Origin: an uncultured delta proteobacterium
GTDB lineage: Bacteria; Myxococcota; Myxococcia; Myxococcales; Myxococcaceae
Assembly (NCBI GenBank): GCA_963771175.1
Contig: CAVYSY010000008.1
Span: forward strand, 32,001 to 96,000
Reading direction: 5' to 3'
Length of the DNA: 64,000 nucleotides
In this document: positions 1 through 64,000 of the stretch, piece by piece
How the letters are laid out: each line of letters opens with the position of its first letter
Position numbering within the stretch: position 1 is the first letter of the stretch
Program-made: the position numbers and the translations under genes
Notes under the pieces: model-generated
What the model was told of the DNA's origin: nothing
What the model saw: the letters and a program-made list of their open reading frames with translations, nothing else
Databases searched by the model: none

Positions 1-305
1 AGTTCATCGAAGCGCTTGGCTACGACGTGGACGTAGCGGGCAATGGGGTGGAGGCGCTCGAGCGGCTACGGGTCGCTCCCCTACCGACGGCGATGCTGTT
101 GGACTTGATGATGCCGGTGATGAGCGGCTGGGAGTTGATGCGGCACGTGCGCGCGGATCCCATCCTGTGCTCGCTGCCGGTGGTGGTGGTGTCCGGCGCG
201 GGGGACGCCCAACCCCTGCCCGAGGGCATCCGCGGCGCCATGCCCAAGCCAGTGGACCTGGACGCGCTGAGGGCCTTCCTCGAGGCCGCCACCCGGCGCG
301 GTTAG
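1..305 (+). CDS. Response regulator receiver domain protein (5' end outside window)
   Basis: Frame is open from base 3 (FIEALGYDVDVAGNGVEAL); receiver motifs LLDLMMPVMSG, PVVVVSG, MPKPVD. Confidence 0.85.
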   Translation, partial: FIEALGYDVDVAGNGVEALERLRVAPLPTAMLLDLMMPVMSGWELMRHVRADPILCSLPVVVVSGAGDAQPLPEGIRGAMPKPVDLDALRAFLEAATRRG

Positions 306-309
306 GGCG

Positions 310-3037
310 TCAGCGCGGCGCCACCCGCCGCACCTCGCCTCGAAACAGGTCCACCCGCGCCAACCGGCCCGCCTTGTCGAAGAGCAGCAGCTCCTCGTTC
401 ACGAAGCGCACCGAGACCTGGCCCCGGGGCTCGCTGGGGAACGAGAACACCGCGCGTGTCCCGCCCGTCGCGCGGTCGAGGAGCTGAACCCTGTCCGTGG
501 ACACCGACGCCATCCAGGCCCCTCCGAGCACCAGCCCCGGCGCGTCGCCTGGAGAGGACAGCGTCGGACGCCCGGAGAACGGCCCCAGCCACAGCAGCGC
601 GGTGTCCCTGGTGAGAGGGAGGAAGACGTTCGCCGCCACCTCCCCATCCGGCCGCAGCGAGAGGTGCATCACCTGGGCAACCTCCTTCCCGCCGGGCAGC
701 GTCTGGCGCGCGCGCAGCGTGGGGTCCGGCAGCGAGTAGCTCCAGCGCTCGAGCTCTCCGCCCGGCTGGACGGTGACGAAGCTCAGCTCGTTCGGGCCCG
801 CCGCCACCGCCAGCACCCGCTCGCCCACCCGCGACACCCGCCACAGCGCACGCACGTCCGAGGCGAGCACGTCCACCGCCATCACCGTGTCCCCCGCGGC
901 GATGAACCACCAGCTCCCGTCGTACATCGGAGCGAAGGCATCGACGCGCGCGTCGCACCAGGGCTCGGCCCGGCACCGGGTCAGGTCCAGCCGGGACAGG
1001 CGCAGCAGCGTCCCGCGCGGCGCGAGCGCCAGCACCCGGTCTCCATGCACCGAGAGCACCAGCGAGAAGGCCGGCACGTCGAAGTGCGCCACGCACCGGC
1101 CATCCGGCGTGAGGAGCCTCGCCCCCGCCTCGCCGAGCGCCACCAGCAGCCGCCCCCCAGGCAGGAGCACCGCGTCGTGGAGCTCCCACGCTCCGCCCTC
1201 CGCCGCGTCGAAGGAGTGCAACGCTGGAGGCCCGTCGGCCGGAAAGCCCACCCGCGAGGGCTGCCGCGGCAACGGGGGCAGGTCCGCCCGCAGCGCCGTG
1301 TCTCCCGTCGCGAGCACGAGGCGCTCGAGGTCCTTGCTCTTCGAGGGCAGGTAGCCCGCCGCCTGGTCCCGCAGCACTGCGCGCACCGCCGGCCGGAGGA
1401 GCGCCCTGCCCACCTCCGAGTCCTTCCTGTCCTCCACCTCCTGGGCCAGTGCTCCAGCGAAGGCCTGGCGTACCGGGGCGCCCTCCGCGTCATCCGCATC
1501 GAGCAGCGCGAGCGCCCGTGCCCGCACCGCGTCGAAACGCTCGGGGAAGGTCACTGTCATGCGCGCCAGCAGCCGCGCCCCGCCGACACCTCCTATCTCC
1601 ACGCCCCGCTCGAGCCACGCCAGCGTGAGCCGACGCGCGTCCTCCATCGGCCACACCACCTCCACCGCGCGCCCGTAGTCCCCCGCCTGCGCGAGCACCT
1701 CGCCCCAGAGGAGCCGCAGCACGCGTGACTCGGCGGCGTGCGTGCGCTCCAACCGCAGCACCGCGTCCGCGAAGGCGCCGGTGCTCCGGGCGATGTCCAC
1801 CGCTCGCGCCACGTCCTTCGCCAGCATCCACTGCCGCACCACCAGTCCCGGCGCCAGCTTGCGCCCCTCGGCCAGCTCCGCCGCCAGCCGCAACCGGCCG
1901 TGGCGCTCCAGGAAGGAGACGGCCTCCTCGCTGCTCGTGCAGCAGCTCGGCGAGGATGAAGGCCGCCTCCTCGATGCGGCCCTCGCGCTCCAGCTTCCGG
2001 AAGGCCGCTCGGTAGCGCTCCCGCAACGCCTCGAACACCGCCGCGCCCCCGCCGAAGACGCTCGGCGCCCCACCCTGGCGCGGCTGGATGGAGAGCTGCT
2101 CCCGAGGGCCGGGCACCCCGAGCGCCAGCCGGGCCTGCTCCGACATGCCGCCCTTGCTCAGCGGGATGGCGTAGCGCAGGGCCTCCTGCAGGTTGCCCTC
2201 GTCGAACATGTCGAAGAGGCGCCGCACGTACTCCGCCTTGCGCCGACCCAGCAGCGGGCCCAGCGGCGTGGAGCGGGCGAGCCACTCGGCGAGCTGCGAG
2301 AGGAGCCCCGGGCCACGGGGAGGCCGCGGTGCGGAACCGCCTCCGCCCCGCAACCAGGAGCGCAACCGGGTGAGGAGCGAGGCCGGAGCCACCGCGTCCA
2401 CGGTCGTCGCGCTCGGCCTCGGAGTCTCCCCGCGCCACCACGAGCGGAACCGGTCGAGCAGCCCCGGACGGCGGACGGCCTCCACCGGCACGGGCTGGCC
2501 CTCCATGCGTGCCCGCATCGCCTCGGCCTCAGGCGCGGGGACGCCGAGCCCGAAGCTGGCGCGCGTGGGCGCGGCGACGGGCGTGAGCGCCTGCACGGGC
2601 GGGGGCGGCGCGCCGAGGCCCTCCACGGACAGCACCTCCCAGGCGGACACGTCGAGCCAGGCCGACACCTCCACCCGCCGGGACGCATCGAGTGGGAACA
2701 CCTCTGCCGTCCCCGCGCGCACCAGCACGGCGGCTCCCGGAGGTGGGGCGAGACGCTCGCGCTCGGAGGGAGACAGCGGCGCGGAGAGGAGGACGCCGTC
2801 CTCCAGGGTGAAGGGCAGCCCCGGTGCCCCGGCACTGGCCACACGGAGCGGGGAGGACAGTCGCAGCAGGAAGCCCCCGGCGAGCGCGTACACGCCCGCT
2901 CCCGGACTCCACGCGGACAGCACCCGCCGGCGCGCCTCCGCCTCGCCCAGGAGCGCGGGGTCGAACCAGAGCGCCACCGCCTCCACGGTGCCCCGGTGGA
3001 CATGGGCACGAGGCCCCGGACGTCGCGCGGCGCTCAT
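310..3037 (-). CDS. bpX6-domain protein of a MoxR-vWA-beta-propeller ternary system (frameshift near 1935)
   Basis: N-term MSAARRPGPRAHVHRGTVEAVALWFD; YVRRLFDMFDEGNLQEALRYAIPL; continues in another frame as EEAVSFLERHGR to a beta-rich C-terminus; ATGA overlap with upstream gene. Confidence 0.7.
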
Positions 3038-4857
3038 GACGTTCCTCCCGGGGTGGAGCGGAACACGAAGGCCCGGAACTGGAAGTTCCACACGCCCACC
3101 TCGCCCTTCTCCGTCAGCCAGGCCACCACGGGCAGGGCGTTGCTGACGCAGGCGGTGACGACCCGGGCCGGAGCCTGCATCAGGAGCTCGGAGGTGCCGC
3201 GCCCGGACACCAGGTGGAAGGAGCGCTCATCCTGCCCGAGCGCGACCAGTCCCAGTCCCGGCCAGGACGAGGCCGTGAGCCAGGAGCACAACCCCACCAC
3301 GCGCATACCCATGGGCAGGGACAACTCCGTGCCGCTCTCCCCCCGCGAGTCCCACGTCGCCCACCATCGGCCGGGCTGCTGGCGCAACGCGAGCGGGAGG
3401 CCCGACTCCGCGTAGGAGTCCTTCACCTGGCCGAAATACACTTCTCCATCGCCCTCCCTCAGGAGGATCTGACTCCAGATCTCCTGCGACTCCGAGGGCG
3501 AATGGCACCAGATGCCCAGCTGGCGCGAGCCCTCCTCGCTGGAGAGCCGACCCATGAGGAGGAGGGCGCCACGGCGCTCGGCGAGCGTGGTCACTCTCCG
3601 CCAGGTGGGACGGGCGCTCGGACCAGGCGCATCCCAGGAGAGCGTGTGGAGCACGCCCGCGGCATCCAGCACGAGGGGAGTCTCCCGGCGTCCCAGCAGG
3701 GACACCGCCAGCAGCGGGGGCTCGTCAGCGCGGGGAAGCCGGAGCGCCCCGTCCTCGGGCAGCGAGAAGGACACCCCGCGACTATTGGAAACACCCTTCA
3801 ACACACCATGCACGCGCAGGGAGCGCTCGTGCAGCGTCACCACGAGCAGCCCGCCATTGCGGCGCCAGCCCATGGCCACCACCGACTCCCCGCGCGGAGT
3901 CAGGAAGCGCTTGGGCTTGGGGATGGTGGCGCGCGGGGACTGGGGGAGCGCCTGGGCCGCGACGCTGCCATCTCCGTATGCCAGCAGCAGCCGCAACCCG
4001 TCCGCGGAGAAGCGGATGGCGCGCACGGCGCTGGTGCCGGTATCGAGCACTGGAGCGGCGACGGCGGTGCCGAAGGGGTCGCGCAACAGCCGCACGCACT
4101 GGGGCGCGGGCGGCAACTCCAGCACCACCTGGCGCGGCGGGCGCGACGCGGGCTTCACCTCCACCGCGAGCTGCCGGGCACCGGGAGCCACCACCTCCTC
4201 CACGGCCACGCGGGACAGGCCCTCGACACCGGGGAGCCGCGAGAGTCGCGAACCTCCCACCAACCACACATCATCGGGTCCGCGCCCCAGTTGGAGCGCC
4301 TCGCGCCAGTCGGCGAGCCGCTCATCCGTGGGTGGCTCGGCGCTGGCGGCCTTCAGCCACTGGCCGATGGAGGCGGGGTCCACCGTGGTGAAGGGCCCCT
4401 TCTGGGGCGAGGACTGGAGCACACCCCAGGCGAAGCCCGCTCCAGCCGCCTCGGCGCGCCGGGCGAGCACCACCAGCAGCGCGAGGTGCGCGATGCGCGG
4501 AGCCCCCAACTGGTCCGGCCCGGCATCCAGGAGCGCCACGGCGCGGCGGCCCCCCTGCGGCTGGCGGAAGGCGGGCCGGAGGAAGGCCTGCTCGCCGAAG
4601 GCCGCGCGGCGCACGAACTCGTCGGGGGCCTCCATCGCCATCAACCACTCGGACATCAGAAGCCGCTCGGGCGAGCCGCGCCGGGTGAGACCGTCATAGC
4701 CATGGAGTTCGTCCCCCGCGGTCTCGGTCCGCGCGCGCATGGGGCCGATCGCCGCGGCCAGCCGTGCCACGTGGGCCCCCACGCTGAGCGCCAGGTCCTC
4801 CGGGAAGAGGGACAGCTCCGTCGCCCACGGGCGCAGCGCCTCGGGCAGGGCGCTCAT
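3034..4857 (-). CDS. Degenerate vWA + beta-propeller protein of the MoxR ternary system
   Basis: GYDGLTRRGSPERLLMSEW and VALLDAGPDQLGAPRIAHLALLVVL (vWA-like); later FSADG/WD-like strands; ATGA-coupled on both sides. Confidence 0.65.
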   Translation of the reverse strand: MSALPEALRPWATELSLFPEDLALSVGAHVARLAAAIGPMRARTETAGDELHGYDGLTRRGSPERLLMSEWLMAMEAPDEFVRRAAFGEQAFLRPAFRQPQGGRRAVALLDAGPDQLGAPRIAHLALLVVLARRAEAAGAGFAWGVLQSSPQKGPFTTVDPASIGQWLKAASAEPPTDERLADWREALQLGRGPDDVWLVGGSRLSRLPGVEGLSRVAVEEVVAPGARQLAVEVKPASRPPRQVVLELPPAPQCVRLLRDPFGTAVAAPVLDTGTSAVRAIRFSADGLRLLLAYGDGSVAAQALPQSPRATIPKPKRFLTPRGESVVAMGWRRNGGLLVVTLHERSLRVHGVLKGVSNSRGVSFSLPEDGALRLPRADEPPLLAVSLLGRRETPLVLDAAGVLHTLSWDAPGPSARPTWRRVTTLAERRGALLLMGRLSSEEGSRQLGIWCHSPSESQEIWSQILLREGDGEVYFGQVKDSYAESGLPLALRQQPGRWWATWDSRGESGTELSLPMGMRVVGLCSWLTASSWPGLGLVALGQDERSFHLVSGRGTSELLMQAPARVVTACVSNALPVVAWLTEKGEVGVWNFQFRAFVFRSTPGGTS

Positions 4858-5306
4858 GGGGCCTCCTGCTTCGCCAACCACGCGCCCAGCGTCTCGCGGG
4901 AGACGGGACGCGCCGCGCCCACGGGCACGAGGTGTCCCGAGCGGGGCAGCACGGCGAGCGGAGTCCCCGCACGAGCACGGGCGACGAGCGCGCGGTCGAG
5001 CAGCGCGGGGGCCACGTCCGGGGCGAGCGTGCACGGAAGCAGCAGCGAGGGAGCCGCCGCGTCACGCCCGAGGTACACGACACCATCCACCCACGGGAGC
5101 GACTCCGAGTCGCCCAGCAACACCAGCACGCCGTGCCCGGCCACACCGCTCCAGCGAGCGAGCGCCGCGTCCTGCTCCGCCAGCACCCGCCGCGCGAGCG
5201 CGAGCGCCACAGGCCCCACGCCCGCCACCGCGAGCGCGGGAAGCGGTTGGACCCGAGGGCTCCAGGAAGGAGAGAAGCGCGGCTCTGGACTCAACGGGCT
5301 CACCAC
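4854..5306 (-). CDS. bpX5-like small protein of the MoxR ternary system
   Basis: 150 aa; WSPRVQPL, LPWVDGVVYLGRDAAAPSLLLP; stop overlaps vWA gene start. Confidence 0.65.
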   Translation of the reverse strand: MVSPLSPEPRFSPSWSPRVQPLPALAVAGVGPVALALARRVLAEQDAALARWSGVAGHGVLVLLGDSESLPWVDGVVYLGRDAAAPSLLLPCTLAPDVAPALLDRALVARARAGTPLAVLPRSGHLVPVGAARPVSRETLGAWLAKQEAP

Positions 5307-5344
5307 GAGGCGGAGCCTACCTCACCTGGTGCCTGACACCCGCG

Positions 5345-6256
5345 TCACTCCAGGAAGCGGCGATCCCAACGGAGCAGCTCCTCGGGAACAGTGTTTCCGA
5401 AGAACGCCTTGCGTTGGTAGAGGTAGGGCTCGAGAACCCGGGCGAGCGCGCGGTGCAGGGGGAGCGTCTGGCCCGCCTCCACGTCCCCCACCTCCGACCG
5501 CTCTCCGAGCGTGATGAGCACCCGGTCTCCACTCATCTCCTGGAGGGAAATGCCCGGGAGCGCCAGACGCTCGCGCAGGCCGGACACACCGCCGAGCTCG
5601 CCGAGTACCGGCTGCCCGAGGAAGTTCATCCAGTGCACGCCATCCACCCTGGTACCCACGTGCATGGTGGCGCCGCTCGAGGCGAGCGGCACTCCCTGGT
5701 AGCGCGGACGGATGAGCTTGAGTGCCTCGACCGCGTCCCCCCTGGACGAGCAAAAGACGAAGTCCACATACCCCGAGGAGAAGGGAAGCTCCGCCGCCAG
5801 TTCGAGGGCGAATGCACGGACGTGCTCCGGACCCCGCTCTTGCAGGTACTGCGTGGGCAGACGCAGGTATAGGACGCAGACGTCGTCCTTCCGCTCTGGC
5901 CAGGGGAGGGGAACAGGGGACAACCCCCGGTAGTCCACGAGGAGGCCATCCACATTATGGGGTTTGCCCTCCAATCTCAGGGAGCCGCTCCTGCCGGGCC
6001 CTGCTTCCAGAGTCTTCTTGCGGGTTCTTTCCCAGGAAGCGTCATCGAGCGGCTCGGCTTGCCCGTCACCCGTGTCGTTCCAGGCGAGTCGGTAGGGCCG
6101 TATCCGTTCCCGAAAGAACTCCACGGCACGAATGACGGAGGGTGCGATCCGCTCGTTGGGATGTGGAATATAGAAGCACATGAGCAGGACATCGCTTCCA
6201 CACAACCAACCGCGCTTGTTGTAGTACCGCAACTTCGGATAGCGCATAAAGGGCAC
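5345..6256 (-). CDS. DUF3396 / TsiV-like immunity protein
   Basis: AAELPFSSGY, RYQG, VDGVHWMNFLGQPVLGELGG, RALARVLEP, C-terminal RWDRRFLE; directly downstream of a nuclease-fold toxin gene. Confidence 0.85.
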   Translation of the reverse strand: MPFMRYPKLRYYNKRGWLCGSDVLLMCFYIPHPNERIAPSVIRAVEFFRERIRPYRLAWNDTGDGQAEPLDDASWERTRKKTLEAGPGRSGSLRLEGKPHNVDGLLVDYRGLSPVPLPWPERKDDVCVLYLRLPTQYLQERGPEHVRAFALELAAELPFSSGYVDFVFCSSRGDAVEALKLIRPRYQGVPLASSGATMHVGTRVDGVHWMNFLGQPVLGELGGVSGLRERLALPGISLQEMSGDRVLITLGERSEVGDVEAGQTLPLHRALARVLEPYLYQRKAFFGNTVPEELLRWDRRFLE

Positions 6257-6262
6257 CCTTCC

Positions 6263-7156
6263 CTACTCAACAGGGACTACGCCCTCCCGTGGAGAGACGA
6301 GCCTGGGTTCCACCCCAAGGGCTTCATTATAGAGGTCTCCCTGTGACCAGTCCTTCCAACGCCCTTCCTCATACGGCTCCCACTGAGCGACATGGGTCTT
6401 CGGGCACGGGAACTTGAGATCGTACACGTGGACGGCGAAGCCGTTCTCATCCAGGAGGACGATGTCCGGCTCGATGGTCCCCCTCAGACCCGACCAGCCC
6501 TCCTGCGTCACGATCTGACTCACCTCGTTGTCATTCAGGTACTCCCATTTTCCCGTCCTCGGGTTGAGGTAGAAGCGGGGGTGGAGCAGATAGCGTCCCG
6601 GCACCAGCTTTTTCAGCGCCTCGCGTAGACACGGCCAGGCCTGCTCGTGCTTGAAGAGTCCCAGGTAGGCGGCCCACGTCGTCCGTTCGCCCACCTTGAC
6701 CTGCTGGCAGAGCTCCCGGCTCGGGCTCTTGCCGTTGAAATGGTGGTCGTTGACCTGCTGCTCCGCCTGGCGGACGCACTGCACGATGGCCTTCTCGACC
6801 TTCGTGAGCAGGTCCGCCGCCAACTCCACGCCCCGGCGCTCGGCGGAACCGATCTGCACGGCCTGCACCGCCAGGCCCCCCGCCACGCCGACGGCAGTGA
6901 CCTTGAGCGCCAGGGAGGGGGTACGCCCCAGGGCTTCGGCGGCCTCCGCCTCCTCCACGGCCCGAGCCAGCTCGGACGAGCCGGTGCACCGCTCCCACTG
7001 GCCGGGGTTCTTCTTGAGACAGCACTCGGGGGTCAGGTCCCGGGGGCCGCACTCTCCCGCCACCTCGACGGAATCCGACCACCCCGCCTGAAGCATGACC
7101 AGGAGAACCAGCAACCGCACGGGCCTACTCCTCGGTGTATGAAGCACGGAATCCAC
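6263..7156 (-). CDS. Putative secreted toxin with C-terminal PD-(D/E)xK (VRR-NUC/TseV-like) nuclease domain
   Basis: Hydrophobic N-term, ECCLKK..WERC, C-term IEPDIVLL...VYDLKFPC...QGDLYNEALG; adjacent DUF3396; start codon uncertain. Confidence 0.6.
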   Translation of the reverse strand: MDSVLHTPRSRPVRLLVLLVMLQAGWSDSVEVAGECGPRDLTPECCLKKNPGQWERCTGSSELARAVEEAEAAEALGRTPSLALKVTAVGVAGGLAVQAVQIGSAERRGVELAADLLTKVEKAIVQCVRQAEQQVNDHHFNGKSPSRELCQQVKVGERTTWAAYLGLFKHEQAWPCLREALKKLVPGRYLLHPRFYLNPRTGKWEYLNDNEVSQIVTQEGWSGLRGTIEPDIVLLDENGFAVHVYDLKFPCPKTHVAQWEPYEEGRWKDWSQGDLYNEALGVEPRLVSPREGVVPVE

Positions 7157-7169
7157 TCTCTGCGCTCCT

Positions 7170-7730
7170 TCCTGGCGGAGCGCTCCCCCGAAGGCCCTCT
7201 TCCAGCGCCGCGACCTGGAGGCACTCGAGCCGCTCGTCACCCTCGAGTGGAAGCAACCCACGAGCGAGCACTTCTACCGGGAGATGCGCGAGCGTTTCGA
7301 AGGGTTGCTGCTGCTGCCCGGCCACCATGCCTTGCCTGCTGGCCACCTGGCCCAGGGGGTGTCGCTGGGCAAGGAGCTGCAGCGGCGCGCCCGGGCCAGC
7401 GCGGCGCACCTGAACGAGGACGAGCGGAGGTGGATGGGGCGGCTGCTGTGGGAGGTGGGCGCGCGCCTGCGCGAGCAGCGCTCGCGTCTGGAGCTGGAGC
7501 AGGGGGCTGCTGCTGCAGGTGTTCGGCTCCGAGCTGACGGGGCACAGCCCGACGCGGGTGGACGAGCATCGACCTGTGGGTGGAGCTGGGCAGGTGGGAG
7601 GAGGCGCTGAAACGCGTCGGGCTTCAAGCGCTGGCCGCTGGCCTCGCTACATGAAGAGTCCCGCGAGCCCCGGGCCCGCGACGAGCATGCCTGGCTGCGC
7701 GCCTTCGCGGGCAAGGGCGAGCTGCCCTGA
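7170..7730 (+). pseudogene. Fragmented myxobacterial hypothetical gene (several frameshifts, probably 5'-truncated)
   Basis: Joining frames gives LFQRRDLEALEPL...EHFYREMRERFEG...RWMGRLLWEVG...RWPLASLHEESREPRARDEHAWLRAFAGKGELP*. Confidence 0.4.
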
Positions 7731-7744
7731 AGCATCGGACGACG

Positions 7745-8903
7745 TCAGGCCACCTCGGTCCGGGGAGCCCGGACAGGGCCGCGCGCAACTCCTCGCGCAC
7801 CGCCTGGAGCTCCGGGGGCAGGGCCTCGGGAGCGAAGCCCGCGTCCATCTCGCGCGCCACGCCCTCCAGCTTCAGCCGCCAGGAGGCGAGGGCCTCGGCG
7901 TCCGCGTCCGAGGGCCGCTCGGCGAGCACGGCCCGGCCGGCCTGGGCGATGCGCTGGCCCGCGCGAGCGGCCCGGCACTGGCCTCGAGGGCGGCGGCGGA
8001 CAGGGCCGGGTTCTCCGAGTGGGCCAGCAGCTCGCGCAGCACGTCGCGCGCGAGGGCCTGTCCCTCCTTGGTGGGCACGGCGTAGATGAGGGGCCACAGG
8101 TCGGCGACGCTCGGGGTGCGGCGCCCGGCGAGCGCGGCGGCGGCGGCCACGAGGCGCTGCACCTTCACCATGCGCCGGTCACTCAGGCCGATGCCGGCGG
8201 CGCGCAGGGTGCGCAGCGCGTGGGCGAGGTGGGGACGCGCGGGCCCGAGGTCCGCCTCGCGCGCGGCCTGGGCGAGCACGTCCAGCGCCTCCAATGACGC
8301 GGTGCGTGCATCCTCCGAGCGCCACAGCGAGGCGCCCCCGGCGAGCAGCTCCTCCAGCCGCGGGTCGGGCACGGGCTCCACGAAGGTGCGCGCGAGGAAG
8401 CGGTCGGCGAAGGCGGCGAGGGACTCGTCCTCGGGCAGGGCGTTGGAGGCGCCCACGCACACGCGCAGGGGGCAGCGCATGCGGGTGTGGCCGCGCCGGA
8501 AGACGCGCTCGTTGAGCAGGCCCAGCAGCGTGTTGAGGATGGCGGTGGAGCCGAGGAACACCTCGTCGAGGAAGGCCACCTCGGCCTCGGGCAGCATGCC
8601 GGCCGTCTCCGTCTCCACGAGGCCCTCGCGCAGCTTGCGCAGGTCCACCGGGCCGAAGATTTCGGAGGGCTCGGTGAAGCGACCCAGGAGGTACTCGAAG
8701 TAGCTGCCCCCGAGCGCTCGCGCGATGCGTCGCACGGCCTCGCTCTTGGCGGTGCCGGGCGGGCCGATGACGAGCAGGTGCTCGCCGGCCACGGCGCACA
8801 GCGCCACCAGCTCCACCATGGCCTCACGCTCCACCAGGCCGCGGCCCGCGTCGGTGAGGGCCTCGCGCACGGCGAAAGCAGCCGCATCAAAAGAGGGGGA
8901 CAT
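7745..8903 (-). CDS. MoxR/RavA-family AAA+ ATPase (frameshifts near 7955 and 7770)
   Basis: Walker A GPPGTAKS, YLLGRFTEPSEIFGP, Walker B FLDEVF, GASN, AFADRF. Confidence 0.9.
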
Positions 8904-9005
8904 GGGGCGGACTCTACCCCGACCCGCCGCCGCCATTCCGCCGGAGGACGTACACACTGTGTGGGTGGACCTGACGGGGCGGGTCTGGGCTAAGCTCCGC
9001 GCCCA

Positions 9006-9587
9006 ATGCGACGCGTTGCGAGTCTCGGAAGCCTGGTGGTGGGGTTGTTGTGGGCGGGGACATCGGCAGCGGGGGAGTGGCGAGGGTACGGCTCAGTCAG
9101 CACCGGCCTCATCATCGATCACATCTCCGGAGTGCGAGCCAAGGGCGGCGCGCTCCAGGCCTACCTGGGAGTGGAGGCCCCCTTCGGGCTGTCGCTCGGC
9201 GTGGTGGGCGAAGGTGTCGAGACGTGGGGCGCGAGCCTCCAGGGCCAGCAGTTGCAACTGGACTACCGCTCGCTGGGGCTGGAGGTGCGCCTGCGCTTCC
9301 TGCGCGACGGAGGGGTGAACCCGTGGGTGGGGCTGCGCGTGGCGCAGAGCCGCTCCACGCCGCTGACGTTGGATGACTTCGGGGCGCCGCGGCGGATGCT
9401 GCACGACGGGCTGAGCACGGCGGTGCGCCTGGGCATGGACACGTGGCTGGGGGAGCACCTGGGCATCTCGGTCTCCACGGCCTGGCAGTGGTGCGACGTG
9501 CGGGTGGACGGGAGCACCGCCCCCGAGACCGGCGAGTGCGCCAAGCCGCTGCACTCCATCCTGGGCGGCCCCACGCTGCGCTTCTGA
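9006..9587 (+). CDS. Putative outer-membrane beta-barrel protein
   Basis: Signal peptide, alternating beta-strand pattern, terminal Phe (GPTLRF). Confidence 0.55.
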   Translation: MRRVASLGSLVVGLLWAGTSAAGEWRGYGSVSTGLIIDHISGVRAKGGALQAYLGVEAPFGLSLGVVGEGVETWGASLQGQQLQLDYRSLGLEVRLRFLRDGGVNPWVGLRVAQSRSTPLTLDDFGAPRRMLHDGLSTAVRLGMDTWLGEHLGISVSTAWQWCDVRVDGSTAPETGECAKPLHSILGGPTLRF

Positions 9588-9686
9588 GCCGCCCTGCCCT
9601 CGTGTTGTTCACTGTCGCGCGACACCTCCGTCCCGAGTGACGGGAAGATGTTCGCGGCACACGCACGGGGAGTTTAAGGTGGGTGC

Positions 9687-10400
9687 ATGAATCGCGAATA
9701 CCACAAGTGGTACAGCGAGCGTCTGGGCCGGGACATGGAGCTGCTGCTCTTCGGGCACTCTGGAGAGCCGGTGTTGCTGTTGCCCACCAGCAAGGGACGC
9801 TTCTTCCAGGCGGAGGACTTCGGCCTTATCGGGGCGCTCTCGGATCGCATCAAGGCAGGGCGCTACGTCGTGGTGTGCGCGGACTCGGTGGACGAGGAGA
9901 GCTGGTTCAACACGTCCGTCCATCCGCATGAGCGGGTGGCGAGGCACGCGGCGTACGAGCAGTACCTGCTGCACGAGGTGGTACCGCTGCTGACGTCGCG
10001 CAGCTCAGGAGGCCGGCTGACACTGGGCGGGTGCAGCTTCGGAGGCTTCCACACCTACAACATCGGGCTGCGCAACCCGCACGTCTTCCAGCGCCTGCTG
10101 TCGATGGGAGGCAAGTTCGAGACGGAGGACTTCCTCGACGGCCACCATGACGAGAGCGTGTACTACCACTCGTGCATGCAGTGGCTGCCAGGGGTGAAGG
10201 ACCCGGGACAGCTCGCGGCGCTGCGCCGGGTGGAGATGATCCTCGCGGTGGGCGAGCACGACTTCTGCCGCCCGTCGAACGAGAAGCTGTCGAAGCTGCT
10301 GTGGTCCAAGGACATCGCCAACCAACTGGCCATCTGGTGGGGCGGGACACACGACTGGCCGGTGTGGCGGCAGATGATCCAGCACTACCTGCCGGGGTGA
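9687..10400 (+). CDS. Esterase family alpha/beta hydrolase
   Basis: Nucleophile elbow GCSFGG, C-terminal HDWPVW, MNREYHKWYS start. Confidence 0.85.
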   Translation: MNREYHKWYSERLGRDMELLLFGHSGEPVLLLPTSKGRFFQAEDFGLIGALSDRIKAGRYVVVCADSVDEESWFNTSVHPHERVARHAAYEQYLLHEVVPLLTSRSSGGRLTLGGCSFGGFHTYNIGLRNPHVFQRLLSMGGKFETEDFLDGHHDESVYYHSCMQWLPGVKDPGQLAALRRVEMILAVGEHDFCRPSNEKLSKLLWSKDIANQLAIWWGGTHDWPVWRQMIQHYLPG

Positions 10401-10441
10401 CGGGGGCCCGGAGGCCTACCAGCCTCCGTCGGTTCCGTGAC

Positions 10442-10813
10442 TCAGCGGCCCTGCACCTCACGCTGGCGCAGGGCGACGAACTCGGCGACGAAATCGAGGA
10501 ACTTGCGGATGGCGCGCTCGTGGTCGCCGTCGCAGTCGCGCAGGTACTTGGCTGCCCAGCCCTCCGTGGGGAACTCGTGCTTCACGTCGCGGAGCCAGTC
10601 GTGGAAGAGACCGTACTCCTCGTCCTCCACACCGTTGGCGCTCTGGCAGGCGCGGTAGCCATCGGTAAACGCCACCATCCGGATGGCATTGATGTCCCCC
10701 AGATACATGGCCAACAGTCCCTTCACCATGTCACTCCGCATGCGCATCAAATAATCGAGCAGATACACATTCCGGTACGAAGACTGGCCTGTCGAAATAT
10801 CTTCTCCACTCAT
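10442..10813 (-). CDS. Putative immunity protein for the upstream papain-fold toxin
   Basis: 123 aa, helical, lower GC, ATGA overlap with toxin stop. Confidence 0.55.
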   Translation of the reverse strand: MSGEDISTGQSSYRNVYLLDYLMRMRSDMVKGLLAMYLGDINAIRMVAFTDGYRACQSANGVEDEEYGLFHDWLRDVKHEFPTEGWAAKYLRDCDGDHERAIRKFLDFVAEFVALRQREVQGR

Positions 10814-11367
10814 GGCGAGGACACGACCTTCCAGGTTACACCCATTTCGGCATGAAGCCGGGACAGATACTCCGTCAATTTCATACCAGCCGGTCCTGTA
10901 TGGGCGTCGTAGACCATGTCCTCGATTTTGACGATGACATGATAGCCATTGTACGTGATGCCAGGACTCTTCCCGCTCGTCATGTCGAAGGCAATATAAT
11001 CTTTCTTACCTAGAGCCCTGATGGCCACATATTGCGGCGTCTGGCCCAGCTTGCTGAACGCGGTGTGGATGATGCGGGCCACCTGCTGGCACTTGCCAGC
11101 GGCCTGATTCGCAACGCTGTAGGCCCCCTGCAGGTCCATCAACCACGCGGGTGCCGCTTTTCCCGTATGGGCCTCGTACATCGCGATGGCGCCAGCGATG
11201 TCACCGCGGGCCAGGTACGCCAGCAGTTTGACCCGGATGGAGTCCGCGGACAGCACACTGGCCTGAACCAACCTGGCCGCCAACGCAGGCGATGCCGCCT
11301 GACTCGGACCGGACACGACCCCCGCCAACAGCAGGAGCCAGGGCACCATCACTCGAAGCATGCGCAT
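10810..11367 (-). CDS. Secreted papain-fold toxin (Tox-PL-2-like)
   Basis: Signal peptide; Cys (GKCQQVA), His (ITYNGYHVIV) and Asp (VYDAHTGPAG) triad; lower GC. Confidence 0.6.
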   Translation of the reverse strand: MRMLRVMVPWLLLLAGVVSGPSQAASPALAARLVQASVLSADSIRVKLLAYLARGDIAGAIAMYEAHTGKAAPAWLMDLQGAYSVANQAAGKCQQVARIIHTAFSKLGQTPQYVAIRALGKKDYIAFDMTSGKSPGITYNGYHVIVKIEDMVYDAHTGPAGMKLTEYLSRLHAEMGVTWKVVSSP

Positions 11368-11391
11368 GCTTCGAACCTAGAGCGCCCGCCC

Positions 11392-12768
11392 CTACGCCTC
11401 CAGCGGCTCGAAGGTGCCCGAGCTCTGGCGCTCGAAGCGCCAGAAGAGCGCGAGCGCCACGGCGGTGAGCCCCGCGCACAGGCCCCACCAGATGCCCACC
11501 ACGCCGAGCTTCAGCCCGAAGCCCAGCAGCAGCGCCACCGGCAGGCCCACCGCGTAGTGCCCCACGACGTTGGCGAGGAAGGTGAAGCGCGTGTCCCCCG
11601 CCCCGCGCAGCACGCCCGCGCCCACGCCCTGCACGCCGTCCGAGAGCTGGAAGACGGCGCACACCATCAACACCGGGACCACGATGGGAATCACCTCCCG
11701 CGGCGTCCCCATCAGGCGCGCCAGCGGCTCGGGAAAGAGCGCGAACAGCAGGGCACTCAGCGACATGAAGCCCGCGCCCGAGGCGAAGGCCATCAGCCCG
11801 CTCAGCCGGGCCTGGGGCGTGTTGCGAGCCCCCACGGCCCACCCCACCCGCACGCTGCCCGCGTTACCGATGCCCACCGCCACCGTGAAGGAGAGGCTGC
11901 CGTAGGTGATGGCGATCTGATGCGCGCTCATGCTCTCCGGGCCGAGAAACCGCGCCAGCACGCCCGCCAGGGAGAAGACGCCCACCTCGGCCGCGATATG
12001 AAGGCCGATGGGCAGTCCCACCCGGTACGCCTGGAGGATGTCCGCCCGCACCGGTCGCACCGAGGGCACTCCCCCGGGCACGGGAATCCGCCGCACCGCC
12101 CACGCGATGATGGCCCACTGCAGCACGCAGCACAGCAACGTCGCGATGGCCGCGCCCTTCACCCCCAGGCCGGCACCAGGCGCAGCGGCCCGCACCAGGC
12201 CGGCAGCCCCTCGCCGCCGAAGACGAGGAGGATGTCCGCCCCCAGGTTGAAGACGTTGGCCACCACGGTGGCCACCACCAACGGGCGGGTGAGCGCCGCG
12301 GCCTGGAGGTAGGAGCGCGTGGTCATGAAGAGCAACATCAGGGGCAGGCTGGGTGCCCGCCACGTGAGGTAGTCGCTCACCTGGGTCAGCTCCGCGAAGT
12401 CCACCCCGAAGGAGGGCAGCAGCCGCGGCCCCACCACCAGCGGCACCGCCAGCACCGTCCCGGCGAGGAGCGCCAGATAGCTGCCCTGCCACAGGAGCAC
12501 CCGCGCACGCCGCGCATTGCCCGCCCCGAAGGCCTGCGGAGATGAGCGGGTCCACCCCCATCATCAGCCCCATGGCGAAGCTGCTGACGGCGAAGAACAC
12601 CGCCGTGGACAGCCCCACCGCGGCCAGTGCCTGCGTGCCGACCCGCCCCACCACGGCCGTGTCCACGACACTCATGAGGGACTGGCCCGTCTGGGCGATG
12701 GCGATGGGCAGGGCGAGCTTCCAGAGTTCTCGGAGCTCTTGGCGACGGGTCGGGAGTTCGGCGGACAT
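11392..12768 (-). CDS. MATE family efflux transporter (NorM-like; frameshifts near 12540 and 12170)
   Basis: LWKLALPIAIAQ, VDTAVVGRVG, LGVKGAAIAT, AHQIA, FQLSDGVQ..GVLRGAGDT. Confidence 0.9.
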   Translation of the reverse strand: MSAELPTRRQELRELWKLALPIAIAQTGQSLMSVVDTAVVGRVGTQALAAVGLSTAVFFAVSSFAMGLMMGVDPLISAGLRGGQCAACAGAPVAGQLSGAPRRDGAGGAAGGGAAAAALLRGGLRGADPGERLPHVAGTQPAPDVALHDHALLPPGRGAHPPVGGGHRGGQRLQPGGGHPPRLRRRGAAGLVRAAAPGAGLGVKGAAIATLLCCVLQWAIIAWAVRRIPVPGGVPSVRPVRADILQAYRVGLPIGLHIAAEVGVFSLAGVLARFLGPESMSAHQIAITYGSLSFTVAVGIGNAGSVRVGWAVGARNTPQARLSGLMAFASGAGFMSLSALLFALFPEPLARLMGTPREVIPIVVPVLMVCAVFQLSDGVQGVGAGVLRGAGDTRFTFLANVVGHYAVGLPVALLLGFGLKLGVVGIWWGLCAGLTAVALALFWRFERQSSGTFEPLEA

Positions 12769-12896
12769 GGGAGCGGCTCGCCTATAGCGGGTTTCCACGC
12801 GGGATGCGCGGCCCTCCTCGCGGACGCACCGGGCCCTGCTTGCCTGACCCATGAGCCGGTCGCCCTCCCCCCAAGCGACCGGCTCTGTCTACTGCC

Positions 12897-15024
12897 TCAC
12901 GGGTAGGCGTACGAGATGGGATCGAAGCGCGAGGTGGCCAGCGGCTGCGAGAGGTTGCTCAAGGGAGCCACGCGCACCCCGGCATCGGAGATGGCGTACA
13001 CGTAGTCGTCCGCCATCACGCTGCGGCGCACGGCGGGCGAGTAGATATAGCTCCAGGTCGGAGAGCTGAACGTCTGGTACACGTCCTTCATGGAGATGGC
13101 GCCCACCGGGGTGAAGCCGGTGGCGGGGTCGACGCGGAAGACGCGCAGCTCGCTCACGAAGTTGCTCCAGTAGTCACCGGAGTAGGGCTGCGGCGACCAG
13201 TCCGCGAAGGGGATGGCCACCAGCCCCTTGGCCGGGAAGTAGTTGAAGGCCTTGTGCTCGTAGAGCGACTCGCTCCAGCCAGTAGGCCGTGCCCACCAGT
13301 TGCGTGAAGGCCTCGCGAGGATTGGCCGGGTCCGTCACGTCGAAGAGCGACAGCTTGAGGGACCGCGAGCCAAAGCTACCGTCCTCCGCCATGTGCACAC
13401 CGACGGTCAGCAGGTGCGTGTCCCCCAGCGGATGGATGTACGTGGAGAAGCCCGGCACCTTCAGCTCGCCCACCTTGCGCGGGTGCGCCGGGTCGGACAG
13501 GTCGAAGGTGAAGAGCGGATCCACCTGCCGGAACGTCACCACGTAGCCCTTGTCGCCCAGGAAGCGCGCGCTGTAGATGCGCTCGCCCTTGGCCAGCTCC
13601 TCGCTCTGCCCCAGCAGCTCGAGCTGGCCGCCCTTCTCGCCATAGGTGGAGACGCGGTTGGTCGTCTCGACACGGCCCCACGGGTTGCCGCTCTCCGACA
13701 CGCGCGAGGCGATGGTGGTGGCCACGCGCAGCACGCCCTCGTGCTCGTCCATGCTGAACTGGTCCAGCAGGTGCCCCTCCACCGTGCCGCTGGCCAGGTA
13801 GCGCGCGTGCTGCGGCTGGCCCAGGTCGAGCTTGTGGATATAGGTGTGGTCCTTCTGCCCCGGCTCCGGCCACCACCACCAGTGGGACGTGGCCAGGTAG
13901 AGCGCGCTGTCGGTGGCGTACACCACACCCGGCTCGGTCACCAGGGAGGTGCGGCCCGGGGCCTGCGCCACCGCCGCGTTCAAATCAATCGACGCCACGG
14001 TGACGATGCCCAGCCGCGTGGGCGCGTTCGTCTTGTGGAAGTCCTGGCAGTTGTACCCCACCGTCTCCACGGTACCGTCCGGCAGCTTGCGCCGGCCCTC
14101 GGGCAGCCAGGCCGCCAGCGAGCTCGAGCGGATGAGCTGCTCGTTCTGCTCCATCAGCTTGTCGATCTCCTTCTCCATCCTGGGCTCGTCCTCCCAGAGG
14201 TCCTGGGAGTAGTCGGGCCACCAGCGCATGCCCGAGGGCCAGCGGAACGAGTCGCGCATCACCAGCCGCACCGAGCCGCCCGTCAGCCGCGCGTTGTGGT
14301 AGCCGCCCGGCAGGTACAGCTCGCCCGTCACCCGGGGCGCGGACAGGTTGGACACGTCCACCGTCGTCAGCTTGGTGAGCGGCGCCGAATAAGCGCCACA
14401 GGGGCCCATGGGCGGGCACGCCACCGAGTCGCCAGTGCCCGACTCCGGAAGCGGCTCGTACACCTCGGAGAAGACGACCACCTGGTCCTCGTGAAGGAAC
14501 ATCTCCCGAGGCCAGCCCTCGAGCTTCAGCGAGGACTCGGCGCGCAGCGACTCGGCGGGCCAGGAGCGGTGCAGGTACAGCTTCTGCCCGGAGAGGACGA
14601 AGATGCGCGTGCCATCGTTCTTCACGAAGTCCGCCTCGTCCACGCCGGCCACCTGGTTGTTGGTGCCGGTGTGATTGTTCGGACCGGAGGACGCATTGTC
14701 GCCCGCCCCCGGTGCATTCGGAGCGCCCGCGGTGGGCGCCGAGGCTCCGTCCTCCACGGCCACGGGGCCGCCGAACCAGCCGCCGCGCGACTTCCAGTAG
14801 GACGGCTTGGACCGCTCCAGCGAGGTGCGCATGTCCAGCACCGCGGCGTCCTCGATATAGGACTCGAGCGCCCCGCAGCTCTCGAAGGACTCCAGCCTCG
14901 CCTTCATCTGCACCGGCTGGTTCTCGGGAATCCCGTTCTTATCACCGCACCCCACGAGCCCCAGCAACGCGAGCCCCAGCCAACCGCTGTTCTTCCAGTG
15001 CATGTACCGACTCCTCGTCTTCAT
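12897..15024 (-). CDS. Beta-propeller domain lipoprotein (Beta_propel family; frameshift near 13280)
   Basis: Lipobox LVGC; TNNQVAGVDEADFVKNDG, LDQFSMDE, GERIYSARF, VTFRQVDPLF, GELKVPGFSTYIHP. Confidence 0.85.
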
Positions 15025-15052
15025 CCGGCCCGGCAATCCGCGGCACGGGCTC

Positions 15053-15068
15053 TGCCACCCGCGTGCCA
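15053..15068 (-). promoter_or_regulatory. Putative sigma-54 -24/-12 promoter for the beta-propeller lipoprotein gene
   Basis: Minus strand reads TGGCACGCGGGTGGCA (GG-N10-GC), about 30 nt upstream of ATG 15024. Confidence 0.5.
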
Positions 15069-15185
15069 GGGCTCCGCGAACGGCCAGTCGCTCGGGATCT
15101 CGCGGAGTTGGAGGTAGCCGGGCGAGCGGAGGAGGCCTCGAAAAACCGAGGCCGCGGGCGCGAGCAGCCAGAAAACCGAGCAGGT

Positions 15186-17000
15186 TCAGCGACCGGAGAG
15201 GAGCTGGTTGAGCTGGCGTGACACCTGGGCGCACTGCTCGACGTCGTGCGCCTCCAGGGCGGTGCGGCCGGACTCCAGCAGCAACTTCACGTTGTTCACC
15301 GCCGCCGTCGCCTGCTCGCTGGGGTTCTCCTCGGCGCTGCGCTGCAGCAGCTTCACCAGCTTCTCCCCGCGCTCCAGCAGCTTGCGGAACGTCTCCTCCG
15401 TCTTCTGCACGTCCTGCTTCGCCTGCTTCTGCGCGTAGGCGGCCTGCTCCTTCACGAGCCGCGCGGCCTCCTGCCCCGGCAGGTGCGGGCGCGCCTCCAG
15501 CTTCACCGACTCGGCCAGCCCCGTCTTCAGGTCCGTGGCCCGCACCGACAGCGTGCCCTCGTTGGACAGCTCGAACGTCACTTCCAGCGGCGTGTCCGTG
15601 CGCGAGGCCCCCTGGAGGTTGCGCAGCACCACCTCGCCCAGCTTCTGGTTCTCGTCCGCCAGGTCGCTCTCGCCCTGGTAGATGGGGATGCGCGCCTCCG
15701 TCTGCCCGTGGCTGCCCGGGTAGAAGACATCCTTGGCATTCACCGGCACCGAGCTGTTCTTGGCGATGAGCCGCTTCACCCTCCCGCCCAGCACGCCCAC
15801 GCCCAGCGAGTTGCCCACCACATCCAGCAGCAGCGCCGCCCCCGACTGGAGCGCCAGCTCGTCCGCGTGGATGGCCGCTCCCAACGCCACCGCCTCGTCC
15901 GGGTTCACCTCCGTGGAGGGCACCTTGTCGAAGAAGTCCGTCACGAGCTGGCGAATCAATGGCACCCGCGTCATGCCGCCCACCAGCAGCACCGCCCCCA
16001 CCTTGCCCGGCGCCATCCGCGCTTCCTTCATCACCGCGGCGCACACGTCGATGCAGCGCTTCGACAGCGGCTCGCAGAGTTGCTCGAAGAACTCACGGGT
16101 GAGCGCCGTCTCCAGGCCCGTCATCTTGCGCACCGGCTGGTTGTGGTCTCCCAGGCCCGACAGCGAGATGAGCGTCTCGTTGTACTCCGACAGCTCGCGC
16201 TTGGCCTGCTCCGCCGCCACCTTCAGCTTGCGCATGGACACCGCGTCGCGGTGCACCAGCTCGCGGTGGTTGTCGTCCACCTGCGCCAGCAGCCAGTCGA
16301 CAATCTTGAGGTCGAAGTCCTCGCCGCCCAGCGCGGAGTCGCCACCGGTGGCCTTCACCTCATAGACGCCGTCCGTGATCTCCAGGACGGTGACATCGAA
16401 GGTGCCGCCGCCCAGGTCGAACACGAGCGCGTGGCCCTGGAAGCCGCGCGACAGCCCGTAGGCGAGCGCCGCGGCGGTGGGCTCGTTGATGAGGCGGATG
16501 ACGTCCAGTCCGGCGATGTTGGCCGCCTCGCGCGTGGCCTGGCGCTGCCCGTCGTCGAAGTTGGCCGGAACGGTGATGACGCACTTGCTCACCGGCCGCC
16601 CGAAGTACGCCTCGGCGTCCAGCTTCAGCTCCCCCAGAATCATCGCCGACACCTGGGTCACCGGCAGGGTGCGCCCGGCCATCTTCACGCGCACGTCCCC
16701 GGTGTTGCCGCCCGCCAGTGGGTAGGGCACCACCGCCTTCGCCGTCTGCACCAACTCCGGGGTGAAGCGCCGCCCGATGAAGCGCTTGGTGGCCCACACC
16801 ACGCAATCGGGGTGCTCCTCGGCGAGCGCCTGCGCCTTGATGCCCACCACCCGCTCGGCCAGCTTCGGCGTGAGTCCCACGACGGAGGGCGTCAGCCGCC
16901 CTCCCGCGCGCGAGGGGATGATGCGCGGCTGGCCCCCCTCCACGGTGGCCACGGCGCTGTTGGTGGTGCCCAGGTCGATGCCGATGACGGGTTCGCGCAT
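15186..17000 (-). CDS. Hsp70/DnaK-family protein (accessory paralog)
   Basis: [42 protein letters not shown] linker; no dnaJ/grpE adjacent. Confidence 0.92.
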
Positions 17001-17161
17001 TGGGAGATGGGGTCATGATACGCCGGAGTCGCGTGGGTCCGGAGGCCCCCTTGCCTCCCACCCGACCGGGTACAGCCGCAGGGGAACTTATTGGAGACCT
17101 TGGACAAGCGCCGCGCCCGGCGTTGCCCCAGGGCGGGGGGCGTGCTAAGGGCCGCCGCGCC

Positions 17162-17708
17162 ATGGTGAACGTGTCAATCGCCCGCCGTTACGCCCGCGCG
17201 CTCCTCGACGTCGCCACTGAAGCTGGCCGCGCCGATGCGGTGTCCGAGCAGCTCTCCTCTTTCTCCGGCTCGATCGCCCAGAATCGCGAGCTGGCGGACG
17301 TGCTCTTCAACCCGGCCTACAGCCGCGAGCAGCGCACCGCGCGTGGTGGAGTCGCTCCTCAAGGCCCTCGGCCCGGTGGAGCCCGTGCTGGCCAACACCC
17401 TGCGCCTGCTGGTGGACCGCAACCGCCTGGGTTACCTGCCGGACATCGCCCGCCTCTACCGGGACATGGCCGACGCCCATGCCGGTCGCGTGCGCGGCCA
17501 GGTGACGAGCGCCGTCCCCCTCTCCGCCGACACCCTCCAGAGCCTCGCCGGCACCCTCAAGACGCTCACCCAGCGCAACGTGGTGCTCGAGGCCAAGGTG
17601 GACCCCACGGTCCTCGGCGGCGTCTCCGCCCAGGTGGGCAGCACCCTCTATGACGGCACCCTGCGCACCCAGCTCGAGCAGATGCGCCGTCAGCTCAAGC
17701 AGCGCTAG
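17162..17708 (+). CDS. atpH: ATP synthase F1 delta subunit (frameshift near 17340)
   Basis: IARRYARALL, LRLLVDRNRL, VTSAVPL, VDPTVLGG, YDGTLRTQL. Confidence 0.9.
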
Positions 17709-17866
17709 GTAGCACCATGAGAGAGGGCCCGCTCGCACGGCCGGTCTCCATCCCGGCAGTCCCGGCGTTGTCCGGTCCCTCGCACTTCCCGGCAAGCCCG
17801 GTATTCCCAGCGGGAGCGGGAAGGGATATGGTGGATTCACGGGTCTCCCAGGCCCGTGTCTCCTCC

Positions 17867-19351
17867 ATGGCGCAGCCCGTCCTCAACCTCTCTCATGCCA
17901 GCACTCCGGCCCCTTCGTTGCCCGAGGAGGCCGTGCCCTGCGTGGGCGCCCTGCTCCAGGCCTCGGGGCTGGGACTGGCCTTCCTGGACCGGGAGCTGCG
18001 CTTCCGCTTCATCAGCACCGCCCTCATCACCCTGAGCGGAATGCCCGGCGCCCTGTACGAGGGCCGCACGGTGGCCGAGGTCTGGCCGGGTCTGGCCATC
18101 GGGCTGGCCCCGCTGCTCTCGCGCGCCATGGCGGGCGAGTCGGTGACGGGGGCTCAGGTGTCCGGCACGCTGGGCAGCGCCGGGGGCCACGGGGTGCGCC
18201 ACCTGCGGGTGTCGGTGCTCCCCGCCAGCGCCGGCGGCCTGCGCTCGGGCGTGAGCCTGATGGTGGAGGACGAGACGGAGCGCGTGGAGCAGGAGCTGGC
18301 CCTGCGCGAGAGCGAGGCACGGCTGAGCGGCCTCGTCGCCGTCTCCTGCGACGGCGTCTTCCTCCATGAGGAGGGCACCATCATCGAGGCGAGCCACTCC
18401 CTGGCCAACCTGTTCGGGAGCACGCCCGAGAAGATGAAGGGTCAGCCCATCGTGCGGTGGATCGCCCCCGAGTCCCACGAGGCGGTGAAGCAGGCGATCG
18501 CCCGGCAGGTGGAGGCTCCCTACGAGTTGACGGGGCTGCGCTCCGACGGCAAGCGGCTCTTCCTGGAGGTGCTCGGGCGGCAGGTGGAGTACTCCGGCCG
18601 CACGGTGCGGATGACGGCCGTGTGGGACATCAGCGCCCGCAAGGCCGCCGAGGAGGCCACCACCCGCGCCGACATCTTCCGCGAGCAGCTCCTGGGGGTG
18701 GTGGGGCACGACCTGCGCACCCCCCTCTATGCCATCCAGCTCAGCGTGGGGGCGCTCCAGCGCGCCGGTGGGCTGAACGACACGCAGTCGCGCCAGGTGG
18801 CGCACGTGGCCACCGCCTCCAAGCGCATGGAGCGGATGATCCACGAGCTGCTGGACTACACCCGCGCCCGGCTGGCCGGCGGCATCCCCGTGCGCCCCAC
18901 CCCCCTGTCCCTGGAGAAGCTGCTGGAGCGCGCGGTGGAGGACTTCCAGACGTCGCACCCCACCCGGCTGATCTCCTCCAGCGTGGAGGGAGACGTCCGG
19001 GGGAGCTGGGACGAGTCGCGGCTCGGGCAGCTCCTGGACAACCTCGTGGGCAATGCCCTGCAGCACAGTCCCGAGGACACCCCGGTGGAGGTGAAGCTCG
19101 CCGAGGGGTCGGACGGCGGCATCAGCCTCACGGTGCGCAACGAGGGGACTCCCGTGCCGCTCGAGGAGCGGGCGACCCTCTTCGAGCCCTTCAAGCGGGG
19201 CAAGCGTGCCAGTGGCGATGGGCTCGGCCTGGGCCTCTACATCGCCCGGCAGATCGTGGTGGCCCACGGGGGCCGCATCTCGGTGGAGTCCGGGGTGGGA
19301 CTGGGGACGCGCTTCAACGTCTGGCTCCCCCGCCACGCCCCCGGCGCCTAG
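17867..19351 (+). CDS. PAS-PAS sensor histidine kinase
   Basis: Two PAS-like regions; H-box GHDLRTPL, N-box NLVGNALQH, FEPF, GLGLGLYI; start may be 17828. Confidence 0.9.
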   Translation: MAQPVLNLSHASTPAPSLPEEAVPCVGALLQASGLGLAFLDRELRFRFISTALITLSGMPGALYEGRTVAEVWPGLAIGLAPLLSRAMAGESVTGAQVSGTLGSAGGHGVRHLRVSVLPASAGGLRSGVSLMVEDETERVEQELALRESEARLSGLVAVSCDGVFLHEEGTIIEASHSLANLFGSTPEKMKGQPIVRWIAPESHEAVKQAIARQVEAPYELTGLRSDGKRLFLEVLGRQVEYSGRTVRMTAVWDISARKAAEEATTRADIFREQLLGVVGHDLRTPLYAIQLSVGALQRAGGLNDTQSRQVAHVATASKRMERMIHELLDYTRARLAGGIPVRPTPLSLEKLLERAVEDFQTSHPTRLISSSVEGDVRGSWDESRLGQLLDNLVGNALQHSPEDTPVEVKLAEGSDGGISLTVRNEGTPVPLEERATLFEPFKRGKRASGDGLGLGLYIARQIVVAHGGRISVESGVGLGTRFNVWLPRHAPGA

Positions 19352-19516
19352 AGGGAAAACCCCTCCCCCCAGTGGCTCTTACAGGGCCAATGACAACGTG
19401 TGCCCCAGGACACCCTTGCGCGTTGCGGTGGGGGGGTGCGCGTGGTAAGGGGGCCCCCGCCATATTCAGCTTTCGTGGCGGCATTCCCACCGGCCGCCCC
19501 TGTACAAGGACGCAAG

Positions 19517-21066
<1,550 letters not shown>

Positions 21067-21096
21067 TCCGCGCCCTCCGAGGTTGATCTCACCCGG

Positions 21097-21136
21097 GCCC
21101 CGCGCTCCCTTCCGAGGGACGCGGGGCTTCGTGTTT
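21097..21136 (+). terminator. Intrinsic terminator after atpA
   Basis: GCCCCGCG-c-TCCCT ttccg-type loop AGGGA-CGCGGGGC followed by TTCGTGTTT. Confidence 0.65.
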
Positions 21137-21143
21137 CAGGGGC

Positions 21144-21470
21144 TCAGGCGATCACCTTGCCCGCCACCTGGAGCGCCTTGTCCAGGTAGCCGGCGAGCTC
21201 GCCCAGCCGGCCCACCACCTGGCTCACCTTGTTCAGGTCGTCGGCGGCCTGGGCGAGGGCGTGGTTGGTGTCGTGCATGGCGGCGGTGGCCTGCTTGAAC
21301 TCGGCCGACTCCGCATCGAAGCGCGCGCCGAGCAACCGCATCATCAGCTCGCGCAGCCGCTTGCCGTGGGCGAGGTACTCCGCGCGCGTCTCCGCCGGCA
21401 GGGCGCCACTCATGGACAGGTCGAAGCTGCGCTCGATGATGCGGGTCAACGTCTGCGTGTCGAAGAGCAT
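21144..21470 (-). CDS. Hypothetical helical protein (108 aa)
   Basis: Clean ORF 3 nt downstream of the lipoprotein gene, preceded by GGGGAG RBS. Confidence 0.75.
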   Translation of the reverse strand: MLFDTQTLTRIIERSFDLSMSGALPAETRAEYLAHGKRLRELMMRLLGARFDAESAEFKQATAAMHDTNHALAQAADDLNKVSQVVGRLGELAGYLDKALQVAGKVIA

Positions 21471-21473
21471 GGC

Positions 21474-22438
21474 TCACTCCCCCTCGGGATTGCGGATGCG
21501 CTGCACGGCGGCGGCGGCCACCTGGACGCGGCCCTGGAAGGCCTGCATGGCCGCGGACAGCTCCTCGAAGGACTCCAGCTCGCGCTCGGCGCGGGCGAAG
21601 CGCAGCAGGGCCTCGTGCGCTTCACGCAGGGCCCGGGCCATGTCCACCGGGTTGGCCACCACCAGGGCCTCGTAGTCCTCGGAGGCGCGGCGGATGTCCG
21701 CGAGCACCTCGCGACGCTCGGCCAGCGAGAGCTTGTTCTTCTGGGCGTTGTAGAAGCCCACCCGCGAGGCCAGCGCCTGCTTCGCGCCCGTGAGCCGCTG
21801 GGGCCCGAGCACGTCCAGCATGTCCGCCTCCAGCAGGTCGATGATGGCCTTCACCTGGGGCTCCCCCTGCTCGATGCCCTTCTGGAGCGCCTGCGGCCTG
21901 CTTGTTCTCCAGGTAGAGCGAGCCCACCACGCTCACCAGCGCCGTCACCGGCGCCACGTACTTGCTGGCCGAGGTGTCCCCCTGCTCCCGCCAGCGTCTG
22001 GAGCTGCTGACCCAGCCCGCCGAGCTGCTGGCCCAGGGGCTGCGCGCTCTCGGGCAGCTTGCCCGGAACCTCGGAGCCGGCCAGGGTGACGAGCCGCTCG
22101 GCGTAGACGCCCAGCAGCGCGATGGCGTCCATGCGCGCCTGGATGGACTCCGGCGTGAAGACCTTGCCCAGCAGCGGCGTGGGCTGGCCGCTCGCGTCGG
22201 TGGCGAGCACCTCCAGCCCCGTGTCGTACAGGCGCTCGTCGAGGTAGAGATTCCTCTCGAAGCGGTTCATCTCCGCGTAATAGCCGCCCAGCGCGGTACT
22301 GGCCTGCGCGGTGCCCATCTGGAACTGCGCCACGGGCTCCCGGAAACTGCCGGGCGTCTTGCACCCCGGCAGCAGTGCCAGCACGAGCGCCAGCGATGCA
22401 GCCGGTAAGGACCGCGCCCACCCTCGCATCCGTCTCAT
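21474..22438 (-). CDS. Hypothetical all-helical lipoprotein (frameshifts near 21980 and 21890)
   Basis: Lipobox LPGC; frames join to ...DTSASKYVAPVTALVSVVGSLYLENKQ...KAIIDLLEADM... Confidence 0.65.
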
Positions 22439-22565
22439 CGGCTCCCCCTACATCCGTGTGGAGTACGTCTCCTCCAGCCTACTGCTTCCGGAGGACGGAG
22501 GTGCTCTCCACTTCGCCCGCCGGAAGCTGGAGAACACGGAGCCGGGCCTGGGCGGGGCCTGACGC

Positions 22566-23417
22566 TCAGCCGCGCAGGCGCGGGAGGATGGCGCGCAGGC
22601 TCGGGTCCATCCCGCCGCGGGAGCCGAGCGCGGCGATGGCCTGGCGCTCGTACTCCAGCGTGTTGATGCGGGCCACGAGCTGCACGCTCGCCCCGAGCGC
22701 CGCGGGCATCGCCAGGTCCAGCTCGTAGATGTCGCCGGCCACCAGCGTCGTCTCCGGAGAGGTGTCCGTCTCGTTCCAGATGCGGCGCAGCGCCTCGTAG
22801 TAGCGGCCGCGCCGCAGGTGGATGGGGCGCACCAGCGGGGGCGCCCGCACCGTCTCGGGCACCGCGTCGAAGACGGAGTCGCTCGTCGCCGGGTCCTCGA
22901 TGAGGAACTTGCGCGCGTCACCGGACACGCGCAGGCGCTCGCGGCCGCGCGGGGCCAGCTTCGTCAGCTTGGCCTCCACCGTGTCCGTGTGCGCGTTGGT
23001 GACGACGTGCACGGGCAGCCCGGTGTCCAGCAACGCCTCCAGCACCTCCTTGGCCTCGGGCTTGAAGGCCATGCCCACCTGCGCGTACGCCTCGCGGTAG
23101 AGCGCGTCCAGCAGCTTCGCGCGCTCGGCCTTGTCCGGCAGCACCCCGAGCCTGTCGCACAGCCGCCGCGCCACGAAGTTGGACAGCAGGTACGGGTCCG
23201 CCAGGGCCGGCGCCACGACGCGGCCTCCCACCTCCCAGCCGTGCTCCTCCGAGCTGGTCGCCACCTCGTGCTCCACCTCGGCCCACCCCGCCTCCATCAC
23301 GTCGCGGCCAATCACCTCGGACAGGCGCCGACGGAAGTGCTGGACGAAAGGAGTCCCTTCCGCCACCACGTCCGTGAAGGTCCCGTCGAAATCCAACACC
23401 ACGCATCGAATCGCCAT
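22566..23417 (-). CDS. HAD-family hydrolase
   Basis: Motif I DFDGT, VVTN, GDARK, GDIYELD. Confidence 0.85.
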   Translation of the reverse strand: MAIRCVVLDFDGTFTDVVAEGTPFVQHFRRRLSEVIGRDVMEAGWAEVEHEVATSSEEHGWEVGGRVVAPALADPYLLSNFVARRLCDRLGVLPDKAERAKLLDALYREAYAQVGMAFKPEAKEVLEALLDTGLPVHVVTNAHTDTVEAKLTKLAPRGRERLRVSGDARKFLIEDPATSDSVFDAVPETVRAPPLVRPIHLRRGRYYEALRRIWNETDTSPETTLVAGDIYELDLAMPAALGASVQLVARINTLEYERQAIAALGSRGGMDPSLRAILPRLRG

Positions 23418-23525
23418 CGTCCTGAATCCTCGCTGTCGCAGGAGGTGCGCAATAGGCCCCCTCCCCGCCTGGAATCAAGCCCGAGCGCGTCACCAACGGC
23501 AAGGGAACCACCGGCAGCGCGGGCG

Positions 23526-23634
23526 TGTCAGACCCCACGTGTAGAACGGAGGCTGGCGGTCGACGGAGGAACCGCGGGCCCCGGCGCCGGGAGACGCTGG
23601 GGCCCGCGGGAATGTCAGACCCTCCGTCTATACC
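23526..23634 (+). promoter_or_regulatory. Two TGTCAG-N10-TA promoter-like elements
   Basis: TGTCAG accccacgtg TAGAAC at 23526-23547 and TGTCAG accctccgtc TATACC at 23613-23634. Confidence 0.45.
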
Positions 23635-23927
23635 GAAGAGTGTCGGCGCGACGAGGCGCCGCGGGTTCCGGCGGTCCCTGGGAAGGCCACTGGAGCCTAC
23701 ATCGCAGTAGGGCTGCACTTCCGCCAACCACCCTGTGGGTGCGAGGCGGCGGGGGCGGCGCGTCCGGATCCCCTCCCCGGGCGCGCCGCCTCATCTTTTT
23801 CCAGCTCCCGGGAGTCCACCCCCCGCGGGAGGGCCCGCTGATGGACGCGCCCCCCTTTCACCTTGAGTCCTACCCGAGTTCCCCGACTACGCTTGGAGCA
23901 CAAACCACGAGCGCCGGAGAGGAGCGG

Positions 23928-24766
23928 ATGGAGCGAGCAGCGAGCGACACGGAGAAGCGTCGGCGCGCGCGGTTGCCATGGCTGTTGCTGGCGGGCACGG
24001 TGGGTGTCTCGGCACTGGGCGGGTGGCTGGCGTGGCGCTCCATCTCCTCGCTGCTGACGCGGGTGGAGCAATTGGAGCGCGCGGGCAACGAGTCCGAGGC
24101 GCGAGTCGCCGAGCTGCAGGTACTGCGCGACAGCATGGCGCGGCGGCTGCGCCAGATGGAACAGCAGCAACAGGGAATGACGGCGGCGCTCGGCCGCCGC
24201 GTCAGCGAGCAGGGCCCGCTTCTCGCGAGGCGCGAGGTGGCGCGGGCGGAGCTGGAGAAGCTGCTGAAGGGGGAGCTGGAGAGGGGCGAGGCCTTCCTGG
24301 AGGAGTCGGACGGGCGGCTGCGGGTGGAGCTGGCGGACCGGCTCCTCTTCGAGCCGCGCAAGGCGGCGCTGACGCCCGGGGGCGCGCAGTTGCTGACGCG
24401 GGTGGGTGCGAAGCTGGCGGGGGTGGAGGGACACCTCGTGCAGGTAGCGGCGCACACGGACGCGGTGCAGGAGGCGCCAGAGACGACCGCCCCGCCGACG
24501 AGCTGGGAGCTGTCGGCGGCGCGCGCGGTGACGGTGGTGCGCCACCTCGGGGAGAAGGCGAGATTCTCTCCGGCGAAGCTGGTGGCGGCGGGCTACGGGC
24601 CCCACCACCCGGTGGTGGTGGATGATGGGCCGCTGGCCCGGGAGCGCAACCGGAGGCTGGAGCTGCAGCTCATGCCCGCGCCGGTGCCGCAGGCCAACCC
24701 CCACCCCCACCGCCGGCCCCCGCGGACCAGCGGCTGGCGAAGAAGCGCCCCGGCAACGCGCGCTGA
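23928..24766 (+). CDS. OmpA/MotB-family peptidoglycan-binding membrane protein (C-terminal frameshift likely)
   Basis: Single TM, coiled coil, LLFEP, AAHTD, WELSAARA, GYGPHHP, RNRRLEL. Confidence 0.85.
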
Positions 24767-24862
24767 CCGCCGGGAAAATCCCTTGAATAAACACGACCAG
24801 GCAGCCGTCCGAGCGCTCCGTCACCTCTCGCTGCCCCTTCTTGTTCCCAGGAGGAGTTCCCC

Positions 24863-25761
24863 GTGTCCACCCTCAGGCACCTCGTGTGCGCTTCGCTGGC
24901 GACTGGCCTGTTCCTCACCACTGGCACGGCAGAGGCCCGCTTCGGTAAGCGCTCCGACTCCAGCTCCAGCGACGAGAAGGAGGAGAAAGCGCGAGGAGCG
25001 CAAGCACGAGGCCTCGCCCGTGAGCAGCAGCTCCAGTTCCAGCAGCAGCAGCTCCAGCCGCCACGAAGCGACGCCGGTGGGTGGGAGCAGCAGCGACTCG
25101 AGCGACGCCGACGAGGATGACAACTCCGGCTACGCCACCTCGTACAACGGCTCCAGCAGCGTGACCGTCGTCCGGTGTCCGATGACCACCACCGCCGATG
25201 TACGCCTACTGGCACAGCGGCTCGATGGGCGAACCGCGCGCCGAGCCCGGTGCTGGTGCGGATGGGTCTGACGGGGCAGGCGATGGGAGACGGCAGCGCG
25301 CTGGGGCTGGACCTGGGCTTCGAGGGGATGCGGTGGGGCGTGGACGGACGCGCTGACGGCGATGACGCTGCCGACGGATGACGGCACCGCGGGCGAGGAC
25401 AAGATCGGCCTCTACTCGGCGCACCTGACGTACGCGCTGTACTCCAGCGACCGCGGGCGGCTGCGGCGGAGGCGGGTGTGGCCGTGGCGGCCGCGCCGGA
25501 CGTCACCTTCATGGGCCCGAGCATCGCCATGTCCTTCGAGCGCTGCCTCTTCGGCGGACTGGACCTGGAAGGCCGCGGCACCTCGTGGTGGTGCCGTACA
25601 CGCAGCTCGATGCGCAGGCGGGGCTCGGGCTGCACCTGGGCATCCTCACCCTGCGCACGGGCTGGCGGTGGCTGCTCCTCAACGACCGCGGCCTCGTCGA
25701 TGGCGAGGCGCACCAGGACGTCTTCGCCGGGCCCTACGCGGGCCTCGGTCTCAACTTCTAG
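24863..25761 (+). CDS. Secreted hypothetical protein with Ser-rich N-terminus and beta-barrel-like C-terminus (several frameshifts)
   Basis: Signal peptide ending AEA-RFGKRS; C-term HQDVFAGPYAGLGLNF*. Confidence 0.55.
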
Positions 25762-25830
25762 GCGGCCACGTCGCCCCCTCCCCGCTCCCCCTGTCCGCGG
25801 GAAAGGGCGAGGGGACCGGGCCCCCCGGGC

Positions 25831-26511
25831 TCATTTTCCCGACATTCCCTCGGAGGCGGCCTCCATCCCCATGGGAGTCGGCGCCTCCTCGGCGGACTCC
25901 GCCTTCTTGCCCCGGCGCTTGGGCGGCGGAGCGAGCTTCGGCGCCGAGCCGAACAGCCGCTCGTAGGTCTCCGGGGTGTTGATGTTGACGACGACCCCCG
26001 GGTCCTTCACCGGGACGCGGCGCACCTGCACCGCCTTCAGCGCCCCCTCGAGCTGCGCCTCACCCGACTCCAGCAGGCTCTCGGCGACGCCGCGCGAGAG
26101 GATGATGGGGTAGCCGGCGGCCCCGTCGAACTCGGGGCGCATGGCCTCCAGGGAGTCCCCCATCGACTTGAGGAGGGACTTGAGCGTGGAGGCCCGCAGG
26201 GCGGGCATGTCCACCGGGTGGAGCAGCACCACGTCCGCGCCCTCGTCGAACGCCGCCTCCAGCCCGGCCTTCACCGAGCTGAGCTGCCCCTCCTGCCAGT
26301 GCTCGCTCTCCACCAGATTGACGGCGGGGTGCTGGTCCTTCACGGCCTGGGCGTCCTTCCCCACGACCCCGATGACCGCGCACCCTGCCTTGCCGAACGT
26401 CGACGCGAGCGACTGCAGGAAGCTCTTGCCCCCCTCGTGCTCGATGAGCGCCTTGGGATGGCCCATCCGCCTGGCCTCGCCCGCGGCGAGGATGATTGCC
26501 ACTGCCTTCAT
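25831..26511 (-). CDS. MobA/MocA-like nucleotidyltransferase
   Basis: AIILAAGEARRMGHPKAL, GQLSSVKAGL, HPVDMP, NINTPETY. Confidence 0.88.
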   Translation of the reverse strand: MKAVAIILAAGEARRMGHPKALIEHEGGKSFLQSLASTFGKAGCAVIGVVGKDAQAVKDQHPAVNLVESEHWQEGQLSSVKAGLEAAFDEGADVVLLHPVDMPALRASTLKSLLKSMGDSLEAMRPEFDGAAGYPIILSRGVAESLLESGEAQLEGALKAVQVRRVPVKDPGVVVNINTPETYERLFGSAPKLAPPPKRRGKKAESAEEAPTPMGMEAASEGMSGK

Positions 26512-26718
26512 GCCACGCCTCCTCGGCCCCCACCGTTTGGCGTGGGGGCGACCGGCTACAAGCTGACCAGCGTGGAGCGAGCTGGCCGCGCACTGGAGGG
26601 CAGGTCGTTGGGAACACGGCACTTGGAAGCAGCCAGGTGTCCGCCATTCACGAAAGTGCGACCCGCTTCCGCCCATGAGCGAACTTCCGGCCCCCATCAC
26701 CCACCCTCTGAAACGACG

Positions 26719-27010
26719 CTAGTGCACCCAATTGGAGCGGGAGCCCTGACCACCCGGGACGAAAACGAGCCGCGCGGGCCGCTCGTCTGAAATTCCTTCC
26801 GAGGCCATGGCCGCGCGGGCAGTCAGAATTTCAGACATGCGGACCAGCGGGAGCGTGTACCAGATGCGGGACGAGCTCCTCCTCCGCCACGTGGCCGAGC
26901 ACATCTCCGTGTCGCTCATCCACCACTGGCAGCAGGTGGACGCCGTAACGGTGCATCACCTCCAGCGCGCGCAGCACGGTGTCGCGCGGATAGAGGATGA
27001 TGTCAGGCAT
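26719..27010 (-). CDS. Small CBS-domain protein (frameshift near 26875)
   Basis: LYPRDTVLRALEVMHRYGVHLLPVVDERHGDVLGHV. Confidence 0.65.
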
Positions 27011-27182
27011 TGCAACGACTTGGGTCTCTACCGTGCGGCGCGTCAAGGATACCTCCAGGAAGGAAGCCCGTCTGGCCCCTGCTCGGGCCCTAGCAATCCC
27101 CCTGCCGTCCCCTCGAGGGTCCCCCACGCAACTTTTGGAAGGGATGGAGGATAATGGAGGGAGCATTGCCCGGAGCCCCCCC

Positions 27183-29207
27183 ATGTCCGTGAAGTCCACC
27201 ACCTCGTCCACCTCGTCCATCACCCGACGCCAGCCGGATGCGCTCGCCCCGCAGAAGCCCGCGACGTCCTCCAATCCACTGGAGAAGGTGGGCCAGGCGC
27301 TGCAGAACGCGGCCAAGGGCGTCGCCCAGCACGTCAACCGCGCGGTGGACGTCTTCGAGGCGAAGCTGCCCTCGCTGCCGCGGCCCGCGGGAAAGAAGCC
27401 CTGGGAGGGCATCACCCTCACCGGCAACCCGCTCAAGATTCCGCTCGACGCGCTCAAGAAGGTGGACCTGGGCGACGTCCGCAAGGTGCTCGAGCGCGTC
27501 TTCCCGCCGAAGATTCACGACGAGCAGGGCAAGCAGCTCGTCACCCAGACGCAGGACTTCCGCGACACGCTGGGCAAGGTGCGCTCGCTGTCGGCGGAGC
27601 TGGAGATGCTGCCCGCCTCCCACCCGCGCCGCGCCGAGGTGAAGAAGGCGCTGGAGGCGGCCGAGGGCAAGCTGACGGCGGACTACGGCTACACGCGCAC
27701 CACCGCCCCCAAGCCGGGCGCGATGTGGATAGACCCGCAGTTCGCCGCCAAGGAGCTGCCGGGCGGGAAGCTGAACGCGAGCCACTTCCCCACGGGCACG
27801 CCGGTGACGAAGCCGCCGGCGCCCATGGACTTCCTCTTCGGCAACGGGCCGCGCGAGCTGACGCTGGGCGAGGGGCCCTCGGCCCGCACGGTGCACACCG
27901 CCGAGGAGTACAAGGCGGCGGTGGCGGCCCGGCGCGCCGAGCTGGGCATGCCGGTGAAGGACGGTGAGCCCCAGGGCGTTCACCTGAGCCTCCAGGGTGG
28001 CGGCGGCAAGGGCAAGCGCTACGCCGCCATGGTCGCGGAGATGTATGACCTGGGCGTGGTGCCCACGAGCCTGAGCGGCACCTCGGCGGGCTCCATCGCC
28101 GCGGCGTTCGCGGCCACGGGCGCGGGCCCCGCGGAGCTCCAGGCGCTGGCGAAGGACCCCCGGTTGAGCAACCTCTACGACTGGGACCTGGACATGAAGG
28201 ACGGAGGCATCCTCAACGGCCAGCAGGCCTTCGACCTCGTCGACCAGGAGCTGCGGCGGATGACGGGGATTACGGACCGTCCGGTGACCTTCGCGGACCT
28301 GAAGGTGCCGCTGCAGCTCATCGCCGCCAAGAGCTACGACAGCGCGGCGGGTCCGGACGGGGGGACCTCGGCCAAGGACCGCATCTTCGTCTTCAGCCAG
28401 GAGACGACGCCGGATACGCCGGTGGCGCTGGCGGTGCGCGCCTCCATGGCGATTCCGGGCGTCTTCGAGCCGGTGCAGGTGGTGGACCCGGCCACGGGCC
28501 GCCGGATGCACCTGGTGGACGGGGGCGCGCTGGACAACCTGCCCATGGGCTACAACAAGAACGACCTGCCCCAGATTGGCGCGTCGCTCTACTCCCGCGC
28601 CTCGGGCCACCCGGCGGACCACCGCGACACGACGAAGCCGCTGCCCTCGGGAAACCTGGACTCGACCAACGTCCTCTGGAACGCCCTCAACGGCTACACG
28701 CTGATGAAGGACTCGGGGTCGGACTACAACGACTACATCGACCGGACGCAGCCCAAGGCCAACCAGTACATGCTGTCGCTGCCCACCTGGGACCTGACGG
28801 ACCCGACCAAGAGCAACAGCACGCTGGGCTTCGGCTACGACGCGAAGGTGGACCCCGCGCTGGACGGGCAGTCGCGCCAGGTGACGCGCGACTTCCTGCG
28901 CAACTTCCTCGACGACCTGCGCGTGCCGGGCTCGCGGGGCACGAACTACACGGCGCAGGTGCCCCAGAACATCCACTTCGACCTGCCGGTGGTGGCCAAG
29001 GGCCAGCAGTACCAGGTGAGCTACGCGGGCGGTGACAACCTCATCGTCACCTCCAAGGAAGGCGGCCATCGCAGCGTGCTGCCGGTGGGCAAGCAGCGCA
29101 TCGAGGCGATGTACATGGACAACCAGACCTTCGGAGACCTGCCGGCGCAACTGGCCTACACCATCACGAACCCGCGGAGCGTGAAGCCGAGCTGGCTGCC
29201 CTTCTGA
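27183..29207 (+). CDS. Patatin-like phospholipase with long N-terminal extension
   Basis: GGGGKG, GTSAG, RASMAIPGVF, DGG. Confidence 0.9.
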   Translation: MSVKSTTSSTSSITRRQPDALAPQKPATSSNPLEKVGQALQNAAKGVAQHVNRAVDVFEAKLPSLPRPAGKKPWEGITLTGNPLKIPLDALKKVDLGDVRKVLERVFPPKIHDEQGKQLVTQTQDFRDTLGKVRSLSAELEMLPASHPRRAEVKKALEAAEGKLTADYGYTRTTAPKPGAMWIDPQFAAKELPGGKLNASHFPTGTPVTKPPAPMDFLFGNGPRELTLGEGPSARTVHTAEEYKAAVAARRAELGMPVKDGEPQGVHLSLQGGGGKGKRYAAMVAEMYDLGVVPTSLSGTSAGSIAAAFAATGAGPAELQALAKDPRLSNLYDWDLDMKDGGILNGQQAFDLVDQELRRMTGITDRPVTFADLKVPLQLIAAKSYDSAAGPDGGTSAKDRIFVFSQETTPDTPVALAVRASMAIPGVFEPVQVVDPATGRRMHLVDGGALDNLPMGYNKNDLPQIGASLYSRASGHPADHRDTTKPLPSGNLDSTNVLWNALNGYTLMKDSGSDYNDYIDRTQPKANQYMLSLPTWDLTDPTKSNSTLGFGYDAKVDPALDGQSRQVTRDFLRNFLDDLRVPGSRGTNYTAQVPQNIHFDLPVVAKGQQYQVSYAGGDNLIVTSKEGGHRSVLPVGKQRIEAMYMDNQTFGDLPAQLAYTITNPRSVKPSWLPF

Positions 29208-29216
29208 AAAGGCAGA

Positions 29217-29245
29217 GGGCCGCCCCGGTGCATCCGGGACGGCCC
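29217..29245. terminator. Hairpin between convergent patatin and Hint-1 genes
   Basis: GGGCCGcCCCGG tgcat CCGGGaCGGCCC. Confidence 0.5.
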
Positions 29246-29279
29246 CCTCGAGGCCCCTCCGTGACTCGGGGCGGGCGCG

Positions 29280-31297
29280 CTAGCGCCGGGCGCTCTTCTG
29301 CCGGGCCTGGTGCCGGCGGAAGTCCTCATGCCAGGCGCCGTTGAGCTTCGTCAGCACCTCGCGCGTGTCCCGCACCTGCTGCTTCTCCAGCGTGAGCTGC
29401 GTCTGGCTGTCGCCCACCAGGAAGCCATTGGCATACAGCGTCCGCGCCTCGGGCCCGGCCTTGGCCAGCTCCTCCGGCGTGCCCAGCGCGAAGTTGAACA
29501 CCTCATCGTTGTAGGGCACGCGCTCCACGCCCACCAGCTTCGTCGCCCCGGCGCGCGTCAGCAGGACCTCGCCCACCTTCAGCTCGCCGGCCTGCACCAC
29601 GCCGCGCTTCGCCGTCACCATCGGGTGGGTGCCCGTCACCATCACCTCGGCGCCCTTCTCATCCCGCAGCTTCACCACCGGCTTGCTCTCGCCGCCGCGC
29701 GACACCGTCGTCACCGTGAGCGCCAGGCCGTTGCCATTGGCCAGCAGCTTGTCGCCCACCTTCACCTGCTCCACCGGCACCGACTGGCCATCCGCCTTCA
29801 CCACCTGCGTCCCCTTCGCCAGACAGGAGTTGCGCCAGTCGAGGGTCTGGACGGACGTGGTGCGCGTGTTGATGCCCGACTGGGTTGCCTGGGGCGAGGT
29901 CGCGCCGAGCACGATGCAAGTGGACTTCACCGTGGAGCGCACGACGAGCTTCGTGTTCTGGAGGGTGCTCAGGCAGTCCTTGCCGAAGTCCACCAGCCCG
30001 TCGAAGGGGAACTCCATGATGTTGTTGTCGTAGAGGTCCCGGGCGTACGGCTTGAGCGGCAGGGCGCTGTGCGCCACGACCGTGCCCGGCACCCGGTGCC
30101 ACCGGCACACTTGCCACCCGTCTCCAGGAGGATGAGGGCCACGTCGCTGTCCTGGGCGTCCACCCGGCACCAGGTCTTCAGCGAGAGCCGATGCTTGCCG
30201 CGCATGGCCAGGTAGAGGTGGCTCTGGTCATAGACACCGCTCGCGGGCTCCCAGTAGTCCCCCCGCTTGGGGACCCAGGAGCCGGAGGGCGGCCGGGACA
30301 ATTCGGCATCCACCGCGCCAATGCCGGTGAAGGGCTTGGCGAACGGGCGGAAGTCCCCCGTGACGGGGTCCTTGCTGCCCGAGGCGTAATCACAATCCAT
30401 GGCGCCCAGGAGGCTGCCGCGCTCCAGGCAGGTGCGGATGGGATTGTCCGTGAGGTGCTTGCCGATCTGCTCACGGGGGTGGGCGAAGAGGATGGTGTTG
30501 GTGAAGGGCGTGGGCGAGGGCTGCGCCCCCAACGAGCCGAGCGAGGACTCGGCCACGGTGTAGGAGATGTGCGACTCGCCCGTGGCCTCGTTGAAGGCCA
30601 TGGACACCGAGTCCACGAAGAAGACCTCATCGGAGTTGGCCTGCATGCCGAGGTCGAGCGTCGGCGTCTCCAGCACCTTGCCCGCGTACTCCTCGTAGGA
30701 CTCGGTCCCCAGCACGCGGAAGCGCTGGCGCGTCGCATCGGTGGCGAAGGCGGTGACGTCGACGTAGCCGTAGTCCGAGCCGTTGAAGCAGGTGACGAGG
30801 CCCGAGGCCTGGAACTTCACCTCGGTGGAGTCGGGGCTGACCGCGTCCGCGAGCGGCAACAGGTGGCCGCACCACGGATTCTCCCGGGTCTCCGTCGAGG
30901 TGAGCGTGTCCTTACGGGTCTGCACGCCCGGGACTCCGGCCTTCTTGTCCTTGCGCAGCTTGTCGAGGCGGCGGAAGAGCTGCGGCGAGTTCTCCGGGGT
31001 GCTACCCGAGGCCTGGAGCCGGTTCTTCACGAAGCGGAACTGCGCCTCGTCGGAGAGGTCCACGGGCATCTCCCGGCTCACCCGGGGCTTGTTGGAGTCC
31101 CGCGCCTGGGCACTGACCTGCTGATCCCACTGCGAATAGAGCTGGGCCATGTGGAGCGAGTCCTCGGCCAGGATCTCCTTGTCCACCTGCTGCGGCGCCT
31201 TCTGCTGGGCACAGCCCGCACCGAGCACCGTCAGGAATGTGAGAGCCGGGACGAGACGCTTGAGCATCCGGGGGGAGCCATTCAACGACAGCTTCAT
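29280..31297 (-). CDS. Lipoprotein with C-terminal Hint domain, copy 1 (frameshift near 30100)
   Basis: Lipobox GAGC; Hint block A CLAKGTQV, block B VTGTHPM, VFNF, block G LYANGFLVGD. Confidence 0.85.
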
Positions 31298-31654
31298 GGG
31301 GTTCACCTCAGGGGATGACAACGACAGACAATTCCTCTCGAACGACTGGGAGGGAGACCTACAGGGTGAGCAGATGTGGAGTACAGGTAGGAGAGGGGGT
31401 CAATCGCTCCTCTTGCAGGTTCGCTCAGCAACGTGGGGATGCCTCGCCGGATGATGAAGACAGGCGGAGAAAAGCTTTTTCCTGCCTGTCCAAACACAGA
31501 CACAGTCTGGGGACCCCCCGCGAACAGCGAACAATCCCGTGTGCCTCCCGGGGAGGGCACCCGGCCGGCCGAGCGGATGCCCCTGCACGCCCTCCCGCCC
31601 TGCGCGTGAGTGTTCTGCCTCGGCGCACCCTCGGAGAGCGGCCCCTGGAAAAGC

Positions 31655-31690
31655 GGAGGGGCCGCCCCGGTCACCCGAGACGGCCCCTCG
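31655..31690. terminator. Hairpin downstream of Hint-2, homologous to the one downstream of Hint-1
   Basis: GAGGGGCCGcCcCGG tcac CCGaGaCGGCCCCTC. Confidence 0.5.
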
Positions 31691-31730
31691 AGACGCTCGG
31701 CGATTCAGGGCAGGCGAGCCCGGCTCGCGC

Positions 31731-33704
31731 CTACTTCCTCGCCTGGCGCCGCTGGGACTGGCGGTAGTCCTCGTGCCAGGCGCCGTGGAGCTTCGCCAGC
31801 ACCTCGCGAGCGTCCACCTTCCGCGCCTTCTCCAGCGCCGTCTGCGCCTGGCCGTCTCCCACCAGGAAGCCGTCGGCGAACATCGTCCGCGCCTCGGGCC
31901 CCGCCTTGGCCAGCTCCTCCGGCGTACCCAGCAGGAAGTTGTAGACGGGCCCCTGGTAGGGGATGCGCTCCACCGCCACCAGCTTCGTCGCCCCGGTGCG
32001 CGTCAGCACGGCCTCGCCCACCTTCAGCTCGCTGGCCTGCACCATGCCACGCTTCACCGTCACCATCGGGTGGGTCGCCGTCACCCGCACCTCGTGGCCC
32101 TGGTCGTCCCGCAGCTTCACCAGCGCCTCGCTCTCACCGCCGCGCGACACCGCCGTCACCGTGAGCGCCTGGCCGTTGCCATTGGCCAGCAGCTTGTCCC
32201 CCACCTTCACCTGCTCCACCACCTCGTGCGTGCCATCCGCCTTCACCACCCGCGTCCCCTCGGCCATGCACAGCCGCGTGTAGTCGATGGGCTTCACCTC
32301 TTTCTTCGCCGGGCAGCGGAAGGGCTCACTCTTCGTGGGGTCGTCGGGGAAGTAGGGGTCCTTGCACGTGCCCTCGGCGTAGACCCACATCTCCAGCCGG
32401 ACGTTCTGCGAGTTGGCCACGCAGGTACCCTTGCCAAAGTCCAGGATGCCATTGAAGGGGAACTCCTGGTCCCCGATGGGCAACGTCCAGGGGAGCTCCC
32501 CCTTGCCGACCACGGTGCCACTGGTGGTGCCCTCCTCGCACCAGCCTCCCGAGTCCATCAGGATGGCCACCACCTTGCTCGTCACGGTCTCCACCTGACA
32601 ATCCTCCAGCACATGGGGCTTGAACACCCCGCGCGTGGGCACCTGGAAGCGCGTCACGTCGAAGGGCGGCACGGCCGGCTCCCAGTACGCCGTCTTGTCG
32701 GCGATCCACGTGAACGTGCCGCCGCCCGAGGTGGTGGCGTTCGTGGCGGCCACGTCCACCGCCGCGATGCCCGTGCTGCCCGTGAAGACGAAGGGAGTGA
32801 GCGTCCCATCCGGATTGGCCCGCACCGAGGCGTAATCACAGTCCGAGGAGCCGTGGAGGAACCCGCGCTCGAGGCAGATGCGGATGGGCTTGTCGTACTG
32901 AACCGGGACCAGCAGGTCCCTCGGGTGCTCGAGGACGATCTCCCCATCACCCGAGCTTGCGTGCAGCGAGGCACTCACCGAGGCATAGGTGATGTACTCC
33001 CGGCCTGTCACCTCGTCGAAGGCCAAGGCCAGCGAGTCGACGAGGAGCGCCTTGTCGGCCGCCCGCGGCAGGGAGATGTTCATGGGCGCCGTCTCCAGCA
33101 CCTTGCCGGCGTACTCCTCGTAGGACAGGCTGGTGAGCAGCGTGAAGGTCGTCTGCTCCTTGTTGGTGACGTAGGCCGTGAGGTCCACGAAGCCGTAGTC
33201 CGCGCCGTTGAAGCAGGAGGTCAGGCCCGTGCCCTCGAAGCGCGCCTGGGTCGCGTCACTGCCCTTGCCTCCGAGGAAGATCATGTGCCCGCACCACGTC
33301 TCGTCGGTCACCGACAGGGCGGACCGGGTCAGCTTCTCCAGGGGACGCTCCTCCGGCCGGAGCTGGATGTCCCGCAGGCGAGCGAAGAGCTGGGGGGCGT
33401 TCAGGGCGTTGAGCCCCGCGGCATGGAGCCGGTTCATCACGAAGCGGTGCTGCACCTTGTCGGAGAGGTCCAGCGGCATCTGATGGTTGACCCCCTTCTT
33501 CCGCACCTGCGAGCTGAGCGACTGCCGCCACTGCTCGTAGAGCAGGGTCATGGTGCGCGAGTCCTCGGCCAGGAGCTGTTTGTCCACCTGCTCGGCGGGA
33601 GGAGGTTGTCGCTGCTGACTGCACCCCGCGCCGAGCGCGGCCAGCAGCATCAGGGTGAGGAGGGGCAACGGGGACCGTGGGCCTGTCTTGGCGAGACTTC
33701 TCAT
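31731..33704 (-). CDS. Lipoprotein with C-terminal Hint domain, copy 2
   Basis: Lipobox GAGC; CMAEGTRV, VTATHPM, VYNF, MFADGFLVGD; intact 657 aa. Confidence 0.9.
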   Translation of the reverse strand: MRSLAKTGPRSPLPLLTLMLLAALGAGCSQQRQPPPAEQVDKQLLAEDSRTMTLLYEQWRQSLSSQVRKKGVNHQMPLDLSDKVQHRFVMNRLHAAGLNALNAPQLFARLRDIQLRPEERPLEKLTRSALSVTDETWCGHMIFLGGKGSDATQARFEGTGLTSCFNGADYGFVDLTAYVTNKEQTTFTLLTSLSYEEYAGKVLETAPMNISLPRAADKALLVDSLALAFDEVTGREYITYASVSASLHASSGDGEIVLEHPRDLLVPVQYDKPIRICLERGFLHGSSDCDYASVRANPDGTLTPFVFTGSTGIAAVDVAATNATTSGGGTFTWIADKTAYWEPAVPPFDVTRFQVPTRGVFKPHVLEDCQVETVTSKVVAILMDSGGWCEEGTTSGTVVGKGELPWTLPIGDQEFPFNGILDFGKGTCVANSQNVRLEMWVYAEGTCKDPYFPDDPTKSEPFRCPAKKEVKPIDYTRLCMAEGTRVVKADGTHEVVEQVKVGDKLLANGNGQALTVTAVSRGGESEALVKLRDDQGHEVRVTATHPMVTVKRGMVQASELKVGEAVLTRTGATKLVAVERIPYQGPVYNFLLGTPEELAKAGPEARTMFADGFLVGDGQAQTALEKARKVDAREVLAKLHGAWHEDYRQSQRRQARK

Positions 33705-34024
33705 GGCTCATTCCATCCGAAGCAAGGGGCTGAAGACGCAGCTCTCCGAATCCAGGGAGAGGAGGAGCCCTGGTGGCGCGTTCACTCGTGGGTTGCGAAG
33801 TGGTGGGTCGGAATGCACACGCCCAGGCTCACCTCCACATTGTGTCCGCCGGGTACATTGTGCAGTGGGAACGCAACTGCTTGTGAATCGCCCAACACCC
33901 GAGCCGGAGCCGCCGTCAGCCGCTCGACGTTCAAGGGTGACCTTGGATGGATGCGGCCCTCCACTCCTGAGCGAGGGCCGCAATCCCTCTCAATCCATCA
34001 GAGGTTGAGTGAGAAAACTTTTTC

Positions 34025-34615
34025 CTACTTCTTCTTCACCGACTCGAGCAGCTTGCGGAAGCCCTTCTCGGCGCCGGCGACGGTGCGCTCGGGGCCGGTG
34101 AGCTTGAAGAAGATGGCGCCCTCGGGGCCCTCGACGATGGCGCCCAGCAGGCGGTAGCCGGGCTTGGGGGCGGAGGGGCCCATCATGGGGCCGCCGCCGG
34201 TATAGGTGCCCTTCACGTCCACGGTGGTGAGGGGCAGCCCGCTGACGGTCTCCTTCTTGGTGCGCGCGTCCTTGTCCGTCACCGGGGCGCCGTCGGCCTT
34301 CTGGAACTGGTTCAGCCAGCGCTTCACGTTGGCGTCCACCCCGCCGCCCTGGCCCTCGCCGAAGTAGAAGATGGCCAGCTCGGCCGCGTCCGTGTCGCCC
34401 TTGGCGGGAGCGATGCGATAGGTGGCCACGCGCATGGGCCGGGCCCCCTGCAGCTCCCAGCCCGAGGGAGCCGTCCAGGTGAGGCCGCCCGCCTCCGAGG
34501 AGGCCTGCGCGGCCGGCTGCTGCTGCGCGTGCGGGGCCTGCTGCGTCTGCTGCGCCTGGGCGTGGGCCGCGCCCACCGCCGCCACCATCGTCATCGCACT
34601 GATCAGTCTTTTCAT
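34025..34615 (-). CDS. Secreted hypothetical protein
   Basis: Signal peptide AHA; WTAPSGW, MRVATY, GGGVDANVKRWLNQF, FFKLTGP. Confidence 0.75.
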   Translation of the reverse strand: MKRLISAMTMVAAVGAAHAQAQQTQQAPHAQQQPAAQASSEAGGLTWTAPSGWELQGARPMRVATYRIAPAKGDTDAAELAIFYFGEGQGGGVDANVKRWLNQFQKADGAPVTDKDARTKKETVSGLPLTTVDVKGTYTGGGPMMGPSAPKPGYRLLGAIVEGPEGAIFFKLTGPERTVAGAEKGFRKLLESVKKK

Positions 34616-34841
34616 GGGGCGGAACCTAACCCGGGAACGCCCCCATGGCACCGGCCCTTTCCCGCTCGACGCAACGAGTCGGACCCCCTGCATGGAACCC
34701 TGGCTCCTCACGGCCGTCCACCAGGGAGTTTCCTGTCTTGAAACCGACGCACCGTGGCCCACATGGCGAGGATGCGGAGCCCCCGGGTACGACCCACATT
34801 GGCCCCCGGATAACTGGACCTTCGCGAGAAAGGACTCGCGC

Positions 34842-36036
34842 ATGAAGAAGACACTCACGGTCGTGACACTGCTCGCCGCCGGCGCCAGCCAGGCGTCGAG
34901 TCTCGCGGTGGACAGCCAAGGCGGCCGAGCCACCGGCATGGGCGCGGTGGGGGCGGCGAGCGCCCGGGACGCCTCCGCCATCTACTACAACCCGGCGGGT
35001 ATCCTCGGAGTGAACAAGCTGGACCTCCAGCTCGGGGACACGCTCATCCTGGCCGACCTGTCCTTCACCCCCGAGGGTGGCTCGAAGGAGGGCAAGCTGA
35101 TGCCCTCCCCGCCGCCCCACGGCTACTTCGCCTACAAGTTCCACGACAAGGTCGCGGCCGGTGTGGGTGTCTTCGTGCCCTACGGCTCCAACGTCAAGTG
35201 GCCGGATGACTTCTCGGGACGCTTCATCGCCCAGGAGTCGAGTCTGCTCACCCTCGACATCAACCCGACGGTGGCCTTCGCTCCGGTGGACTGGATACGC
35301 CTCGCGGCCGGTGTGCAGATCGAGTACGGCTCGTTCGGCCTCACGCAGTTCGTGAGCCCGCTCATCCCTGGCGCGTCGGCGGAACTCTCGGCCACCGCGT
35401 GGGGCTTCGGCTACAACGCGGGCCTCCAGGTGGACGTGGTGAAGGACCTGTTCACCGTCGGGGCGCACTACCGCAGCGAGGTGAAGCTGGGCTTCGAGGG
35501 TGACGTGGACTTCCGGGACGTGCCGCCCCCGGCCGCCGGGCTGGTGCCCCCGGACCAGGACTTCTCGCTGACCTGGAGGATGCCCGCCTCGCTCTCGCTG
35601 GGTGTGTCCGTCACCCCGCTCCCGCGGCTGACACTGGCCGCCGACGCCAACTGGTTCGATTGGGGAAGCACCCAGGCGCTCACCGTCGAGCTTCCAGACG
35701 ACTCCGGAGTTCAGCCAGACGCTGCCAAAGGACTGGCACACCCGGTGGAACTTCCACATCGGCGGCGAGTACGGGGTGACGGACGCCCTGGCGGTGCGCG
35801 CGGGCTTCATCTACGACCCGACGCCCACCCCCGAGGAGACCCTCACGCCGGATATTCCGGACGCCGACCGTCTGAACTTCGCCGTGGGCGCCGGCTACAA
35901 GTTCGGCGCCTTCCGGGCGGACCTGGCCTACCAGCTCGTCGTGCTGCAGGAGCAGCGGAGCACCTTCCCGCTGCTGCCCGGCACCTACGACGGCACGGGC
36001 CACGTGATTGGTCTGACACTCGGCTACTCGCGGTAA
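34842..36036 (+). CDS. OmpP1/FadL outer-membrane fatty-acid transporter (frameshift near 35705)
   Basis: GMGAVG..ARDASAIYYNPAG, INPTVAF, GFGYNAG, RAGFIYDPTP, PDADR. Confidence 0.88.
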
Positions 36037-36074
36037 CCCACCCGCCCTGTCAGGCAGGGTATGAAGGGCAGGAT

Positions 36075-36117
36075 GGGGCTCGGCACTCCCGTGGGTGTCG
36101 GGCCTCGTTCTTTTCTT
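36075..36117 (+). terminator. Intrinsic terminator after the FadL gene
   Basis: GGGGCTCGGCACTC ccgt GGGTGTCGGGCCTC followed by TTCTTTTCTT. Confidence 0.55.
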
Positions 36118-36134
36118 CCCAGAGGTGGAACGAC

Positions 36135-37415
36135 GTGAGCAGTCAGAAGCCCGGACGCAATGACCCCTGCCCCTGCGGCAGTGGCAAGAAGTACAAGGCC
36201 TGCCATGCCTCCGAGGACCGGGCACGCGAGACAGCCGCTCCGCCCGCCGCCCCCGCCCACCCGCTCGCGAGGGACCTGCAGGCGGCGATGGACATGCTCG
36301 GTGAGTCCGACATGTCGCGCGTCTCGGAGACGCTGGGCCATCTGGGCGAGCTGCTGAAGGAGTGGGGACCCGGCCCGGGCCTGCGCTTCGACGCCGAGGG
36401 TTTCGACAAGCACGTGTCCCACGCGCTCGAGCGCCTGGACGAGGCCGTCGAGAGAGAGCCCGCCCAGGCCCGGCACCTGCTGCGCGTGGGGACCGTGCGA
36501 GAGCTGGGCACGCGCGCCTTCCTCGAGCGGCTGCGCGCCACACTGCTGACTCGGGCCACCACGGCCGGCCTCTCCGCCGAGGACCGGCAGGCGCTGTGCC
36601 TGGGCGCGCTGCTCGCCTCCACGCCGAAGAGCGGCAGGTTCCAGCCCGAGGATCGGCCCGTGCTGGACGTGGTGTTCGACGTCCAGTTCCGCGAGTGGAG
36701 CTCCCGCCAGCGCCAGGAGCTGGCCTCGAAGCTGGAGACGCTCGTGTCGGGCGCGAACGACATCTCCGACGAGGCCCGCGACGCGCTCCGCAAGGCGGGA
36801 CAGGGCGAGCTGGAGCCGCTGGTGAAGTACGTGGAGGGGGACCCGAAGCTCGCCGCGCGCATCGCCCAGGAAGCCCGGGAGCGCTCGGCCCGGGTGGAGG
36901 CCGCGATGCGCGAGCCCGCCACGCCGTCCGTCTTCACCCCCGAGGAGCAGATCTGGCTCACCACCGTCCTCTGGGAGCCGATGCGCGCGTTGAAGAATCC
37001 CGAGGGGAACGCGGACGCCCGGCGCGCGGCGGTGACAGGCTTTCTCGGTGCGGCGAAGGCAGCGCTGCGCGATGACAGGGATTTCATCACGGGGATGCTG
37101 GAGCGGATGCGAGCCCAGACCCAGGACACGAAGCTCGACGAGGCGACGCGTGCCTTCTTCAGCGACGCGGCCGTGGCCTTCGAGGCGGAGCCGGTGCGCA
37201 TGGTGCTCGCCGCCATCCTCACCTCTCGCAACGAGGCACAGGCACGCTCGGCCGAGGAGCAGGTGGTGCGCGCGGACCTGGAGGCCCTGACGCAGTGGAC
37301 GCCCGGGGATCTCGAGCCCTACCGCAAGCTGCTCGCGGACATGAACCTGCCCGCCGCCGCCGAGCGCATCCACCGCGCCCAGCTCTGGCTCGCCAGCCAT
37401 CCCGTCTCGGTGTGA
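36135..37415 (+). CDS. SEC-C motif protein
   Basis: GRNDPCPCGSGKKYKACH at the N-terminus followed by a helical body. Confidence 0.85.
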   Translation: MSSQKPGRNDPCPCGSGKKYKACHASEDRARETAAPPAAPAHPLARDLQAAMDMLGESDMSRVSETLGHLGELLKEWGPGPGLRFDAEGFDKHVSHALERLDEAVEREPAQARHLLRVGTVRELGTRAFLERLRATLLTRATTAGLSAEDRQALCLGALLASTPKSGRFQPEDRPVLDVVFDVQFREWSSRQRQELASKLETLVSGANDISDEARDALRKAGQGELEPLVKYVEGDPKLAARIAQEARERSARVEAAMREPATPSVFTPEEQIWLTTVLWEPMRALKNPEGNADARRAAVTGFLGAAKAALRDDRDFITGMLERMRAQTQDTKLDEATRAFFSDAAVAFEAEPVRMVLAAILTSRNEAQARSAEEQVVRADLEALTQWTPGDLEPYRKLLADMNLPAAAERIHRAQLWLASHPVSV

Positions 37416-37510
37416 TGGCCAGCTCCCTCGGGAGCGGGACGCCTTGTCAACGCGCTCCTACAGACATCCCTGTTCGAGCATGTGAGACCCACCCGCCTCC
37501 TGGGCGCGCG

Positions 37511-37549
37511 TTTCAGAAACCTGTCCGACTGTCGGACAGGTTTTTGAAA
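37511..37549. repeat. 39-bp near-perfect palindrome (REP-like element)
   Basis: TTTCAGAAACCTGTCCGAC-T-GTCGGACAGGTTTTTGAAA; 19-bp arms with 1 mismatch. Confidence 0.85.
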
Positions 37550-37575
37550 ACCGCGCCCGGCGGCCCCCTCCTGTT

Positions 37576-37644
37576 CAGCGGATTGGCCGGCAGCTCTCCA
37601 CCCCAGGCACCCGACTCAACAAGCTGGTCACCCGGACCGAGTGA
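37576..37644 (+). pseudogene. C-terminal remnant of an AHH-type nuclease toxin gene
   Basis: QRIGRQLSTPGTRLNKLVTRTE* resembles recalled C-termini of myxobacterial AHH lipoproteins; lies just upstream of an Imm11-like start. Confidence 0.45.
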
Positions 37645-37659
37645 GGCATGGAGTTCATC

Positions 37660-37875
37660 ATGGTGAGGCGGTACTTCGACCTTTACGATGACGTCTACAT
37701 CCCAGGGCGCTGGGAATTGGGCGCCCCGACCGACCAGCACGGCCGGGAAATAGACGATCCATGGCAGTTCGCGGATGGGCGACCGGTGAGCGTCGAGGGA
37801 GGACTCAAGCTCCCCATCAAGCGCCCTGGACAGCCGCTCGACTTTTCCCTCGCCGGACGTGACCCGGCGCGACAC
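37660..37875 (+). pseudogene. Truncated Imm11/DUF1629-like immunity gene
   Basis: MVRRYFDLYDDVYIPGRWELGAPTDQHGREIDDPWQF...PGQPLDFSLAG, then runs into the convergent methyltransferase gene. Confidence 0.6.
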
Positions 37876-37877
37876 GC

Positions 37878-38612
37878 TCAGCCGCGCTGGAACACCAGGA
37901 AGTACTGGTCCGGCAGGAAGTCGTGCGTCTGGGCCTGACGGTAGCCCGCCGCCTCCAGCTCCTCGCGCACCTGCTCGGGCGACAGCTTGTGCTCCGCCGG
38001 CGGTCCCTTCGGCGACTCCTTGCGGAAGTCGATGATCACCACCCGCCCACCGGGGGTCAGCTTCTCCCCCAGCCGCCGCAGCCACGTCACCCGCTCACCA
38101 ATGTGGTGGTACGTGTCCACGATGAGCGCCACGTCCACCGGCTCCGGCAGCTTCGGATCCGCCGGCTCGCCCAGCACCGCCTCCAGGTTGCTCAAGCCCT
38201 CGCGTCGCGCGCGCTCACCCAGGTAGCGGGCCATGTCCGGCTCGACGTCCACGCCGTACACGCGCCCCTTCGGCACCGCCCGCGCCAGCCTCACCGCGAA
38301 GTAGCCCGTCCCCGAGCCGATGTCCGCCACCTTCGCGTCCGGCGCCAGCGCCAGCGCCGCCACCACCTCGTCCGGCTTCTGCCACGCGTCCCGCGCCGGA
38401 TCCTCGAAGCGCTTCGCCCACTCCTCCGCGTCCTCGAAGCGGTGCGGCATCGCACCGTGGTGCTCTCCGTGCCCCTGCTGCGCGTGGGGCCTCGACTCGT
38501 GTCCGGACTCCGCTCCCGTGGAGGACCGGTGGGTACACGCGGCGCTCGACAGGAGCACGGCGGTCCAGAGCAAGAGCGGGAGTCGCTGGGGGGGGAAGAC
38601 ACTCGGGGTCAT
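37878..38612 (-). CDS. Class I SAM-dependent methyltransferase (exported, lipoprotein-like N-terminus)
   Basis: RDAWQKP, VADIGSGTGYF, VYGVD, DTYHH, GGRVVIIDF. Confidence 0.88.
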   Translation of the reverse strand: MTPSVFPPQRLPLLLWTAVLLSSAACTHRSSTGAESGHESRPHAQQGHGEHHGAMPHRFEDAEEWAKRFEDPARDAWQKPDEVVAALALAPDAKVADIGSGTGYFAVRLARAVPKGRVYGVDVEPDMARYLGERARREGLSNLEAVLGEPADPKLPEPVDVALIVDTYHHIGERVTWLRRLGEKLTPGGRVVIIDFRKESPKGPPAEHKLSPEQVREELEAAGYRQAQTHDFLPDQYFLVFQRG

Positions 38613-38678
38613 GGCTGCCTCCGTCAAAGGGGGGCGCCGAGCCTATTCCCCTGGCCGCTCCTGTCCATGGTTCATGCA

Positions 38679-39650
38679 TCAGGGGCAGACGCCGCAATCA
38701 CTCATGCAGCTCTCGGACATGGTCCCGGTCCCGCACTTCTCGGAGATCTGGCAGATGCCATCTCCACACGTGTAGATCTCCTCCTGGCGAATCCGTGTGG
38801 TGATGGGCGCGTAGGCGATGCCGTTGTAGGTGCACGACGTGTAGAACTTCTTCGACGCGTCCGGGGTGCAGAACTTCCCGCACTCGTCGACGAGGCGGAC
38901 CAGCGGCGCGCACTCCTGGCTCGTGTCGTTCTTGACGGACGAGAGGGCGCACCCGCGCGCGGTGCTTTCATCCGCGTGGAGCAGAGAGGAATCACTGGCG
39001 GCGTAGACTCCCTCGTTATTGAAGAGGTTGCCGAAGAAGCACCCCTCCTGCACGACGAACGTCGAGAGTTCGGAGGAGGTGTAGGGAATGGTCACGCCCA
39101 TCGAGCCCCTGCCCAGCACGGAGATGGGCAGCTTGACGCCATATTTGTTGCCATGGGCGGCCAGACAGGCGGAGACGACCTGCTGTTCCTTCACGGTCGC
39201 GGGCTTGCCGCTGGCCCAATCAGGTGCCAGTCCCAGGTTTCCCTGCCACGTATAGCTGATGCCTGTGGCGACGTCGGTGAAGGTTCGCACCTCGCCCGCG
39301 GCGACGGCGCACTGGACGAGATAGCGCATCAGCATGTCGCGCAGCGACGGTTCCTGCTGGAACCAGGCCTGGAACTCACTGGAGCTCAGGCCATTGAACG
39401 CGAGTCCATTGAACGCAAGTCCATTGAACGCGAGTCCATTGAACGCGAGTCCATTGAACGCGAGGCCGTTGATGACAGCCAGGTCCTGGGCCTGGCCGTG
39501 AAGAGCGGGGGGCTCGGGAGGAGCTTCCGCTGGGCCGCAGGCGCTCAGGATGGGTGGCAGGAGCAGCGCCAGGAGGGCCCACGACAGCGAAGCAGCGTTT
39601 CCAGGGCGGGTCCACACTCGGCCAGACACGGCAGTCGTTCGCGCATTCAT
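38679..39650 (-). CDS. Cys-rich lipoprotein with NGLAF pentapeptide repeats
   Basis: Lipobox LSAC; (NGLAF)5-NGLSS; YLVQCA, GLAPDW, SACLAAHGN, EGCFFGNLF. Confidence 0.8.
   Translation of the reverse strand: MNARTTAVSGRVWTRPGNAASLSWALLALLLPPILSACGPAEAPPEPPALHGQAQDLAVINGLAFNGLAFNGLAFNGLAFNGLAFNGLSSSEFQAWFQQEPSLRDMLMRYLVQCAVAAGEVRTFTDVATGISYTWQGNLGLAPDWASGKPATVKEQQVVSACLAAHGNKYGVKLPISVLGRGSMGVTIPYTSSELSTFVVQEGCFFGNLFNNEGVYAASDSSLLHADESTARGCALSSVKNDTSQECAPLVRLVDECGKFCTPDASKKFYTSCTYNGIAYAPITTRIRQEEIYTCGDGICQISEKCGTGTMSESCMSDCGVCP
39391..39470 (-). repeat. 15-bp tandem coding repeat, 5 full copies plus a partial
   Basis: CCATTGAACGCGAGT-type units starting at 39391, 39406, 39421, 39436 and 39451. 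Confidence 0.9.
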
Positions 39651-39899
39651 GTCACAACCTCCCGGAGTGGGGAGCAACGGCCGGGCCCCACACGGACACC
39701 CGACCGAGGCTCCCTGGATGTGCGGATGACGGCTCCGCCACATCAACTTGCTCAACCTATGAAAACCTGGAAGTCCAGGTTGGCTCGAGCACACAGGGAG
39801 TGTGAAGGTGGCGACAGGAAGGCGAGGCGGCTGTGTCTGCTAACGGACCCGGGAAGGTGGTGGCGGAAGTGCTCCCACACGGAGGCTTCTGAAAGAGAC

Positions 39900-41448
39900 T
39901 CAGGGCTCCGGGAAGAGGAGCAGGCCTCGCGAGGTGTCGATGACATACACGTACCCGTCTCCCGGCACGCGCATGCCAATCGCCCCCTCGTAGAAGCTCT
40001 TCCCCCGGCCCGGATCCGCCTCACGGAAGGTGTTGAAGTACGCCACCTCCTTCGGGCTCTCCGGCGTGGACACGTCCAGCACCCTCACCCCGTGCTGGTA
40101 GTGCGCGATGTAGAGCCGCTGGTCCTTCAGCACCATGTTGTGGATGGACGCACTCGCCTCCAGCCTGTACTCGCCCAGCCGCTTCGGGTTCGCCGCGTCC
40201 GTCACGTCTAGCACCCGCAGGTGCGCGCCCCAGTTCTCCCCGCCCTCGAAGGCGATGAGCCGGTCCCCGAACCGCCCCACCGCGTTCGCGTGGCTCGTCG
40301 CGTGGCGGGTAGGTGTACGCCCCCAGCTTCTTCGTCTGGGCCGGGTCGCTCACGTCGACGATGAGGTACCCGCCCGACCAGTGGTTGATGTACAGCCGCC
40401 CGTCGAAGGCCAGCGCGTCATGCGGATAGCCCACCCTCGAGTCGCTGACGGCTCCCGGCTCCGCGTACTCCCCGAGCAGCACCGGCTCCAGGGGCTCGTG
40501 GATGTCGAAGATGAGCGTCTTTGGCGTCGGGCCCGAGGACATGGCGTACAACCGCCCCCCCTCCACGAAAACGGTGTGCACGTTGATCTGCCCCCCTCCC
40601 GGGTAGCCACGCAGCAGTTGCGGATCCGCCGGATTCGAGATGTCGAAGACGATGACGCCCGTGTTCGCGCTCGCCACGTACAGCGCGTTATCCTTCGCCC
40701 ACACCCCGTTCCAGTAGTTGTCCGTCGGCAGGCTGATCGTCTTCTTCAGCACCGGAGCGGTCTTGTCGCTCACGTCGAAGACCGAGAGCCCTCCCCCCTC
40801 GGTGCCGTCGCGGATGGACACCACGTAGGCATGGCCCTGGGTCACATAGATGTCCACGGGCAGGCCCTGCGCCACGAACGACTCGGAGGTGAGCCGCAGC
40901 CCCGAGGCCTCGGCCTCCCCCGCGCGCGGTGCCCACTTCTCCGCCAGGAAGGTGCCCGCGCCGGACACATTGCCGTTGCGGCAGTTGACGAAGCACCCGT
41001 ACAGCCGAGTGCCCTCGGCCCGGCAGCCGACGATGGAGTTGCGCTGGGTGACCGTCGCGGACGTGCTCCGCGTGCTCGACAGGAAGAAGTTGTCCGCGTC
41101 CACCTGCCGCTGCGTCGGCGTGCCCCCACGGAAGGAATCGAGGCTGCCGTCCCCCGAGATGCGGAAGGAGCCCGCGCCGATGGCGGGCGACTCGCCGTCC
41201 CACCGGTACACCATCGTGAAGAGGCCATCCCGTGCCAGTCCGCCCAGCGAGGCTTTTTCACATCCTGAGAGATTGAACGTCGCCTGCTCCCCACAGGCCG
41301 CCGAGGTGTCGGAGAGCAACTCGCACGCGGCGTAGCGGCCGGTGTCCTCCCAGTCCCCCTTCTCTTCCAGCGGCTCCTCGGAGCTGCAGCCGAGCAGCGA
41401 CAGACCTCCGACAAACAGGACCGCACGGGCACTACGCGTCCAACCCAT
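39900..41448 (-). CDS. LVIVD-repeat beta-propeller lipoprotein (frameshift near 40310)
   Basis: Lipobox LLGC; GLSVFDVSD, GVIVFDISNP, YLIVDVSDP, VLDVTD, GVRVLDVSTP. Confidence 0.85.
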
Positions 41449-41640
41449 GTGAGCGTTCCCCTTTCATGACACCGGGCGGGCACGATAGCGCCACCGCCGC
41501 CCCTCTCGGAGGCCGCCCTCCGCGCACGCACAGGGAACGAGCAGGCAGTAGCCCTCTATTGGCCAATCGCCCCGCTCGCGCCGGTATACCGGGTGGCGCT
41601 CGACGTTTATCGTGCGGGCCCCGCCCACGGAGCACTCACC

Positions 41641-42976
41641 ATGAAACTCCTGCCTCCGGTCCGTTGCTGGTTGCTGCTGACGCCGCTCGTGTGGCCCGCC
41701 TCTCCCGCCCTCGCGCACGCGGGCTTTCCCGATACCACCAGCATCGCCGTGCGCCGCGACCACCCCGAGGACATGCTGCTCGGCGCCACCTTCGGCGCGG
41801 TGGTGACCCGCGACAGTGGGAAGACCTGGCGCTGGCTGTGCCCCGAGGGCATCGGCTACGGCGGCTGGAACCCCGAGTCCTACCTCTGGCAGCCCGATGG
41901 CACCCTGCTCGCGGCCACCGGCTCGCAGCTCATCCGCTCGAAAGACGGTGGCTGCACCTGGACGGCGCACGAATACTTCACCTCCCGGAGCCTGTGGCCC
42001 ATGGGGCTCGCGTCGCCCGCGTCCCAGCCCTCGCGCCTGTGGGTGACGACGGCCCGCGCCGCCGTCCCCAACGGAGTCTTCCGCAGCGACGACGGCGGGG
42101 AGAGCTTCATCGCCACCTCGCTGCAGCGTACCGACGCCGTCTTCACCGCCGTGAAGGTGGCCCCCTCGGACACGAAGCGCCTCTACGTCTCCGGCAGCAC
42201 GCCCGACGGACTGCGCCTCTTCCGCAGCGACGACGAGGGCGCCACCTGGGAGGAGATTGCCCAGCCCTTCCCCGAGTACTCCGCCACCTCGCGGCCCTAT
42301 GACCTGTTCGTCCTGAAGGTGGCCGACACCGACCCGAACCGCCTCTGGGCCCGCGTCACCGCGCAGGGCTGGACGTACGTGCTGGAGAGCAAGGACGGTG
42401 GCCGTACCTTCACCTCCGTCATCCACCCCGCCAACCAGACGCAGGACGGGTCTCGACGAGTACCTCATCGGCATCGAGGTCTCCGCCGATGGGAACACCG
42501 TCTGGGCAGCAACCCCCACGCGCCTCTTCCGCTCGCGAAACCGGGAGCCCGCCGTCCTCCTGTCACTCCCCGATGGCAATGCCTGCGTGCAGCGCCAGGG
42601 TGATGGGTCCCTCCTCGTCTGCGGCGCGAGCCGGGTGCATGACTGGGCCCTGGCGCGCACCACCACCGAGGGCGACGCGTACGAGCCCCTCCTCGACCTG
42701 ACCTGGCTCCAGCCCCCCGCGTGCCCCACCGGCACCCCCGTCCAGGACCGCTGCCTGCCGCGCTGGCCACAGTTCGCGCCCACCATTGGCGCCTCGGCCG
42801 AAGAGTCGGACGCCGGCACGCCGGACCCCGGCACACCGGATGCCGGCTCGCCCGAGGACCCGGCGCCTCCGCCCAGGTCGGACGGGTGCTCGACCACGGG
42901 TGGGCTGGTGCCCGCCGCCTGCCTCCTCACCCTTACCCTTCTCCGCCGCTCCCAGCGGCGCAACCCGGAGACCTGA
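41641..42976 (+). CDS. BNR/Asp-box beta-propeller surface protein with MYXO-CTERM-like tail (frameshift near 42450)
   Basis: Asp boxes TRDSGKTW, SKDGGCTW, SDDGGESF, SDDEGATW, SKDGGRTF; linker DAGTPD; tail GCSTTGG..LLTLTLLRRSQRR. Confidence 0.8.
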
Positions 42977-42980
42977 CACC

Positions 42981-43595
42981 ATGAACCCGAGACAGCTCAG
43001 CACCGCCTGCGTGGCCGCCCTCGCCCTCTCCCTGTCCGCCTGCGACTCGAGCGACGCCGAGTGCGGTGAGCCCCTCTACGCCGGCAAGGCGACGGACGAG
43101 GCCTGGCGCTCCATGGTGGACGCACGCACCAAGGCCGCGGACAACTCCCGCGCCGTCACCCTCCTCTCCCCCTCCGAGGGCGAGGTGTACGCGGCCAACG
43201 CCGCCCCGCCCCTCTGGGAGTGGACCTCGCCCCTGCGCGCCTCGCTCCAGCGCTCCGCCCCGGGCGCGCTCGCGCTCGCGGCGCCCCGCCCCACCCGCTC
43301 CTTCACCGCGTGGCTGGGCGAGCTGCTCGTCCCCACCGCCCACGCGCACCTGCCTCCGTATACGGGCGACCTCTACTGGGTGGAGGTATCCACGCCCGGC
43401 GACAAGTGCCCCGTGGCCCAGGTGCTGACCTCGGAGCTGTCCTGGCAGCTCGACGCCAACACGTGGGCCGAGCTGGGCAAGAACACCCAGGCGCTCACCG
43501 TGCAGGTGACGAGCGCCTACCTCGTGCAGAACCGTGTCACCGAGGGCCCCTACCAGCTCGCCACGCCTCGCGCCTTCCGCCGGGAGGCACAGTGA
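42981..43595 (+). CDS. Hypothetical lipoprotein
   Basis: Lipobox LSAC; internal AHAHLPPYTGD; stop overlaps next start. Confidence 0.75.
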   Translation: MNPRQLSTACVAALALSLSACDSSDAECGEPLYAGKATDEAWRSMVDARTKAADNSRAVTLLSPSEGEVYAANAAPPLWEWTSPLRASLQRSAPGALALAAPRPTRSFTAWLGELLVPTAHAHLPPYTGDLYWVEVSTPGDKCPVAQVLTSELSWQLDANTWAELGKNTQALTVQVTSAYLVQNRVTEGPYQLATPRAFRREAQ

Positions 43596-44815
43596 AGCGC
43601 CGACTGCTCACGCTGCTCGCCCCGCTCGCGCTCGGGGCATGCACCGACACCGGGGACACGGTGCCGGAGCTCGACTACGCCATCGACTCGCCGTGGCCCG
43701 CGGGCGAGGAGCTCGCCCCACTGGGTGGCGGGCGCATCGTCGTCACCAACAGCCTCGATGACACCGTGAGCCTGCTGGACCTGGACTCGCTGGGCTCGCC
43801 GGACTGGGGCGAGCTGGCGCGCGTGCCGGTGGGGCTCAACCCCGTGGAACTGGAGGGGCCGCACCATGCCGCCTTCTCCCCTCGCGCCGACTACTACTAC
43901 GTGGGCCTGTCCTATTTCGTGCCCGGTGGCGGCTCGGGCCCGCACGGCACGCATGGCACCGGCACCGCGGACGGCTACTGCCTCAAGCTGGACGCGAAGG
44001 ACAACCGGGTGGTGGGCTCAGTGCGCGTGGACCGCAACCCGGGGGACCTCATCCTCAGCGCGGACGGGCGCACGCTGTACCAGACGCACTTCGACATGCT
44101 GAGGATTACCGAGGTGGCGAAGCGCGGCGGCACCGAGCAGGAGATGGACGCGCGCCTGGCCATCCTCGACGCGGAGACGATGACGCGCAAGGCGATGGTG
44201 CCGGTGTGCCCGGCGCCGCACGCGGTGCGCCTCTCCCCCGACGAGAAGCGGGCCTATGTCGCGTGCATCTCGGACGAGGTGGCCGTGGTGCGGCTGGACA
44301 CCGAGGGCTACCCCGTCACCCGCATCAAGGTGGCGGACAACGCGGGCAGCGCGCTGGCACCCCGGCACGAGCCCTACGCGCTCACCCTGTCGCCCACGGA
44401 CGGCGCGCTGTGGGTGGGCTCGCTGAAGAGCCGCGCGGTCCACTACCTGGACCCGGAGTCGCTCACCATGAAGCCCGAGCGCAGCGTGTACTTCAGCGGC
44501 GCGCCCATGTTCGGCGTCATCACCCCGGACGGCCACACGCTCTACCAGCCCTACCAGACCGTCGACGCGGTGGCGGTCATCGACACGGCCACCTCCAGGG
44601 TGACGCGGGAGATTCCGCTCGCGCCCGCCGGCTGCATCAACGTGCACCAGGTGGAGCTGACGCCGGACGGCAAGCACGGGCTCGCGGTGTGCGAGGGAGA
44701 CCACCAGGGCCCGGGCACGCTCCACGTGCTGGACCTGGAGGCGAACACGGTGGTGAAGACGGTGCAGGTGGGAATCTTCCCGGACTCGGTGGGCATCCTG
44801 CGGAGGAAGCCATGA
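43592..44815 (+). CDS. YncE/YVTN beta-propeller lipoprotein
   Basis: Lipobox LGAC; VTNSLDDTVS, PVGLNPVELEGPHH, GPHGTHG, VCPAPH, VGIFPD. Confidence 0.82.
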   Translation: MKRRLLTLLAPLALGACTDTGDTVPELDYAIDSPWPAGEELAPLGGGRIVVTNSLDDTVSLLDLDSLGSPDWGELARVPVGLNPVELEGPHHAAFSPRADYYYVGLSYFVPGGGSGPHGTHGTGTADGYCLKLDAKDNRVVGSVRVDRNPGDLILSADGRTLYQTHFDMLRITEVAKRGGTEQEMDARLAILDAETMTRKAMVPVCPAPHAVRLSPDEKRAYVACISDEVAVVRLDTEGYPVTRIKVADNAGSALAPRHEPYALTLSPTDGALWVGSLKSRAVHYLDPESLTMKPERSVYFSGAPMFGVITPDGHTLYQPYQTVDAVAVIDTATSRVTREIPLAPAGCINVHQVELTPDGKHGLAVCEGDHQGPGTLHVLDLEANTVVKTVQVGIFPDSVGILRRKP

Positions 44816-45507
44816 AGGGGCTGTGGTTGGGAGCGGCGCTGCTCGCCACGGGCTGCGGCCCGACGCCCGCGGCGGAGTACGGCGAGGAGTTGTTCCGCGA
44901 TCCGAAGCTGTCGGAGAGCCAGTACAACACCGTCTCGTGCGCCACCTGCCACGCGACGACGGCCACCCCCGAGCCGGGCAGGGCGTACGTGGGCCACACG
45001 CTCTACAACGCGGCCTCGCGACCCCACTGGTGGGGCGGCTACGAGACGCGCCTGCTGGACGCGGTGAACTTCTGCTACACGGCCTTCATGCGCGGCGTCA
45101 CCCCGCTCGCGCCGGAGGACCCGAAGAGCCGCGCCCTCTACGAGTACCTGGCGAGCATCAGCCCGGACACGGACGTGCCGGCGCAGCCCTTCACCCTCGT
45201 CAAGGACATCACCGACGTGCCGCGCGGCAGCGCCGAGTGGGGCGCGGACGTGTACGAGGCCGCGTGCCAGGACTGTCACGGCGAGGCACACACCGGCAAG
45301 GGTCGCAAGACGGAGCTGACTCCCGTGCTGCCCGAGGTCGCCCAGGACTACGGCCATCTCTTCCCGGGCATCTCCCCGGGGCTGGTGTTCATCGAGAAGG
45401 TGCGACACGGCCGTTTCTTCGGCGTGGGTGGAAATATGCCGCCCTACAGCCGCGAAGCATTGTCCGACGAGGATTTGGGCGCGCTGCTGGCGTACCTCGG
45501 CCTCTAG
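44812..45507 (+). CDS. Diheme c-type cytochrome lipoprotein (TsdA/SoxA-like)
   Basis: Lipobox ATGC; CATCH and CQDCH; AVNFCYTAFMRG; GGNMPP. Confidence 0.85.
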   Translation: MKGLWLGAALLATGCGPTPAAEYGEELFRDPKLSESQYNTVSCATCHATTATPEPGRAYVGHTLYNAASRPHWWGGYETRLLDAVNFCYTAFMRGVTPLAPEDPKSRALYEYLASISPDTDVPAQPFTLVKDITDVPRGSAEWGADVYEAACQDCHGEAHTGKGRKTELTPVLPEVAQDYGHLFPGISPGLVFIEKVRHGRFFGVGGNMPPYSREALSDEDLGALLAYLGL

Positions 45508-45607
45508 GAGCACCGACAACACAATCCCTTTCCTGCTAAGAAAGGGAGAACACCGCACCCATCGTCACCCTGGGTGGACGCCCCCCTCGCCCCAGGTGGA
45601 GGAATCA

Positions 45608-46225
45608 ATGAACAGCACTTCGTCCGCGCAGCCGTCCCAGGGAGCTGGAGCGCAAAGCGAGCTGGAGCAGCGCCTGGTCCTGCTCACCCCCAAGGACACC
45701 ACGCGCGGCTTCCTCTTCACCGCCGCGCTGGACGTGGTGAAGAGCCAGCTGGGTGAGGCCGCGGTGAAGCGCTGCATCGAGGCGGCCGGGGGCGGGAGCT
45801 TCACCGCTTTCTTCTCCTACCCCGTCTCCACCCTGCTCAAGCTCAGCTACGCCGCCTCGCGGGAGCTGAGCGGCAAGAATGGGGGCTTCGATGGGGCGCT
45901 GCAGCTGCTCGGGTACCGGGTCGCGCCGCGCTTCCTGGAGTCCACCACGGGCAAGATGCTGCTCTCCCTGGTGAGCAACAAGGACCCCAAGCGCCTCATC
46001 GACAGCCTGCCCACGGCCTACCGGACGGCCTGGGACCACGGCTCCTGCTCGCTGAAGTGGCTCGGTCCGAAGAATGGTCGGCTCGCCTACGTGAACGCCA
46101 TGCCGGTCTCCTACTTCGCCGGCTCGGTGCAGCAGATGCTCGCGGCCGCGCAGCTCACCGGCGCCCGGGTCACCGGACGCCAGACGGGGCTGACGTCGAG
46201 CGAGGTGGACTTCTCCTGGGAGTGA
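45608..46225 (+). CDS. TIGR02265/DUF2378 myxobacterial protein
   Basis: DTTRGFLF, FFSYPV, FLESTTGK, PKRLIDSLPTAY, C-terminal FSWE. Confidence 0.85.
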   Translation: MNSTSSAQPSQGAGAQSELEQRLVLLTPKDTTRGFLFTAALDVVKSQLGEAAVKRCIEAAGGGSFTAFFSYPVSTLLKLSYAASRELSGKNGGFDGALQLLGYRVAPRFLESTTGKMLLSLVSNKDPKRLIDSLPTAYRTAWDHGSCSLKWLGPKNGRLAYVNAMPVSYFAGSVQQMLAAAQLTGARVTGRQTGLTSSEVDFSWE

Positions 46226-46236
46226 GCGCTCCGGGG

Positions 46237-46261
46237 CGCCGGGTGGAGAGCCACCCCGGCG
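46237..46261. terminator. Hairpin between convergent DUF2378 and terpene synthase genes
   Basis: CGCCGGGTGG agag CCACcCCGGCG. Confidence 0.45.
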
Positions 46262-46297
46262 GACCCCTCGGAGCCAGCGCCCGAGCCGGACGACGGC

Positions 46298-47278
46298 TCA
46301 GGCCACTCGCACGTGCCGGACGGGTGCGGCCTGCTCGGCCTCGCCCTCCTGGTAGCGGCCGGTCATGATGGACCAGTCGACGTTGGCGCGAATCCAGCGG
46401 CGCATGCCCGTGACGTAGCTGGCCACCTGGGCGTCGTGCTCGCCGAACGAGGGCAGCTTCTTCTCCAGCTCCAGGAAGTGCCGCACCGCCTCGTCGTGCA
46501 TCTCCACCGCCACGTCGATGGCCGCCTGCAGCTCCAGCCCGTGCTGCTTCCGCAGCGAGAACACCAGGTTGGGGTGGAACTCGTCCTTCATGTCCTGCGC
46601 CAGCGAGAAGAGGTCGTTCGCCCAGGCAATCACGTCCGTGGCCACCACGGTGAGCTCCGTGAGGGCCGGGTGGGACAGCACCGCCTCCGGCAGGAAGAAG
46701 CCCTCGATGGCTTCAATCTGCGTGAACACCATGTACGTGCCCACCGACAGGCGGCGCAGCTCGATATAGGTGTCCACGTCGAGGCACTCGCGCTGGCCGC
46801 GCGTCTCCGCCTCCCAGATGGTGCCCGTGAAGTAGGCGTGGCAGGCCTTGATGAAGCGCTCCATCCACTCCGGCCCCATCAGCTCCGCCATCCGCTCGCG
46901 GATGCTCGCCAGCAGCCAGAGCAGCGGCGGCGCGTCGTGGTACGGAATGGCCCCCTGCAGCACGGCCATCGCCATCTCGCTCTGCTGGCGCACCCAGTCC
47001 GCCGGCACGTGGCCCACGTCCACCTGGTCATCCCACGAGAAGTTCCAGATGAGGAAGTCGAGCGCCGCGCGGATCCGCTCCTTCGGCGCCGTGGGGTGGC
47101 AGCGGCCCAGCAGCACCGGGAAGTGGCTGCGCTGCAGCTTGCGGAACACCCCGTGCCTCGAGTGCAGCCCCAGCAGCTTCGCCCAGCGCTCCAGCGCCTC
47201 GCCCTCGATGTCCTTCATCTGCGGGTGAAGCTCCGGCGTGAACGGGCAATACAGCTTGGGAAGATGAAAAGCGCTCAT
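46298..47278 (-). CDS. Class I terpene synthase
   Basis: DDQVD aspartate-rich motif, YIELRR sensor, NDLFSLAQD (NSE variant), WSIMTGRY. Confidence 0.92.
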   Translation of the reverse strand: MSAFHLPKLYCPFTPELHPQMKDIEGEALERWAKLLGLHSRHGVFRKLQRSHFPVLLGRCHPTAPKERIRAALDFLIWNFSWDDQVDVGHVPADWVRQQSEMAMAVLQGAIPYHDAPPLLWLLASIRERMAELMGPEWMERFIKACHAYFTGTIWEAETRGQRECLDVDTYIELRRLSVGTYMVFTQIEAIEGFFLPEAVLSHPALTELTVVATDVIAWANDLFSLAQDMKDEFHPNLVFSLRKQHGLELQAAIDVAVEMHDEAVRHFLELEKKLPSFGEHDAQVASYVTGMRRWIRANVDWSIMTGRYQEGEAEQAAPVRHVRVA

Positions 47279-47795
47279 GGTGCAGTCCCCCTCCGACCTG
47301 CGTGTCCGGCCCGGGAGGAGCCCAATGCAAGGGGCGGACCTGGAGCCCTCCGCCTCCGTGCGCTCCCTCCGGAAGCGAGCCGTCCGAGGAGGGGCACGTA
47401 GAATTCCGCCCTGGCTTTCACCGCATTCCTGCTTTTCCTCCAATTTCCGGTAGGTGTCCGCGACCCAGTAGGTCATCCGTGCCCCGCCCCCTCGGAAACC
47501 CACGCCCGTGAAAGTTTTCAGGGGCGAGGGGAAACCCATCCATTGTTCGTGGAGTGTTTGCGTTTGGGTGGAAGGTGCCTCCCCGTTTCCTCCGGGAGCG
47601 GAAAGCAGCATCCACGACGGGTGGGGCCGGCAGGTCCGCGAGGACCCGGGACCCGAGGCCCCTTCCTGGAAGACGGGTGGGGGCTCGTCCGTCCGCTCGC
47701 CGCCGCTCCGTTCCGCCCGTTGGCGGTGCTCCCTACCTTCCTTCAAGCGGAAGTCAGGGACACGACAACAGAGACTCCGCGAGGGAGACAGACGG

Positions 47796-48380
47796 ATGCG
47801 GACGTACAGGTTCGATCATTTCAAGGCCGAGAAACCGGAGCCCAGCGTCACCACCCCGGAAGGCGCCAGGCAGACGCATCCAGCGGAGGAGACGAAGCCC
47901 ACGGTGCCGCCCTCGGAAGAGGGGCAGCTCCACTACGGGCGCCAGCACGCGCAGACGGCGGAGCTGTACCACCAGCGCCGCCAGGAGCGGGAGGAGGCGG
48001 AGCAGCTGGGCGTCGCCGGAGTCCAGCAGGAGCCGCTGGGCGGCGAAGCGCCCCCCCTGGAGACGAGGAAGCAGAGGGCCGCGCCGCGCGAGGAGCCCGT
48101 CATCCACGGCAAGGAGGATGTGGAGCAGCACGCGGGCTCCATGCCGGAGGAGTCCGGGCGCGCGGGGTTGCGCGGCCTGGCCCAGCAGGCGGTGACGAGC
48201 GTGCTCCAGGCCGCGCGCGAGGCCTCCCGGGGTCGCCCGCTGGTGGGCGCGAAGAAGCTCGCCGGTGACGCGGTGTCCGGCGCGCTGAAGGTGGCACGCG
48301 AGGTGTCGGCCCGCCGCGCCTCCCGGAAGTCCTCGGAGGCGCCAAAGGGCGGCAAGGGGAAGAAGGGCAGGAAGCGCTAG
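47796..48380 (+). CDS. Hypothetical protein
   Basis: GGGAGA RBS; MRTYRFDHFK start; charged, basic C-terminus. Confidence 0.7.
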   Translation: MRTYRFDHFKAEKPEPSVTTPEGARQTHPAEETKPTVPPSEEGQLHYGRQHAQTAELYHQRRQEREEAEQLGVAGVQQEPLGGEAPPLETRKQRAAPREEPVIHGKEDVEQHAGSMPEESGRAGLRGLAQQAVTSVLQAAREASRGRPLVGAKKLAGDAVSGALKVAREVSARRASRKSSEAPKGGKGKKGRKR

Positions 48381-48453
48381 CCCCCTCCCTCGTCCCTCGC
48401 CCCATGCCGCCGCCCATCCCCAATTTGGGGGAGGTTCTGCCCGGAGAAATCGC

Positions 48454-49359
48454 ATGTTCCCACCCCTGACCGTGCTGGTGACCGGTGCCACCGGGAAACA
48501 GGGCGGTGCCCTGGCCCGCCTTCTCCTCAAGCGAGGACACCGCGTCCTCGCCCTCGTCCGCTCCCCGGACTCCGCCGCCGCGAAGGACCTGGAGCAACGC
48601 GGCGCGGAGCTCACGCCGGGCGACTTCGAGGACCCCGACAGCCTCGAGCGCGCCATGCAGGGCGTGGACGCCGTGTTCGCCATGGCCACCCCCTTCGACG
48701 CCGCGGGCCTCGAGGGCGAGGTGCGCCACGGCCGCCACCTCATCGACACCGCGAAGCTCGCCCGCGTGCGCCACTTCCTCTACTCCTCGGTGGCCGGCGC
48801 GGACCAGAACACCGGCATCCCCCACTTCGAGACGAAGCACGTGGTGGAGCAGCACCTGCACCAGAGCGGCCTGCCCTCCACCATCGTGGCGCCCGTCTTC
48901 TTCATGGAGAACTTCCTGGGGCCGTCCTTCTCGCAACGGCTGCGCGAGGGAGTGCTGTCGCTGCCGCTGCCGCCCCACCGCGGGCTGCAGATGGTGCCCA
49001 TGGCGGACCTGGCCGCCTTCTGCGCCCGGGTGCTGGAGTGGCCCGACGAGTTCTTCGGCCAGCGCATCGAGGTGGCGTCCGACGAGGTGACGGGCGAGCA
49101 GGCCGCCGCCCTCATCGCCTACGTCAGCGGGCACAAGCTGCACTACGAGGAGGTACCGTTGGAGGTCTTCCGCTCGCGCGGCGAGGACATGGCGCGGATG
49201 TTCGAGTGGCTCCAGACGGTGGGCTACCACGCGAACATCTCCAGGCTGCGGCGGGACTACCCCGAGGTGGGCTGGCACACCTTCGAGGATTGGGCGCGCG
49301 CGCAGGACTGGGACACGCTGCTGGGCCCCACCTGGGGAGGGGCCTCCGCCGAGCCCTAG
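48454..49359 (+). CDS. NmrA/HSCARG family NAD(P)-binding protein
   Basis: VTGATGKQGG, YSSV, PHFETK, FFMEN. Confidence 0.92.
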   Translation: MFPPLTVLVTGATGKQGGALARLLLKRGHRVLALVRSPDSAAAKDLEQRGAELTPGDFEDPDSLERAMQGVDAVFAMATPFDAAGLEGEVRHGRHLIDTAKLARVRHFLYSSVAGADQNTGIPHFETKHVVEQHLHQSGLPSTIVAPVFFMENFLGPSFSQRLREGVLSLPLPPHRGLQMVPMADLAAFCARVLEWPDEFFGQRIEVASDEVTGEQAAALIAYVSGHKLHYEEVPLEVFRSRGEDMARMFEWLQTVGYHANISRLRRDYPEVGWHTFEDWARAQDWDTLLGPTWGGASAEP

Positions 49360-49443
49360 CCCCGTCCGCACTCCGAGCGGCCTTCTTTCCCGGGCGCGCA
49401 TGCCCCCCGGGGCACCCCTAGCTTTTCAGCAGGAGGTTCCCCC

Positions 49444-50184
49444 ATGCGCACGCGTGCCCTGTTGCCCGCGCTCGCGGCCGTGCTGCTCGCCGCGGGCTGC
49501 TATCGCGAAACGAAGTTGCAGCCCCTCCCCGCGGTCCAGACCACCAAGGCCGGCTCGGCCGTGGCCGAGGCGCAGGGCGTGCGCCTGGTGGCGGACGGGG
49601 ACTCCTGGCGCGGCACCCCCTCTGACCTCGAGCGCGCCGTCACCCCGGTGGAGGTTCGCTTCGAGAACCAGAGCGGCCGGACCCTGCGCATCAAGTACGA
49701 GGACTTCGTGCTGGTGGGGGACGACTCGCACTTCAAGTACGCCGCCCTCTCTCCCTTCGAGATGCGGGACGATGGGCTCGCCATCGGTGGCTCGGGCTCC
49801 ACGACGGGAAAGATCGCCCCGGCGGGGGGCGTGAGCGTGGGCGTGGGAGTGGGCTACGGGGCCTGGGGACCCTGGGGACCGGGGTGGGGCGACCCGTTCT
49901 ACCGCCACTGGTACGACCCGTTCTACGGCCCCTACTATGGCCCCTACTCCTACTGGGGTGGCCCCTACTGGTACTACCCCCCCGAGCCACTGCCCACCCG
50001 GGACATGCTGCGGCGCGCGCTGCCCGAGGGCACGCTGGAGAGCGGGGGCACCATCACCGGCTTCCTCTACTTCCAGAGCGTGAGCGGGCGCGAGGGCAGC
50101 GTCACCCTCCAGGCCCGGCTGGTGGACGCGAGCACCGGAGAGCAGTTCGGCACCCTCAGCATCCCCTTCGGCGTGCGCACCTAG
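49444..50184 (+). CDS. Lipoprotein with Tyr/Trp/Gly/Pro-rich insert
   Basis: Lipobox AAGC; PLPTRDMLRRALPEG, GFLYF. Confidence 0.8.
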   Translation: MRTRALLPALAAVLLAAGCYRETKLQPLPAVQTTKAGSAVAEAQGVRLVADGDSWRGTPSDLERAVTPVEVRFENQSGRTLRIKYEDFVLVGDDSHFKYAALSPFEMRDDGLAIGGSGSTTGKIAPAGGVSVGVGVGYGAWGPWGPGWGDPFYRHWYDPFYGPYYGPYSYWGGPYWYYPPEPLPTRDMLRRALPEGTLESGGTITGFLYFQSVSGREGSVTLQARLVDASTGEQFGTLSIPFGVRT

Positions 50185-50471
50185 TGCAGCAGCGTGGGGC
50201 GCTCCGCCACGGACAGCGGCGGGTGCGGCAACAGCGAGTCCTCGCCGATGAGCCCCACCTCGCGGCGGAGGGCCTCCCCCTTCACGGGCAGGCCGAAGAG
50301 CGGGCCGAGGAGGCACAGGTCGAAGGCCCCCGTGAGCAGGGGCATCAGCCCCGCCAGCGCCAGCAGCTTGCCCTTGGGCGAGCCGACGGCCAGTCCTCCC
50401 ATCACCAGTCCCGCGCCGGCCAGCATGCGCGCCCAACGTCCCTTCCTCGATGCCATGAACCCCACCATCAT
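50181..50471 (-). CDS. DUF2892/YgaP-like small membrane protein
   Basis: FMASRKGRWARMLAG, GLMPLLTGAFDLCLLGPLFGLP. Confidence 0.75.
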   Translation of the reverse strand: MMVGFMASRKGRWARMLAGAGLVMGGLAVGSPKGKLLALAGLMPLLTGAFDLCLLGPLFGLPVKGEALRREVGLIGEDSLLPHPPLSVAERPTLLH

Positions 50472-50663
50472 CACGCACCTCCAGGCCCGATGAAGATGGG
50501 CATGCGCGCTCCTGACACCAGCGCCCACCGGCTCGCCCGCTGTCCCCGTGCACCGGCCAACCCTGCCCACGAGCCTGGTTGCTCCCCCGGTGCCACTCCG
50601 CCCGGGCGTACCTAAGCTTGGTTTCCGGGGTCGCGGCCCCGTGGACAGAGGAGGAGCGGGTTC

Positions 50664-50921
50664 ATGGTGGACCGTTCGCAGCTGCACGAGGGGATGGTGG
50701 TGTGGACGCACCGGGGTGAGAAGCTCGGCCATGTCATCGAGGTGACGGACGAGGAGTTCATCGTCGAAAAGGGCCTCCTCGTCTGGCGCAAGGGCTACGC
50801 CGTCCGGCTGGACGACGTGCGGGAAATCCTCGCGGACGAGGTGTACCTCAACCACGGCCCGGACAGCCTCATCTCCGCGCCGAGGGAGATCGACCGCTCG
50901 ACGCGCCGCACCCTCCACTGA
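50664..50921 (+). CDS. Small PRC-barrel/DUF2171-like protein
   Basis: EGMVVWTHRGEKLGHV, IVEKG; GAGGAG RBS. Confidence 0.7.
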   Translation: MVDRSQLHEGMVVWTHRGEKLGHVIEVTDEEFIVEKGLLVWRKGYAVRLDDVREILADEVYLNHGPDSLISAPREIDRSTRRTLH

Positions 50922-50925
50922 GCCC

Positions 50926-51888
50926 TCAGGCGCGGAAGTCCACCCGCTGCACGGAGTCATCCGCGCGCGCCCCCTGGTAGACGTGCCAGGCGGCGACCAG
51001 GTCCTGGAAGGGCAGCCCCACCGCGCCGAAGAGGGTGACCTGCCCGGCATCGGTGCGCCCCTGCTTCGTGCCGGCGAGCACCTCGCCCAGCTCGGCGTGG
51101 ATGACCTCCTCGCCCAGCCCCACGCCGGCCGGCGCGCCCATGGCGAGCGCGAGGGCCCGGTTGTCGCAGAAGAAGGTGGACTGGCGCAGCAGCCCGGCGG
51201 AGACCTCGGCCAGGCCCGGCTCGTCCGCGCCCAGGGCGGTGACGTGCGTGCCCCCGCGCAGCATCCCCGGGAAGAGGAAGGGCTCGCGCGCCGGGGTGGC
51301 GGTGATGACGATGTCCGCGTCCTCCACCGCCTCCTCCACCGACTCGGCCGGCCGCACCGGCAGGTTGAGCGCGTGGTACATGCGGGTGGCGAACTCCACC
51401 GACTTCGCCAGGTCCGCGTCGTAGATGCGCACGTGGTCGAGGCTGCGCACCAGCCGCAGGCTCTTGAGCTGCATCGAGGCCTGGGGCCCCGCGCCGAGCA
51501 GGGCCACCCGGGAGGCGTCCTGCCGGGCGAGCACGTCCGCGGCCAGCGCCCCCACCACCCCGTTGCGCACCGCCGTGAGGTGCCCCGAGTCCATCACCGC
51601 GAGCAGCGCCCCCGTCTCCAGGTCATGGAGCTGCACCACGCCCTGGATGGCCGGGGAGCGGCCGGGGAACTTCGCGTGCACCTTCACGGTGTAGGCGGGG
51701 ATGCCGGGCAGGGTGCCGGGGAAGACCACCAGCGCGGAGCCCTCGGCGTGCAGCGGGGCCCGGGCGCGCTGGGGCTCCACCGAGCGGGCCCCGGCGTCCG
51801 CGCGGAAGGCCTCGCGCATCTCGGAGAGGAGGGTGAGGGCCTCCAGGTGGCGGACGACATCGGTGCGGGTCAGCAGGAGCGTGCTCAT
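50926..51888 (-). CDS. Ornithine cyclodeaminase/mu-crystallin family protein
   Basis: LTAVRNG, GAGPQA, DIVITATP, GTHVTALGAD, GLPFQDL. Confidence 0.92.
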   Translation of the reverse strand: MSTLLLTRTDVVRHLEALTLLSEMREAFRADAGARSVEPQRARAPLHAEGSALVVFPGTLPGIPAYTVKVHAKFPGRSPAIQGVVQLHDLETGALLAVMDSGHLTAVRNGVVGALAADVLARQDASRVALLGAGPQASMQLKSLRLVRSLDHVRIYDADLAKSVEFATRMYHALNLPVRPAESVEEAVEDADIVITATPAREPFLFPGMLRGGTHVTALGADEPGLAEVSAGLLRQSTFFCDNRALALAMGAPAGVGLGEEVIHAELGEVLAGTKQGRTDAGQVTLFGAVGLPFQDLVAAWHVYQGARADDSVQRVDFRA

Positions 51889-52131
51889 CTTTCCCACAAC
51901 CTAACCCTTCCCCTCCCCAGGGGTGGGGTTTCACGCGAGCAGGAGCGCGGAAGCCGTCCGGGCGGGTGGGACGGACGAGGCATGGGGCGCCGGGCGGCCC
52001 TGCTGCCGGGCGAGGGGAATCCCAGGCCCTCCCCGGGCTCCTCCCGCGAGTTTGCTGGTACGAGGCCGTGACACGCCCCCATGAGCACCCTCAGGGCTGG
52101 CCGGTGGGGGGCAGCCTTCGGGAGCGCATGC

Positions 52132-54214
52132 ATGCGAAACCAGGAACCACCTCGCCCCCCCCAGGGGGTCGACCCGAAGGCGGGAGGGCGGCAGCGACTG
52201 GCGAACTTCCTCCGCCAGTACCGGGAGGACATCCTCTCGGACTGGGAGCACGCCCTGCACCCGCGCCACCCGGAGCAGCCCCCGAGCGGCGCGCTGCTGC
52301 GCGACCACATCCCCGACTTCCTGGAGCGGCTGGCGGACGCAGCGGAGCACCCCCGGGAAGGAGCCGCCGCCCTGGTGTCCCAGGCCGTCACCGACGAGCA
52401 CGCCCTGGAGCGGCTGGAGCAGGGGTACGAGCCGGGAGAGGTGGCCCTGGAGTACGGCCTGCTGCGCCACAGCATCCTCCAGTGCCTGCGGCGCGAGGAC
52501 TACGCACCGAGCTTCGCCGAGCTGGAGCTGCTCGACGAGGCCATCGACCAGGGCGTGATGCGCGCAGTGAGCAGCTACGCGAAGGTGCGTGAGCGGATGC
52601 TGAAGACGCTGGAGCGCGTGTCCCGGGCGGCGCTGGAGAGCGAGGACGTGGACACCTTCCTGCCCAGACTGCTCCAGGCGCTGATGGAGGCGGCGGTGGC
52701 GGTGGACGGGACCTCCATCATGCTGCGGGAGGGGGACCGGCTGCGGGTGCGCGCGGCCGTGGGGCTCGGCGCGGAGAAGGCACTGACGGACGACTACTCC
52801 ATCCCCATCGGCAAGGGCATCTCCGGCACGGTCGCCGCCGACCGCCGCACCATCACCTCGCGCTCGGCGGCCACGGACTCGCGGCTGGAATACGACCTCA
52901 TCCGCAGGCTCGGCATCCGCGCCAGCTACAGCGTCCCGCTGGTGCACCGGGACAAGCTGGTGGGCGTGGCACACATGAGCTCGCGGACCGTCTTCGACTT
53001 CAGCGAGTCGGACAAGCTGCTCTTCCGCACCCTGGTCACCCGCGCCACCAGCTTCATCGTGCAGGCGGAGCTGGCCCAGCGCGAGCGGCAGGCACGGGCC
53101 GAGGCCCAGCGCACACTGGCCCTGCTCGACACGCTGCTGGAGGCCTCCCCAGTGGGCATCGGATTCCTGGACCAGGAGCTGCGCTACCTGCGCGCCAACG
53201 AGACGCTGGCGAAACTCACCGGCCACCCAGTGGCCTTCCTCCTGGGAAAGGCGTTCCGCGAGGTGGTGCCCGCGTGGGTCGCCGACAGCTTCGAGCCCCT
53301 CTACCGCCGCGTGCTGGAGACGGGAGAGCCGGTGTCCAACCACGAGTTCATCGGCCGCGCCCCCGACGACACCGGCCCCGAGCGCCACTGGCTGGGCAAC
53401 TACTACCCGGTGCGCTCCGAGAGCGGCGAGGTGATGGGGCTGGGGTGCGTGGTGGTGGAAATCACCCAGCAGAAGGAGGTGGAGGCCGAGCTGCGCCGCT
53501 CCGGCGAGCTGCGCGAGCAGCTCATGGGGGTGCTGGGGCATGACCTGCGCAACCCCCTCAACGCCATCAGCGCCTCGGCCTTCCTGCTGCAGAGGACCGA
53601 GGACCTGAGCGACGGGGTCCCAGCGCGCGGTGGAGCGCATCCGCAACAGCGCGGCGAGGATGGCGCGGATGCTCAGCGACATCCTGGACTTCGCGCGCAG
53701 CAGCATGGGCGGCGGGCTGCCGGTGCACCGCGAGCGGGTGAACCTGCACGACATCAGCCGCACGGCGCTGGAGGAGCTCCAGGTGACCAACCCGGGCCGG
53801 CGGCTGGAGCTGGACGTGCGGGGGGACGGCTGGGGCTGGTGGGACGCGGACCGGATGGCCCAGGTGATGGGCAACCTGGTGAGCAATGCGCTGCAACACG
53901 GACGCCCGGACACGCCGGTACGCGTGGAGGTGCGCGACGCCGGCCCCGAGGTGCTCCTCTCCGTCCACAACGAGGGCGCGCCCATCCCTCCCGAGCTGCG
54001 GCCCGTGCTCTTCCAGCCGTTCCGGCGAGGCACCACGGGCAAGGCCGCCACCCGCAGCGTGGGGCTGGGGCTCTACATCGTCCGGCAGGTGGCGCACGCG
54101 CACGGAGGCGAGGTGACGGTCCACTCCACCGAGAGCGACGGCACCACCTTCACGGTGCGCCTGCCGCGCGGCGCCCCCGAGCCCGGGAAGCTCCCGACCG
54201 AAGCGCCCGGGTGA
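52132..54214 (+). CDS. RsbRD_N-GAF-PAS sensor histidine kinase (frameshift near 53620)
   Basis: HALERLEQGY..EYGLLR, GAF, PAS, GHDLRNPL, NLVSNALQH, GLGLYI. Confidence 0.9.
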
Positions 54215-54276
54215 CGCCCACGTCCGCACCAGGGCCTCCCGCCTGTCCCCGGCGGTGTGTTAACGCTCCGGCGCCC

Positions 54277-55884
54277 ATGGGAATCGCGTCCGCCCTGCTC
54301 TCCCGTCGCGCCCTGCTCGTCCTCGCCGGATGGGCGGTGGCCCTGCTCCTCGCGCACCACCCGGTCCTCCTCTCCGGGATGCGACTCGTCCAGGGTGACG
54401 AGGGAGACGTGCGCTTCGTCCACTACGTCCTGGAGCACGGGTGGCGGCACGTCTCCGGCGAGCCCGCGCACGCGAGCTTCTGGGACCCACCCATGTTCCA
54501 CCCGGAGCCCAACACCGCCGCGTACTCGGAGGTGATGCTCGGGGTGGCGCCCTTCTATTGGGTCTGGCGTGTGCTCGGGCTCGAGGCGGACCTCGCCTTG
54601 CAGGCCTGGGTGCTGACCCTGGCGTCGCTGAACTTCCTGGCGGCGGTGTGGCTGCTCACGCGCGGGCTCGGCCTGCGACTCGGCCCGGCGGTGGTGGGGG
54701 CCATCCTCTTCACCGCGGGGGCGCCTCGCCTCAACCACGCCAACCACCCTCAGTTGGAGGGACAGTTCTTCGTCCTGCTCGCCATCGGAGCGGTGCTCAT
54801 GCTGCTGCGCCCCGAGACGGACCGGCGGAGGGGTGTGGCCTGGGCGGGCCTGCTCGTGGGCGCGAGCGTGGCCCAGCTCTACGGGGGCTTCTACTGGGGC
54901 TGGTTCCTCTTCTTCTTCCTGCTGGTGGCCGGCGTGGCGGCGCTCGCCTCCCGGGCGCTGCGACCCCGGTTGCTCGCCGCGCTGCGCACGCACGGGCCGG
55001 CGCTCGTGCTCTTCGGCGTGGTGGGCCTGGCGGTGCTCGCGCCTCTCGTCCTCCACTCGCGGCAGGCCATCCAGAGCGTGGGGCTGCGCAGCTTCTCCGA
55101 GGCCGAGGGCATGGTGCCGCGCTTCTGGAGCTGGTTCTACCTCGGCCGACGAGCTGGCTGTACGGATGGACGAACCCGTTCCGCCACTTCCAGCGGCTCC
55201 CCGTCCCCTGGGAGCACCAGCTCGGGGTGGGGCTCGTCACCACGGTGGTGGCGGGGCTGGGGCTGTGGCACGCGCGCCAGCAGGCCCGCGATGCGACTGA
55301 TGCTGGTGGTGACAGTCGTTACCGTGCTGCTCTCGGCGCGCTACACCGGTGGCCACACGCCCTGGCTCCTCGTCTTCAAGGGCGTGCCCGGCGCGGCGGC
55401 CATCCGCGCGGTGGCTCGCGTGGGCGTGTGGCTCCTCCTGCCCGCCGCGGTGGGCCTGGCCCTCTTCCTCCAGCGGCAGCTCACCGCGCGACGCACGGCG
55501 CTGGCGGTGGGGCTCGGCGCGCTCTGTCTGCTGGAGCAGGGCCTGAGCGGCCCCACCTTCGACCGGCTCGAGGCGCGAGCGGACGTGAGCGCCATCGTGG
55601 AGCGGCTCCGCCCCGACTGCGGCAGCTTCTTCTACGCCCCCACCGCGGGAGAGTTCCCCGACTTCAAGTACCAGCTCGACGCCACCCTGGCCGCGATGGA
55701 GGCCGGGGTGCCCACGGTGAACGGGTACTCGGGGAACGCCCCCCGGGGCTGGACACTGAACGACAATCGCCGCTTCGACGCGGCGGCCGCCGCTCGCCTG
55801 GATACCGGGCTGGAGTCCTGGGCGCGCTCGCGAGGGCTGCCCCTGGAGAGCATCTGCCGCATCGAGGTGCCAGCGCGGCGGTAG
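54277..55884 (+). CDS. Multi-TM membrane protein, GT-C/YfhO-like (compensating frameshifts near 55145 and 55285)
   Basis: GDEGDVRFVHYVLEH, FWDPPMFHP..NTAAYSE, PGAAAIRAVAR, PTVNGYSG. Confidence 0.65.
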   Translation: MGIASALLSRRALLVLAGWAVALLLAHHPVLLSGMRLVQGDEGDVRFVHYVLEHGWRHVSGEPAHASFWDPPMFHPEPNTAAYSEVMLGVAPFYWVWRVLGLEADLALQAWVLTLASLNFLAAVWLLTRGLGLRLGPAVVGAILFTAGAPRLNHANHPQLEGQFFVLLAIGAVLMLLRPETDRRRGVAWAGLLVGASVAQLYGGFYWGWFLFFFLLVAGVAALASRALRPRLLAALRTHGPALVLFGVVGLAVLAPLVLHSRQAIQSVGLRSFSEAEGMVPRFWSWFYLGRRAGCTDGRTRSATSSGSPSPGSTSSGWGSSPRWWRGWGCGTRASRPAMRLMLVVTVVTVLLSARYTGGHTPWLLVFKGVPGAAAIRAVARVGVWLLLPAAVGLALFLQRQLTARRTALAVGLGALCLLEQGLSGPTFDRLEARADVSAIVERLRPDCGSFFYAPTAGEFPDFKYQLDATLAAMEAGVPTVNGYSGNAPRGWTLNDNRRFDAAAAARLDTGLESWARSRGLPLESICRIEVPARR

Positions 55885-55887
55885 GAC

Positions 55888-56288
55888 TCAGCGCCCGTTG
55901 CGGCGGTTGCGCACGGGCCCGGCACCGGCTGAAAGTGGCCGCCAGAGGGGCCGTCCTCGTCCCGCACGCCCGCGCGCGCGAGGTGCTTGGACAGCCGCCC
56001 GACGAGCATCAGGCCCGCCATGCGGAAGTCGGAGAAGAGGGACCAGAGCGGGTACTTGAAGGTCGCCGGCCGGTTCTTCTCGAGCAGGAAGTGGCTCACC
56101 CAGGCGAAGCCGTAGCCAGACACCACGGCGGCGGGGACGAGCGACGCATCGCCCTTCAGCGCGGCGGTGACTCCCAGACCCACCGCGATCGAGGTGCCCA
56201 CGAAGTGCAACCAGCGTGTGACCGGCAGAGCATGCTCACGGAGGTAGTACGGCCAGAACTCGGAGTAGGTCTGGATGCGCTCGGACAT
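55888..56288 (-). CDS. DUF962/Mpo1-like membrane protein (3' frameshift likely)
   Basis: FWPYYLREH, RWLHFVGT, GYGFAWVSHFLLEKNRPATFKYPLWS. Confidence 0.88.
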
Positions 56289-56396
56289 GGGGAGATTGTG
56301 CGACTGGAGCCTCCCCCTCCGTCAACCACCCGTCACACCTCTTTGGCGACCCGGTGGCATTCGTCCTAGGGTTGTGCGTCTCCAGGAGGACGGACC

Positions 56397-57435
56397 GTGA
56401 ACGACTGGACGCCCAAGCCCAACCCCTCCGCCCGGCTGGAAAGACTTCCCCTGACGCCGGAGGAGGGCTTCGTCCTCTCGCGGCTGGACGGAGCCACGGC
56501 CGTGCGGCACCTGCACCGCCCTCACCGGGTTCCCCACCGAGCGCATTCAGGCCATCCTGGCGCGCCTCGTCTCGCAGGGCGCCGTGCTGCCCGGCCCCAC
56601 CGCCGCACCCGCGCCACGGCCGCCCTCCACCGGGACCCGGGCCGACGCTCCCGCTGACGAGCCCCCGGTCGGGGACGAAGAGCCCCAGGCCCCCGAGGAG
56701 GACGAGGCACCCGAGGACGCCACGGTGGAGGCCGCCGCGGGCAACTGGCGTCAGGTTTTCGAGCGGCAGCTCCACCCGCTCCCCGAGGACGAGCGCGCCA
56801 GCCGGGCCCGCGCCGCCGAGGAGCCGGAGCTGTCCGCCTTCTGCTTCGACCCGGTGCCGGCGGTCATCAAGTCCGTGCTGGAGAACACGCGGGTGGGACT
56901 GGGGCACGCGAGGCTCATCGCGCGCCACCACCACAACCCGGTGGGGCTGGAGGCCCTCTGCGGGCGAGCGGCCTTCACGCAGGACTCCGGGGTGCGCCGC
57001 TGGCTGGTGCGCAATCCGCAACTCCCCTCGGGACTCTTCCGCCGCCTGTGGTCGGGGCGCCGCCTGCTGGAGCAGTACAAGGTGGCGATGGACCGGGACG
57101 TGCCCGAGGGCACCCGCCGCACCGCGCGCGAGGTGATGCGCACCCGCTTCAACACCGCGCCCGCCGAGGAGCGAGTGGAGCTCATCCTCAACACCGAGGG
57201 CCGGGTGCTGGCCTCGCTGGTGGGGCTGGCGGTGGACGGCAAGACGGCGGCGCTGCTGTGCGGGCGCACCTTCCGCTCGCCGATGCTCATCCAGAACATC
57301 GCGCGCTGGAGCGCGGCGCCGCCGGCCCTCATCGCCCACCTGCTCAAGCAGGAGGCCGTCCGGAGGCAGCCGCAACTGCGCCTGCTGCTCCAGCGCCACC
57401 CCAACGCGCCCGCGGACACGCGCCGCGGCGGATGA
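56397..57435 (+). CDS. Hypothetical protein with N-terminal wHTH-like and C-terminal helical-repeat region (frameshift near 56515)
   Basis: LTPEEGFVLSRLDG; CFDPVPAVI..LENT, WLVRNPQLP, LQRHPNAP. Confidence 0.65.
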
Positions 57436-57500
57436 GTCAGCGCGCATCCCCGTGCGGTGCCCCCGTGTTACCGTGAGGCCTTCGAGCGAAGGGGGGCTCC

Positions 57501-57752
57501 ATGGCGAAGCGGTGCTTGCTGGTGCTGCTGCTCACCGTGCAGGTGGGCTGCCCCCATGCCTGGGGCAGGGAGGGCACGATCGATCAGGCCCTGAAGCGCG
57601 ATCTGCTCGAGTACTCCTCGATGAGGGACTGCGCGCTCGACGAGGAAGAGTGGGCCGACGTCTGTGAGGCTTTCCACGAGAGAAAGAACAATCCCGTGGC
57701 GCAGCGACTCTGCCCCCCTGAGTGTCGCCCCTCTCCTCCTGACGTGCCGTGA
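57501..57752 (+). CDS. Small Cys-containing lipoprotein
   Basis: LLLTVQVGC lipobox-like; GCPHAWGREGTID; GTGA overlap with next gene. Confidence 0.6.
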   Translation: MAKRCLLVLLLTVQVGCPHAWGREGTIDQALKRDLLEYSSMRDCALDEEEWADVCEAFHERKNNPVAQRLCPPECRPSPPDVP

Positions 57753-58688
57753 GTCCGGAGAGTTCCATGAGATGGCGTACGCTCCTGGCCGCCACACTCG
57801 GCCTACTCCTGACACTGCCACTGACGTGGCTGTTCTACGTCGCCACATCCGCTCCGGGTGCGAACAAGCCGCGCGACCAGGACAAGACTCCCGTCCCCAT
57901 GCTCTCTCCAGAGGAGCGACGGAGCCTGCTCACCTACGGGCATGACTGCCAGACAGATAACGACTGCGAGTCGCCCCTCCGGTGCTTCTTCAGCACCCAC
58001 ACGATGAGCCGCTATTGCTCGGACAGCCGCTGCATGACGGACATGCAGTGCCGTGAGGGATTCGTCTGCCGCACCCAAACCACCACCTCGAACCAGGATC
58101 CCATCCGCGTCTGCTCGCTGGTGGGTATGCGCAAGGAAGGCGAGGCGTGTACGGCGCACGCGTCCACGCTGGATTACGCCTGCGAGCAAGGCCTGCTCTG
58201 CAACAGCCGGTGTGGCCGCCCATGCGAACTGGGGGACCCCACCTCATGTCCCGAGGGCTTCTTTTGCCATGAGGGCTCGGATGATGGCCCCTCCTGCCTG
58301 CCCACCTGCGAGGGCCGCACCTGCGCGGACGGCCAGCGGTGCGTCGCCTTGGACAGACCCGCCCTCGAGGACAGGCACGCCTCCATCTGCGCCACGGTGT
58401 ATGGCCAGGACTGCAAGCAGAACCCCTGCCCCCAGGGCCAGCGCTGCCGCATCTATGCCTACCCACGACCCGCGGATGCCGTGTGGATGGAGTGCCTCGC
58501 ATACTGCGGCGAGGACAGCACCTCCCTGTCCCGAGGGCACCGTCTGCCACATGTACCAGTGCCACAAGGCCTGTGCGCCCGAGGACCCCTCGTCCTGCGA
58601 GCCGGGCTTCGTCTGTCATCGGAAGACATCCAAGGAGCCCTGGCGGTGTGTGCCGGCTCCCCGTGCCTCTAGCGAGCCCTCGCCGTAG
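57749..58688 (+). CDS. Membrane-anchored cysteine-rich repeat protein (frameshift near 58525)
   Basis: N-terminal TM followed by dense Cys repeats (CQTDNDCESPLRC, CMTDMQCREGFVC, CPEGFFC). Confidence 0.75.
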
Positions 58689-58691
58689 GCC

Positions 58692-59126
58692 CTACTCGAA
58701 GATGCGGCCCTCGAGCGCCTCGATGGCGGCGCGGATCTCCGCGGGCACGGGCACCTTCTCGTAGCTGGGGTAGCGAATCGTCACGAGGACGGCGCCCCCG
58801 CGCGCGTAGCGCACGCCGCTCTGCGCATCCTCCACCGCGTACTCCATGGTGAGGCTGGAATTGCCGATGCGCGTGACGCGCGCGCCCACCACCAGCTCCG
58901 CCGGGAAGACGACGGCGCGCAGGAAGTCCGCGTTCGTCGCGGCGACGATGGGCCCCACTCCGCCCTCGGGCTTCTGCATCTCGGTGCTCACCAGCCCCAC
59001 GCGGGCCATGTAGGCGATGCGGGCCGCCTCGAACCAGGTGAAGTAGCGCGCGTTGTTCACGTGGCCGTACGCGTCCATCTCGCCCCAGTGGACGGGGAAG
59101 CGCACGGTGATGGGGAAGTCGTTCAT
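58692..59126 (-). CDS. Acyl-CoA thioesterase (hotdog fold, YbgC-like)
   Basis: WGEMDAYGHVNNARYFTWFEAAR. Confidence 0.92.
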   Translation of the reverse strand: MNDFPITVRFPVHWGEMDAYGHVNNARYFTWFEAARIAYMARVGLVSTEMQKPEGGVGPIVAATNADFLRAVVFPAELVVGARVTRIGNSSLTMEYAVEDAQSGVRYARGGAVLVTIRYPSYEKVPVPAEIRAAIEALEGRIFE

Positions 59127-59368
59127 GGCCCTGTCATGCACCACGACGGCCATTCCGAGGCAATCGGAATCGCCCCTCCGGGCGACCCGGAGATGCCGGA
59201 GGAGAAACCCGCTCAGCCCGGCCTCGGCTGCTCGCATGCACCTGAACCGGGAGCGGGAGCGCTCGCCTATCTACTCGCCCTCGGATTCCTCGTCCGGCGG
59301 GGGACGCGACGGGTTCCTTCGCGGTCGGGGAGTTGACCGGAGGGCGGGGCTGGGGGACCGTTCACTAA

Positions 59369-61201
59369 GTGACACCGCACGAGCCTGGCACCGCGAAGCA
59401 GCAGCCGCCCGCGGAGCTCCCCGCCCCCGAAGAGACGTCCCGCGACTTCACCCTCCACGAGGCCGAAGCCTGCGAGTCCGGCACCGCGACCAGACCCGAG
59501 CGGCACGCGGACATGGTGCGCTGGCTCCACCCGGCCATGCTCATCCGCACCGGCCTGGACGCGCTGGTGGCCGCCATGTTCGGCGCTCGCGCGGACCACC
59601 GGCTCATCGAGGCGGTGGTGCGCCCGCAGCCGCCCTACTTCGACTACTCGGACGAGACGCCCGACGAGGACTTCTGGCTGGACTACGTGGCGGACATCGG
59701 TGACGGGTGGAACTCCACCTACGCGGTGGCGCGGACGATGGCGCTGCCCTCGCTGGACGTGACGGACCCGCAGGGAGAGAAGCACGCCCTGGAGCGCGGG
59801 CGCATCCTCGTGCTCGGCGGGGACCAGGTGTACCCGGGCGCCAGCCGCGAGACGTACGAGGAGCGCCTGGTGCACCCCTACGAGGAGGCACTGGGGCGCA
59901 CCCAGGAGCCCAGCCCGGACCTGTTCGCCATCCCGGGCAACCACGACTGGTACGACGGGCTGGCCGCCTTCATGCGGCTGTTCTGCGCCAACCGCTGGCT
60001 GGCCGGCCGGCGCACGCGGCAGAGCCGCAGCTACTTCGCCCTCAAGCTGCCGCGCGGCTGGTGGCTGGTCGGCACGGACGTGCAGCTCGAGAGCGACATC
60101 GACGTGCCCCAGGTGGAGTACTTCCGCCAGGTGGCCACGCACATGAAGCCGGAGGACCGCATCATCCTCTGCAACGCGGAGCCCGCGTGGATTCTCGCGG
60201 CCACCGCCCCGCGCCGCCGCGGCTACCTGGAGAACAACCTCGAGTACCTCCAGGAGAAGGTGTTCGGCCGGCGCATCTGCCTCTTCCTCGCGGGGGACCT
60301 GCACCACTACCGCCGGCACGAGGGCCCCGATGGCCGACACAAAATCACCGCGGGCGGCGGCGGCGCCTTCCTCCACCCCACCCACGCCCCGGCCGCGCCC
60401 CGGCTGCGCGACGGGTACGTGCTCAGAGAAGAGCTTCCCGGACGAGCAGACGTCCCGGAAGCTGGCGCGCAAGAACCTCCTCCTCATCCGCCACAGCCCC
60501 CTCTTCGGACTGCTGACGGGCGCGCTCTACCGCTGCTCGCGCTGGTGACGTACACCGAGATAGGCACCTTGGGGCTCTCGCACTTCATGGAGGCGCTCCG
60601 AGCGGTGGCGTCCTCGGTGGCGGGCCGCCCCTGGTCTCCGGTGCTGGGGCTGGCCACCATCGGCGGGCTCATCGGGCTGGCGGACAAGGCCTTCGGAAGA
60701 TGGCGGGTGCTGGCCGGCACGCTGCATGGCCTCGCGCACATCCTCGCCGCGTTCTTCGTGGCCTGGGCCTCCATCTACTTCATCGTCACCGGGCTGGGCA
60801 TCTGTCCGGAGGTGCTCCCCGGCACCGCCCCGCTGTGCGCCGCCGGGTGGACGCACCTGTGGGCCAAGTTCATCCTCTCCGCCCTCCTCACCTTCGTGGG
60901 CGGCTTCCTGGTGGGGCCCTTCATCATGGGCCTCTACCTCACCGTGAGCGTCAACCGCTTCGGGGCCCACTCCAACGAGGCCTTCATCTCGCTGGCGGTG
61001 CCGGACTGGAAGAACTTCCTGCGGCTGCGCATCGACAAGGCCGGGCAGCTCACCGTGTACCCGGTGGGCCTCGAGCGCGTGCCTCGCAAGTGGAAGGCGA
61101 CGGGCGCCAGCCCCTACGGGCCCGCCTATGACCCGGACGACCCGAAGGCCACCGAGCCCGTCCTCATCGAGCCGCCGGTGCGCGTCACGCCGCGCTGCTG
61201 A
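59369..61201 (+). CDS. Metallophosphoesterase with C-terminal TM segments (compensating frameshifts near 60425 and 60530)
   Basis: ADIGDG, GGDQVYP, PGNHDWYDG, GDLHHY, GGGGAFLHPTH. Confidence 0.88.
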   Translation: MTPHEPGTAKQQPPAELPAPEETSRDFTLHEAEACESGTATRPERHADMVRWLHPAMLIRTGLDALVAAMFGARADHRLIEAVVRPQPPYFDYSDETPDEDFWLDYVADIGDGWNSTYAVARTMALPSLDVTDPQGEKHALERGRILVLGGDQVYPGASRETYEERLVHPYEEALGRTQEPSPDLFAIPGNHDWYDGLAAFMRLFCANRWLAGRRTRQSRSYFALKLPRGWWLVGTDVQLESDIDVPQVEYFRQVATHMKPEDRIILCNAEPAWILAATAPRRRGYLENNLEYLQEKVFGRRICLFLAGDLHHYRRHEGPDGRHKITAGGGGAFLHPTHAPAAPRLRDGYVLREELPGRADVPEAGAQEPPPHPPQPPLRTADGRALPLLALVTYTEIGTLGLSHFMEALRAVASSVAGRPWSPVLGLATIGGLIGLADKAFGRWRVLAGTLHGLAHILAAFFVAWASIYFIVTGLGICPEVLPGTAPLCAAGWTHLWAKFILSALLTFVGGFLVGPFIMGLYLTVSVNRFGAHSNEAFISLAVPDWKNFLRLRIDKAGQLTVYPVGLERVPRKWKATGASPYGPAYDPDDPKATEPVLIEPPVRVTPRC

Positions 61202-61204
61202 GGC

Positions 61205-61666
61205 TCACTCCCACAGCGGCGCGGAGCACTCGCCGCACTGGCGCTGCGCGAGGTCCAACCACTCGAGCGCCTCGGCGAGCACCTCCGAGGTGGGCCGGCC
61301 ATGCACGAGCACGCGGCCGTAGAGCTCGCCAAACCGGTTGGCCACCACCAGCGCCGCCGTCCCCGGCACGAGCCCGAGCGTCTCCGAGAGCTTCCACGTC
61401 ACCGTGCCCTCCGGGTCCTTCAGCGCGCCCGGCAGCAGCGGCTCTCCGGCCCGCCCGGGCATCATCACCGTGAAGACCTCGACCTCGTCCCGGTGCCACC
61501 CCGGCGCACGCGCCAGGAGCTCGCGGTGGAGTCCCTGACAGGCCTCGCAGTTGGCGTGCAGCAGCGCCACCAGCATCTCCCGGCGCTGCCACGCGTCGCG
61601 CGTCCCGCGCCGGTGGCCGTCCTCGGCCTCGAGCTGGAACAGGGGGATGTCTCGTCGCAGCGGCAT
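61205..61666 (-). CDS. Thioredoxin-fold / peroxiredoxin-like protein
   Basis: HANCEAC, DPEGTV, VANRFGE, terminal QCGEC. Confidence 0.65.
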   Translation of the reverse strand: MPLRRDIPLFQLEAEDGHRRGTRDAWQRREMLVALLHANCEACQGLHRELLARAPGWHRDEVEVFTVMMPGRAGEPLLPGALKDPEGTVTWKLSETLGLVPGTAALVVANRFGELYGRVLVHGRPTSEVLAEALEWLDLAQRQCGECSAPLWE

Positions 61667-61792
61667 GGGCCACCTCCTCTCCTTCGATAACACCCGGCCG
61701 GGCGCCAGCCCCACACACCGACCTCACCGCAAAACCAGGGAAACGTGACAGGCACGAGTGCGCGCGGCCCGACTCTGGTGTAAAATTGCGGC

Positions 61793-62425
61793 ATGACTGG
61801 CGCCTCCTGCTTCGTGCAGCCTCGACTTGCCCTCGCCCTCCTGCTGGCCGCGTGTGCCGCCCTGGGGGGACCGGGTGCGCCACCACCTCACGCGCGACCA
61901 CCTCCACGCGCCTCGGCCTCCGAGCCCGTCGCCGCGCCCGAGCCGCCCCCCGCCCCCAAGCCGGCTCCGGCGGCCGTCGCCAAGGCCGAGCGCCCCAAGT
62001 CCACGAAGAAGCGCGCCGCAAAGCCGACACCTGCCCCGGCCCCCGAGGTGAGGACGAACGTCGCGGCGAGGACGCCCGAGCCGAGGAGGCCCCAGCAGGA
62101 CGGGGCGAGCACGAGCCTCGGGGCCACGGAGTCCGAGCCCGTCCCCTTCGAGCCCTCGGGCATGACGCGCCCCCAGCGTGTCAGCGGGAGGGAGCCGCAG
62201 CTCACCCCCGAGGCCCGCGCCGAGCGTGTGCACGGCACGGCGTTGGTGCGCTGCGTGGTGACGCGTGAGGGAGGGGTGAAGGGCTGCAAGCTGCTCAACG
62301 ACCTGCCGTACATGGAGAAGGAATTGCTCGAGGCCGTGTCGAGCTGGCGCGTCACTCCCGTCACCGCCCAGGGCAAGCCGCTGAACGTGGAGTACACCTT
62401 CGTCGTCCGCATCCCGTCGAGCTGA
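61793..62425 (+). CDS. TonB C-terminal domain protein
   Basis: Pro/Ala-rich linker; MTRPQRVSG, GTALVRCVVTREG, WRVTPVTAQGKP. Confidence 0.82.
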   Translation: MTGASCFVQPRLALALLLAACAALGGPGAPPPHARPPPRASASEPVAAPEPPPAPKPAPAAVAKAERPKSTKKRAAKPTPAPAPEVRTNVAARTPEPRRPQQDGASTSLGATESEPVPFEPSGMTRPQRVSGREPQLTPEARAERVHGTALVRCVVTREGGVKGCKLLNDLPYMEKELLEAVSSWRVTPVTAQGKPLNVEYTFVVRIPSS

Positions 62426-62492
62426 GCAGCGCCCGCGCGCTCGCGTGCCCACCGGGTGGCGGATGAGGGCGGCCCGGCGTTAAACCAGCGCC

Positions 62493-63599
62493 ATGCCCAA
62501 GGGTTCCGTCTTCGGTGGGAAGGCCCACGGCCTCCGCCTCGAGCGCATGCGCGCCTCGCCCCGTTTCCTGGACGGGGTCTTCAAGAACACCGCGGGGGTG
62601 GGCCCCGGGCTCAAGCCCGGCACCGCGCTCTCGACGATGGGCGAGTTCTTCCTCGGTGGGCAGCGCCGCACGCCGCCCGCGCCGCTGCCCGCTCGAGAGC
62701 CCGCTCGCGACGTGGGCGCGGCCGGTGGACACGGGGCTGCGCGCGACGTGGCTCGGGCACTCGACGGTGCTGCTGGAGCTGGACGGGCTGCGCGTGCTCA
62801 CGGACCCGGTCTGGGGCGAGCGCGTCGTCGCCCTGGGCCTTCGCGGGGCCGAAGCGCTTCCATCCGGTGCCGGTGCCGCTCTCCGCGCTGCCCCCGCTGG
62901 ACGCGGTCATCGTCTCGCACGACCACTACGACCACCTCGACTACCCGACCATCCTCGAGCTGGCGCGGACGGACGTGCCCTTCTACACGTCGCTCGGCGT
63001 CGGCGCGCACCTGGAGGCGTGGGGCGTGCCGCCCGAGCGCATCACCGAGCTGGACTGGTGGGAGTCCGCCACGCTGCCGCGCGGGGAGCTGCGCATCACC
63101 GCCGCGCCGTCGCAGCACTTCTCCGGCCGCGGCATGGGAGACCGCAACCGCACGCTCTGGTCCTCGTTCGTCATCGAGAGCCCGAGGCACAAGGTCTTCT
63201 TCAGCGGCGACACGGGGCTCACGCCGGAGTACGCGAGAGATCCGCCAGCGACTCGGGCCCTTCGACCTGGTGATGCTGGAGGTGGGCGCGTACCACCCGG
63301 CGTGGGGCGACATCCACCTCGGGCCGGAGAACGCGCTGAAGGCGCTGGAGCTGCTCGGCGGCGGCGCGTTCCTGCCGGTGCACTGGGGCACGTTCAACCT
63401 CGCCATCCACGCGTGGGATGAGCCGGCGGAGACGCTCGTGCGGCGCGGACAGGAGCAGCGGGTGCGACTGGTGATGCCGAAGCTAGGCGCGCCGGTGGAG
63501 CCCTCGCGGGTCGAGCTCGTGGACCCGTGGTGGCGGTCCGTCGGCGCCGCCAGCGAGTTGGAGCGCCCCCCGGCGAGCGCGGTGGACCCGGCGAGCTGA
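62493..63599 (+). CDS. MBL-fold metallo-hydrolase (NAPE-PLD/RomA-like; three frameshifts)
   Basis: TWLGHST, TDPVW, SHDHYDHLD, QHFSGR, GDTG, PVHWGTF. Confidence 0.9.
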   Translation: MPKGSVFGGKAHGLRLERMRASPRFLDGVFKNTAGVGPGLKPGTALSTMGEFFLGGQRRTPPAPLPAREPARDVGAAGGHGAARDVARALDGAAGAGRAARAHGPGLGRARRRPGPSRGRSASIRCRCRSPRCPRWTRSSSRTTTTTTSTTRPSSSWRGRTCPSTRRSASARTWRRGACRPSASPSWTGGSPPRCRAGSCASPPRRRSTSPAAAWETATARSGPRSSSRARGTRSSSAATRGSRRSTREIRQRLGPFDLVMLEVGAYHPAWGDIHLGPENALKALELLGGGAFLPVHWGTFNLAIHAWDEPAETLVRRGQEQRVRLVMPKLGAPVEPSRVELVDPWWRSVGAASELERPPASAVDPAS

Positions 63600-63609
63600 C
63601 GGACACGGC

Positions 63610-64000
63610 TCACGCCAGGCTGCGCGCGAGGCTCCCCAGCGTGGCCAGCGCGCCCTCCAGCCGGGGCGACCACGGGAAGCCGCAGCTCAGGCGGATGAAG
63701 TTCCCGTAGCGCTTCTGCGCCGAGAAGACGGGGCCGGGCGCGATGCTGATGCCGGCCTCCAGCGCTCGCGAGTGCAGCACCAGCGCGTCCACCTCGCGCG
63801 GCAGCTCCACCCACACCAGCGAGCCCCCTTCCGGCCGCGTCACCCGCGTGCCCTCGGGAAAGTGCTCGCCAATGGCCTCCACCACCCGCTGCACCTGCGA
63901 GGCGAGCTGCCGGCGCAACGCGCGCAAATGTCTGTCATAGCCCCCGTTGCGCAGGAAGGCGGCGATGGCCAGTTGCGGCAGCGTGGGCGTGGCCACCGTC
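63610..64000 (-). CDS. C-terminus of a MocR-type PLP-dependent aminotransferase-domain protein (5' end outside window)
   Basis: YDRHLRALR, PEGGSLVWVELP, IAPGPVFS, IRLSCG. Confidence 0.85.
   Translation of the reverse strand, partial: TVATPTLPQLAIAAFLRNGGYDRHLRALRRQLASQVQRVVEAIGEHFPEGTRVTRPEGGSLVWVELPREVDALVLHSRALEAGISIAPGPVFSAQKRYGNFIRLSCGFPWSPRLEGALATLGSLARSLA

Follow-up and report, generated by a model that had tools for sequence, protein, structure and literature searches.

Tandem lipoprotein genes of an uncultured soil myxobacterium carry a C-terminal Hint domain that may cleave without splicing

In a 64,000-nucleotide stretch of DNA from an uncultured soil myxobacterium (hereafter the window) we found two adjacent paralogous genes, both on the minus strand and in head-to-tail order (Table 1). 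On sequence grounds they belong to the family of bacterial proteins with a C-terminal Hint-like domain that Bürglin described in 2008 (MXAN_6253, STIAU_1829; PMC2362128). On balance, we favour the reading that this family undergoes a Cys1-dependent cleavage in which the thioester does not proceed to splicing but is resolved otherwise, with water as the simplest candidate. The family was noticed in 2008 and its members are experimentally untouched so far: a literature search found no experiment on any of them, and Bürglin's account (which treats a 'novel Hint-like' group in its section on Vint genes and in Additional files 16 and 17, names MXAN_6253, STIAU_1829, plu1731, Reinekea MED297_11140 and proteins of Serratia and Yersinia intermedia, and records that Dassa and Pietrokovski saw this group as well) offers neither function nor experiment for it (PMC2362128). 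The link to this family runs through an ORF at locus L041, which has the same N- and C-terminal strings as STIAU_1829 (PMC2362128, Additional file 16) and shares a BLAST cluster and a tree with the window genes. The family is widespread and extends over several phyla; its relatives carry the labels Clostridia, Blastocatellia, Chitinispirillaceae, Zooshikella, Pseudoalteromonas, Photorhabdus, Yersinia and Serratia.

A tandem duplication with one interrupted copy

Copy 2 is an intact frame of 657 aa (GGATGG lies upstream of its start ATG) that matches the two pieces of copy 1 with BLASTP E-values of 1e-90 and 1e-95. Both copies open with a signal peptide and a lipobox (LGAGC, followed by S in copy 2 and by A in copy 1), and the orthologs of copy 2 (62-83% identity, 625-664 aa) have LGAC, LSAC or LGVGC at the same position. 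The motifs DLSD..Q.RFV.NRL, WCGH, CFNG.DYG and CLERG...DCDYAS recur in both N-terminal regions, and identity between the paralogs falls from 41.6% in the N-domain (residues 29-393 of copy 2) to 26% before the Hint domain (400-478), rises to 76.3% within it (479-617) and stands at 55% in the tail. The preliminary description had drawn the same layout of two lipoprotein paralogs with a divergent pre-Hint region and a highly conserved Hint domain, and we confirm it with one correction (see copy 1, below). The tandem pair is present in all 12 same-genus genomes, where the paralogs form two sister clades (support 99 and 100 in a quick tree); the pair and its orthologs are thus a genus-wide tandem duplication of lipoprotein genes. 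The terminator-like hairpin 3' of copy 2 resembles the one 3' of copy 1 (family D14) and was not picked up by the consensus scan.

Table 1. Window positions of the two genes and their parts
Feature	Position	Strand	Basis
Copy 2 gene (P0001), stop codon included	31731..33704	-	ORF
Copy 2 signal peptide and lipobox, residues 1-28 (predicted lipidation site Cys28, +2 Ser)	33621..33704	-	sequence reading
Copy 2 N-domain, residues 29-478	32271..33620	-	no family/fold match; four covarying Cys pairs
Copy 2 Hint domain, residues 479-617	31854..32270	-	profile comparison
Copy 2 hydrophilic conserved tail, residues 618-657	31734..31853	-	family alignment
Terminator-like 15-bp GC hairpin and U tract, directly 3' of copy 2	31647..31689	-	
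Copy 1 gene, two reading frames (pieces P0002, P0003)	29280..31297	-	ORFs, BLASTP to copy 2
Copy 1 signal and lipobox	31211..31297	-	sequence reading
Copy 1 frame break, extra bases 30089 and 30091 vs related assemblies	30089..30091	-	run contigs
Copy 1 Hint domain, Cys1 (residue 116 of P0003) to D of LVGD	29409..29825	-	
Copy 1 tail, 42 aa	29283..29408	-	
Terminator-like 15-bp GC hairpin and U tract, directly 3' of copy 1	29206..29248	-	

The correction concerns copy 1, which had been read through as a whole gene but lies in two ORFs of different frames (29969-31321 and 29280-30170), with a likely start at the ATG at 31297 (GAGG upstream). Its orthologs are intact (662-672 aa), and the two bases at the break are absent from the contigs of all four near-identical public runs compared (X1-X4, from two studies; rare variants drop out of contigs); without them the frame is continuous. 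Similar splits affect two or more further genes within 11 kb: an adjoining FadL-type gene (Toluene_X profile positions 3-303 and 307-417 in two frames) breaks at base 35694, which is absent from run X1, and a gene with LVIVD repeats is likewise divided. Compared with X1, the window also has single additional bases at 34621, 34689, 34734 and 35694, and the window genome is 81.66% complete, while the 12 same-genus genomes are at 100%. As the breaks in the neighbouring genes are of the same kind, we consider the frame break a likely assembly error, and the organism itself probably has an intact copy 1. That copy 1 is genuinely a pseudogene of this strain appears rather unlikely to us: the break is there in the window's DNA, and the window differs from the run contigs by 1-8% (the runs therefore represent other strains) and from X1 here by ~1.4%, which leaves room for a strain-specific frameshift, but the four related assemblies are in frame at this point, the remainder of copy 1 is free of stops and indels, and its substitutions do not look neutral (14 synonymous vs 13 non-synonymous among the 27 listed against X1; all four listed in the Hint domain and tail are synonymous).

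Conservation of the Hint domain, N-domain and tail

The Hint domain (139 aa in both proteins) is the best-conserved part of the proteins, with 20 of its 139 columns conserved at ≥90% as compared to 9 of 450 in the N-domain. At profile level the fold assignment is secure: its profile matches the solved structures of the BIL 2lwy (E 5.9e-12) and of 8w20 (E 7.8e-9), hhalign to the canonical PT-HINT of the same genome gives a probability of 96.1%, and C479 aligns with position 1 of TIGR01445 intein_Nterm. Curated models were less decisive, as no Pfam or NCBIfam Hint match of the window proteins reaches its cut-off (in Pfam, the best Hint-clan match is Hom_end_hint with 27.3 and 30.1 bits vs 32.1; PT-HINT has 22.4 and 22.3 vs 27.7, the Hedgehog-type PF01079 20.3 and 14.0 vs 29.7).

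Both copies have the Cys1, the block-B TxxH (T542/H545 in copy 2) and the terminal LVGD that had been read from them earlier; the key residues of copy 2 are C479, G522/E524, T542, H545, N589 and G616-D617. Among 135 full-length relatives (picked as best hits to copy 2, a set that may under-sample degenerate members devoid of catalytic residues), Cys1 and the block-B His are invariant (135/135 each), the block-B Thr is T in 129 and S in 6, and N589 is kept in 132. The residue before Cys1 is small (S in 77, G in 43), whereas the C-terminal His-Asn, never present in this set, is replaced by G-D (G616 in 133, D617 in 134), and the residue after D617 varies (31 G, 29 S, 23 N, 21 A, 11 L, others). 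As His-Asn is missing and the residue following D is variable, canonical splicing is, judging from the alignment, excluded, in agreement with the earlier claim that the domain cannot splice. Homologs that for the most part keep His-Asn, which the preliminary description had named as grounds for rejecting its idea, are not what these relatives show. In an excerpt of Mills et al. 2014 (PMC4031507) Thr B:7, His B:10 and residue F:4 are described as acting on the N-terminal junction; the domain looks likely to be able to perform the initial N-to-S acyl shift, and with it thioester formation and N-terminal cleavage.

The N-domain (~450 aa in both proteins) has no match in Pfam, NCBIfam or the PDB, and its structural neighbours in the ESM Atlas are members of its own family only. 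Four pairs of cysteines (138-164, 277-289, 369-447 and 389-428 in copy 2) are gained and lost jointly across the 135 relatives, with 0-1 singletons per pair, and Hint domain plus tail are without a second Cys in 125 of them. We consider that the covarying pairs mark an exported, disulfide-bonded N-domain in a protein which would keep one free, catalytic Cys.

The tails are basic as previously noted (net charge +5 each), but with 40 aa in copy 2 and 42 in copy 1 they exceed the ~35 first given. In the family they have a median length of 41 aa, a mean GRAVY of -1.11 and a mean charge of +2.4, and conserve Q621, L639, W643, D646 and Y647 (numbered by copy 2; W643 in 114/135, D646 in 124/135). The distal part has a helical face of conservation (conservation moment 0.235 at 100 degrees vs 0.03 at 160 degrees), while 10 of the 135 tails are shorter than 30 aa and 18 are without the W..D motif. 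The near-invariant G616-D617 and Q621, together with the tail motif, are not accounted for by simple hydrolysis and point to more than release of the N-domain.

Fate of the putative thioester

In the scheme that we favour, the precursor would be exported via the Sec pathway and lipidated at Cys28, with a probable outer-membrane location, because of its lipobox and +2 residue. The N-domain would fold with four disulfides, and the sole free conserved Cys (C479), helped by the block-B Thr and His, would attack the preceding peptide bond to give a thioester. Resolution without splicing, most simply by water, would yield a lipid-anchored N-domain (~48 kDa) and a soluble Hint-plus-tail fragment (~20 kDa).

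A capture of the thioester by a non-sterol amine or hydroxyl of the envelope or of a target (a lipid head group, peptidoglycan, a glycan or a protein lysine), which would tether the N-domain by its C-terminus, strikes us as unlikely. The G-D..Q motif and the tail would in that case recruit or position the nucleophile, which fits the near-invariance of G616, D617 and Q621 and the helical face of the distal tail (both beyond the needs of hydrolysis alone), and there are precedents in the available parts of two papers: type-A BIL thioesters are resolved by amines (PMC4031507), and Tetrahymena BIL2 forms an isopeptide with lysine (PMC8616854). Our searches found nothing that pointed to any acceptor and no neighbouring gene conserved across genera, tails shorter than 30 aa or devoid of W..D occur, and the family spans both diderm and monoderm phyla, which makes a single envelope acceptor unlikely.

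Quite unlikely, too, is a double cleavage, in which the N-terminal cut would be accompanied by cyclisation of D617 and release of a basic peptide of ~40 aa. The conservation of D617, the mostly small residue after it and its place opposite the terminal Asn when ANGFLVGD is compared by eye with the ..WVHN of the PT-HINT from the same genome are in line with such an event, as is the use of Asp or Gln for C-terminal cleavage in some inteins (PMC4031507, in excerpt). Against it, the penultimate His that assists cyclisation is Gly in 133/135 relatives, the LVGD block was aligned by no tool (hhalign ends at VYNF), and Bürglin's alignment places the motif on an internal, uncleaved strand of Hog.

The Hint domain might also have lost autoprocessing altogether and persist in an uncleaved surface protein as a module with a structural or binding role, as the loss of the C-terminal catalytic block and the sub-threshold matches to every curated Hint model would allow. 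We regard this as very unlikely, given that Cys1 and the block-B His remain invariant and the Thr nearly so in 135 relatives across phyla, and that an unpaired Cys is retained in an otherwise disulfide-paired exported protein.

The preliminary description had gone further and proposed a possible Hedgehog-like system. In the sterol form of this idea the 3-OH of a sterol would attack the thioester, the tail would act as sterol-recognition region and the N-domain would be lipidated at both ends. The order of parts is indeed Hedgehog-like (cargo, Hint domain with Cys1, Thr and His but no terminal Asn, conserved extension), and Bürglin aligned the family's AGGFLVGD with the Hog motif EGTIVVNS (Additional file 17, PMC2362128). 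In the column that this alignment sets against the catalytic Asp of Hedgehog, the family's residue varies (D in 56/135, Ala in copy 2), the conserved E524 is found in inteins and BILs too, PF01079 stays below its cut-off, and the short hydrophilic tail is unlike the sterol-recognition region of human Sonic hedgehog, which has 97 aa and is hydrophobic and membrane-bound (available part of PMC7906309). Co-occurrence with oxidosqualene cyclase (TIGR03463) is poor: some family-bearing genera have a strong match, but it is present in only 1 of the 12 same-genus genomes (11 without; best E in the window genome 7e-20) and in 26 of the 58 genomes with a full-length member (32 with none; hand count); in genus g6, 6/7 genomes have the cyclase and 0/7 the family, in genus g7 9/9 and 0/9. 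Moreover, members are labelled Clostridia, Acidobacteriota, Fibrobacterota and Gammaproteobacteria, and the labelled taxa listed at the outset are not known to produce sterols. A Hedgehog-like sterol or lipid adduct is thus not supported by these sequence comparisons and seems highly improbable, so that the earlier interpretation is supported only in part.

Comparison with known systems

Type-B BIL domains are said to go back to work by Amitai in 2003 and Dassa in 2004. By description, via the available parts of two reviews (PMC4031507, PMC7765530), they resemble the window domain as Hint domains of secreted, variable bacterial proteins which are expected to cleave and not to splice, but they are embedded in variable regions and flanked by protein at either end, in contrast to the window Hint, which is terminal and followed by a fixed tail of ~41 aa. 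Type-A BIL and PT-HINT domains include the best solved sequence relative (2lwy, from Clostridium thermocellum) and have Cys1, T..HP and VYNF (with the Asn at F:4) in common with the window family, but theirs end in His-Asn and then continue into toxin or cargo (in the canonical PT-HINT of the same genome, G000:C15, ORF L048:928-2214, WVHN is followed by S and ~100 aa), in contrast to G-D and then tail only. Hedgehog Hog shares the arrangement given above and a small residue before Cys1; its extension is a membrane-binding helix-loop-helix (PMC7906309, in excerpt), as against a short hydrophilic tail in a family without a link to sterol synthesis. The BUBL BIL2 of Tetrahymena (6y75, 6tmm), a weak profile hit (E 0.035), passes a Hint-type thioester to an outside lysine and is not spliced (available part of PMC8616854), but is eukaryotic, cytosolic, zinc-regulated and flanked by ubiquitin-like domains, and has neither N-domain nor tail in common with the window family. 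A C-type BIL of predatory bacteria with a new N-terminal domain (C-type BIL/PPS-1; Dori-Bachash et al. 2009, via an excerpt of PMC9185962) is possibly related, by description only.

The closest likeness is to the members listed by Bürglin, which have the same order of signal peptide, N-region with C..R...DCDY, SC(L/M)AEGT, T..HP, ANG.LVGD..MQ and LP..W..DY. They differ in that MXAN_6253 and STIAU_1829 have a signal of the ...GW type (cut before S) with no lipobox Cys, whereas the window pair and its orthologs are lipoproteins by their lipoboxes, and in that the window pair stems from a tandem duplication found across its genus.

Architecture and reading frames of the gene pair

The two paralogous genes (copy 1 and copy 2; residues numbered after copy 2, in which Cys28 is the putatively lipidated cysteine, 29-478 the N-domain, 479-617 the Hint domain with C479 as its Cys1, and 618-657 the tail) are arranged head to tail on the minus strand, in a window with a G+C content of 68-70%. 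BLASTP comparison of copy 2 with the two pieces of copy 1 gave E values of 1e-90 (157/394 identical) and 1e-95 (156/276 identical), the identity between the copies amounting to 41.6% over N-domain residues 29-393, 26% over the pre-Hint residues 400-478, 76.3% over the Hint domain and 55% over the tail. Since the longest similar DNA tract between the paralogs spans 300 nt at 82%, with no long identical tract, we rejected recent gene conversion as the cause of the conserved Hint. Both proteins begin with a signal ending in a lipobox with Cys (LLAALGAGC followed by SQQ in copy 2, LTVLGAGC followed by AQQ in copy 1, and LGAC or LSAC in the orthologs, as found by eye and regular expression), by which they are predicted lipoproteins (i.e. 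Lgt/LspA substrates). The common layout given in the preliminary description was recovered in both copies as regards the quoted motifs, the lipobox, Cys1, TxxH, the LVGD ending and the basic tail (40/42 aa, charge +5), but not as regards copy 1 being a single gene, which in the window occupies two frames, probably through an assembly error.

Coordinates of the gene pair and of further features discussed in the text (window positions unless a contig of the same genome, G000, is named)
Feature	Position	Strand	Remarks
Copy 2 (P0001)	31731-33704	minus	intact ORF, 657 aa
Copy 1, first ~400 codons	ORF 29969-31321	minus	likely start ATG at 31297, GAGG upstream
Copy 1, remainder	ORF 29280-30170	minus	frame different from that of the first part
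Codon of C464 in copy 2	32313-32315	minus
Palindrome	31459-31490		32 nt, near-perfect, centre AAAAGCTTTT
Patatin-like phospholipase	26997-29207	plus	736 aa, convergent to copy 1
Small secreted protein	34025-34981	minus	~195 aa from MKRLISAM
FadL/TodX-type outer-membrane transporter	34800-36036	plus	adjoins the pair
SEC-C-motif protein	about 36.1-37.4 kb
LVIVD-repeat protein	39903-41463	minus	split over two overlapping frames
ATP-synthase alpha/beta subunit	20085-21083	plus	without start; begins at profile position 61
PAS/GAF histidine kinase	52072-55881	plus	interrupted inside HisKA
MoxR-vWA-beta-propeller ternary system parts	3037-9092	minus
bpMoxR	7875-9092	minus	283 bits
bpX5 domain	4857-5321	minus	frame overlaps the next ORF in another frame
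Terpene synthase	46301-47815	minus	Terpene_syn_C_2 E 6e-43; 13 kb from the pair
Third paralog (L025/L049)	G000:C28:30492-32342	plus	616 aa
Canonical PT-HINT (L048, ORF 928-2214)	G000:C15:9403-9801		85.5 bits

The frame change of copy 1 was compared with the contigs of four public sequencing runs carrying near-identical DNA, of which X1 belongs to one study and X2-X4 to a second, aligned over 29200-36200. Bases 30089 and 30091, which lie exactly at the frame change, are absent from the contigs of all four runs, and upon their removal the reading of copy 1 becomes continuous. The X1 contigs also lack the single window bases 34621, 34689, 34734 and 35694, and near the last of these lies the break of the FadL-type gene, whose Pfam Toluene_X match is divided between two frames (profile positions 3-303 and 307-417); the first of these frames reads by chance into the next gene, that of the SEC-C-motif protein. 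Together with the other broken or truncated genes (LVIVD-repeat, ATP-synthase and histidine kinase), the 81.66% completeness of the assembly (58 contigs; listed value for each of the 12 same-genus genomes searched, 100%) suggests that it is prone to indels. Of the 27 substitutions listed between the window and X1 in copy 1, 14 leave the amino acid unchanged and 13 alter it, and all four of those listed within the Hint and tail are synonymous. We hold it probable that copy 1 is intact in the organism and that the break stems from assembly; a real strain-specific frameshift is the lesser possibility, for which there is room in that X1-X4 represent other strains and were available as contigs rather than reads.

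A 15-bp GC hairpin with a U tract, alike in both cases, lies 3' of each gene, so that copy 1 and copy 2 look like separate transcription units. Consensus scanning of the pair region returned neither a sigma-70-like promoter nor a consensus terminator, a scan with a sigma-54-like motif found no such site upstream of either copy, and no Rfam family was found at the pair; no RNA dataset was listed among the public runs. The spacer between the genes contains the palindrome, situated ~165 nt upstream of the copy 1 start, whose folding beats that of all 200 shuffles (z -2.6) and which might serve as operator or as terminator.

Within the genus the gene order runs MobA-like transferase, patatin (not always present), the pair, small secreted ORF, FadL and SEC-C, and no neighbour gene was found to be retained in other genera, Pseudoalteromonas and Tistrella included. 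Of five same-genus loci examined, three (L027-L029) have the patatin-like gene (whose product has a ~330-aa extension without family match) at this place and two lack it. The small secreted ORF, which directly precedes the pair in the same orientation and has no family match, is kept in 6/6 same-genus loci examined (the window and L026-L030) and not in other genera. As no immunity-like small gene was found beside the pair, its reading as a SitA-type or polymorphic toxin is without support. Farther away, the window harbors parts of a MoxR-vWA-beta-propeller ternary system; it also contains a terpene synthase gene, which showed no link to the pair.

Family membership, distribution and the N-domain

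The alignment printed by Bürglin (BMC Genomics 2008, PMC2362128) unites bacterial proteins with a C-terminal Hint-like domain, among them MXAN_6253, STIAU_1829, plu1731 and proteins of Reinekea, Serratia and Yersinia intermedia, which are described there as weakly similar at the N-terminus, bearing signal peptides and having two conserved cysteines in the upstream region. The motifs of this alignment are the same as in the window pair, and a locus protein (the L041 ORF) that groups with the window's genes in the BLAST cluster and tree carries N- and C-terminal strings identical to those printed for STIAU_1829, which means that the family had already been noticed in print. A profile of the family matched copy 2 at E 5.5e-161, and by their sequences the two genes are new members of this family, described in silico in 2008. 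Our searches of the literature on the locus tags MXAN_6253 and plu1731 returned nothing, those on recent bacterial Hint autoprocessing only reviews, and no experiment on family members was found in the literature searched; the C-type BILs (bacterial intein-like domains) with a 'PPS-1' domain in predatory bacteria, as mentioned in PMC9185962 (citing Dori-Bachash 2009), may be the same family.

When 1.84 billion cluster representatives were searched exhaustively, 1488 proteins matched at E<=0.001, of which 449 also passed a threshold of 1e-10 and 88 one of 1e-30; at E<=1e-10 this makes at least 449 clusters (counted at the 50% identity level), from several bacterial phyla. In the best 150 of the 1488 matches, fragments aside, the Hint and tail always form the extreme C-terminus of proteins of ~530-720 aa. 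The source labels of the relatives comprise Archangium, Vitiosangium, Myxococcus, Corallococcus, Pyxidicoccus and Polyangium, as well as Clostridia, Blastocatellia, Zooshikella and Chitinispirillaceae; a Pseudoalteromonas relative matches over its full length, and those of Tistrella, Azospirillum and Embleya match over the C-terminal part only (23-54% of the query covered). In the records they are named 'Hint domain-containing protein' or 'hypothetical' and nothing else. Further protein searches brought mainly Archangium-type relatives and no additional taxa, and no phage match was found. Among 401 genomes of the window's phylum, 92 had a match at E<=1e-10, and full-length matches (E<=1e-100) occurred in 58, all belonging to the window's own taxonomic family. 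One of the 401, G196, is flagged as unpublished; it contributes to these tallies alone, with a weak Hint-only match, and none of our conclusions depends on it.

The tandem pair is present in 12/12 same-genus genomes, and when the 28 ORFs of the BLAST cluster (all rows kept) were placed in a quick maximum-likelihood tree, the copy-1-like and copy-2-like genes formed two sister clades (support 99 and 100, joined at 93). The genome encodes a third paralog with an ordinary signal peptide and no lipobox, in which the Cys1, T..HP, ANGFLVGD and tail motifs are as in the pair and which falls into a distant, slowly evolving clade. Its identity to same-genus orthologs is 85-86%, far above that of the tandem pair (58-68%; neighbours of the pair 69-88%).

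Residue conservation was assessed in an alignment of 135 full-length sequences (19 orthologs/relatives and 116 from the exhaustive search, fragments below about 520 aa omitted), in which degenerate members may be under-sampled, the sequences having been selected as best matches to copy 2. Cys1 (C479) and H545 are invariant (135/135), T542 is Thr in 129 and Ser in 6, and G522 (134), E524 (132), N589 (132), G616 (133), D617 (134) and Q621 (134) are nearly so. The residue after D617 is variable (G31, S29, N23, A21, L11, others), that preceding Cys1 is small (S77, G43), and the distance from Cys1 to D617 has a median of 139 aa. The tail (median 41 aa, mean Kyte-Doolittle/GRAVY -1.11, mean charge +2.4) starts as xxxQ in 134/135, carries a W..D(Y/F)-type motif in 117/135, is shorter than 30 aa in 10/135 and shows a helical periodicity of conservation. 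By regular expression, a lipobox-like signal is recognised in 76 of the sequences; 33 start with a different hydrophobic segment, and the remaining 26 (some of them truncated) have neither.

The N-domain corresponds to no family in Pfam, NCBIfam or PADLOC, and a profile search of the PDB gave chance-level antibody matches only. In the ESM Atlas the copy 2 N-domain had no usable match, and for its ortholog P0009 (Atlas model, pLDDT 0.63) a TM of 0.5 by either measure was reached practically only by same-family clusters of 'Hint domain-containing proteins', with 66 (Myxococcota), 137 (Pseudomonadota) and 88 (Bacillota) members; the exceptions (a DUF6147 cluster at 0.62 and an unnamed cluster at 0.51) appeared in the small row only, both below the service's bar. 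The domain is nevertheless homologous throughout the 135 relatives (P261 135, C277 132, R280 131, C289 132), and its cysteines are gained and lost strictly pairwise: 138-164 (both in 61, neither in 74, singletons 0), 277-289 (132, 3, 0), 369-447 (46, 88, 1) and 389-428 (118, 16, 1). Such covariation is the signature expected of four disulfides in an exported protein. The Hint and tail have no cysteine besides Cys1 in 125/135 relatives, and an invariant unpaired cysteine within a disulfide-paired exported protein is best explained as the catalytic nucleophile. The ninth N-domain cysteine of copy 2 (C464, 15 residues before Cys1) is restricted to 11/135 relatives, those of the copy-2 clade, and covaries with no partner; a redox switch in which it would bond to Cys1 and so control the reaction is pure speculation. 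One relative (P0149, 468 aa) stops just before the Cys1 position, and could be a stand-alone N-domain or the product of a cut contig.

Hint domain and candidate cleavage chemistry

Pfam returned for the window's proteins sub-threshold matches only, to six Hint-clan families, every one of them starting at C479, to which model position 1 of NCBIfam intein_Nterm also aligns. Among 78 relatives scanned with Pfam, matches at E<=0.01 were obtained for Vint (50), PT-HINT (40), Hom_end_hint (38), Hint_2 (36) and Hint (33). A profile of these relatives matched the solved structures 8w20 (E 1.7e-10) and 2lwy, a bacterial intein-like domain (E 4e-10; Hint and tail profile alone, E 5.9e-12), and hhalign gave a probability of 96.1% against the genome's own canonical PT-HINT, with an alignment from Cys1 through the VYNF motif. 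The latter domain, which served as a control (CFIAGT, TADHP, WVHN followed by S), lies at the end of an Rhs-like protein, is followed by a ~100-aa C-terminal domain and looks like an ordinary polymorphic-toxin module. Two distant metagenomic matches (P0238 and P0239) contain several tandem Hint domains, an architecture outside the family of the pair, and one of them also has a Tim44-like lipid-binding domain (PF04280, 73 bits).

In the account of Mills, Johnson and Perler (PMC4031507), the residues at work on the N-terminal junction are Thr B:7, His B:10 and that at F:4, BILs occur without a +1 nucleophile, type-B BILs (devoid of block-G similarity) cleave without splicing, and some inteins use a terminal Asp or Gln. 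The window family keeps Cys1, Thr and His together with an Asn at F:4, and has neither a +1 nucleophile nor His-Asn; with the first-step residues kept and those of splicing missing, N-terminal cleavage without splicing is the best-supported mechanism. From the observed architecture and conservation we infer the following chemistry: the precursor would be exported (and in the window pair also lipidated), the N-domain would fold oxidatively, an N-to-S acyl shift at residues 478-479 would generate a thioester, and its resolution without splicing would separate the anchored N-domain from the Hint and tail. The thioester without splicing suggested in the preliminary description is thus well in keeping with the conservation pattern (Cys1 and H545 in 135/135, G-D in place of His-Asn).

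Plain hydrolysis of the thioester leaves the invariant G-D..Q and the conserved tail unexplained, which gives room for two further outcomes. In the first, the thioester would be transferred to an outside nucleophile, for which type-A BILs (as treated in PMC4031507) and Tetrahymena BIL2 (PMC8616854) offer precedents. In the second, C-terminal cleavage would occur at D617, since ANGFLVGD lines up by eye with the ..WVHN of the genome's own PT-HINT; the alignment printed in PMC2362128, however, puts the motif on an internal Hog strand. An extension of the transfer reading, which we consider unlikely, is that the Hint acts as a single-use envelope ligase, passing the thioester to an acceptor amine or hydroxyl, which would belong to a lipid, to a component of the cell wall or to a surface molecule of prey or host, and which the G-D..Q and the helical tail would position. 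If this were true, the disulfide-rich N-domain would be covalently tethered via its C-terminus, and bacteria of several phyla would possess an analogue of Hedgehog cholesteroylation that uses another acceptor.

The same 401 genomes were searched with TIGR03463 (the NCBIfam model of bacterial oxidosqualene cyclase; strong match, E<=1e-150), as the preliminary description had proposed co-occurrence with this enzyme as a check of its Hedgehog-like idea. Only 1 of the 12 same-genus genomes had a strong match (G294, 5e-247), the best E of the other 11 and of the window's own genome lying between 8e-4 and 7e-20; of the genomes with a full-length family member, 26/58 had one and 32/58 had none (hand count). 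Two other genera (g6 and g7) possess the cyclase in 6/7 and 9/9 genomes, and the window family in 0/7 and 0/9. Some of the phyla carrying the family are not known to produce sterols. With the cyclase not linked to the family, the tail hydrophilic and short, and the Hedgehog-type Hint model below its cut-off, the proposed Hedgehog-style sterol or lipid adduct finds no footing, and sterol transfer by the Hint of the pair appears extremely improbable.

Relation to known Hint systems

The design of the family is fixed, i.e. an exported cargo domain followed by a terminal Hint with a seemingly intact first-step active site, and identification of the thioester's resolver would settle whether bacteria mature or tether surface proteins by Hedgehog-type chemistry, and would provide a function for a large nameless domain. 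Furthermore, a natural periplasm-compatible Hint, predicted to cleave and to be splice-incapable, may serve protein engineering. The practical message of the window is that the family is already published, that the sterol link fails and that one gene is probably broken only by assembly; nor does the window speak for an unusual way of resolving the thioester or an unusual role of the N-domain.

In comparison with the Hedgehog Hog domain, the window's proteins score 20.3 and 14.0 bits with PF01079 (cut-off 29.7; E<=0.01 in 33/78 relatives), and the tail is short (median 41 aa) and hydrophilic, whereas the sterol-recognition region of human Sonic hedgehog is described in PMC7906309 as a membrane-binding segment of 97 aa. 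The column that the alignment in PMC2362128 pairs with the Hedgehog catalytic Asp is variable (D in 56/135, Ala in copy 2); E524 (132/135) lies 46 residues from Cys1, as does D243 in human SHH, and also aligns with the Glu/Asp of inteins and BILs. With class 1 inteins the family shares the nucleophile at position 1 and the block-B TxxH, but it differs from them by G-D where inteins have H-N, by a +1 residue that is not a fixed Cys/Ser/Thr (Gly in copy 2), and by having no host protein halves to rejoin, only the ~41-aa tail following the Hint. The same G-D separates the pair from type-A BILs and PT-HINT domains, which have His-Asn; with PF07591 the window's proteins score 22.4 and 22.3 bits (cut-off 27.7), in contrast to the genome's true PT-HINT, which scores 85.5 bits and ends in WVHN; with 2lwy the family shares the Asn at F:4. 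The features of the 2008 family are found in the pair: both copies bear secretion (lipobox) signals, C277 and C289 are each found in 132/135 relatives and always together, and a C-terminal Hint with motifs A and B (C479..GT, T542..H545) is followed by the end of the protein 40 aa past the domain.
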